Below, in pieces: positions 1 to 38,690 of a stretch of DNA of 38,690 nt; position 1 is the stretch's first letter; every line of letters starts with the position of its first letter. A model generated the notes under the pieces. That model saw nothing but the letters and a program-made list of their open reading frames with translations. It was not told the DNA's origin and did no database searches. A program made the position numbers and the translations under genes. Source of the stretch: Bacteroidota bacterium (GTDB taxonomy: Bacteria; Bacteroidota; Bacteroidia; Bacteroidales; B18-G4); assembly GCA_039714935.1 (NCBI GenBank), contig JBDLIJ010000003.1, positions 1-38,690 on the forward strand. Direction: 5' to 3'.

Positions 1-865
1 TATGCTCTACATCACCGCCCAGCAGAACAAACTCAACATTATGACTTTGCACCTCCTGGATAATATAATTCCTGATCTTCTCCTGCATGTCCTGGCCGTT
101 CATCGTTGATGATATCTCTTCCGAAGTAGTTACTTCCGATTTCAGCCCACGGATGAAATACAGATCTGTAAGAGCATCAAACTCATTTTCGAATGCCTGT
201 GGTGTGATGATGAGCAACTCGTAGTCGTCTGTACGGGATTTCCTGACAGGATATTCAGATAGCATTTTCGGATTTTGGACAAATTTTCCAAGTGTTCCAA
301 GTACTTTTTCTGAACTGCTCAACAAAGTGAGCGCAGTTTCTGCTTCCCTTGCTTTTTCAGTTGTTATGTTTACCGTTATTTCCGAATAATAACTAAGCCT
401 GCCTTCAGAGGGGATGTACTGAACAGGGCAGATATTTAGCATTGCAATACTATACCCATTCATATATTCTGTTGTGATGATGCCTGAAGCCTTCTTTGGA
501 TATGCTATTGCAGATGAATATACCTTTTCGTCCATTTGAAAGTGCTCACCACGGCCAAGCGATAATGGTCTTGATGGCTGTTGGGGGTATATGGTATAGG
601 TACCTGCTATTGATTCTTCTTTTTGAGCGCTTATGGTAAAGGATACAACTTTCTCGCCCGGAGGGAGTAAGAGTTTTACCGCAAACCATGGCAAAGACGG
701 GGCTCCTGTATGGCCTGTGTTCATGCAATTTTCAAAATGAATAAACTGGTACTCACCAGCCTGCTCAATGTTGTATTCAGAGAATTGATATGTTTTACTG
801 ATCTCTCCTGCAAAAAGAAATGCTCCGAAGAAAAATGTAAAAAATGCAAATGTTAAGTGCCTCAT
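1..865 (-). CDS. C25 family (gingipain-like) cysteine peptidase, N-terminal part; runs off the left edge
   Basis: Not in the ORF track. Manual translation from ATG at 865 is open to the window edge: signal peptide MRHLTFAFFTFFFGAFLFA, C25 propeptide-like GAPSLP...LLLPPGE and ICPVQYIP, then the start of the catalytic domain YELLIITP...KIRNYI...VEFVLLGGD. Confidence 0.85.
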   Translation of the reverse strand, partial: MRHLTFAFFTFFFGAFLFAGEISKTYQFSEYNIEQAGEYQFIHFENCMNTGHTGAPSLPWFAVKLLLPPGEKVVSFTISAQKEESIAGTYTIYPQQPSRPLSLGRGEHFQMDEKVYSSAIAYPKKASGIITTEYMNGYSIAMLNICPVQYIPSEGRLSYYSEITVNITTEKAREAETALTLLSSSEKVLGTLGKFVQNPKMLSEYPVRKSRTDDYELLIITPQAFENEFDALTDLYFIRGLKSEVTTSEEISSTMNGQDMQEKIRNYIIQEVQSHNVEFVLLGGDVEH

Positions 866-873
866 TGTTTTGT

Positions 874-3800
874 TTATTCTTTAATTATTACTTTTCGATT
901 TACCCTGCCATCTTTATTTTCGATGTTTACCGAATATACACCTGCTGAAAGATGGTCAAGGTTAATTTGTTCAACAGACTTACCGTTCAAATATTTATTT
1001 TCCAGATGATAAACTACAGCTCCAAGCTGATCTGTAATGTTGATGTTCACATAAGTTGCTTTCTGAGTCTGGAATGCCAGGTTAAAAGCGCCCCTGTTAG
1101 GGTTAGGAAAGATTTCCAATCCGAGATTTTTCTCAAATTCTGCTACTCCGGTAGTATTCACTATTGTGACCTGCAGACTGTCGGACCAGGGGCTTTCGCC
1201 ACACATATTTATGGCTTTAACTATTAGTGTTACCTGGCCCGTAAATGCCGTATCCCATTCCATTATAGCTTCGGCGCCATTATTTATAATTTCTGCAGCT
1301 TCAGCAGGGGTGATTTCCCAATTGTATTCCAGTATATCCGGTATCACTGAGCTTACATAAAGTGTAGTATTTGCCTCATACAGGTCGACATATGAGGGAC
1401 CTGCCGGTTTAGCTGGTTGTTCGGCAGGCTCCATGATGGTTAAGGTCAGAGAATCACGGCTGATACAGCCATAAACATTACTGACATCTACCCAGTATAC
1501 TCCGTTTTCAGAGGCAGCGAATGTTTGTTCATCAGAACCATCCTGCCATTCGTAGGCTGTATGCTCCTGGCCGGCATCCAAAATGATTGTATCTCCCACA
1601 CAGATCGTAGTATCCGTGCCAATAAACACTACCGGATAATCGTACACCTGGACGTCCACCTGACTGAATCCTGTGTTGGTACCATCACTTGCTTCAACAT
1701 GAAAGCTGGTATGTTCAGTCATAATTACAGTTGGATTCTTCAAGGTTGAATAAAACCCTGCCGGGTCTGAAGTCCATATATAAGCATAGCTTCCCGATCC
1801 TCCGGATACGTTCACATCAAGTTGCACTTCTTCTCCCATACAAGCTGTGCTAGGGTCGGCGCTGGCCATTACGGCAAACTCATCCACATGGAGGGTGACA
1901 GGAACGCTTACTTCAGGCAGATCAGGGTCGTCACTTTCAATGGTGAATTCAGCAGTATAATCACCAAGCTCCAGGTCTGTGGCATTGAAAGTTACTTCAA
2001 TATTCTCGGTTTCTCCTGGAGGGATTGTACCTTCATTAGTGGCTATCGACAGCCAGGTGATCACATCTAAGCTATAATCTTCCACTTCTCCATAACTGGT
2101 AGTACCACATGGTTCAGGAGTGCCATAATATTGTATACGGATCCGCATCCTGGTAGTTCCTCCTACGGCATTGTCAGGAACACTTATGTCAGCGGTAAAT
2201 ACTGCTGGCCCGCCATTTACAAAAATGGGATCATCATCAGTGAAATCCTCATTCTGGTTCCAGTCGACCCAGATGCCGCAAACATCACCATCCCAGGTAT
2301 TTCCATTGGTAACAGTGATGGGAATAGTTTCTCCGGATGAGATAGCAGTACTTAGGTTTGTATAGTCGCCATAACTGGTGCAAGCGCTTGCATTATTAAT
2401 ATCGCCAAAAGAAACATTTCCAATGTATTCATCACACCCGCCTTCGGCAATACAATAGGCTTTGCTATTATCTTTTTTGTTAAAGATTTCGGTAGCAATA
2501 TTATAATGCAGGTCAAGCTCTCCTGTGTTGGTGATGCTCAGATATTGTGTGGCGGAAGAATCCGGTGCAAGGGTTTGTTCAAGCTCATCCGGGTTTACAA
2601 AGATATGTGGGTTACCCCATTGCAGGTCGGTAAAAGCTGCTGTAGATTCCCCTTCGAGTTCATAAAATGCCGTGACCTTATACTGATAAATGCCATAATC
2701 CGGTAATTGGTCAGTATAATTAGTATCTGTTGTTTGTGCTATTTCTTCATCATCTCTGTAAAGGATAAAATATGAAAAGCCGGCTGCCATATCGTATTGC
2801 CATTCGAGGTCGACAGCCCCCGTTGCTTCTTCCACTGTAGCCATGAGATTATATGGCCTTGAAAGATTGTTTGTAACATAAGGGGAAACGTAGGTCATAG
2901 CAGACCCTGTTCTGGTGTCTGTCCAGCACGGATATACATATGAGTCCCTTGCAGAAATGCCAAGATAGTCTCCCATATATCCCATCGCAAGGCCCGGGAT
3001 GGGTGTTGGGGTAAATGACACATCGCTCACTTTAAAGTCTTCCCATGTATTCCCGGCGTCATATGAATTGGCACAGAAAACTTCACATTCGGCCCCCCCA
3101 ACGTTTCTGTCATCATAAAATACTACACTCAGGGTTCCGTTTGCCGGATCGCAGGTGATCCATGGAGAATAATGCTCATGGCCCAGGCCGGCATCATCCT
3201 GGTTAACTCTTACCGGATCGCTCCACGAATTTCCCTGGTCTTCCGACCTGATCATGTAAACATCAATATCGTTACCCGTATTTATGCCCGGTGTTCCGAT
3301 ATTGGTCCAGACCATATATAGGTTACCGCTGAATGATCCATTACTGTTATCCACTGCCAGTACAGGAAAAGAATTTACACGCATATTCTTAGAGGTCCCT
3401 GAACTGCGGATGCCCCTGACATTTTCGATAATACGGTTAGCCGGAGTCCAGTTGGCACCACCGTCCAGTGATTTTGCAAGTCCGAAAGCAGTTTCATCGG
3501 CCTTCCCGTCATAAATGGCAAAAACGGCATATACCTCTCCATTAGGCCCGGTATTAATATTCACACCCTGACAATGGCTTCCAGCATTTGCTGCACTGCT
3601 GATATTCACTGCCGTCGACCAGCTCAGACCTTCATCTGATGAATATGACAATGCAATTTCATTATCATGGACGCCATCAAAATCTGTCCAGGCACAGTAG
3701 AGGTTTCCTTCATATGCACTGTTCAGATTATTATCGATCCAGAAATGGTTTTTATCAAGAACATAAGCAGAAGCCCCATCATCGATCATCACAACATTCC

Positions 3801-4359
3801 AGTTGCTTCCCTGATCCGTTGAATAAGCAAGCTGCTGTCCATAGTTAGCTCCACTGGTAATATGATTTACGTAATACCATCCATTGTTCCCGATCACAAC
3901 TGCCGGGTCTCCTGAATTTCCCACTCCTGCACCTTGTACTTCGCCCATCCAGGTTATCCCGCCGTCAAAAGAAAACAGGTCATTGGCTCCATAAAAAGGC
4001 GGGTAGGGATCAGCACCGGAATTATTGGAGTTCAACACATTTTGAGGATCGGCAGGATTAATGAAAATGGAATTTTCACTTTGGGTGCTGCTCTCAGTGG
4101 TTACGGGTACATCAGGAGAATCTCCGGTAACAGAGCTCATTGTCTTAATTTCAGAGCCTGTATACTTTGCCTGTGGAACAACCGCCATAGGATTTAATTT
4201 CGTCAGCCCTTTTTCAGCCATCTTCTGCCAGTAGGCATTATTGTCAACCCGCCAATTGGCTTTTTCATCAGCAGGAGTTTTTTTCCCCTGTGCGTACAAC
4301 AGTGAAGATAAAATGAAAAGTGTAATAAAACTTAAACTGATATATCGTAAAGCAGTCAT
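874..4359 (-). CDS. T9SS-secreted Asp-box (BNR, sialidase-like) beta-propeller protein with FN3-like, GEVED and Ig-like domains and a T9SS CTD
   Basis: Six Asp-boxes (SFDGGITW, STDQGSNW, SSDEGLSW, SLDGGANW, SEDQGNSW, SYDAGNTW), YGEVEDY, and CTD IFPNP...GVYSV...RKVIIKE. Start moved from 4473 to ATG 4359 (MTALRYISLSFITLFILSSLLYA, signal peptide) because the longer ORF overlaps a terminator and promoter motifs. Confidence 0.85.
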   Translation of the reverse strand: MTALRYISLSFITLFILSSLLYAQGKKTPADEKANWRVDNNAYWQKMAEKGLTKLNPMAVVPQAKYTGSEIKTMSSVTGDSPDVPVTTESSTQSENSIFINPADPQNVLNSNNSGADPYPPFYGANDLFSFDGGITWMGEVQGAGVGNSGDPAVVIGNNGWYYVNHITSGANYGQQLAYSTDQGSNWNVVMIDDGASAYVLDKNHFWIDNNLNSAYEGNLYCAWTDFDGVHDNEIALSYSSDEGLSWSTAVNISSAANAGSHCQGVNINTGPNGEVYAVFAIYDGKADETAFGLAKSLDGGANWTPANRIIENVRGIRSSGTSKNMRVNSFPVLAVDNSNGSFSGNLYMVWTNIGTPGINTGNDIDVYMIRSEDQGNSWSDPVRVNQDDAGLGHEHYSPWITCDPANGTLSVVFYDDRNVGGAECEVFCANSYDAGNTWEDFKVSDVSFTPTPIPGLAMGYMGDYLGISARDSYVYPCWTDTRTGSAMTYVSPYVTNNLSRPYNLMATVEEATGAVDLEWQYDMAAGFSYFILYRDDEEIAQTTDTNYTDQLPDYGIYQYKVTAFYELEGESTAAFTDLQWGNPHIFVNPDELEQTLAPDSSATQYLSITNTGELDLHYNIATEIFNKKDNSKAYCIAEGGCDEYIGNVSFGDINNASACTSYGDYTNLSTAISSGETIPITVTNGNTWDGDVCGIWVDWNQNEDFTDDDPIFVNGGPAVFTADISVPDNAVGGTTRMRIRIQYYGTPEPCGTTSYGEVEDYSLDVITWLSIATNEGTIPPGETENIEVTFNATDLELGDYTAEFTIESDDPDLPEVSVPVTLHVDEFAVMASADPSTACMGEEVQLDVNVSGGSGSYAYIWTSDPAGFYSTLKNPTVIMTEHTSFHVEASDGTNTGFSQVDVQVYDYPVVFIGTDTTICVGDTIILDAGQEHTAYEWQDGSDEQTFAASENGVYWVDVSNVYGCISRDSLTLTIMEPAEQPAKPAGPSYVDLYEANTTLYVSSVIPDILEYNWEITPAEAAEIINNGAEAIMEWDTAFTGQVTLIVKAINMCGESPWSDSLQVTIVNTTGVAEFEKNLGLEIFPNPNRGAFNLAFQTQKATYVNINITDQLGAVVYHLENKYLNGKSVEQINLDHLSAGVYSVNIENKDGRVNRKVIIKE

Positions 4360-4404
4360 AAAATATAGATATGAATTATACATGTTCGAAACCATGTTAT
4401 GTAA

Positions 4405-4431
4405 AGACAAATATTGGGATTGAAAGGTTGT
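4405..4431 (-). promoter_or_regulatory. Putative ECF sigma promoter (ACAACC-N17-GTCT)
   Basis: Minus strand reads ACAACCtttcaatcccaatatttGTCT, the same motif as upstream of the two ECF genes. Confidence 0.55.
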
Positions 4432-4436
4432 CTGCA

Positions 4437-4444
4437 CAAATGTA
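4437..4444 (-). promoter_or_regulatory. Bacteroidota housekeeping -7 element (TAnnTTTG)
   Basis: TACATTTG on the minus strand, upstream of the 874..4359 gene. Confidence 0.5.
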
Positions 4445-4457
4445 CTATTATTAGAAT

Positions 4458-4495
4458 AAAAAAAGAAAGCCACTTCACAAAAGTAGAAGTGGCTT
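4458..4495 (-). terminator. Rho-independent terminator after the Omp28/PKD gene
   Basis: 10-bp stem AAGCCACTTC/GAAGTGGCTT (4467-4476 and 4486-4495) followed on the minus strand by TCTTTTTTT. Confidence 0.8.
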
Positions 4496-4517
4496 AATAT
4501 TATTAATTAAAGAGGTG

Positions 4518-5984
4518 TTATTTCTGAATTACAATCTTCTGGAAATAATGTTGTGAGCTTCCTTCCAGCACCATGAAATAAATACCATTGGCAAGTTGTC
4601 CGAGGTCAATTTGATTTTTGAACGGACCATTTACCATAATATTCTCTTGCTGATGCACAATCATATTGCTGGCATCATATACCTTCATCTTGAGAACATC
4701 AGGTGTAGCGGTGTTGATTTCAAGTGTAAACCTTCCCTGGTTAGGAGTGGGGTAAACTTTAACAAGTTGGTTTGCATATTCTTCTGAAATCCCAACCCAC
4801 ATCACTTCATATCCTTCTGAGAATACTGATGTGCAAGTTCCCTGAGTTACAGTCAATGTATATGTTCCATTGTATGCAGGAGAATAAGTTTGTGTTGTGG
4901 CGCCGGCAATAATATCACCGTTGCGGTACCATTGATTGCCCTCTTCGGCAGAGGAGACCAATGCATAACTCTGAACAGATATACTGGGTTGTTCCGGAGT
5001 AAAAGAAATGTCCATATAATCATCTTTGGTTATTTCATCACTTCCACCGGAGTTGGTTGCCATAAGTGTTACACTGTAAACACCTTCGTTCTCGTATACG
5101 ACAACAGGATTCTGTTCATTTGACGTTTCAGGTGTTCCACCAGGGAATGTCCATGTCCACCCTGAAGGATTATTGGTTGACATATCAGTGAACTGCACTT
5201 CATATCCCTCACAACTTGCTGTGGCATCTGCTTCAAAGTCAGCAACAGGTGCAACCGGAGGTGGAGGAAGGAAGAAAGCAGGCACTTTCATACCCTGAAG
5301 GATCTCCTTTGTATCGTTCCTTTGCAGGAATCCGACAAATTCAACGTGTGGCAGTGACCATCCGCCCATAGTAAAGCTCAGGTTGAGCGTAACCGTGTCA
5401 CTGTCGGCGAAATTTACAGTAGTTCCGTACTGATCCGGTACCATGAGTCGATTAACAAAGTTCAGCTCGCTAAGTCCTCCCCATGGATACTGAATATCAG
5501 ATTCGGTAATGGTAAGGTGGTAAACCGGGTCAGGGCCACTATATGGTGCTACTTTGTAGATTTTGACCAGCATATCGTATGCAGCACCCGAACTACTTCC
5601 ATAAAGTTCCAGAATAAAGTCGGATGGTACGGCAGCTCTTGCGTTTACAATAGGGGCATAGGAAGAGTACATTGATTGTGAACTACTTCCTCCAACGACA
5701 CTATTGCCTCCATCAAAAAATGCTGATGGGTATCCTGAAATGCTGTAATATGAGTTACGTGCATTGGAATATGTGTTTGCAAAAGAATCACCATTATGGT
5801 TTTCAATAATTGCAACCGGATGTCCGTTTGCTACGAGATCATCAGCGCCCATGGCTGCACCCGGACAGTACCCACACCAGGTACCGGTTCCGATCTCAAC
5901 CACTACCTTGTCGCGATCGACCTGCTGTGCGAAAGCAAAAGAGACCGTTACAACGAGCGATAATACAATAAGTATCTTTTTCAT
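4518..5984 (-). CDS. Omp28-related (thioredoxin-like CxxC) protein with a PKD domain and T9SS CTD
   Basis: Signal peptide; VVVEIGTGTWCGYCP; GYPSAFFDG; PKD (VQFTDMS...WTWTFPGG...GVYSVTL); CTD VYPTPN...GIYFM...QKIVIQK. Confidence 0.85.
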   Translation of the reverse strand: MKKILIVLSLVVTVSFAFAQQVDRDKVVVEIGTGTWCGYCPGAAMGADDLVANGHPVAIIENHNGDSFANTYSNARNSYYSISGYPSAFFDGGNSVVGGSSSQSMYSSYAPIVNARAAVPSDFILELYGSSSGAAYDMLVKIYKVAPYSGPDPVYHLTITESDIQYPWGGLSELNFVNRLMVPDQYGTTVNFADSDTVTLNLSFTMGGWSLPHVEFVGFLQRNDTKEILQGMKVPAFFLPPPPVAPVADFEADATASCEGYEVQFTDMSTNNPSGWTWTFPGGTPETSNEQNPVVVYENEGVYSVTLMATNSGGSDEITKDDYMDISFTPEQPSISVQSYALVSSAEEGNQWYRNGDIIAGATTQTYSPAYNGTYTLTVTQGTCTSVFSEGYEVMWVGISEEYANQLVKVYPTPNQGRFTLEINTATPDVLKMKVYDASNMIVHQQENIMVNGPFKNQIDLGQLANGIYFMVLEGSSQHYFQKIVIQK

Positions 5985-6006
5985 GATATTTCTTTTTAGT
6001 TAGTAT

Positions 6007-9000
6007 TTATTTTTGAACAACAATTTTCTCTGTGAGAACATTGTTGTTGTTTTCCAATACTAAGAGGTAGATGCCCTCAGCATAATTGCTCAGGTCAACT
6101 ATTTGAATGAATTCCCCTTTCACACTGAGGTTTTCTTCACTAAAGATCACTTCACCAACAATGCTCCTGATTTGCATTTTCACACTTTCGTTTTCCTCTG
6201 AGGAGAGTTGGATGGTAAAGGAACCATTATTAGGGTTGGGGAATACAGAAACACCTATGTTCAGATCATTTTCATTGATACTGAATGTATTTTGAACAGA
6301 TACTTCATAGTCACCGGAAACAGGACCATTGCCACAGTCATTTGTTCCTGACACATTAATGAATGCCTGGCCTGTGAAATCATCAGCCCAGGTCACGGTC
6401 AGGTTGAACATATCAACGCTCAGATCAGCCCATGCATTATCTGGTGTAACAGTCCAGCTGTAGTCTGAAGAATTTGGATCATCATTTGTTGTAAAGGTGC
6501 TACTAGGTGTTTCATACACATCAATTTCATTGGGGCCTGCCGGCATATTCAGTTCAGCAGGGGATGCTTTAACAAGCATATCAAGTGCGTTTGACATGGC
6601 AGGATTGCCTGTAATACATGCAGCATTGGAAGTTATTTCACAGCTCACAACATCGGCATCGGCAAGGTCTGAAGTGATATATTCTGCACTGTTAACACCT
6701 ACATCATTTCCGTTCAGTTTCCATTGATATACAGGCTCGTCGCCCCCATTTTCAGGGATAGCGGTGAATATAACTTCATCGCCGACACACACTTCAGTGC
6801 TTATAGTTTCAATGCTGATGCCGGCTGTAAGGATCGCATTCACGGTCATGATAATTTCATTTGACATCACCGGGTTTACTAATGTACATTCCAGTGAAGA
6901 TGTTGCTTCACAGGCTACGATGTCTGTATCAGCGAGGCTGTTATTAACATATACATCTGTTCCGTCGCCAACGTCAACGCCATTGAGCTTCCATTGGAAT
7001 GCCGGTGTAGTTCCGCCATTGTTAATAGTTGCATTGAAAGTGACTTCTTCACCTTCACAGATCTCCTCAAATGATGCAGTAACAGCAATGCTTACTTCAT
7101 TATTTACCATTACTGTGATGTAATCATCCATAGTATAGATGTCGGTTGAGCTACCATCGCTAACTTCCAGCGTTACATCATAAACACCGTCAGTATTATA
7201 TTGAATATTCTGTGGGTTTTGTTCAGAGGATGATACCGGGTCTCCACCTTCAAATGTCCAGAGCCATGAAGTAGGATCACCCTGGCTCAGGTCTGTATAA
7301 TTGATTGCTCCTTCTGCACAGGTCGTTGTTGTGTCTGCCTCAAAATTTGCAGTCATAACATTTTCAACCGGAACAAGCTCCTCGTGGCGGAAATAGTTTT
7401 GTTTTGTTACTGTAAGCGTAACATTTGCCATAAGTGGGAGGGAAGGTATTGCAATAGATTGAACTGCACCTGTACCTGTGGCAGTAGCAAGGATCTCTCC
7501 ATTCCTGTAGAGTGAGATCATGGATCCCATGTCGGCGGTGATATTAAAAGTGTTGGAACCATAAGGGATTATGCCGTCATGGACAATTGTCAGATCCTGT
7601 GGCTCTTCAGTATAAAGTGTAAGGAATGCGCCTCCATGATGGTGGAAAAGGTGATAGGTAACCCTCTTATTACTTGTGTTGTAAGGCCAGCTTGATTGCT
7701 GGAGGAAATATTTTCCTGATGCATTACCAAATGCAGGCATGGCAAAATTAGTTGGGAACTCAGTTCCGTAGAGCGGCATGAAATTAGGCCACATATTATC
7801 GATTGACCCCCACACATAAGTGTCATTCACAAATGAGTATGAAGTTTCAGAAGCAGCTGTCAGACCAAGTGCACCGGCATTTTGCCCGCCACTGGTATGA
7901 CGATGGAATTTTTCGGTAAAACATTCACCCGACCAGTTATATTTTCCAGTCAGACAGTTAATCGACATTACAAAGATGAGGTCTTCATTGGTCAGGCCGT
8001 TAATACTTGCATTGCTGTATGCCGGTTCACCCCATCCCTGTTCATAACCATGATCTCTGTGGAGCATCATGAATGAGCCATTATTGATGGTGTTGTTGAT
8101 CATATAGGCATTGCCGCCTGTCCATCCACCTAATGATGAAGGAGCAGCAGGAATGTAACCAAGGCCATTGGGTCCGAAATAATTTACAACTGTTGAAGTA
8201 TTGCTCGCTGTTGACCAGTTGGTTCCGGGGGTTCCCGAGTAGATGGCATTAATACGGACCGGGTTTTTGTTAAGCTCGTTTTTCCAGAATCCACCAACAG
8301 CTTCACCACAGATCTGAAACCAGCGTTCTGTTTGCCAGCCCACAGCAGTGATAGGATTGTAATAGAAATCAGGATTGGTAGGAGGGTTGGTTTCGTAATT
8401 GATAAATTTACTGACCATGACATCCAGTTGAGTTGCATCATTTGCAGTGATACGGGCAAATATCATATCAGGCAGATGATCACCATCGACATCGGCATAG
8501 ATGTTGTCAGAAGCACAATAGTTGTCATAGATAGGAGCAATTACATTATTGCTGATGCTGTATCCGAAATCACCAAGAAGCAATACAGCTGTCGGAGGGA
8601 TTGTCCAGGTGTTGTATGCATCATTTACATAAGTTTCAATAGCATATGTTGAGTTACCACCAACTTCAGTTAATGTAGCTATATCGGTAAGTATACCCTG
8701 TTTGTTACGGAATTCCGCAATTTCTTCGGCTTTGGCAACAAAATCAGCACCGTCGGGTGTGATGATCAGGTATTCACAACCATCAGTCAGTTCGCTGTTT
8801 TCCTGCAGCATCCAGTTGTAATCAATTGTTGGAAGAGAACTAAAGTTCATGATGGCATTGGCCATAATAGGATCCCACCAGCGGCTGCGGTAGCGTTGCT
8901 CGCCAAATTCTCCGTTCCCACCTTCAAAGACTACTTCAACATCAATATCGCGAAGTACGATCAACTCTTTCGTTATCGGATTATATTGGAAAGGAGTAAT

Positions 9001-9519
9001 ACCAAGCATTACCACGTCAACGCCCCTGATCTTTGATGGTTCGGAGAGTTTAACAGGGCTTGCCGGATACAGGGCATCCTGACCATAAATTTCCATGTTC
9101 TTTTCGTAGTATAACGGACTGTCGTCATCTTCAAAAGGAATACGCGGAGAAGGAGCCACTTCAATGTTGCTATATGTTTCTGTACGCATGCTCTTGATAT
9201 TTAAACTTGCGGTAGCTCCGGCAGGAATGGCAATGTACCTTCCTTCGCCAGGGAGGTTAGGCGCACCTTCATCATTTGGCAGAAATACACCGGGCATATT
9301 GATCACGGTCATGTCTTCACCATTAATATTCATTGTATTGAACTTGAAACTGTTCACAGAGTGAATAATGTTCACGCCTGCCTTATCTGATGCTGACATT
9401 GTGAACCCTTGTTCTGACCAGCTATCATTGTATTTGATCTCATCGGCAAAAATGGCTGATGAAAAGAAAATAGACAGCGCAAAAACTGCGAGTGTGAGTT
9501 TGATTGAAGTACTTTTCAT
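6007..9519 (-). CDS. C25 family gingipain-like cysteine peptidase with PKD/Ig-like repeats and T9SS CTD
   Basis: Propeptide (EGAPNLP, ITPFQYNP), VLLLGD, ASDNIYADVDGD, catalytic His (HRDHG) and Cys (SINCLTG), C25_C-like Ig (LTVTKQNY), PKD, CTD VFPNP...EKIVVQK. Confidence 0.9.
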   Translation of the reverse strand: MKSTSIKLTLAVFALSIFFSSAIFADEIKYNDSWSEQGFTMSASDKAGVNIIHSVNSFKFNTMNINGEDMTVINMPGVFLPNDEGAPNLPGEGRYIAIPAGATASLNIKSMRTETYSNIEVAPSPRIPFEDDDSPLYYEKNMEIYGQDALYPASPVKLSEPSKIRGVDVVMLGITPFQYNPITKELIVLRDIDVEVVFEGGNGEFGEQRYRSRWWDPIMANAIMNFSSLPTIDYNWMLQENSELTDGCEYLIITPDGADFVAKAEEIAEFRNKQGILTDIATLTEVGGNSTYAIETYVNDAYNTWTIPPTAVLLLGDFGYSISNNVIAPIYDNYCASDNIYADVDGDHLPDMIFARITANDATQLDVMVSKFINYETNPPTNPDFYYNPITAVGWQTERWFQICGEAVGGFWKNELNKNPVRINAIYSGTPGTNWSTASNTSTVVNYFGPNGLGYIPAAPSSLGGWTGGNAYMINNTINNGSFMMLHRDHGYEQGWGEPAYSNASINGLTNEDLIFVMSINCLTGKYNWSGECFTEKFHRHTSGGQNAGALGLTAASETSYSFVNDTYVWGSIDNMWPNFMPLYGTEFPTNFAMPAFGNASGKYFLQQSSWPYNTSNKRVTYHLFHHHGGAFLTLYTEEPQDLTIVHDGIIPYGSNTFNITADMGSMISLYRNGEILATATGTGAVQSIAIPSLPLMANVTLTVTKQNYFRHEELVPVENVMTANFEADTTTTCAEGAINYTDLSQGDPTSWLWTFEGGDPVSSSEQNPQNIQYNTDGVYDVTLEVSDGSSTDIYTMDDYITVMVNNEVSIAVTASFEEICEGEEVTFNATINNGGTTPAFQWKLNGVDVGDGTDVYVNNSLADTDIVACEATSSLECTLVNPVMSNEIIMTVNAILTAGISIETISTEVCVGDEVIFTAIPENGGDEPVYQWKLNGNDVGVNSAEYITSDLADADVVSCEITSNAACITGNPAMSNALDMLVKASPAELNMPAGPNEIDVYETPSSTFTTNDDPNSSDYSWTVTPDNAWADLSVDMFNLTVTWADDFTGQAFINVSGTNDCGNGPVSGDYEVSVQNTFSINENDLNIGVSVFPNPNNGSFTIQLSSEENESVKMQIRSIVGEVIFSEENLSVKGEFIQIVDLSNYAEGIYLLVLENNNNVLTEKIVVQK

Positions 9520-9574
9520 TTTTCTAGTTTTGTTTGAGATTATCTGAATTTTTGTGAGTTTTTTAAAATCTGTG

Positions 9575-9582
9575 CAAAGTTA
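9575..9582 (-). promoter_or_regulatory. Bacteroidota -7 promoter element
   Basis: TAACTTTG on the minus strand, about 55 nt upstream of ATG 9519. Confidence 0.55.
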
Positions 9583-9601
9583 CAAAACTTTATGTCACTA
9601 A

Positions 9602-12600
9602 TTAATAACGAATTAACTTTTTCGTAGTGGTTGAAGAATTCGTCCTGAGTGTGCATAAATATATTCCACGGCTTAATTTATTGCCCATATTGTCGGTTCC
9701 ATCCCAGTTAACTTCATGCTTTCCTGCGCGCAAATTACCCTCAATGATGCTTGTAAGCTTTTTACCCTGGATATTATAAATTTCTATGCTAACCGGCATT
9801 TCTTTCTCGAGGGTGAAATGAATGCTTGTATGATCGTTGAAAGGATTAGGATACATATTCCCCAGTGATGCATCTGCCATATTTTGGTCTTCAGGAAGGT
9901 CTGTTACAATACCACCGAAGAAGGTCAGGTATTCAAGCATGAGTTTTGCTTTTGTTGAAGGAGTGACGTCATCAACGAGATCACCGAACTCAAATGCACA
10001 ACCGATGGTTTTATAAGAACCTTCATCGTATGCCACAGCACAACCATAATCAGGATTCGGGCTGGTAAGAATGGTAAAAGCACTTTCCTCCGGAATAATA
10101 TAATAGTCGTTATAAGGACTTGATCCTCCAAACTCGAAGATCATCCCCTCAGTAAAGGTTCCGGATATACCGCTAATGGTATCATATTCAAACCAGGTAT
10201 CGAGCACCACCTCAATATTGAACTTATGGTGAATAGGTTGTTGTGGGTCATCATGCCAGGTACGACGGCCTTCCAGGTAAAGCTTTCCTCCTGCATTCAG
10301 GTATTGTACAAGCTTTGAACTTTCGATAGAGCTTAACTCATGACCGGTAAAAATTATTCCAAGAGATACAAATATCGATTTGTATTCGCTGAGATCATCC
10401 GGAAAACTTGTTGCGTAAGCACTGAAAAGGTCAAGGTCTTCAATTGCCTCCATCATGGCAGGTCCGGAATGGTTGAGTGGGTCAAGATCGAGAATAAGTA
10501 CAGGAAATTGCCCAACGATCATTTCAAATTCGCCTGTTCCTGAGATACCCATATCGGCTGCGATGTCAAGCGTGAATACAGCATTAAATCCATCCGGTGT
10601 AAGATCAGTAGCGGTCACAGTGAAAATAGCGATTTCTGTTGTTTGGCCAGACATATCGCCAAGCATTACAGGTCCTCCATCAATGGTGATGTATTGATTA
10701 CCACTGCAACTTAATGAAGCCTCAACATTGTAAGCTTCTGAGGAGCCGGCATTTGTTATGGTGCAGGTGATCTCAACTGTTTCGCCAGGATCCAGGCGGC
10801 CGTTGGCATTTCCGGCTGCATCATCCAGTGTGAAGTCTACAAATTCCATAGTAGGTGCGTGAGCTTGTATAGCGAACAAACTGTTCCAAATTGAATCACC
10901 ATCTGTTGCCTCAACATTGAACACGACCAACTCACCATCACCTACTTCCGATGAAAGATCAAAGGCATATTCATCCGTAACACTGGCTGTTTGCAGGGAA
11001 AGGATATCGCCGAAATAAGCTGTACTGTCAGTAATGCTAACATATTCATTGGAACAGGAGATGATACCATCAACACCCAGTGCATCAATAAGCCCAACAT
11101 TTTCAAGGGTGAGTGATAATAAGATAGATTCACCATAGTCAAGGATCCCATCGCCATTACCTGCGATATCATTGATATCATAATCATTATAAACAACATA
11201 CGGCATATTTGCCGGGATTACATCCACAGGAACATGATAGCGATAGTAATTTTGTTTCGTAACAACGACATCCATGATATCACCGGGGATCAGTGGCGTA
11301 ATCACAATTGTTTGTGAGGTTCCGTCTGACTCGGCTGTACCCAGGATCTCTCCATTATGTGAAAGGGCAATGAAGGCGCCGGAGTCAGCTGTTACCATGA
11401 AGCTTGAGGCTCCTGTGAGAAGAACATTGTTATGCAATACCGTCAGGTTTTGAGGCACTTCAGAATAGAGGGTTTGAAATGCTCCTCCATGGTGGTGAAA
11501 AAGGTTGTAGGTAACTTCTTTATTTCCTGTATTGTATGGCCAGCTGGAGTTTTGCAGAAAGTATTTGGCGGCCACATTTGCAAATGCCGGCAGCATTCCT
11601 CTTTCTTCTGTGATTGTTGATCCGAACTGAGGCAGGAATTCCGGCCACATATAATCATATATGCCCCAGACGTATGTGTCATTTACAAAGGAGTATGATA
11701 CTTCAGATGCGGCGATCAGGCCGAGAGCACCATATTCCATCCTGTGGAACTTTTCGGCAAAACATTCAGAGCCCCAGTTATATTTTCCGGTCAGGCAGTT
11801 AATGGAAAAAACAAATATCGGATCGTTGGCATTAAGACCATCCAGGCTGCTATTGTTATAACCCGGTTCACCCCAGCCTTGCTCGTACCCGTGGTCGCGG
11901 TGCTGTAAGAGAAAAGCACCGTCATTAATAGCATTGTTTACATCGGTTGCATTGCCGCCGGTCCATCCACCGAGTTCTGATGGCGATGCAGGAATATATC
12001 CAAGGCCGTTTGGCCCGAATGCGTTCAATACGGCGTTGGTATTTGGTGCTGTTGACCATGGATCAACAGCAGGATTTCCTGCATACACTTCATTGATCCT
12101 GATAGGGGTTTTGTCCTTTTCATTTTTAAAGAAACCACCAATACTTTCAGAACAAATCTGGAACCAGCGTTCTGTTTGCCAGCCCAATGCCGTGATCGGG
12201 TTATAAAAGCTCTCGTATGTCGGAGGATTATTTTCATAATCGATGATCTTACTGATCATATTTTCAAGGTGGGTATTATCTTGTGCCGTCATCCTGGCCA
12301 TGACCACATCTGCCATGCCATTTCCATTCACGTCGCCGTAAATATGGTCGGAAGCACAATAGTAATCCCAAATCGGAGCAAGGATGCCATCTCCGGTAGT
12401 CCCATAATCGGCCATGATCAGGAAGGCCAGGGGAGGAATTGTCCAGGTGTCATAGGCATCATTGATGAAGTTCTCAATGGTAGCAGTGTTATTGCCACCA
12501 ACTTCGGTGATGGTGTAGATACCGGTACTGATACCCTGCATATTTCTGAAATTTTTCAAGGTGTCGGCCCAGGCCGTAAAAACAGGATTGTCGGGGCAGA

Positions 12601-13342
12601 TAATTACGTATTCATATCCATCTGTTTTATTTCCTGCCTGTGTAGAATAATCAATAACAGGGAGCGAAGAATAATTCATAAGCTGATCTCTGAGGATAGG
12701 GTCAAACCAGCGGCTGCGATAACGATTGTCGCCAAACTGTCCGTTCCCTCCTTCAAAACTTACAGCAAGTTTAACATCACGATAAACGATCAATTCTTTG
12801 GTCACTGGATTGTATTGAAATGGTGTTACACCAAGCATAACGGCATCCACTCCCCTGATGGTAGTTTCTTTGGAAAGCATGAAAGGTTCTGCCGGATAAA
12901 AGGCATCCACTGAAAAGATGCTCTCATCTTTGTTATATACCAACGGGCCATTATCTGTATCCAGTGGGATGCGTGGAGCAGGAGCCACTTCAACATCAGT
13001 ATATGTTTCGGTCCGGTACGACAATACACTCAGGCTGGCTGTGGCCCCCTGAGGTAAAGCAATATACTGTCCGCGGCCGGCAAGATCGGGAGCCCCTTCA
13101 TTATTGGGAATGAAGTTCCCCGGAAGGTGAATGGCTTTCATAGCTGCTCCTTTAACACTCACTTCATCCATAGAAAATTCCTCGATGGAATAGATCACTT
13201 CAAGGTATGTTGATGAAGACTGTGTAAGGTTAAACCCTGCATCTTCCCACGAATCTGTGAAAGTCACAGTCTGGGCTGATAAGGAAAAGAATGTTAAAAA
13301 AGAAATAAGAACTGCTGTAGTAATTTTGTAAAATTTATTCAT
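9602..13342 (-). CDS. C25 family gingipain-like cysteine peptidase with accessory domains and a FlgD-Ig-like T9SS CTD
   Basis: Paralog of 6007..9519 (shared GWQTERWFQIC, HRDHGYEQGWGEP, SINCLTGKYNW); two D..GN.(D/N)G.LD.GE modules; CTD YPNPF...WDGTD...GIY...KKLIRY. Confidence 0.9.
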   Translation of the reverse strand: MNKFYKITTAVLISFLTFFSLSAQTVTFTDSWEDAGFNLTQSSSTYLEVIYSIEEFSMDEVSVKGAAMKAIHLPGNFIPNNEGAPDLAGRGQYIALPQGATASLSVLSYRTETYTDVEVAPAPRIPLDTDNGPLVYNKDESIFSVDAFYPAEPFMLSKETTIRGVDAVMLGVTPFQYNPVTKELIVYRDVKLAVSFEGGNGQFGDNRYRSRWFDPILRDQLMNYSSLPVIDYSTQAGNKTDGYEYVIICPDNPVFTAWADTLKNFRNMQGISTGIYTITEVGGNNTATIENFINDAYDTWTIPPLAFLIMADYGTTGDGILAPIWDYYCASDHIYGDVNGNGMADVVMARMTAQDNTHLENMISKIIDYENNPPTYESFYNPITALGWQTERWFQICSESIGGFFKNEKDKTPIRINEVYAGNPAVDPWSTAPNTNAVLNAFGPNGLGYIPASPSELGGWTGGNATDVNNAINDGAFLLQHRDHGYEQGWGEPGYNNSSLDGLNANDPIFVFSINCLTGKYNWGSECFAEKFHRMEYGALGLIAASEVSYSFVNDTYVWGIYDYMWPEFLPQFGSTITEERGMLPAFANVAAKYFLQNSSWPYNTGNKEVTYNLFHHHGGAFQTLYSEVPQNLTVLHNNVLLTGASSFMVTADSGAFIALSHNGEILGTAESDGTSQTIVITPLIPGDIMDVVVTKQNYYRYHVPVDVIPANMPYVVYNDYDINDIAGNGDGILDYGESILLSLTLENVGLIDALGVDGIISCSNEYVSITDSTAYFGDILSLQTASVTDEYAFDLSSEVGDGELVVFNVEATDGDSIWNSLFAIQAHAPTMEFVDFTLDDAAGNANGRLDPGETVEITCTITNAGSSEAYNVEASLSCSGNQYITIDGGPVMLGDMSGQTTEIAIFTVTATDLTPDGFNAVFTLDIAADMGISGTGEFEMIVGQFPVLILDLDPLNHSGPAMMEAIEDLDLFSAYATSFPDDLSEYKSIFVSLGIIFTGHELSSIESSKLVQYLNAGGKLYLEGRRTWHDDPQQPIHHKFNIEVVLDTWFEYDTISGISGTFTEGMIFEFGGSSPYNDYYIIPEESAFTILTSPNPDYGCAVAYDEGSYKTIGCAFEFGDLVDDVTPSTKAKLMLEYLTFFGGIVTDLPEDQNMADASLGNMYPNPFNDHTSIHFTLEKEMPVSIEIYNIQGKKLTSIIEGNLRAGKHEVNWDGTDNMGNKLSRGIYLCTLRTNSSTTTKKLIRY

Positions 13343-13431
13343 GATTAATATTTTTATTCGTCAGGAATTAGTGATAAACGAGATTAGTTATTTACACATT
13401 TAGTTGATTAGTAGTTGATTTATAATGATTT

Positions 13432-16425
13432 TTATTTTGAAAGAATGACCTTTCCGGAATGCTGAAACTGTCCTGTCTTCAAAATATACATGTACATACC
13501 ATTGGGTAATGGATGTGCACCTGTTGCCCTTCCATCCCATGAAAATGTATGCGCACCTGCTTCGAGATAAGCATCATGGAGGCTTGTTATCTTTTTTCCA
13601 TTTATGTTGAATATCTCAATAGATACCTCCGCTGTTTCCTGAAGTGTGAAACTGAAATTTATGATTTCACTGAATGGGTTTGGCCAGGTGTTCATCTCAA
13701 TATTTTGTACCGTAACAGGTACTTCGATATCAGTTAATATTCCGCCAAAAAACTCTAAGATGAGGATCATAAGGTCCTCTTTTGTGCTATTTGAGTTGTC
13801 GGAAAGACCGCCAAACTCGAATGAGCATCCAACGGTCTTATATGTACCCTCATCCAGTGCAACAGAATTACAATAGGAGGGTACCTGGTTGCGGAACAAC
13901 TCAAAAGCATTATCAAGAGGTTCAATCCTGTCGATGTAATTGTTGTCGCCATTATAAGGGTAAGTGAGACCTTCTGCAAAGGAAGCATCCTGTCCGAATA
14001 TGATTCCAAGGTCGCCGTTGCCATCTTCAATACCGTTTATCTTAAACATGCTATGAACGGGCGTTGCTGGATCATATGCCCATGTATCTCCTCCTTCCAT
14101 ATAAAGCCTCCCTCCATGGTTCAGGTAGTCGGCCAATGCCTGTCCTTCATCGCTATTCAGGGTATAGTTATCAGAATATACACCCAGGCATACGAATACA
14201 GCCTGGTATAAATCCAGATATTCGGGGAAGCTTGTTTCATAATGAGCGATGATGTCAAGGTCAGCGATAATACTTTGCATTTCTGTTCCGGAATTGGCAT
14301 TCCCGTCAAGGTCAATGATAAGGATGGGGTATTTGCCTACAATGAACATGAGGTCAAATGAAGTATTGTACATGCCACTGTTAGCCAGCACATCAATGGT
14401 AAAATATACGGTATCGCCATTAGGGATAGCTTCGTCTACTTCAAATGAGAATGTGCCATCTCCTGATTGATTTTGCAACAGCGTTCCATAGTTAGCTGTG
14501 TCCTGTGTGATGTTAATATAAGAAGATGTTGTTGAGAGGCTTGCTGTTACATCGTTTGCTGTTACATTTCCGTTATTTCCCAGATTTACGATTAGGTCAG
14601 CAGATTCACCCTGTTCCAGATGTCCGTTTCCGTTTTCGTCATCAAGTGTATATTCGTACATCGTAATGTACACTCCCCATATGTGCTCAAGGTCACTAAC
14701 AGCATCCAGATCAAAGCCTGCATCGGCTGCATTTTGGCTGCCGTCGCCATCATCAAGGATCTTAAAGTACCTTGCTTCTGCCAGGCCTGTTGTGGATAAT
14801 TCAAATTCAGTTGTTCCGCTGCCTTCACCCATATATATCCATGGGCCATCCGTTGTTTCTCCGGCATAGACTGTATATCCCTCCGGAGAAAAATCTCCTT
14901 CAAATATTTTTATTTCAGGTCCCGGCATATCTGCGATGGCTTTTTGCATGTCCACCACGATCCATCCTCCTTTTCCAATAGAATAATTAATCATGTCGGG
15001 CTCACCGATCATAGCTGCAGTATTTCCTTCATCAACAGTGTTGTTGCCCGGAATCTGGCTGCTGATCATCCGCCAGGCATACCAGCGGGCCGAGTCGTCA
15101 GGTATCAATTGAAAATCAGTAATGGTGCTGCTTAGTTCTGTTACTTCAACACTGTCTGCGGTGGTTTGGGATTCATAGCCGTTGGCCACTACTTTGATCG
15201 AATATTTTCCGGGCAGGACATATTTATGATAATCTCCTGCTGTAGAATCCGAATAGGTTTGCATATAATCATTCACAAATACTGTTGCCCGTATGGCTTC
15301 ACCGGTATTTGCATCCGTAACGGTTCCTTCCAGGCCATAGCCGGCATACTCTATCATGGCCATCATGGATGGATAATTCCAGTTATAATACTGCATGATC
15401 TGTGAAGCAGGAGGTTGCTTGAGATAAGAGATTTCCATCGACCAGCTGATAGATCCTGCGATACCATAGTTGCCGTCTTTTGTACTGCCATTGATGGCAT
15501 ACATGCCTGAATTCCCCTGGCCGTATTCAAGGTTTGCATATCCTGATACGCTTGAATACAAATCCGCCAGTTGAAGGATATGGTTCATATCGGCAGGAGT
15601 TTCCGGACGATAGCTCCAAGGGCAGGAAATATATTCGGTACCACTGTGGTAGGTAGTATGTACAACAAACTGGTGATCAAAGCTGCAATTTCTGAGGCTT
15701 TGTGTTTCTACCTGTGAAAAAGCACCTGTGCTACCACCCCAGGCATCCCACATAAAACCATAGTCGCGGTTCAGGTCAACGCCATTGTTGTTATAGCGGC
15801 TCATATTTTCACGCCCGTCAGGGTTGACCATATAATAGATCCATATCTCACGGTTGTCAACCAGGAAAGTGATATCAGGATCGCTGCCATAATTTCTGCA
15901 AAGGTCGCGCGCGAAGCGAATACAGTTTTCAGGTCCTCCGATCTCATCACCATGGATACCGCCATCAAACAGGACTTCAGCTTCGTTTTCATCATCACTC
16001 ACATTATCACTGATCTTCAATGCAGCCAGCTCGCGGTCGCCCATTGATGTGCCATACATAACTTTCTGGCAGATGTCGGGGAATGCTGTTACAAGGCTGT
16101 CTGCCAGGTCAACGATTTCCTGATAAGAGTGGTAATCCGTTCTGTTAGTCCAGAACTCATTGTAATACTGATTCAGGTTTTTAATTTTTACCTGGTATTC
16201 AATGCCTGCATTGTCAAGCAATTCTATTTCTCTTGGAACGACATAGAGCATGGCGTAGCCAGAAGTATAATCACCATTCAGCTTCAGCCTTGATAATATT
16301 TCTGCGGTATATGTATCATTAACTTCCACCTTGATTTCCATTTCGTTATCACGCCAACCCTGGGCTTGAGCTGTAGTGATGAGTATTGCGGTGATCATTG
16401 CGATCGTTAAAAAGAACTGTTTCAT
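13432..16425 (-). CDS. M14 family zinc carboxypeptidase with carboxypeptidase-regulatory-like domain and T9SS CTD
   Basis: GGIHGDE, NPDG, SRYN..GVDLNRD, TYHS, SMEIS; GLEGTVTDANTGE regulatory-like domain; CTD WPNPF...WDG...GMY...GKVILSK. Confidence 0.9.
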   Translation of the reverse strand: MKQFFLTIAMITAILITTAQAQGWRDNEMEIKVEVNDTYTAEILSRLKLNGDYTSGYAMLYVVPREIELLDNAGIEYQVKIKNLNQYYNEFWTNRTDYHSYQEIVDLADSLVTAFPDICQKVMYGTSMGDRELAALKISDNVSDDENEAEVLFDGGIHGDEIGGPENCIRFARDLCRNYGSDPDITFLVDNREIWIYYMVNPDGRENMSRYNNNGVDLNRDYGFMWDAWGGSTGAFSQVETQSLRNCSFDHQFVVHTTYHSGTEYISCPWSYRPETPADMNHILQLADLYSSVSGYANLEYGQGNSGMYAINGSTKDGNYGIAGSISWSMEISYLKQPPASQIMQYYNWNYPSMMAMIEYAGYGLEGTVTDANTGEAIRATVFVNDYMQTYSDSTAGDYHKYVLPGKYSIKVVANGYESQTTADSVEVTELSSTITDFQLIPDDSARWYAWRMISSQIPGNNTVDEGNTAAMIGEPDMINYSIGKGGWIVVDMQKAIADMPGPEIKIFEGDFSPEGYTVYAGETTDGPWIYMGEGSGTTEFELSTTGLAEARYFKILDDGDGSQNAADAGFDLDAVSDLEHIWGVYITMYEYTLDDENGNGHLEQGESADLIVNLGNNGNVTANDVTASLSTTSSYINITQDTANYGTLLQNQSGDGTFSFEVDEAIPNGDTVYFTIDVLANSGMYNTSFDLMFIVGKYPILIIDLDGNANSGTEMQSIIADLDIIAHYETSFPEYLDLYQAVFVCLGVYSDNYTLNSDEGQALADYLNHGGRLYMEGGDTWAYDPATPVHSMFKINGIEDGNGDLGIIFGQDASFAEGLTYPYNGDNNYIDRIEPLDNAFELFRNQVPSYCNSVALDEGTYKTVGCSFEFGGLSDNSNSTKEDLMILILEFFGGILTDIEVPVTVQNIEMNTWPNPFSEIINFSFTLQETAEVSIEIFNINGKKITSLHDAYLEAGAHTFSWDGRATGAHPLPNGMYMYILKTGQFQHSGKVILSK

Positions 16426-16498
16426 TATAAGTTTATTGGTTTTCTGTAGTGTTAAGCAGTGAATTAGTAAAAACTTTTCGCTGGTATGACGAGAATCG

Positions 16499-16506
16499 CA
16501 AAACTA
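16499..16506 (-). promoter_or_regulatory. Bacteroidota -7 promoter element for the peptidase cluster
   Basis: TAGTTTTG on the minus strand, about 75 nt upstream of ATG 16425. Confidence 0.5.
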
Positions 16507-16603
16507 ATAATATAAATTATATAACAGATTATATTAGTTATAAAAAAGAAACAATTAAAAGGGGAAAAGGTTGTTGGGGATGGTGGTTATGGATTGCAGG
16601 CAG

Positions 16604-16640
16604 GCAGTAGGCAGTATGCAGTAGGCAGTATGCAGTAGGC
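16604..16640. repeat. Heptamer tandem repeat GCAGTA(G/T) x5
   Basis: gcagtag gcagtat gcagtag gcagtat gcagtag gc; the two variants alternate strictly. Confidence 0.9.
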
Positions 16641-16647
16641 TGGCGGG

Positions 16648-16746
16648 CCAATTCAACCAATTCAACCAATTCAACCAATTCAACCAATTCAACCAGTTCA
16701 ACCAATTCAACCAATTCAACCAATTCAACCAGTTCAACCAGTTCAA
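16648..16746. repeat. 9-bp tandem repeat CCA(A/G)TTCAA x11
   Basis: 11 consecutive units counted (8 CCAATTCAA, 3 CCAGTTCAA) plus a degenerate unit to about 16758, directly after the buk stop. Confidence 0.95.
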
Positions 16747-16759
16747 CCAACTCACCAAG

Positions 16760-17833
16760 CTAGTATTTTTTCACTTCCGCTTCACCACGGATCACACGAT
16801 AGCCATTCATGGCCAGGGCTTCCATCTCATTTTCGCCAGGATAGATAAAAAGTGGTGCAAAGTGGTGTACACGCTTGTGGATGCGTTCGCAGAACCATTT
16901 ATCATAGGCTACGCCTCCGGTAACAAGAATGCCGTCAATATCTCCTTCAAGAACGGCTGCCATCTCACCGATGGCTTTTGATACCTGGTAAGCCATGGCA
17001 TCGTAAATGAGGATTGCTTTTTCATCACCTTCACTGACCATTTGTTCTACTTCGTAGGCACTATTGGTGCCAAGGTAAGCTGTAAGCCCCCCCTGACCGA
17101 TAAGCATCTTTTTAACTTCTTCAAGGGTATATTCACCACTAAAACAAAGGTTTACGAGTTCAACTATTGGCACGGATCCGGCTCTTTCCGGAGAAAAAGG
17201 CCCTTCACCGCCAATGGCATGGTTTACATCTACAACCCTGCCTTTTTTATGTGCACCTACTGAGATCCCACCGCCCAGATGGGCAATGATAAGGTTAAGG
17301 TCTTCATACTCCTTATTCTGTGATTCGGCATGACGTCGGGCAGTGGCCTTCTGGTTCAGGGCATGAAATACTGAATGGCGCTTAAATAACGGATGCCCGG
17401 CAATGCGGGCCACATCTTCCATTTCGTCTACTACCACAGGATTAGCAATATAAGCTTTTGCATTGGGCAGTTCATGGGCAATATAGTCAGCGATCAAGCC
17501 GCCAAGATTACTGGCATGTTCACCCAGGGGACTATTCTTCAGGTCTGCTTTCATCTTTTCATTGATAGCGTATACACCAGAAGGGATAGGCCTTACCATC
17601 CCGCCACGGCCCATCACAATATGTATATTCTCAATACAGATATTTTCTTCCTTTAACACCTCATGGATCACGTCTTTTCTGAACTCGAACTGATCAGTGA
17701 TCTTTATGAATGGAGCCAGTTCTTCATTACTGTGTTTGATATTCTTCGTGAAGATCTGCTCTTTGTTCTTAAAGACCGCAATTTTTGTGGAGGTAGACCC
17801 CGGGTTGATGGCAAGGATCAATATATTTTCCAT
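16760..17833 (-). CDS. buk: Butyrate (branched-chain carboxylic acid) kinase
   Basis: [63 protein letters not shown]. Confidence 0.95.
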
Positions 17834-17862
17834 TTCAAAAGATTTAGAACAGTATTAATAGC

Positions 17863-18762
17863 TTAGTGAACAGCTGCAGCCAGACAGATGCTGTCAAGTT
17901 TTGAATCTTCAGAGTCGGACCTTGAAGTAAGTACAATAGGTGCTGATGCACCAAGGACATTAGCTGCTACTTTGGCATTGGCAAAAAAGATAAAGGCTTT
18001 ATAAAGTACATTTCCGGCCTCAATATCAGGCAGCAACAAAAGGTCGGCCATTCCTGCAACATTACTCTTGATTCCCTTATGTTCGGCAGCTTCTGCAGAG
18101 ATGGCATTGTCGAAGGCCAGGGGGCCATCGATCAGGCAATTGGGTATCTGACCACGGTCAGCCATTTTTGATAACAGGGCAGCATCAAGGGTTGCCGGCA
18201 TCATTTCGTTTACCAGCTCCACTGCCCCAAGGACTGCAATCTTGGGCTCTTCAATGCCGAGTTTATGTAAAAACTCAATAGAGTTTCTCAGTATGTTGAC
18301 CTTTGCAGTCAGCTCAGGAGCAATATTCATTGCTACATCGGTGAGGGCTATTAGCTTATGGTGATAGGCGGGGACTTCAAAAATGGCGATGTGTGACAGG
18401 ATGTTATTTTTTCTTAATCCCCATTCTTTATTCAGGACACCTTTAAGGAGAACAGCGGTTCCTACATTGCCTTTCATCAATATGTCAGCATCACCAAAGT
18501 GAACAAGTTTTACAGCCTTGGCTACAGACTCTCCGAGATTGGTTTCGTCAATGACCTCAACCCTGGAAAGATCAAGTTCCAGCTTGTCGGCAATACGATG
18601 CATCTTTTCCTTGTCCCCAACGAGAATGGGGTCAACGATTTTCATCTTGGCTGCATTGAAAACGGCCTCCAGGGAGTGTTCATCATGTGCTGCAGCAACC
18701 ACCAGTTTTTTCTTTGGTGATTTTTTTACGATCTCACGTAATTCTGAAAGATTTTTCAACAT
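17863..18762 (-). CDS. ptb: Phosphate butyryltransferase (PTA/PTB family)
   Basis: ADILMKG, TDVAMNIAP, DGPLAFDNAIS, PDIEAGNVLYK, PIVLTSRSDS; adjacent to buk. Confidence 0.92.
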   Translation of the reverse strand: MLKNLSELREIVKKSPKKKLVVAAAHDEHSLEAVFNAAKMKIVDPILVGDKEKMHRIADKLELDLSRVEVIDETNLGESVAKAVKLVHFGDADILMKGNVGTAVLLKGVLNKEWGLRKNNILSHIAIFEVPAYHHKLIALTDVAMNIAPELTAKVNILRNSIEFLHKLGIEEPKIAVLGAVELVNEMMPATLDAALLSKMADRGQIPNCLIDGPLAFDNAISAEAAEHKGIKSNVAGMADLLLLPDIEAGNVLYKAFIFFANAKVAANVLGASAPIVLTSRSDSEDSKLDSICLAAAVH

Positions 18763-18836
18763 ATCTGTAATTTTTTACTGTCTGTGCTAAGTAATTGATT
18801 TTTAGTGATAAAAATACAATTTATTATTTTACGCCG

Positions 18837-18867
18837 CAAAAGTAGAAAAGTTAGTACAAAGTACAAA
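18837..18867 (-). promoter_or_regulatory. Bacteroidota housekeeping promoter (-33 TTTG, -7 TACTTTTG) for ptb-buk
   Basis: Minus strand: TTTG (18867-18864), 19-nt spacer, TACTTTTG (18844-18837). Confidence 0.65.
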
Positions 18868-18909
18868 GCAATTACAACAATTCCTGTACCCAGCACCCGC
18901 AATCCATAA

Positions 18910-20178
18910 TCAATCCGCATAGAAATCTATCATCCGCTGAATGGCCCTTTTACAAACCGGGCAAAAGGCATCATATTTTACTGATTTCATGGTGCAGTCG
19001 ATATAAGGCCGGTAAACGCCTTTGGCTACATAGCCTCCTCCTTCATAAACACCGATTGTATTTTCATTTTCTTCTGTAGCAGGAGTTGGAACAGGTGTTG
19101 AATGGCTGACCATGTTTTGCCATTTTCTGTTGAAGCCCACTAGTGTGGTAATGTTTGGCTCCCAAGGTTCTGCGTCAAGCGGATAAAAATCTTCTACCGC
19201 AACCTCCGATGTATAGTATTCATCAGCCAGCCCGGCGAAAGCATGCCCAAACTCGTGCTGGAAAAGAAAATCTCCTGTCGGGTTGTCGCTGGTACCCAGA
19301 CTATAGAAGTTGTAGATTCCTCCACCTCCGTATTTTTCATGGTTCACAAGGATAAAGATTTGATCGTAGGGTGCATTGGCGGCAAGATCACGTACACTTT
19401 TCATGTCTTTAGTGGTCAAATACCTTTCCGAATCAAAGGTGTAAAAGTTCGTTCCGACTACAGTATTTTTCCAGATGTCTTCGCCAGGCAGATCAGTGCC
19501 ACTATCTTCCGAAACTGATTTCACAGCCCAGATATTGATCTTATCCTTGTTTTGTTTATATGGATCAGCTTCAAGAATATAGCCTTTGAAGCGTTCACAA
19601 TCTTTGTCGAACTTGTCCATCTCTTCAGCAGTATACCCTTCTGCAATGATTACGATGTCGAGTTTTTTATTATGTTTTCCTGCATAATGCACCTTGGATC
19701 TTTTGAATTTATTTTTTGTTTTTTTTTGGATATTACGGGTTTTCGGATCAACTTTCAGGATGAATTCCTTACTCCAGGATAGATCTTTATTACGACTGTA
19801 GAATACAATGTTCACTTCATTTTTGGGAAATGGAAAGATCACGGACTCATCAAAGTTGGCACAAGCCGTTTCTGCTTCTTTTGTCGATTGGTATTCCCTG
19901 AAAAGCGAAGAATAGCCTCTTGAATAAAGTAACTCATTGGTTGCGGCATCATATACTTCAAATTTATAGTTGCCGTAATCGAATTTATCGATCAGGTTTG
20001 TCTTGGACCCTCCCCAGTATTTCTCAACAAACAGGGTGTCGAACAAATAATATTCAATCTGTGCACTGCCTGAGTGCTCATAGTCGATCCTCAGTGTTTT
20101 ATTTTTGAAATGATCTTTGAACTGTGCCTGAGTTCCTATGGTCAGGATCAGTAAGATCAGGGTAATAACTTTTTTCAT
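18910..20178 (-). CDS. M64 family (IgA peptidase-like) metallopeptidase
   Basis: Signal peptide; N-terminal KTLRIDY domain; AEGYT; KYGGGG; HEFGHAFAGLADEY zinc motif; EGGGY...YRP..DCTM...FCPVC. Confidence 0.9.
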   Translation of the reverse strand: MKKVITLILLILTIGTQAQFKDHFKNKTLRIDYEHSGSAQIEYYLFDTLFVEKYWGGSKTNLIDKFDYGNYKFEVYDAATNELLYSRGYSSLFREYQSTKEAETACANFDESVIFPFPKNEVNIVFYSRNKDLSWSKEFILKVDPKTRNIQKKTKNKFKRSKVHYAGKHNKKLDIVIIAEGYTAEEMDKFDKDCERFKGYILEADPYKQNKDKINIWAVKSVSEDSGTDLPGEDIWKNTVVGTNFYTFDSERYLTTKDMKSVRDLAANAPYDQIFILVNHEKYGGGGIYNFYSLGTSDNPTGDFLFQHEFGHAFAGLADEYYTSEVAVEDFYPLDAEPWEPNITTLVGFNRKWQNMVSHSTPVPTPATEENENTIGVYEGGGYVAKGVYRPYIDCTMKSVKYDAFCPVCKRAIQRMIDFYAD

Positions 20179-20411
20179 GACAATAATTTGTGCCGTGAAA
20201 ATACGAAAAATTCAGGTATGCCCCGCACCTCACCCCCGACCCTGCATACTTCCTCTAAAACCATCCGAGCTTAAGCGAGAAATGTCCATTGAAGCCACGA
20301 AGTGTGTCTTCTGCCTCTTCGCGATTATTCATCATAGACATATCATTCCTCAAAGCTTGCAATTTCAGAAAATTATTCAACATTCAATACCCAAAATTCA
20401 AAACTTTTTAG

Positions 20412-20419
20412 TATATTTG
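20412..20419 (+). promoter_or_regulatory. Bacteroidota -7 promoter element for tnaA
   Basis: TATATTTG about 155 nt upstream of ATG 20574. Confidence 0.55.
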
Positions 20420-20573
20420 AAGCAGAATTAGTAAACTGCTCCTCAGTTGGTTAGTTACATAAATATCCTGCCTTCACTGCGGTATCTGAATATCAAGGAC
20501 CGTGACGGTTACACGAGTGTATAATCAATAACCGCAATTTTTCTATTTATTATTCTTGTAAAATTATTGCATT

Positions 20574-21950
20574 ATGAAGCTGCCATATGCTGAATCCTAT
20601 AAAATCAAGATGGTTGAACCCATCAAAAAGAGTACGCCCTCTGAACGTGTCAAATGGATCAGGGATGCTAAATATAATTTATTTAACCTGAAAAGCAGTC
20701 AGGTATTCATTGATCTGCTTACTGACTCCGGTACAGGGGCTATGAGTGATCGGCAGTGGTCGGCCATGATGCTGGGAGATGAAAGCTATGCTGGAGCCTC
20801 CTCATATTTTAAGCTCAAGGATACCATAAAAGATATACTGGGATTTGATCATTTTCTCCCTACACACCAGGGCCGTGCTGCTGAAAATGTGCTTTTTTCA
20901 GTATTGGTTAAGGAGGGCGATATTATTCCGGGCAATGCTCACTTCGACACTACGAAGGGTCATATTGAATTTCGAAAAGCCAAGGCTGTCGACTGTACGA
21001 TTGATGAGGCATTTGATACCACCCTGGATCATCCCTTCAAAGGAAATATTGATATCAGGAAGCTGGAGAAAGTCATTGCCGATACTCCAAGGGAAAAGAT
21101 ACCTTTCATCATTTTAACTATCACCTGTAATTCTGCCGGCGGACAGCCAATGTCAATGGCAAATATCAGTGAAGCATCTGCCTTGGCGAAGAAACATGGT
21201 ATCCCGGTGGTATTTGATTCAGCCAGGTTTGCTGAAAATGCTTACTTTATTAAGATCCGCGAGGAAGGTTATCAGGACAAAAGCATCAGGGAGATTGTAA
21301 AAGAGATATTCTCGCATGCTGATGCCATGACAATGAGCAGTAAGAAGGATGCCATTGTAAACATGGGAGGGTTTATTGGAATTCGTAGTGAGGACCTTTT
21401 CCGCAAGGCTTCTGTATACAACATTCTTTTTGAGGGATATGTTACCTATGGCGGTATGTCGGGCCGGGATATGAATGCACTGGCACAGGGACTATATGAA
21501 GGAACTGAATTTGAATATCTTGAAAGTCGTATTGGCCAGGTGGCAAGCCTTGGACAGATGCTTATGGATTATGATATTCCGGTTCAATTCCCATTTGGTG
21601 GGCATGCCATTTTTGTTGATGCAAAGCGATTTCTGCCACAGGTACCACGTGAGCAATACATTGCGCAGACACTTGCCATAGAACTATATCTGGAAGGTGG
21701 TGTGCGTGGTGTAGAGATCGGCACCCTCCTGGCTGATCGTGACCCCATTACACGCGAAAACAGGTACCCTGACCTCGAATTACTCAGACTCGCCATTCCA
21801 CGCCGTACCTATACGCAAAATCACATAGCATATGTGGCTGCTGCCCTGAAAAATGTTTATGACCGCCGTGATAAGATCAGCGATGGCATGCGAATAATTC
21901 AGGAAGCGCCGATAATGCGGCATTTTACGGTGGAGTTGGAGAAGATTTAG
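20574..21950 (+). CDS. tnaA: Tryptophanase (PLP-dependent beta-eliminating lyase)
   Basis: IDLLTDSGT, GDESYAG, THQGRAAE, SSKKD (PLP lysine), YGGMSGRD, RLAIPRR. FDTT and C-terminal RHFT match tryptophanase rather than tyrosine phenol-lyase (FTTT, RFFT). Confidence 0.85.
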   Translation: MKLPYAESYKIKMVEPIKKSTPSERVKWIRDAKYNLFNLKSSQVFIDLLTDSGTGAMSDRQWSAMMLGDESYAGASSYFKLKDTIKDILGFDHFLPTHQGRAAENVLFSVLVKEGDIIPGNAHFDTTKGHIEFRKAKAVDCTIDEAFDTTLDHPFKGNIDIRKLEKVIADTPREKIPFIILTITCNSAGGQPMSMANISEASALAKKHGIPVVFDSARFAENAYFIKIREEGYQDKSIREIVKEIFSHADAMTMSSKKDAIVNMGGFIGIRSEDLFRKASVYNILFEGYVTYGGMSGRDMNALAQGLYEGTEFEYLESRIGQVASLGQMLMDYDIPVQFPFGGHAIFVDAKRFLPQVPREQYIAQTLAIELYLEGGVRGVEIGTLLADRDPITRENRYPDLELLRLAIPRRTYTQNHIAYVAAALKNVYDRRDKISDGMRIIQEAPIMRHFTVELEKI

Positions 21951-22181
21951 AACATTCGTAAACCAGTTGGTGTTGCATATCTTGGCAATAGCGTTGACAG
22001 CAATGTGCTGACATCCGTGCTTTCGGTTGATTCGCAGGCAAAATCTCTTATCGCTGCCATACTTGCGCCGCTATTTGGTATCTTTGCTGATCTGTACGGT
22101 CTTGGATGGAGTATTGCCATTGTAAGTGCGGTACTGCTGATCTTTACACCTGTGATCCGGCTTAAACATGGAAGAGGATAA
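21951..22181 (+). pseudogene. C-terminal remnant of an MFS-type transporter gene, in frame after the tnaA TAG
   Basis: 76 open codons: NIRKPVGVAYLGNSVDSNVLTSVLSVDSQAKSLIAAILAPLFGIFADLYGLGWSIAIVSAVLLIFTPVIRLKHGRG*. It resembles MFS TM11-12 (P..G..AD..G) and has no 5' ATG. Confidence 0.6.
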
Positions 22182-22185
22182 TTGA

Positions 22186-22749
22186 ATGGAAATACTATAT
22201 GTCATACTAATTACACTACCCATTGCCCTTGTAGCTTTCAGTGCCGCTTTCTGGGGAGGGGTTTACCGCTGTTTGTGCTTAAGTGAAAAACTAAAAATGG
22301 CTGCTTCTTTTGCCATATTTCAAACCGGTTTCTTTTATCTGGGTATGTGGTCAGGAAATTCATTCGCTAACAGCCTCGGATGGCTTGCGATACCATTTGC
22401 TGAAGCCATCATTATGCTTACCGGCATAAAACTCATTTACGGAGCATTTAAGACAAGGCCGGAACAAAAATCTTATAATCTTGCCAGTAACAGTGAACTC
22501 ATCGCTGTTTCTTTTGCTGCAGGGCTAAATGCTTTTATGATAGGGCTTGGAATAGGCCTGCTCCGGCCAATAAATGTGAATTTATTATACTTTATCCCTG
22601 TACTTGTAGTGCTCCTGGCATATATTGGTGACTATCTGGGCAAGCAAAACGGGAGAATTATTTATACTACCTTTGCAGGGCTTGTGGCAGGCCTGTCTCT
22701 ATTAGCCCTGGGCACTGTTTTTGCCCTTGTGCTGCAGGAAATTATCTGA
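22186..22749 (+). CDS. MntP-family (manganese efflux-like) membrane protein, divergent
   Basis: 187 aa with about 6 hydrophobic segments; FAIFQ..F..LG, GIKLI, and NAFMIGLG pattern. Confidence 0.65.
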   Translation: MEILYVILITLPIALVAFSAAFWGGVYRCLCLSEKLKMAASFAIFQTGFFYLGMWSGNSFANSLGWLAIPFAEAIIMLTGIKLIYGAFKTRPEQKSYNLASNSELIAVSFAAGLNAFMIGLGIGLLRPINVNLLYFIPVLVVLLAYIGDYLGKQNGRIIYTTFAGLVAGLSLLALGTVFALVLQEII

Positions 22750-22763
22750 TAAATATTTGTTAG

Positions 22764-23888
22764 ATGAAATATGTTAAAATAGTGTTGCTTTTTGCATTTG
22801 TCGTGATGCTTCTGAAGTTGGGGGCACAAATTCCAACAGGCTATTACAACGGAACAGAAAACATATATGGTGAGGATTTGAAATCCGTTTTACACGATAT
22901 TATCGATGGGCATGATGCACCATCATACAGTGATCTCAGGGATTATATACTTCCGGAATCGGATGAAGATCCGGAGAACGCCAATAACGTCATCCTTTTA
23001 TATACTGGCAGATCTCAGGCAAAAGGAACTTTTGGGGGAGGTGTTAACGACTGGAATCGCGAACATGTATGGGCTAAGTCGCATGGCGATTTCGGGAACG
23101 ACCCGCCATGCGGAACAGATGCCCATATGATCAGACCTACCGACGCTTCGGTAAATGCCGATCGCGGCAATAAAGACTTTGATGATGGAGGACAGCAGCA
23201 CTCAGAAGCAACGGCTTGCTATTTCACAGATTACACCTGGGAGCCTCGTGATGAAGTTAAGGGGGATGTAGCCCGTATGATCCTGTACATGGATGTACGC
23301 TACGAAGGGGATAATGGAGAGTTGAACCTTACAGTGGTAGAGGAGGTGAATACATCACCAGCTCCGGAGCATGGCAGGCTCAGCACTTTGCTCGAATGGC
23401 ATGAAGATGATCCTCCCGATGCTTTTGAGGTGAACAGAAATAATGTCGTGTATTCATATCAGGGGAACAGGAATCCTTTTATTGACCATCCCGAATTTGT
23501 GTATAATATCTGGGGAGAGTCGGCAGAGATATCTGAGCTCCACCCCTCTGGTGGTGTTAAGCATTATCCAAACCCTGTTGTAAATGAGCTACATGTGAGA
23601 TTTCCCTTTCCCTTGGGAAAATCGAAAAAATATCAAATAATAAATGCTGCAGGGATAAAACTGGTGTCTGGTACATTTCAGGCTTCTGACGAATTTGTAA
23701 TTGATTGCAGCAGCTTCCCGGCAGGCATATATATTCTTCAAATCAACAATCAACAATCGACAATCAACAATCAACAATCGACAATCAACAATCAACAATC
23801 GACAATCAACAATCAACAATCGACAATCAACAATCGACAATCGACAATCAACAATGTCTATGTTTCTCCCTTTATAAAAACAAAATAA
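22764..23888 (+). CDS. Secreted endonuclease I family nuclease with a repeat-interrupted T9SS CTD
   Basis: Signal peptide, QIPTGYY, WNREHVWAKS, VNADRGNKDF, WEPRDEVKGDVARMILYMDVRY, QGNRNPFIDHPE; CTD YPNP...AGIYILQI...FIK. Confidence 0.9.
   Translation: MKYVKIVLLFAFVVMLLKLGAQIPTGYYNGTENIYGEDLKSVLHDIIDGHDAPSYSDLRDYILPESDEDPENANNVILLYTGRSQAKGTFGGGVNDWNREHVWAKSHGDFGNDPPCGTDAHMIRPTDASVNADRGNKDFDDGGQQHSEATACYFTDYTWEPRDEVKGDVARMILYMDVRYEGDNGELNLTVVEEVNTSPAPEHGRLSTLLEWHEDDPPDAFEVNRNNVVYSYQGNRNPFIDHPEFVYNIWGESAEISELHPSGGVKHYPNPVVNELHVRFPFPLGKSKKYQIINAAGIKLVSGTFQASDEFVIDCSSFPAGIYILQINNQQSTINNQQSTINNQQSTINNQQSTINNRQSTINNVYVSPFIKTK
23747..23855 (+). repeat. Intragenic heptamer tandem repeat CAATC(A/G)A x15
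   Basis: 15 full units at 23747-23851 (105 nt = 35 codons), mostly in a CAATCAA-CAATCAA-CAATCGA 21-nt period, encoding (INNQQST)n. Confidence 0.95.
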
Positions 23889-23889
23889 A

Positions 23890-24336
23890 ATGACAAGGAT
23901 AAGGATCACCAAAGTTTTTGATTTTGAGATGGCTCATGTCCTCAAGGACTATGACGGACCATGCCGGAACATTCACGGGCATTCATATAAACTGTATGTA
24001 AGTGTAATAGGGACACCTATCAGTGATGAAAACTCCCCCAAAAAAGGGATGGTGATGGATTTTAAAGACCTTAAAGGCATTGTAAAAAAGCACATTGTGA
24101 AGCGTTTCGACCATGCGCTGGTAATGAACAAATCAACATCCCCTGATTTGATTGAGAGTATTACAGCAAATGAGCAAAATCTTATTCTTGTTGACTATCA
24201 GCCAACAAGCGAAAACCTGATTACTGATTTTGCTTCTATCATAAAATCGCATCTTCCGTCGAATGTTAAATTACACAAGCTGCAACTCTGGGAAACAGCC
24301 ACTTCCTGTTCTGAGTGGTATGCAGAGGAAAATTAA
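23890..24336 (+). CDS. queD: 6-carboxytetrahydropterin synthase
   Basis: FEMAH, CRNIHGHSY, GMVMDF, FDH, PTSEN, LWET. Confidence 0.92.
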   Translation: MTRIRITKVFDFEMAHVLKDYDGPCRNIHGHSYKLYVSVIGTPISDENSPKKGMVMDFKDLKGIVKKHIVKRFDHALVMNKSTSPDLIESITANEQNLILVDYQPTSENLITDFASIIKSHLPSNVKLHKLQLWETATSCSEWYAEEN

Positions 24337-24342
24337 GAAGAC

Positions 24343-24366
24343 CACCCTCAGGCTTTCGCCGGGGTG
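24343..24366. terminator. Hairpin between convergent genes (probable terminator)
   Basis: CACCC-tca-GGC TTTC GCC-GGGGTG imperfect stem; weak U-tract. Confidence 0.45.
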
Positions 24367-24388
24367 ATACCCAATCATTTTTACCGGA

Positions 24389-26665
24389 CTAAGGATTCAC
24401 TTTAATGAAGGTTCTCATTAAAGGTTTACTTCCTTCTGCCTGTATGCGCACGTAATACACACTTTCGGGAAGATTGCTTATGTTCAGTTCAACGGTGTTG
24501 AGCCCTTTTATGAGGGTTTCTTGCTGAATGATCATTTGCTGTCCGAGCTGATTATAAACAGATATCCCGACATTCAGTGCCTTTTCGGCAGAAACATTCA
24601 GCCTGATCTGTGAATTTGCCGGATTGGGATACATGGCGCCGAGCAGTGAGACTTCAGAATATTCTTCAACAGATAAACTTGCGATTCCATTATCGATAAG
24701 AATGCTTATTTCAATGGAAGCATCATCTTCGCTCAGTGTAACCAGAAAACCTGTTGTTTCTATCCCAACCATCTCCGGATATACATAATAGGATCCATAG
24801 GCCAGGGAATTGAACCCGAACAAGCCATTTTCATCTGTATGCACATACATCAGCGGCTCCATGCTTTCACTTAAAAGAAGGATTTCCACACCCTGCATAA
24901 CAACTTTGGTATCGTTGTTATAAACCACACCTGAAATACTTCCGTTTCCTGTTGCAGCAGCAGTGCTTTCCTGCATAATGATATCGTGTACAATCGTGCC
25001 GGGGCATTCTTCTTCTGTAGCAGTCTGTGCTCCTTCCCAATAAATGGCATCGTAATGATATGTTGGTACATATTGTCCGAAATATGAAGATTGTTGTGAA
25101 AGGTCTGCCTGGACGTAAAAACTTAATCCATTACCGTGATTAACATTTTCAAACAAATAATTACCGTTATTATCAAAACTTACTGTTGCAACAGAAACGA
25201 TATTACTATTTATAGCATCAAATGCTGTCAGGTACACCTGGCCGGCATCAGCATGTGTAGCAGTATCAATAAAAACGTTTCCGCCAATACAATAGCTAAT
25301 GTCAGAGATAAAGATGGAATCATAGCTATATGCCACACAAGTGTCGGCAGCGTTTATAATGGACACAGTAGCAAGTGTAACGGCAAATGTTCCTGTAGAT
25401 CCGTAGGTATGCGTAATATCCTGGCCATTTGCAGTGTTTCCGTCCCCCAGATTCCATGTAAATGTTGAATTTGCACTTACATTTAATTCGTCTGAAAATG
25501 CCTCACCATGAAAGTTAAATGTAAAAATGTCAGCACCGGGTGTATGTGTAATAACATTGTAGCAATCCACCGGTGGTGGAACATTAGTTACATTTACATC
25601 GGTACAAATTGTGCTGGTGCATCCGTTGTTTTCATTCGTTATCGTCAGGCATACTGAAAAGATGCCGTCTTTAGGGAAAATATGTGTAGGGTGCTGTTCA
25701 GTTGAATATGTGGAGTCACCAAAGTCCCAGTCCCAAAGTGTTGGATCGCCGGTTGAGAGATCTGTGAAATTGACAGAATATGGTTGAGAACCAAATTCCC
25801 AGGTGTACAGCGCCTGACATGTTGGAGCATTTCCAACATATACATCACGGCAGCTCTCAAATATACAGGTATCCCCACCCAGGAAGACATAAGTAGTTGT
25901 TAAGCATACCGGAATAGTTGTCCCGGCTGGTTCGAAGGTATGAGTGATAGTTTGTCCGGTACCGGTACTTCCATCTCCAAAATCCCAACTGTATTCGATA
26001 GCCTGTTGTGTTGTGTCAAGCATAAATCCTTCAAAATCAAATGTGAGAAGGTCATTGGTAGTATAAGTGAAATCACTTTCACAAATATCACCTCCCGGGA
26101 TGTCGACCAATATTTCCAGACAATAAGTATCATCACAATTGCCTGTGGTATCACTTATGGTCAGGCATACATTATAACTTCCGCCAAGGGCATAAACATG
26201 CATCGGGCTTTGAAGGTTTGAAGTACTACCATCACCAAAATCCCAAGACCATAGTGATGGGCTCCCGGATGAAAAATCTGTAAAATACCAGGTGTCAGGA
26301 GATCCGGGAGAAGGATTCGCAAAAAAGTATGCGGCGCATTCTGGCGGAACCCCAACCTGAATATTCTGACAAGAAGTATCATTGCAGGGATTGCCTAAGG
26401 AATCATAGGTTTCTGTATACAGGCAAACTTCAAAAGTATTGACACCCGGAGATGTATATGTATGTGTTACTACCTTTCCGTTTGCTGTAGCGCCGTCACC
26501 AAGATCCCATGTAAACATAGCCTGGCTCGGCACCACCATAAACCCCTGGAAGGTAAAAGTAACACTATCATGCTGTTGGTAAAGGAAATAATTCTCACAA
26601 TCCTGAGAAGATAAGGATAAACTAAAAATCAATGCAATGAAAGAAACAAAGGTTTTCTGTAACAT
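24389..26665 (-). CDS. T9SS-secreted multi-PKD protein (about 5 PKD domains, conserved PTY module, CTD)
   Basis: Five W(D/N)(F/L)GD PKD cores with Cys pairs, YVPTYHYD...W, G.GSISG.V...TDENG.F.F..L.YG.Y, CTD MYPNP...RTFIKVNP. Confidence 0.88.
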   Translation of the reverse strand: MLQKTFVSFIALIFSLSLSSQDCENYFLYQQHDSVTFTFQGFMVVPSQAMFTWDLGDGATANGKVVTHTYTSPGVNTFEVCLYTETYDSLGNPCNDTSCQNIQVGVPPECAAYFFANPSPGSPDTWYFTDFSSGSPSLWSWDFGDGSTSNLQSPMHVYALGGSYNVCLTISDTTGNCDDTYCLEILVDIPGGDICESDFTYTTNDLLTFDFEGFMLDTTQQAIEYSWDFGDGSTGTGQTITHTFEPAGTTIPVCLTTTYVFLGGDTCIFESCRDVYVGNAPTCQALYTWEFGSQPYSVNFTDLSTGDPTLWDWDFGDSTYSTEQHPTHIFPKDGIFSVCLTITNENNGCTSTICTDVNVTNVPPPVDCYNVITHTPGADIFTFNFHGEAFSDELNVSANSTFTWNLGDGNTANGQDITHTYGSTGTFAVTLATVSIINAADTCVAYSYDSIFISDISYCIGGNVFIDTATHADAGQVYLTAFDAINSNIVSVATVSFDNNGNYLFENVNHGNGLSFYVQADLSQQSSYFGQYVPTYHYDAIYWEGAQTATEEECPGTIVHDIIMQESTAAATGNGSISGVVYNNDTKVVMQGVEILLLSESMEPLMYVHTDENGLFGFNSLAYGSYYVYPEMVGIETTGFLVTLSEDDASIEISILIDNGIASLSVEEYSEVSLLGAMYPNPANSQIRLNVSAEKALNVGISVYNQLGQQMIIQQETLIKGLNTVELNISNLPESVYYVRIQAEGSKPLMRTFIKVNP

Positions 26666-26719
26666 GGGCCCGATATTAAATATGGTTTGTTAATATTTTT
26701 TAATGATCAATCTAGTGGA

Positions 26720-26744
26720 AGACAAAAATAACAGCTAAAGTTGA
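26720..26744 (-). promoter_or_regulatory. Putative ECF sigma promoter (TCAACT-N15-GTCT)
   Basis: Minus strand TCAACTttagctgttatttttGTCT in the 85-nt gap upstream of ATG 26665. Confidence 0.45.
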
Positions 26745-26750
26745 ATGTTT

Positions 26751-28754
26751 TTAGTTTTTTATAAATTTTTTAATCAGGTGTTGTCTTTGACCATCCCAGT
26801 TTATACTCATCATGTATAGTCCCGGACTAAGATTATTGACGGGAATCACTATATTATCCAGTCCCTCTTCAATTATTCTTTCACCATGGTATACACTTTG
26901 CCCGGTCATATTAATGATATTCATGGAAAGCAGTAATGGTTTTCTGGCAGATAATTGCAAAGTAAGATTATTAATCACCGGATTAGGATACAATGAATAC
27001 ATCTGAACTGCTGCATCCGGCTCTTCAAGGCCGAAGGGTGAAGCATTATACATTTCAATTAATATGGTATCGTTAAGGGGGAATTCTTCAGTAATAATAA
27101 CAGATTCGGGCTGTGACCAAATGCCTGCTACATCAGCATGAAGCAGGTAACTTCCCAGTGCGATGCCGGTGAATTCAAAGCCCCCGTACTCATCTGTGAC
27201 AGTCCATTCCAGAGGCGTGGAATTTTGATCTGCCAGGATAACAGGGACTTCGTGGAATGAGGAATGAATTTCAACTCCCTGCCTGTCTCCGGATACGACC
27301 CTGCCACGCAGTATCCCCGGCCCTGGTCCCACATGTTGTACCTCCCAAAGTGAAGTGTTCATTTCATACATGTCATCATTCAGCGTAAAAATATCTGCCT
27401 CCTGCCATCCCATCACTCCCGGGAAATAAGAAGGTATAAAGTCTTCATAGTGGTCTGAGCCCGGACTGAGGCTTATCCTGATCATGTAGTTTAATTCCAT
27501 CATGTTGGAGAACCAGTAATAGCCCAGTTCATGAAATTCATTTGTATCTACAGCTACAACTCCCTGATTGCTTTGCTGCCTGTATAAGATCGCAATGCCG
27601 GTATCCCCTGAGGGGTAAGGGTTATTGATCGGATTTTCACCTATAAAGGCCAATCCGCCTAGCTGGAAATAATCTGCTGTTTGAATGAGCATACAATAAG
27701 AATCACTACATCCCGGATAATTGCTGTTCCAGGTAGTAAGGCATATTTCATAGGTGCCGGCATCATCATACACATGCACAGGATCTTGTTCATGTGAGAT
27801 ATTACCATCTCCAAACTTCCAGAGCCATCCGTCAGGATTTCCGCTGCTCATGTCATAAAAATTGTATTTATACATCACATTACTTGCTGAATCAGCAACA
27901 GCAATAAATTCAGCCTCACAGTGGATAGAATCTTCTAGGACAATTGTTTCACAGATGAAGTGCAGACAAGTCTGGCTTGTGTCACTGTTTTCTACTTTTA
28001 AACATACAAGGTATTCTGATGGCTGTGAATAAGTGTGTACAGGATTCCTTTCATTGGAGATCGTTCCATCGCCAAAATCCCACTCCCAGTCGGTGATATT
28101 TCCTGTTGAAGCATCGTAATAGTGAACCATCAGGGGGTTCTCTTCATCGATGCTATAATTGAATGTAGCTTCACAGTCGAGGGAGTCCGGAATAATCACT
28201 GTTTTACAGATGGAGTCAGAACAAGTGTACAGGCTGTCTGCATGTTCAATGATAAGACAGACATTGTAAGTTCCCGGATCATAATAAGGATGTACGGGAT
28301 GTTGTTCGGTGGAGGAGGTCCCATCACCAAAATCCCATAACCAGGCGTCAGGATATCCTGTTGAGAGATCTGTAAACTGAACGTAAGTTGGAGTTGTTGG
28401 AACGTAGGTTATTTCAAAATCCGCCTGGCATTGCTGTTGTACTACCACAGTATCACAATAAACATCATAGCAGTTGATGTCATCGCTGATAGTAAGGCAG
28501 ACATAATATATCCCGGTCTCACTGAATGCGTGCATAGGATTATATTCTCCTGATGTTGTGCCATCACCGAAATCCCACATCCAGGTGCTGAACTCACCCG
28601 TTGATTGATTATGGAATTGGATAGTTGAATTAAAACCAGGTAATTGTTCCCAGGTAAAATAGCTCGTGCAGTCAAGGGGCCCCGGGCTGTATGCTGTTAT
28701 CCAGAGCGGCAGTGTCGCAAAGATGAATGCTAATGTCAGGATTTTATGCTTCAT
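26751..28754 (-). CDS. T9SS-secreted multi-PKD protein (4 PKD domains, conserved PSY module, CTD)
   Basis: Four W.W.FGDG..S.E..P.H repeats, FIPSYF...W, TDEYG.F.F..I..G.Y, CTD LYPNP...GLY...KKFIKN. Confidence 0.88.
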   Translation of the reverse strand: MKHKILTLAFIFATLPLWITAYSPGPLDCTSYFTWEQLPGFNSTIQFHNQSTGEFSTWMWDFGDGTTSGEYNPMHAFSETGIYYVCLTISDDINCYDVYCDTVVVQQQCQADFEITYVPTTPTYVQFTDLSTGYPDAWLWDFGDGTSSTEQHPVHPYYDPGTYNVCLIIEHADSLYTCSDSICKTVIIPDSLDCEATFNYSIDEENPLMVHYYDASTGNITDWEWDFGDGTISNERNPVHTYSQPSEYLVCLKVENSDTSQTCLHFICETIVLEDSIHCEAEFIAVADSASNVMYKYNFYDMSSGNPDGWLWKFGDGNISHEQDPVHVYDDAGTYEICLTTWNSNYPGCSDSYCMLIQTADYFQLGGLAFIGENPINNPYPSGDTGIAILYRQQSNQGVVAVDTNEFHELGYYWFSNMMELNYMIRISLSPGSDHYEDFIPSYFPGVMGWQEADIFTLNDDMYEMNTSLWEVQHVGPGPGILRGRVVSGDRQGVEIHSSFHEVPVILADQNSTPLEWTVTDEYGGFEFTGIALGSYLLHADVAGIWSQPESVIITEEFPLNDTILIEMYNASPFGLEEPDAAVQMYSLYPNPVINNLTLQLSARKPLLLSMNIINMTGQSVYHGERIIEEGLDNIVIPVNNLSPGLYMMSINWDGQRQHLIKKFIKN

Positions 28755-28769
28755 ATTTAAGTTATTTCA

Positions 28770-30089
28770 TTAAAAGTGAAAATAGATCCCTCCCCTGATG
28801 CCAAACGCATAAGGTGATCTTGCTGAATACTCTGAAGTGCTTGAATACACTGATTTAATGTATTGCCTGTAAAAGGGCTCCAGTGTAAACCTCAGCTGTC
28901 GGTTAATATGGTAGTTCATTCCCAATGAAGCAGAATATTGCCAGTTGCTCCTTAGCCTGTCTGGATAATGCCTTATCACTTCAATCTCATCAACATCGTT
29001 GCCCTGGTAAGGGGCTTCCGGAACATCCTTATATATCTGTATTGAGAATAATATACCCAGTTTCATATCCAGTGAAAAACGGTCCTTCTCAATAATCCTG
29101 TATCCCATTCTGACCGGAATCTGAAGGTATGCATACTTATTTGTATTTTCTTCAATCCTGTAATGCTCAATGCTATCATAGATGCTTTTTAGGCTGGTTT
29201 CAAATAGTATGGAATCAGGATTTTGTGGATCTATGCTAAATGAATTCACATTGACAAAATATCCGATGCTGTCAAATGTTGAGTATGTAATGCCATATTT
29301 TGCACTTTCTGATGTGTAATTGGCACCAAGCCCGCCTTCCATGATAAACCTTGATTTTTCGTAAGCGGCAGTCAGTTCCAGTGAATAATCATTGCGGTTT
29401 TGACCATCGGGATAAATATTAACAGCCGGGCTTACACCAGCACCAAAAAGCAAATCAGCTTTTTTTGTGTAACCATCTTTAATGCTCAGATCAAAAACAG
29501 GATCCTTAAAAGTCCTGGTTTCACCGAATTCCATCTCAATAGGTTCATCAAATTCAATAAGTGCGATTCTGTATTCAAGCAGGTCCAGCTTTTCATATTC
29601 AGGGGATGAAATTTCGGCAGCTTGTGCTTTCTCATCCGAGCTCTTCTCATCCGGATGTTCTGCTTTTTCTATGGCTTCCGTTGACGGCAGAGTTGATCTC
29701 AAATCCGTGGCTTCCGGTGTTTTAATATTGTCATTAGTATTTTCGTTCACCGGTACTGCTTCGGTTTCTGAGTTTATTGCCTTGCTTACAGGATCTTTGG
29801 AAGATTGCTCCTCACCACCGGCAGTAATTTCCGTATGGCTGGCTGAGGTATTTGAGATTTCGGCAGCAGTCTCAGGCATCAGTTTGTCAGAGATGATACT
29901 GGTATTCAAAAATAAAGAGAGTACGCCAATAGCAACGGCAGATACCAGGAACATGAGCATGTTTCCACCGCTTGTTGAAGGAACATGTGACGATAATGAA
30001 GCCCATACACTTTTTGTTGGCTCTATCTTATGCCCGCTCAACGACTCATTAAAGAGTTTGTCAATACTATGCTTTCGTTCATCTTTCAT
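28770..30089 (-). CDS. Putative dual-membrane-spanning anti-sigma factor (N-terminal domain, TM helix, low-complexity linker, OM beta-barrel)
   Basis: IDKLF...L.....EP...VW N-terminus; TM MLMFLVSAVAIGVLSLFL; S/T/E/A-rich linker; PorT-like barrel (YAYLQIP, LEPFYRQY) ending in Phe (GIYFHF); ATGA overlap with the upstream ECF gene. Confidence 0.75.
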   Translation of the reverse strand: MKDERKHSIDKLFNESLSGHKIEPTKSVWASLSSHVPSTSGGNMLMFLVSAVAIGVLSLFLNTSIISDKLMPETAAEISNTSASHTEITAGGEEQSSKDPVSKAINSETEAVPVNENTNDNIKTPEATDLRSTLPSTEAIEKAEHPDEKSSDEKAQAAEISSPEYEKLDLLEYRIALIEFDEPIEMEFGETRTFKDPVFDLSIKDGYTKKADLLFGAGVSPAVNIYPDGQNRNDYSLELTAAYEKSRFIMEGGLGANYTSESAKYGITYSTFDSIGYFVNVNSFSIDPQNPDSILFETSLKSIYDSIEHYRIEENTNKYAYLQIPVRMGYRIIEKDRFSLDMKLGILFSIQIYKDVPEAPYQGNDVDEIEVIRHYPDRLRSNWQYSASLGMNYHINRQLRFTLEPFYRQYIKSVYSSTSEYSARSPYAFGIRGGIYFHF

Positions 30090-30655
30090 TTCGAACGGAT
30101 ATTGGGTTGCAAATTATATTTTTGCTGCAGTTTTTGCTGCAATTGGCGCCTCGCTTTAGCCAGTTGAGATTTTGATGTATTCACAGAAACACCCAACTCT
30201 TCAGCAATCTCTTTGTGCGAATAATTTTCAAATACATACATATTAAACACAAAACGGTACCCATCAGGTAAATCCTGTATCAAGCTTAATAATTCAGATC
30301 GTGAAGGTGCATTGCTGTAAACGCCGTTATCGTCATCATCTCCGGGCATGTCTACTATTTCGTCTACTCCGGATTTAAAATAATGCTTAAGATTAGCATG
30401 ATAATAACTCAATGAAGTATTAATCATAATCCGTTTAATCCAGCCTTCAAAAGAGCCCTCTCCCCTGAATTTATCAATGTTGGAGAATACTTTGATAAAC
30501 CCTTCATGGAGTATATCTTCTGCCTCCTCTCTTTGCTTACTGTAACGCATGCAAATACCAAGCATGGTAGATGCATATTTCTTGTATAGCAAGCCGAAAG
30601 CATTTCGTTCTCCTGATTTGCAGCCTTCTAATATTTCCTGATCTGGAACCATCAA
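30086..30655 (-). CDS. ECF-type RNA polymerase sigma-70 factor
   Basis: Region 2 AEDILHEGFIKVF...GSFEGWIKRIMINT; region 4 LPDGYRFVFNM...YSHKEIAEELGVSVNTSKSQL. Confidence 0.95.
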   Translation of the reverse strand: MMVPDQEILEGCKSGERNAFGLLYKKYASTMLGICMRYSKQREEAEDILHEGFIKVFSNIDKFRGEGSFEGWIKRIMINTSLSYYHANLKHYFKSGVDEIVDMPGDDDDNGVYSNAPSRSELLSLIQDLPDGYRFVFNMYVFENYSHKEIAEELGVSVNTSKSQLAKARRQLQQKLQQKYNLQPNIRSK

Positions 30656-30673
30656 AAAACTTAACTGTTTTTA

Positions 30674-30699
30674 AGACTGTCAGATACACTAAAGGTTGC
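30674..30699 (-). promoter_or_regulatory. Putative autoregulatory ECF promoter (GCAACC-N16-GTCT)
   Basis: Minus strand GCAACCtttagtgtatctgacaGTCT, about 20 nt upstream of the sigma start. Confidence 0.65.
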
Positions 30700-30753
30700 C
30701 TGCATTAATATATAATACTAACAGACATATATTCCTTCAATTTCACCGGCATT

Positions 30754-30791
30754 AAAAAAGGCATCCCTGTAATACTAACGGATGCCTTTTT
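30754..30791. terminator. Bidirectional Rho-independent terminator separating the two ECF cassettes
   Basis: AAAAAGGCATCC...GGATGCCTTTTT inverted repeat with A/T tracts on both sides. Confidence 0.8.
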
Positions 30792-30811
30792 CTAGATTAA
30801 TACTGAAGCCA

Positions 30812-32428
30812 TTAATTGACTTTTATAAACGGTTTAATATGTTTTTCATTTCCTGTCAGCACCATCACACGATACATCCCTGATGAAAATTGGGATAAAT
30901 CAAATTGAACAGTGTGCTTGCCTGATATATAATAATCCATTTGTTTATCTACTACCTGTCCGTCTTGATTAAGAACAAAGAATTGAACCTGAGATGCTTT
31001 TGCAATATTAAACTCAAGCCTGGTCAATGACCGGGCGGGATTCGGATAGAGCTCGCCAAGTCCGGCAATGGTATTCACGGGTACTTCGATGCCATATGAC
31101 ATCTCATCATCATAAACAACAATGCTAAGGTTCTCAATGGAAGGATTACTTGCAGATAATGTAATGCTTGTCGGATAAGTATACTTCCCCGGGACTTCAG
31201 CCAGTACCTTATAAGTGCCATACGGAAGTTCTATAAACTCAAAGCCTCCCTCTTTATCCGATTTGATATATGTAAGGCAATTATCTGCCTCATTAAATAA
31301 TATGACTTCAACATTGTTCAGAGCTGCATTGTCCTTGTCTTCCAAAGTAACGATCCCGTCAATTGTACCATCTCCGCTTGTATATGTATAATTAGGGATC
31401 ATTTGAATATCATAATTATGATTATTGGCAGTAAGGTTTATTGTTTGTGCCTTTGTCCATAATAATTCATCACCGTAATAGGTGGGGAGATATTCTCCGG
31501 CATTTACTGAATTTGTTGAGGGGAATGTCTTAACTTTATAATCACCTTCAATTAAAGCGTGATAGCCATAATAGCCGTACTGATCAAATTCGGTGGTGTC
31601 GATGGGGATGAACTCGTCATTTTCGATTTTATAAAGGTATGCCAGACCGATATCAACAGGAAAATAACCTGCAAAAGCCTGTCCGCCAAAATCAAAATAT
31701 TGCCGCATGCCGGCACCCACTTTTTTCACGATGGTGCTTGTCCTGATATCATTAGTGATCGCATCGTTTGATACAGTAAGTACGACATCATATATGCCTG
31801 CGTTCATGTATCTATGCTGAGGATATCGTTCTGTAGAAGCGGTACCGTCACCAAAATCCCAGAACCAGGAAACAATCCCTTCACCAATGGATTCATCCAA
31901 AAAGAGAAAGCTCAATGAGTCGAGTGTAACAGTATCTTTCAGGACTTCAAAATTTGCCTGAAAGTCGGTTAAAGTATTAGGGTCAATGATCTCAAGGCCT
32001 GTATTCATATGGTATTCAGAATACCAGTTAAACCTGAAGAATTCTTCTTTTTCATATTCTTCACTGAATTCATCAAAGGTGTAGATAATAAGTGACCCGT
32101 CGATAACAGCAGTGCTGATGGTATCGTAGAAAAACCCGTATGCATCCGTATAAGCAGCAAGAAAGTAATTAAATCCCCCGTTGTATTCTGAATTTGATTC
32201 AATGTATACCGCCTGTCCCGCAACAGGTGCCCCGTTTTCAATATTAGTGATCTGCCCTGCCAGGTAAATGTAATTTGCATTTTCCTGGGCGAAGGTTGTT
32301 GTAATGGAGATGACCAGTAGCATCATAAAAGGCAACAGAAGCTTATTAAGCCAGGGCTTTTTCGGGCTGCGGGCCTGCCTCAAGCGGAGCGGAAAACGGG
32401 GGTGATATAGTTTCATGGCCGGGTTCAT
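30812..32428 (-). CDS. T9SS-secreted PKD protein (carboxypeptidase-regulatory-like domain, 1 PKD, PTYY module, CTD)
   Basis: Signal-like hydrophobic stretch, LAGQITN.ENG.P, WFWDFGDG, YLPTYYGD..LW, SDKEG.F.F..L.YG.Y, CTD LYPNP...GMY...KPFIKVN. The start overlaps the upstream stop (TAATG). Confidence 0.87.
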   Translation of the reverse strand: MNPAMKLYHPRFPLRLRQARSPKKPWLNKLLLPFMMLLVISITTTFAQENANYIYLAGQITNIENGAPVAGQAVYIESNSEYNGGFNYFLAAYTDAYGFFYDTISTAVIDGSLIIYTFDEFSEEYEKEEFFRFNWYSEYHMNTGLEIIDPNTLTDFQANFEVLKDTVTLDSLSFLFLDESIGEGIVSWFWDFGDGTASTERYPQHRYMNAGIYDVVLTVSNDAITNDIRTSTIVKKVGAGMRQYFDFGGQAFAGYFPVDIGLAYLYKIENDEFIPIDTTEFDQYGYYGYHALIEGDYKVKTFPSTNSVNAGEYLPTYYGDELLWTKAQTINLTANNHNYDIQMIPNYTYTSGDGTIDGIVTLEDKDNAALNNVEVILFNEADNCLTYIKSDKEGGFEFIELPYGTYKVLAEVPGKYTYPTSITLSASNPSIENLSIVVYDDEMSYGIEVPVNTIAGLGELYPNPARSLTRLEFNIAKASQVQFFVLNQDGQVVDKQMDYYISGKHTVQFDLSQFSSGMYRVMVLTGNEKHIKPFIKVN

Positions 32429-33666
32429 TAAAAGTTAAATAGTAGTCCTGTCCTTAATCCCAGGGAGTAAGGATGGCGGGTGCTTATATATTTACGTTCG
32501 TATTGTGAATTCAGGTAATACCTGAACGTTGGTTCTATTGCGATACTCACCTTATTTGACAACTGGTAAGTCATCCCTGCACTAAAAGCAAATTGCCAGT
32601 ATGTATTTACCCTTGAGGCCATTTGCTGATCGAGTCCAATGATCCTGTCATTGCCTGCATCCGGGTGTGGGATGTTCTCTCTCATAAGAAGTGAGAAAAC
32701 CGGACCACCTTTCACAAACCATCCAAAACGATCAGTTTGCTTATGGAAGCCTACATAAACCGGAATCTGCAGATAGGTGTAATGATTTTTTGTTTTTTCA
32801 AGCTTGTAGGTGCTGATTGAATCGTACACATTTACTACATTGGTATGGTATGTAGGAACAATGGAGCCGTTGTTAAGGGTGTCATAAGTAACATTATACA
32901 CATCATCATAGGATCCCAGGAATTTTTCATAATCGATATTATATTTCCCGTCATCAGATGAGAAGGAAAGTCCCAGTCCGGATTCAATAAAGAATTCATT
33001 CTTAGTCCATTTCAGGCTCGCATCAAAAGTATAACTGCGCTGGTTAGGGATGGAATCATCAGCATAAAAGCTTACCAGGGGAGTAAAAAACATACCCCAC
33101 TGCCATGAAGCTTTGCGGTTATATCTTTGTTCGTCATTGTTCACCCCTGCGAATCTGGGATGATATTTGCTGTCGCGTACACTAATGTTTTTTGTATCGG
33201 CTGTTTTCAGAGAGGTGTGAACAGAGAATGACCTTCTGGATTTCATCTTTGCCAGGTGTGATCCTTCACTGAATGAAGGCGCATAATTCGTATTGGCAGA
33301 TACGGCATGCAGGGTGTAATGTTGTATATCTGAGTCTGATGTTCTGTCTTTTTCGTTTGCAGGAATATTTATATTGACTGAGGGCTGTGCGGTGTTTGAA
33401 AAATTGCTGGTCTCGAGTGCTTCGGGAGCTGCAAACACAATAATGCTGTCAGATTGGGGAGCATCTTTCATAATGCTGAATCCTAAAAGGCCGGAGATGA
33501 GCACAAGGGCGGCCAGCATAGCAAGGTTAACCGGGTTTACAGAACCACCATTCTTCCCATGCAACTCATGATGGACATTGTTCCATACGGTTGCAGGTGG
33601 TTCAGCTTCAAAACCGGAAAACTTGCTTTGAAACAGCGTGTCCAGGTATTTGTTTTCTTCAGTCAC
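32428..33666 (-). CDS. Second putative dual-membrane-spanning anti-sigma factor with a C-terminal OM beta-barrel
   Basis: LDTLF...F..FEAEPP..VW; TM LAMLAALVLISGLLGFSIM; polar linker; YTYLQIP, IEPTFRYY, ends GLLFNF. The likely start is GTG 33666, overlapping the sigma stop, rather than ATG 33702. Confidence 0.75.
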   Translation of the reverse strand: MTEENKYLDTLFQSKFSGFEAEPPATVWNNVHHELHGKNGGSVNPVNLAMLAALVLISGLLGFSIMKDAPQSDSIIVFAAPEALETSNFSNTAQPSVNINIPANEKDRTSDSDIQHYTLHAVSANTNYAPSFSEGSHLAKMKSRRSFSVHTSLKTADTKNISVRDSKYHPRFAGVNNDEQRYNRKASWQWGMFFTPLVSFYADDSIPNQRSYTFDASLKWTKNEFFIESGLGLSFSSDDGKYNIDYEKFLGSYDDVYNVTYDTLNNGSIVPTYHTNVVNVYDSISTYKLEKTKNHYTYLQIPVYVGFHKQTDRFGWFVKGGPVFSLLMRENIPHPDAGNDRIIGLDQQMASRVNTYWQFAFSAGMTYQLSNKVSIAIEPTFRYYLNSQYERKYISTRHPYSLGLRTGLLFNF

Positions 33667-34198
33667 CTTTAACTTTGTTTTTAAGTTTACCCTGAAGGAC
33701 ACCCTTTGCCCGCGATAATTGCGATTTTGAGGTGTTTTCAGAGATATTCAGCATTTCGCCAATCTCCTTATGCGTATATCCTTCAATAACGTTGAGGTTG
33801 AATACCATGCGGTAACCGTCAGGGAGCTCCTGTATATATCCCAGTAACTCTTTGACCGACAACTTGTCGATGGCACTCTCTTCATCATGATTGATGGGCT
33901 CGGTCTGCTCAAGGCTGATGTCTTTCTGGTATTTAACCTTCTTCTTATAAAAGTTAATGGCGGTATTTACCATCGTTTTCCGGATCCAGCCTTCAAGCGA
34001 CCCGTCACTTCTATAATCTTTCAGATACCTGAATACCTTGATAAAGCCTTCCTGCAAAACGTCCTCTGCTTCCATCTGGCTACGTGTGTAACGCAGGCAG
34101 ATGCCGAACATTTTAGGCGCAAATCGCTTGTATAACTTTCCCTGTGCTTTGGGATCATTATCAAGACACCGTACTATGAAGTCCTCATCAAAATGCAT
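33659..34198 (-). CDS. ECF-type RNA polymerase sigma-70 factor (paralog of 30086..30655)
   Basis: AEDVLQEGFIKVF...GSLEGWIRK.MVNT; LPDGYRMVFNL..IEGYTHKEIG..L.ISENTSKSQLSRA. Start taken at ATG 34198 (MHFDEDFI). Confidence 0.95.
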   Translation of the reverse strand: MHFDEDFIVRCLDNDPKAQGKLYKRFAPKMFGICLRYTRSQMEAEDVLQEGFIKVFRYLKDYRSDGSLEGWIRKTMVNTAINFYKKKVKYQKDISLEQTEPINHDEESAIDKLSVKELLGYIQELPDGYRMVFNLNVIEGYTHKEIGEMLNISENTSKSQLSRAKGVLQGKLKNKVKGD

Positions 34199-34424
34199 AA
34201 AACACCAGCACAACACTTCTCAGTATTGGCCGAATATGAATGTTAAAACCCTGATCCAGACATAATTACATGCCGATCAGATATTATTTATCCAAGTAAA
34301 GATAAGGAAATTCTTACTCGAAGAGTATCAAAATCCGGATTTTTTGGTTTTAACATCGCGCGCTATTATTTTATGCATAATGGTTCTTCTTCTATTAAAA
34401 GAACAATATTGCAATATATCCCCT

Positions 34425-34452
34425 AGACAAACTTCAGGTCAAAAAGGTTGCA
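34425..34452 (-). promoter_or_regulatory. Putative ECF promoter (TGCAACC-N17-GTCT)
   Basis: Minus strand TGCAACCtttttgacctgaagtttGTCT, between the RND stop and the sigma gene. Confidence 0.6.
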
Positions 34453-34504
34453 TGGGGGTTAAAAATAGCCTTAAGAATCAGGTTTGTCCTGCCGGCAGTG
34501 CTAT

Positions 34505-37500
34505 TTATTTCCGGAAAATGAAAAATTTGATCTTTCCCAGATAAAGCACATAATACATAGAGGGAACAATAACAAGTGTGAGAAATGTTGCAAAAGTCAG
34601 TCCGTAGATGATGGTCCAGGAGATGGGGCCCCAGAATGCTACATTATCACCGCCGAAATAAATCTGTGCGTCGAATGTTGCAAGGAAAGAGGCAAAATCA
34701 ATGTTGATCCCCATCGCCAGGGGTAATAATCCCAGGATGGTAGTAATGGCAGTTAGCAGCACCGGGCGCAACCTTGTTTTTCCGGCTTGTACAATGCAGC
34801 TGGCAGCATCTTCCAGCGAAAGTGCCGCATCCAGGTTCAGCCCCAGTTCTTTTTTTCGCCGGTTTTTCAGTAGGTCGATATAATCGATCAGCACAATGGC
34901 ATTGTTTACCACTACTCCTGCCAGAGAAACAATCCCGATCCCTGTCATGATCACCACAAAATCCATCCCGCTGATCAGCAGTCCGCCAAATACCCCAATG
35001 GTGCTGAAAAGCACGCTAAACATGATGATGGCAGGTTTTACAATTGAGTTGAACTGTGATACAAGAATGATTGTGATCAGTGATATGGCAATCAGGAGAG
35101 CGTTGATAAGAAAAGCCATTGACTCCTCCTGCTCCTCTTGCTCACCGGTGAACTTATACGTATATCCGGCTGGCATGTCGAAGAAGTTCATGAACGACTT
35201 TAACTGATCGTTTACCTTGGTGGCATTATATCCTTCAATTACATTGGAATAAATAGTAACAACACGCTCCATATCCTTTCTTTTTACGGATCCATAGGTA
35301 GTGCTGTAGGAGACCTCTGCAACAGAAGAGATAGGAACCTGTACGATTTTACCCGTCGACTGGCTTCTGAAGGTGATCATCTGGTTCATCAAGGCGGGGA
35401 TATTGTAGCGGTATTCTTCTTTGAGCCTTAGTTGTATTGGGTATTCGTCTTCACCTACCTTATAGGATGAAATCTCTTTACCGAAGAGTGCTGTACGGAT
35501 TGTGCCTGCAATCTGTGCCGTAGAAAGACCAAAACGCCTTGCTTTATCGCGGTCGATATGAACAATGATCTCAGGCTTTCCAAGGTCAAGGTCAATCTTA
35601 AGCCCTTCAATGCCTTCAATTTTGGAACTGTTCAGGTAGGCCAGGGTGCTGTCAGCTAAAAGCAGTAAGTGGTCGAAGTCTTTTCCAATTATTTCCAGGT
35701 TAATTGGCTTTCCTGAGGGTGGTCCTTCAGCCTGCTTTTCAATGGTAAGCTCCACACCGGCGTATTTGCCAAGTAGTTTATCGCTCAAATCTATCAGAAT
35801 GTCACCGGTATTCACCTCACCTCTTTCTTCAAAGTCGATAAAAGTGATAGTGATCAACCCGCGGAACATCTTTTCAGACAGATCGCCTATATCATTCTCC
35901 AGGCGTGCCCCGGCGCCTACGGTCGTCAAAACGGATTTTACAACCTGATCCCATGGCTTCAGGCTGGCCAGTACATCTTTTTCCAGGGTGTACATAAAAT
36001 CGTTGGTGGCTGTAATATCAGTGCCGATAGGCAGATCGGCAAGGATATTGATATATTTTGGATCACTGGAAGGGAAATTAACGATATTGGGATTACTCGA
36101 GAAGTATAAGTTCATAGTGAGGATGAGCAGAACAAAAGTAGCGCCGATGAAATAAAAAGGATTCCTTTTTCTGAGTGCAAAGCTGATAAACCTCAGATAA
36201 CTGTTTTCCATTCTGACCAGTAAGATTTCCTGGAACCATCGGGCTGCACGGTTCAATGCTATTAAATTCAACAGACCGATTACAGCAAAGGCTGCACAAA
36301 GCGTGCCTGCAGAATTTACACCTCCAAGATAAAATAGTACCGACATCACGATCAACACACCTGCAATTAGCAATGATCTTCTGGGTTTTGGCCTGGGGTT
36401 TTGATCCCCTGTCTGGATGAATGTTGATGATATTACCGGGATGATCACCAGGGCAACAAACAGTGAAGAGGTCAGCACAATGATAAGTGTCATAGGAAGG
36501 TACTGCATGAATTCACCCATTATGCTATCCCAGAAAAGGAGAGGGAAAAAGGCTGCCAGGGTTGTTGCTGTGGAGGTGATGATGGGCACGGCGATCTCAC
36601 CTACGGCATGTTTTGCTGCATCAAGCCTTGCATAGCCCCGGTCCACAAATCGATAGATGTTTTCTACAACGACGATGGCATTGTCGACCAGCATTCCCAG
36701 GGCCAGGATGAGTGAAAACAAAACGATCATATTGATCCTTGAATCCATGAGTCCAAGGATCATGAATGACAGGAACATTGACATCGGGATGGCAAAACCT
36801 ACAAAAAGAGAGTTTCTGGCACCAAGAAAGAAGAAGAGTACCAGAATAACAAAGATCACCCCCATAACCATGCTGTTTTCCAGGTTGCTGAGTTGATCCC
36901 TTACCATCTCCGACTGATCATTTGTGTATTGGATATTAAGATTTGCAGGAAGGGTTTTTGATGCAACTGCCTTGTTGACGATATCGAATACCTTGTCAGT
37001 AGCATTTAACAGGTTCTCCCCGCTTTTTTTGATTACCTGGAGGGATACAACCGGGTGAAGGTCGAGCCGTGTAAAACTCCTGGGCTCTTCAAAGCCAAAG
37101 ATCACCTCTGCAACATCTCTTAAATAAACGATATCCTGATTTTCGCTTTTTACGATGATATCACGGATCTTTCCAGGGTCAGAAAATTCACCAATGATCC
37201 TGATCGATCTGCGGCTGCTTCCCAGTTTTATCTCACCCCCCGACATGGAAATATTTTCGAATGCGACGGCATTTTCGATATCACTGAAGCTGAGTTCAAA
37301 GATGGCCAGCTTGTGCATATCCACATTTATCTGTACTTCTCTTTCATTGATTCCGGTGATATTAACCTTGGAGATTTCGGATACCCTTTCTATCTCGTCT
37401 TCAAGAAATGCGGCATAACTCTTCAATTCGTTTATGCTGTAATCGCCGGAAAGGTTAATGTTCATGATCGGGAACTCTGAAAGATCAAGGTCAATGACCA

Positions 37501-37915
37501 CGGGATCCATCAGCAAATCGTCCGGCAGGGCACTTTTTGCCTTATCCACGGCATCTTTTACTTCCTGCAGCGCATCATCAATGGCAATGTTGGTATTAAA
37601 TTCAACGAAAATAGCTGAGATATCCTGGGTGGAGGTAGAGCGGATCTCTTTTACCCCTTTAGCTGATTCAATCTCTTTTTCCAGGGGACGTGTGATCAGG
37701 TTTTCAATGTCGAGAGGAGGGTTGCCGGGGTATGTTGTCTGAACAAATATGGTAGGCCATACCAGGTCAGGGAATAATTCCTTGGGAAGAGAACGGTATG
37801 AATAAAAGCCAAATCCGAGCAGGATTATGATCATCAGGAATACGGTATTCTTATTCCTCAGGGCCCAGGAGCTGAGCTTAAACTCCCTGATAACTTGTTT
37901 TTCCTTGATCTCCAT
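34505..37915 (-). CDS. RND efflux transporter permease (AcrB/AcrD/AcrF family)
   Basis: 1136 aa; LPKELFP, GMLVDNAIVVVENIYR, TTLAAFFPL, GVVVNNAIVLID, RLRPVLLTAITT..GLLPLA. Confidence 0.95.
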   Translation of the reverse strand: MEIKEKQVIREFKLSSWALRNKNTVFLMIIILLGFGFYSYRSLPKELFPDLVWPTIFVQTTYPGNPPLDIENLITRPLEKEIESAKGVKEIRSTSTQDISAIFVEFNTNIAIDDALQEVKDAVDKAKSALPDDLLMDPVVIDLDLSEFPIMNINLSGDYSINELKSYAAFLEDEIERVSEISKVNITGINEREVQINVDMHKLAIFELSFSDIENAVAFENISMSGGEIKLGSSRRSIRIIGEFSDPGKIRDIIVKSENQDIVYLRDVAEVIFGFEEPRSFTRLDLHPVVSLQVIKKSGENLLNATDKVFDIVNKAVASKTLPANLNIQYTNDQSEMVRDQLSNLENSMVMGVIFVILVLFFFLGARNSLFVGFAIPMSMFLSFMILGLMDSRINMIVLFSLILALGMLVDNAIVVVENIYRFVDRGYARLDAAKHAVGEIAVPIITSTATTLAAFFPLLFWDSIMGEFMQYLPMTLIIVLTSSLFVALVIIPVISSTFIQTGDQNPRPKPRRSLLIAGVLIVMSVLFYLGGVNSAGTLCAAFAVIGLLNLIALNRAARWFQEILLVRMENSYLRFISFALRKRNPFYFIGATFVLLILTMNLYFSSNPNIVNFPSSDPKYINILADLPIGTDITATNDFMYTLEKDVLASLKPWDQVVKSVLTTVGAGARLENDIGDLSEKMFRGLITITFIDFEERGEVNTGDILIDLSDKLLGKYAGVELTIEKQAEGPPSGKPINLEIIGKDFDHLLLLADSTLAYLNSSKIEGIEGLKIDLDLGKPEIIVHIDRDKARRFGLSTAQIAGTIRTALFGKEISSYKVGEDEYPIQLRLKEEYRYNIPALMNQMITFRSQSTGKIVQVPISSVAEVSYSTTYGSVKRKDMERVVTIYSNVIEGYNATKVNDQLKSFMNFFDMPAGYTYKFTGEQEEQEESMAFLINALLIAISLITIILVSQFNSIVKPAIIMFSVLFSTIGVFGGLLISGMDFVVIMTGIGIVSLAGVVVNNAIVLIDYIDLLKNRRKKELGLNLDAALSLEDAASCIVQAGKTRLRPVLLTAITTILGLLPLAMGINIDFASFLATFDAQIYFGGDNVAFWGPISWTIIYGLTFATFLTLVIVPSMYYVLYLGKIKFFIFRK

Positions 37916-38690
37916 TTATATAATTTTTACTTCTGTTCCATCAGTAACCAGTGAGTATCCTTCAATAATTACCTTTTGTCCTGCCTCCAATCCGGAGGTA
38001 ACCATCGTTTCGTCATTATACGACATGCCTGTAGTGATATATATCTTTTTTGCCAGCGTTTTGGCCTCATTGTTTCTGGCAACATAAACGTATTCACCTT
38101 TAATATCCTTTTTAATAATAATTGAGGGTATCACCAGCGCACTTTGTTCACTGTAATCAAGAAACCTGACCAGCACCAGGGTGTTTGGTTTTAGCATATC
38201 ATTCATGTTATCTAACTTCAGCTCAACGGGGAAGGTACGGTTGCCCATCTTTACCACATTCCCCGTACGATGGACCACTACATCCATTTGAAGATCAGGA
38301 AATGTGGGGAAACTAAGATTCACAAGGTCTCCTTTTTTTATCATCGGAAGATATTTTTCCGACACATCGGCGTGAATATTTAATCTGCTAAGGTTATACA
38401 ACTGCATGATCTGAAACCCGGGGATGGCCAGTTCACCGACCTCAATAAAAATGCCATCTACAACCCCACTTATAGGAGACTTGATGTACGCCATTTCAAG
38501 TTGTGATTGTAAAGTCTTTAATTTATTTTCCAGAGACTCTTTATTGTTTTCGGCTTGCAGATATTGTATTTCCGACCCGATATTTTTTTCCCAAAGTTGT
38601 TTTTGTTTTTCGTACAGTGTTGTAGCCAGCTCAAGCTGGGTTTTAATTTCCTGGATAGTATTTTCTGTAATGCTGGTATTCAGTTTTGCA
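37916..38690 (-). CDS. RND efflux periplasmic adaptor (MFP) subunit, 5' end outside the window
   Basis: The frame is open from the right edge (LYEKQKQLWEKNIGSEIQYLQAE...) through IKSPISGVVD, ADVSE, RTF.VE and SGLEAGQKVI. Confidence 0.92.
   Translation of the reverse strand, partial: AKLNTSITENTIQEIKTQLELATTLYEKQKQLWEKNIGSEIQYLQAENNKESLENKLKTLQSQLEMAYIKSPISGVVDGIFIEVGELAIPGFQIMQLYNLSRLNIHADVSEKYLPMIKKGDLVNLSFPTFPDLQMDVVVHRTGNVVKMGNRTFPVELKLDNMNDMLKPNTLVLVRFLDYSEQSALVIPSIIIKKDIKGEYVYVARNNEAKTLAKKIYITTGMSYNDETMVTSGLEAGQKVIIEGYSLVTDGTEVKII

Follow-up and report, generated by a model that had tools for sequence, protein, structure and literature searches.

Tandem cassettes of an ECF sigma factor, a predicted Dma-like anti-sigma factor and T9SS cargo in Bacteroidales

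Why should a gene for a T9SS cargo protein directly follow the genes for an ECF sigma factor and its putative envelope-spanning inhibitor, and do so twice in a row? The question arises from a 38,690-nucleotide (nt) stretch of Bacteroidales DNA (here, the window), in which a sequence-only reading had noted seven genes in two consecutive cassettes of the same order. All seven were confirmed in position on the minus strand, and they form two paralogous cassettes that each run from an ECF sigma factor through a predicted Dma-like anti-sigma factor to T9SS type A cargo (Table 1).

Gene layout and domain architecture

Table 1. Features of the two cassettes, in the direction of transcription
Feature	Positions	Strand	Basis
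ECF-type promoter, cassette 1 (GCAACC, 17 nt, GTCT; predicted)	34425..34451	-	Motif scan, 9-species alignment
Conserved leader of ~225 nt, promoter to sigma1	34199..34424	-	Alignment, consensus fold
sigma1, ECF sigma factor	33659..34198	-	Pfam Sigma70_r2 and r4_2, TIGR02937
barrel1, Dma-like anti-sigma factor (predicted)	32428..33666	-	N-terminal domain, TM helix, linker, 8-strand-like barrel
cargo1, T9SS type A cargo	30812..32428	-	Signal peptide, N-terminal region, 1 PKD, tandem sandwich module (residues 242-450), sorting domain
Intrinsic terminator between cassettes	30754..30792	-	13-bp stem and U-tract
ECF-type promoter, cassette 2 (GCAACC, 16 nt, GTCT; predicted)	30674..30699	-	Motif scan
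sigma2, ECF sigma factor	30086..30652/5	-	Pfam Sigma70_r2 and r4_2, NCBIfam
barrel2, Dma-like anti-sigma factor (predicted)	28770..30089	-	Homologues, Pfam sub-cut-off matches
cargo2a, T9SS type A cargo	26751..28754	-	4 PKD, module (residues 360-580), sorting domain
Degenerate ECF promoter copy, gap before cargo2b	26720..26744	-	Sequence
cargo2b, T9SS type A cargo	24389..26665	-	5 PKD, module (residues 456-670), sorting domain

Two start codons needed attention. The list of open reading frames (ORFs) begins sigma1 at a GTG at 34216, where the ATG at 34198 is likelier, and begins barrel1 at 33702; a Val codon in the same frame at 33666, which we take from the translation to be a GTG start, gives the best alignment with barrel2. 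With the latter start, the tight coupling described earlier holds, with overlaps of 8, 1 and 4 nt and a gap of 15 nt; cargo2a and cargo2b are separated by 85 nt. The hairpin that had been proposed to split the cassettes is likewise borne out as a terminator (dG -18.7 kcal/mol, z -3.75, with 0 of 200 shuffles equally stable), although its 13-nt loop caused a simple terminator scan to miss it. Within cassette 1, a terminator is placed only after cargo1. A third cassette, which includes barrel3, is present elsewhere in the same genome. Sigma1 and sigma2 share 46% identity, barrel1 and barrel2 share 27% over their full length (E 1e-42), and the cargo proteins are 26-30% identical to one another; judging from sequence, the duplication is old and not recent.

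The barrel proteins have the four parts ascribed to them from the letters alone, namely an N-terminal domain (43-47 aa), one predicted TM helix, a polar linker and a barrel ending in Phe, and the motif D.LF...EP...VW is found in both barrel1 and barrel2. The TM call is based on hydropathy (KD) windows of 19 residues, among which a single hydrophobic 19-mer (KD 2.3-2.4) starts at residue 44-48 (span 44-66) and no further window exceeds 1.6; in barrel3 the hydrophobic segment starts at residue 82. The linker measures 111-147 aa and is 67-73% polar or charged (111 or 142 aa and 67-68% polar in barrel1 and barrel2). Its conservation of 0.35 is the lowest among the long regions scored, the short barrel turns and loop L1 being similarly low, and its composition suggests that it is disordered.

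Strands and loops of the barrel domain were assigned by reading the hydrophobic alternation in the alignment, which gives eight amphipathic segments, short turns and the C-terminal Phe. A signature specific to the subfamily, YVDS..DP.TG..YYT..V.VYDS, sits between predicted strands 3 and 4, in what would be extracellular loop 2. This loop scores 0.56 in conservation, compared with 0.39-0.64 for the strands and 0.34-0.44 for the other loops.

Profile searches place the three barrels at different distances from known families. Barrel3 exceeds the PF13568 cut-off (30.8 versus 27), and barrel2 reaches 25.3 against a cut-off of 28.7 for OMP_b-brl and 21.8 against 27 for OMP_b-brl_2 (Pfam). Barrel1 has no Pfam or NCBIfam match and was matched by a local barrel-alignment HMM (E 8e-113). 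That barrel1 lacks a Pfam match and barrel2 falls below both cut-offs counts against a Dma-type assignment; however, many of the 72 barrel2 homologues carry PF13568 or PF13505, the Atlas neighbour clusters of barrel2 carry PF13568, and the barrel domain matches PF13568-positive, sigma-adjacent, cargo-less proteins in hhalign with a probability of 100% (E 9e-40). These cargo-less relatives also share an N-terminal motif, (I/L)D.LF......(E/P)P...W, with the cassette barrels. When the PDB was searched with the barrel profile, the only matches were chance ones to the linker. PorT/SprT and PorP/SprF were considered as identities and rejected: barrel1-3 had no NCBIfam match at E 0.01 (NF052311 included), and barrel1 and barrel2 had no PorP/SprF match in Pfam at E 0.01.

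All three cargo proteins exceed the cut-offs for CarboxypepD_reg and Por_Secre_tail (Pfam) and for TIGR04183, the type A sorting domain. They have hydrophobic N-termini, and the T9SS translocon protein SprA is encoded in the genome (SprA_N, 571 bits, contig C172). With a predicted signal peptide, a sorting domain and a T9SS in the genome, the cassette cargo fits the definition of T9SS type A cargo. The third gene had been described as PKD cargo. T9SS cargo does lie beside the barrel gene, but PKD is not its conserved part: the number of PKD stretches above the Pfam cut-off is 1, 4 and 5 in cargo1, cargo2a and cargo2b, and PKD is variable and absent in many relatives. What is conserved is a tandem beta-sandwich module of ~210 aa adjoining the sorting domain (module HMM versus cargo1, E 3e-76). 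Within the genome, the module is present in only 4 of ~152 sorting-domain ORFs, and all four lie within cassettes. A PDB search with the module alone returned SdrD-like and beta-trefoil fragments only.

Conservation and co-variation of the triplet

In related loci with enough flanking sequence, the whole double cassette is syntenic without exception (12/12), with sigma1 orthologues 77-87% identical (L001-L013) and sigma2 orthologues 77-85% identical. Cargo2b is limited to some relatives, with orthologues in four loci (L001, L002, L007 and L011) and a displaced copy in L015. A neighbourhood survey found the triplet in 14 of 20 loci and a cargo gene directly after the barrel gene in 33 of 39 assessable loci, across ~30 families of the order. 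Five of the 39 have no cargo-like gene downstream of the barrel, and a sixth has a sorting domain only. Seen from the other side, a barrel match lies upstream of 67 of the 95 strongest module matches, and of the 16 module genes inspected at sites away from barrels, 11 are true orphans. The link between barrel and cargo is strong, not absolute. The triplet as a whole, for which a neighbourhood survey had been suggested, is strongly conserved and is both duplicated and inherited as a unit, and the sigma stop and barrel start codons overlap in almost all loci.

Beyond the order, the subfamily thins out. It is sporadic in a second order, and a phylum-wide barrel search outside the order gave weak C-terminal matches only, with cargo in 0 of 8 loci examined. 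The sigma factors beside the cargo-less relatives are 46-48% identical to sigma1, equal to the level of sigma2. A split variant has the order sigma, FecR, STN-domain barrel and module cargo, in three loci of which two (L033 and L116) come from one genus and the third (L101) ends at a contig edge.

We compared the divergence of the three proteins across 65 triplets. Distances correlate at r 0.81 between barrel and module and at r 0.74 between sigma and barrel. Controlling for sigma, barrel and cargo have a partial correlation of 0.71, a value reached in 0 of 2000 permutations; controlling for barrel, that of sigma and cargo is -0.12. A thinned set (n=53) gives 0.66 and -0.07. All of these are distance correlations, which shared descent and the unequal saturation of the three proteins inflate. 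Within the barrel protein, divergence of the N-terminal domain follows sigma (r 0.69) and divergence of the barrel domain follows cargo. Barrel and cargo co-vary beyond what sigma accounts for, and a predicted surface loop holds the subfamily signature; it is therefore plausible that the two proteins touch.

Promoter motifs before sigma and cargo genes

Each sigma gene in the window is preceded by a predicted ECF-type promoter. In cassette 1, ATGCAACC and TTGTC are invariant across nine species, and the spacer varies. For cassette 2, 10 of the 11 same-family sigma2 genes scanned have GGCAACCTTT...AGTCTT at 33-47 nt before the gene, and the motif also lies upstream of sigma2 in loci from other families (L015, L054 and L056). 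The gap before cargo2b holds a degenerate copy, and the orthologous gap in L001 and L007 holds a perfect CAGGCAACCTTTT...AGTCTTAATA. Among orphan or contig-cut module genes, 6 of 12 have the motif 57-83 nt upstream, where a rough estimate expects ~0.4.

Counts across the genome are less telling. With tight spacing there are 13 matches, little above the 8 in a reversed-sequence control, and with loose spacing there are 22, near the rough expectation, so that no enrichment appears by count alone; this and the shortness of the motif speak against reading the cargo as output of sigma. Ten of the 13 tight matches lie at most 350 nt upstream of an ORF, and these ORFs include Por_Secre_tail proteins (contigs C58 and C149) and an 18-PKD protein (C38). 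It is only the placement of the motif and its conservation across species that give it weight. Since the motif stands before the sigma genes, before cargo2b and before orphan module genes, the cargo is most likely the output of the sigma factor. The sequence-only reading had cast the cargo as "surface partner or output" of its barrel; the second half of that idea thus gains promoter evidence, recast as output of sigma.

A proposed envelope-spanning circuit and its alternatives

Given the order of the genes, their domains, their conservation and the promoter footprints observed, we consider it probable that each cassette is an autoregulated, envelope-spanning operon of the Dma/Das type whose dedicated output is a T9SS-secreted surface protein. 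By analogy with Dma1 and Reo, the N-terminal 43-47 residues of the barrel protein would bind the ECF sigma factor and hold it at the inner membrane. Through a single TM helix and a disordered linker exceeding 100 aa, this domain would be tethered to an outer-membrane barrel of 8-strand-like form, giving a predicted dual-membrane topology. A signal that inactivates the barrel protein would free sigma, which would then read GCAACC-N16/17-GTCT before its own gene and transcribe sigma, anti-sigma and the tightly coupled cargo. This sigma-dependent transcription may extend to the motif copies before cargo2b and orphan cargo genes of the same type. The cargo would exit via Sec and T9SS and, as type A cargo, would probably be displayed attached to the cell surface. 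The three cassettes of the genome are old paralogues, presumably with separate inputs and outputs.

The barrel proteins had been likened to Dma proteins, and they do show the four-part architecture set out in PMC10927553 and PMC13088901. As predicted here from sequence, a short putative binding domain at the N-terminus is followed by a single TM helix, a long tether likely to be disordered and a barrel of OMP_b-brl_2 type; the likeness to Dma1 is one of architecture. A profile search aimed at Dma1 of B. thetaiotaomicron returned no named Bacteroides protein among the 120 matches listed. As in Dma/Das and Reo/EcfO, likewise from Bacteroidota, the ECF sigma gene lies directly before the anti-sigma gene; the cassette sigmas are likened to Dma partners by this adjacency and by identity. 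The same papers report that Dma1(1-40) binds Das1, with the adjacent NigD2 among the three most induced genes (PMC10927553), and that Dma2 mainly induces its own operon and the neighbours BT_1555-1557 (PMC13088901). A downstream neighbour in the same operon or regulon, among the most induced genes, would be a further likeness. The third gene there is NigD-like or DUF4943, whereas the cassettes have T9SS type A cargo with the sandwich module; the cassettes also differ in the subfamily-specific barrel insert YVDS...VYDS and in occurring as tandem paralogues. The functions of Dma/Das in Bacteroides (vesiculation, oxidative stress) need not hold for the cassettes.

The regulatory core matches, in its predicted architecture, the Dma/Das family published in 2024. 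As for whether the triplet is already described, a three-gene das-dma-X operon has been published (das2-dma2-BT_1557), and to that extent the arrangement is not new; the part that stands is the link to T9SS cargo, as our literature search found no description of T9SS cargo encoded together with a Dma/ECF21 pair. This kind of inhibitor has been published before, but the large subfamily tied to T9SS cargo appears to be undescribed.

We next consider a bolder possibility, which we rate as less likely than not: that the cargo module, once secreted, binds its cognate barrel at the conserved surface loop, either as a joint sensor or as a report on secretion, giving paralogue-specific feedback. Several observations point this way. 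The conserved part of the cargo is the module by the sorting domain, not the passenger; in this genome the module is confined to cassette genes (4/4); barrel and cargo keep a partial correlation of 0.71 once sigma is accounted for, with the N-terminal domain tracking sigma and the barrel domain tracking cargo, although kinship and differing saturation inflate such values; and the subfamily signature, conserved like the strands, falls in predicted extracellular loop 2, although that placement comes from hydrophobic alternation. Orphan module genes, with no nearby barrel in 11 of the 16 examined, argue against docking. The split FecR/STN-barrel variant retains the link between barrel and cargo (L033, L116 and L101), although it comprises one genus and a locus at a contig end.

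Precedents exist for this idea. In the Has system, a secreted protein (the hemophore) is co-receptor and inducer, working with the outer-membrane receptor. As in Has and FecI/FecR/FecA, an outer-membrane sensor would control an ECF sigma factor through an inner-membrane anti-sigma function and induce its own genes, and the split form in relatives, with FecR, STN-barrel and cargo, adds to the likeness. In the cassettes, by contrast, sensor and anti-sigma would be one polypeptide, there is no TonB-dependent receptor, and the secreted protein would leave via T9SS; FecR and STN have no Pfam match in the proteins of the window, and both domains occur in the split variant (L033). In Porphyromonas gingivalis, PorA, a surface protein with a sorting domain, is implicated in a relay to an ECF sigma factor, according to PMC7712824, and sets a precedent for T9SS cargo in signalling. 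PorXY-SigP differs in being a two-component relay that controls T9SS machinery genes, with no barrel-fused anti-sigma and no operon with sigma.

Rather unlikely, in our estimate, is the full extension of docking, in which the module binds barrel loop 2 and a T9SS-exported protein is the input of a Dma-type anti-sigma factor. The passenger would bind an outside ligand or surface, the barrel would signal to sigma through the tether, each of the paralogous cassettes would act as sensor and output in a loop of its own, and the split FecR/STN-barrel form would amount to the same device divided into two parts.

It is improbable that the barrel is instead a dedicated export or anchoring helper for the neighbouring cargo (cf. 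PorP/SprF, PorT), with the anti-sigma part reporting jammed or missing cargo. The adjacency of barrel and cargo is fixed, NCBI names some PF13568 relatives 'PorT family protein', and among type B T9SS cargo there are known cases of genes paired with that of a cognate barrel, as with PorP/SprF, where a private outer-membrane barrel is encoded beside its T9SS substrate. The cassette cargo, however, has type A sorting domains (TIGR04183), which are not known to require a barrel of their own; ~148 other sorting-domain ORFs of the genome go without such a barrel, and orphan module cargo exists. Unlike PorP/SprF, the cassette barrel is of OMP_b-brl_2 type, is fused to a predicted anti-sigma domain and follows directly on a sigma gene.

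That the barrel protein is a plain outer-membrane protein co-transcribed with an ECF sigma factor, its hydrophobic segment a cleaved signal peptide, would fit the lack of a Pfam anti-sigma domain but is very improbable, since the segment begins at residue 44-48 (82 in barrel3) behind a conserved hydrophilic domain, unlike a Sec signal peptide, the N-terminal motif is kept in distant relatives with a divergence that tracks sigma (r 0.69), the sigma and barrel genes overlap from stop to start in almost all loci, and the equivalent N-terminus of Dma1 and Reo binds sigma according to PMC10927553.

If the cassettes are Dma/Das-type operons with a secreted output, they bear on matters that both Dma papers, confined to Bacteroides, leave open, namely the input sensed by the barrel and the roles of most Dma regulons. 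The subfamily, which is large and environmental, has a conserved output gene of a single type, a promoter that can be read, a conserved loop predicted to lie at the surface and a secreted partner that co-varies; taken together, these features make a concrete, testable candidate for the ligand of the barrel. ECF signalling would here be linked to the T9SS secretome at the level of the individual cargo protein, whereas PorXY-SigP acts at the level of the secretion machinery. The subfamily also provides a rule by which hundreds of barrel proteins labelled 'hypothetical' in Bacteroidales MAGs can be annotated.

A further conserved element of cassette 1 is the leader between the promoter and sigma1. 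It matches no Rfam family (best match E 0.37) and is possibly a structured RNA: its consensus fold has 38 pairs with 93.7% of cells paired, and six pairs show compensatory change, with 0 of 500 shuffles reaching as much.

Gene content of the two cassettes

The seven genes of the two cassettes share a single orientation, and alignment indicates that the cassettes are paralogous over their whole extent. Each begins with an ECF sigma factor (sigma1 or sigma2; 46% identity) with Sigma70_r2 and r4_2 domains (Pfam, NCBIfam), followed by a protein of 412 to 439 amino acids (barrel1 or barrel2) placed between the sigma and its cargo. The three secreted proteins, cargo1 in cassette 1 and cargo2a and cargo2b in cassette 2, have 1, 4, and 5 PKD stretches, a CarboxypepD_reg-like domain each (Pfam), and a type A T9SS sorting domain in all three cases (Por_Secre_tail and TIGR04183 above cut-off; Pfam, NCBIfam); they are 26 to 30% identical to each other. 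Barrel1 had no match in Pfam or NCBIfam, and barrel2 falls under the Pfam cut-offs for OMP_b-brl (25.3 versus 28.7 bits) and OMP_b-brl_2 (21.8 versus 27); the two align across their full length with 27% identity (E = 1e-42). The genes overlap by 8, 1, and 4 nt, with one 15-nt gap. The 8-nt overlap presumes that barrel1 starts at 33666, an in-frame Val codon taken as GTG from the translation, and this start gives the best alignment with barrel2. Cargo1 is followed by a 13-bp hairpin and a U-tract (dG, -18.7 kcal/mol; z, -3.75). Gene calls, domains, and this hairpin bear out the sequence-only reading of two same-order cassettes with tight junctions and a terminator between them.

The layout which that reading had described for the barrel proteins is likewise present in both. 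A conserved, hydrophilic N terminus with the motif (I/L)D.LF......EP...VW precedes a single strongly hydrophobic 19-mer (KD 2.3 to 2.4, starting at residue 44 to 48). Its position, 45 residues in and preceded by a conserved domain, is unlike that of a Sec signal peptide. The linker that follows is 111 to 142 amino acids long; two-thirds of it is polar, and among the long regions it has the lowest conservation (0.35). The last ~235 residues comprise eight amphipathic segments, with short turns alternating with longer loops, and end in Phe.

In the ESM Atlas, the neighbors of barrel2 are Bacteroidota clusters with PF13568. A profile-profile comparison matched the cargo-linked barrels to PF13568-positive, sigma-adjacent relatives that have no cargo (probability 100%, E = 9e-40, 213 columns); these relatives share the N-terminal motif, and their sigmas are 46 to 48% identical to sigma1. 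The architecture described for Dma1, Dma2, and Reo is that of the barrel proteins (PMC10927553; PMC13088901); the match at the sequence level is to the PF13568-positive relatives. [quoted passage not shown] The regulatory core most probably acts like the Dma/Das family and belongs to it.

Locations of the cassettes, neighboring genes, and related loci (C, other contigs of the window's own genome; L, surveyed loci)
Feature	Location	Strand	Remarks
Cassettes 1 and 2	window 24389-34216	-	
Conserved leader of sigma1	window 34199-34424	-	~225 nt, from sigma1 promoter to start codon
AcrB-type RND pump gene	window 34505-37915	-	immediately upstream of cassette 1, same strand; outside the conserved block, as far as checked
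Run of six more T9SS cargo genes	window 2-16425	-	three gingipain-like C25 peptidases (one truncated at the window end), M14 carboxypeptidase, PKD protein, BNR/GEVED protein
Endonuclease I with sorting domain	window 22764-23888	+	
Third complete cassette	C246:1818-4290 and C213:3-1679		L036, L037
Possible fourth cassette	C5:2-1028		L040; another sigma, then anti-sigma N terminus cut at contig end
Split barrel2 orthologue	L012:9001-10064		two ORFs, 137 and 217 aa
Split form of the triplet	L033:3423-9879	-	
Split form of the triplet	L116:2779-9061	+	
Split form of the triplet	L101, L117, L118		L101 cut at contig end
ECF promoter pattern sites	C38:10969, C58:14399, C76:3988, C149:843, C44:14366, and others		loci L089-L097

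Conservation of the triplet and of a cargo module

The double cassette is syntenic as a whole in 12 of 12 related loci of public genomes with enough flank, including L015, with just 26 to 29% barrel identity. An orthologue of cargo2a follows barrel2 in 15 of 15 loci, and barrel1 is present in 21 of the 22 genomes of the window's family. The barrel2 orthologue that is split in two at L012 is a frameshift, a linker deletion, or an assembly error.

In the wider neighborhood survey that the sequence-only reading had called for, the triplet proved conserved. Among more distant barrel homologues, from other families of the order, a cargo-like gene comes immediately after the barrel gene in 14 of 20 loci and, in a second sample, in 33 of 39 assessable loci; together the samples span about 30 GTDB families. 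The second sample includes five exceptions without cargo (L077, L082, L086, L087, and L088), one locus with a sorting domain only downstream of the barrel (L083), and one cut locus (L074). Cargo-less barrels are those farthest from the query and adjoin unrelated genes, such as SLT with UvrA, or RmuC. Outside the order, the barrel profile gave only weak matches in a 300-genome phylum sample, with cargo next to none of the eight loci examined. Using the module described below as the query instead, we identified two full triplets (L142 and L143), both from a different order within the class, 2 ambiguous loci, and 16 without a pair. From these gene neighborhoods, the triplet is a conserved unit whose genes move together.

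The claim that PKD cargo is kept beside sigma-barrel pairs held for the cargo gene, not for the PKD repeats, which many relatives lack or replace with other passengers. What is constant is a module of ~210 amino acids immediately before the sorting domain, made up of two transthyretin/CarboxypepD_reg-like sandwiches. About 152 ORFs of the window's own genome have a sorting domain, and only four have the full module (E below 1e-60; next best match, 5e-7): cargo1, cargo2a, cargo2b, and the cargo of a third cassette. That cassette spans two contigs with an end overlap of about 30 nt; in its barrel protein the N-terminal P..W motif is duplicated and the predicted cytoplasmic part is 81 amino acids long. 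In a reverse test across 201 genomes of the order, a barrel match (same strand, within 9 kb; median distance, 1.1 kb) lay upstream of 67 of the 95 strongest module matches. Sixteen of the remaining 28 were examined: 11 are true orphans, 4 are contig-cut, and the last lies beside a sigma-barrel pair of greater divergence.

Cargo as probable sigma output and as candidate barrel partner

Upstream of sigma2 we identified GGCAACCTTT-N13-AGTCTT, and upstream of sigma1, CATGCAACC-N17-GTCT; such a two-block layout is usual for ECF promoters. The sigma1 motif is invariant across 9 species. The sigma2 motif, with a variable spacer, lies 33 to 47 nt upstream in 10 of the 11 same-family sigma2 genes scanned and also precedes three sigma genes from other families. 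A degenerate copy occupies the 85-nt gap before cargo2b, and the orthologous gaps of two loci (L001 and L007) contain perfect copies. Among 12 module genes that are orphan or contig-cut, 6 have the motif 57 to 83 nt upstream, with ~0.4 expected by chance (an estimate); orphan cargo genes with the motif at this distance and no sigma-barrel pair nearby are those of L121, L123, L126, L127, L129, and L131. Within the window's own genome, a tight pattern gave 13 matches versus 8 in a reversed control; for 10 of the 13, an ORF starts no more than 350 nt downstream, among them ORFs for two Por_Secre_tail proteins, a C25 peptidase, and an 18-PKD protein. By itself this genome-wide count is weak, and the weight rests on placement and conservation. 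Dma1 and Dma2 are reported to induce mainly their own operons and neighbors (PMC10927553; PMC13088901). Given the placement and conservation of the motif, together with this published behavior, the cargo is most likely the output of the sigma.

Pattern sites elsewhere in the genome, often with a CA(G/T/A) prefix, precede genes for further large proteins of the surface or the T9SS: the 18-PKD protein, two sorting-domain BNR proteins, a C25 peptidase, and a metallophosphatase-PKD-GEVED protein. These sigmas may control a wider regulon of T9SS cargo.

The sequence-only reading had also proposed the cargo as a possible partner of the barrel, with co-phylogeny of the three genes as a test. Across 65 triplets, tree distances are correlated for barrel and module (r = 0.81), sigma and barrel (0.74), and sigma and module (0.56), values inflated by the relatedness of the sequences. 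Controlling for sigma leaves a partial correlation of 0.71 between barrel and module (0 of 2,000 permutations as high); controlling for the barrel leaves -0.12 between sigma and module. Thinning to 53 triplets gives the same picture. The N-terminal part of the barrel protein tracks the sigma (0.69; partial, 0.43), not the cargo (partial, 0.14), and the barrel part tracks the cargo (0.75; partial, 0.62). When two-cassette loci are compared pairwise, sigma, barrel, and cargo assign the same paralogue in 78 of 78 pairs, most of which are kin. Cargo-linked barrels are set apart from cargo-less ones by the signature YVDS..DP.TG..YYT..V.VYDS, conserved as much as the strands and located between predicted strands 3 and 4, which should be extracellular loop 2. 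Finally, the barrel-cargo link persists in a split form: the sigma is followed by a FecR-type anti-sigma, next by an STN-domain protein with a barrel that the Dma-like profile matches, and last by a beta-helix cargo that has the sandwich module and a sorting domain; two of the split loci, L033 and L116, belong to one genus. Contact between cargo and barrel at the cell surface is a tentative reading, which we hold at less than even confidence; it fits the co-variation, the paralogue agreement, the loop signature, and the split form.

A three-gene das-dma-X operon has already been published. Any supplementary ECF21 neighborhood tables of the ECF reclassification paper aside, we found no literature on Dma/ECF21 pairs with T9SS cargo, the sole co-mention being a reference-list entry. 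The triplet gives Dma-type signaling a concrete candidate partner.

A conserved leader upstream of sigma1

Cassette 1 has a leader ahead of sigma1 that has no counterpart in cassette 2 and matched no Rfam family. It is strongly conserved across 9 species, and its predicted fold consists of a long-range 12-bp helix around two hairpins, plus a fourth hairpin. In this fold 93.7% of cells are paired, and compensatory change is seen at six pairs (0 of 500 shuffles as high).
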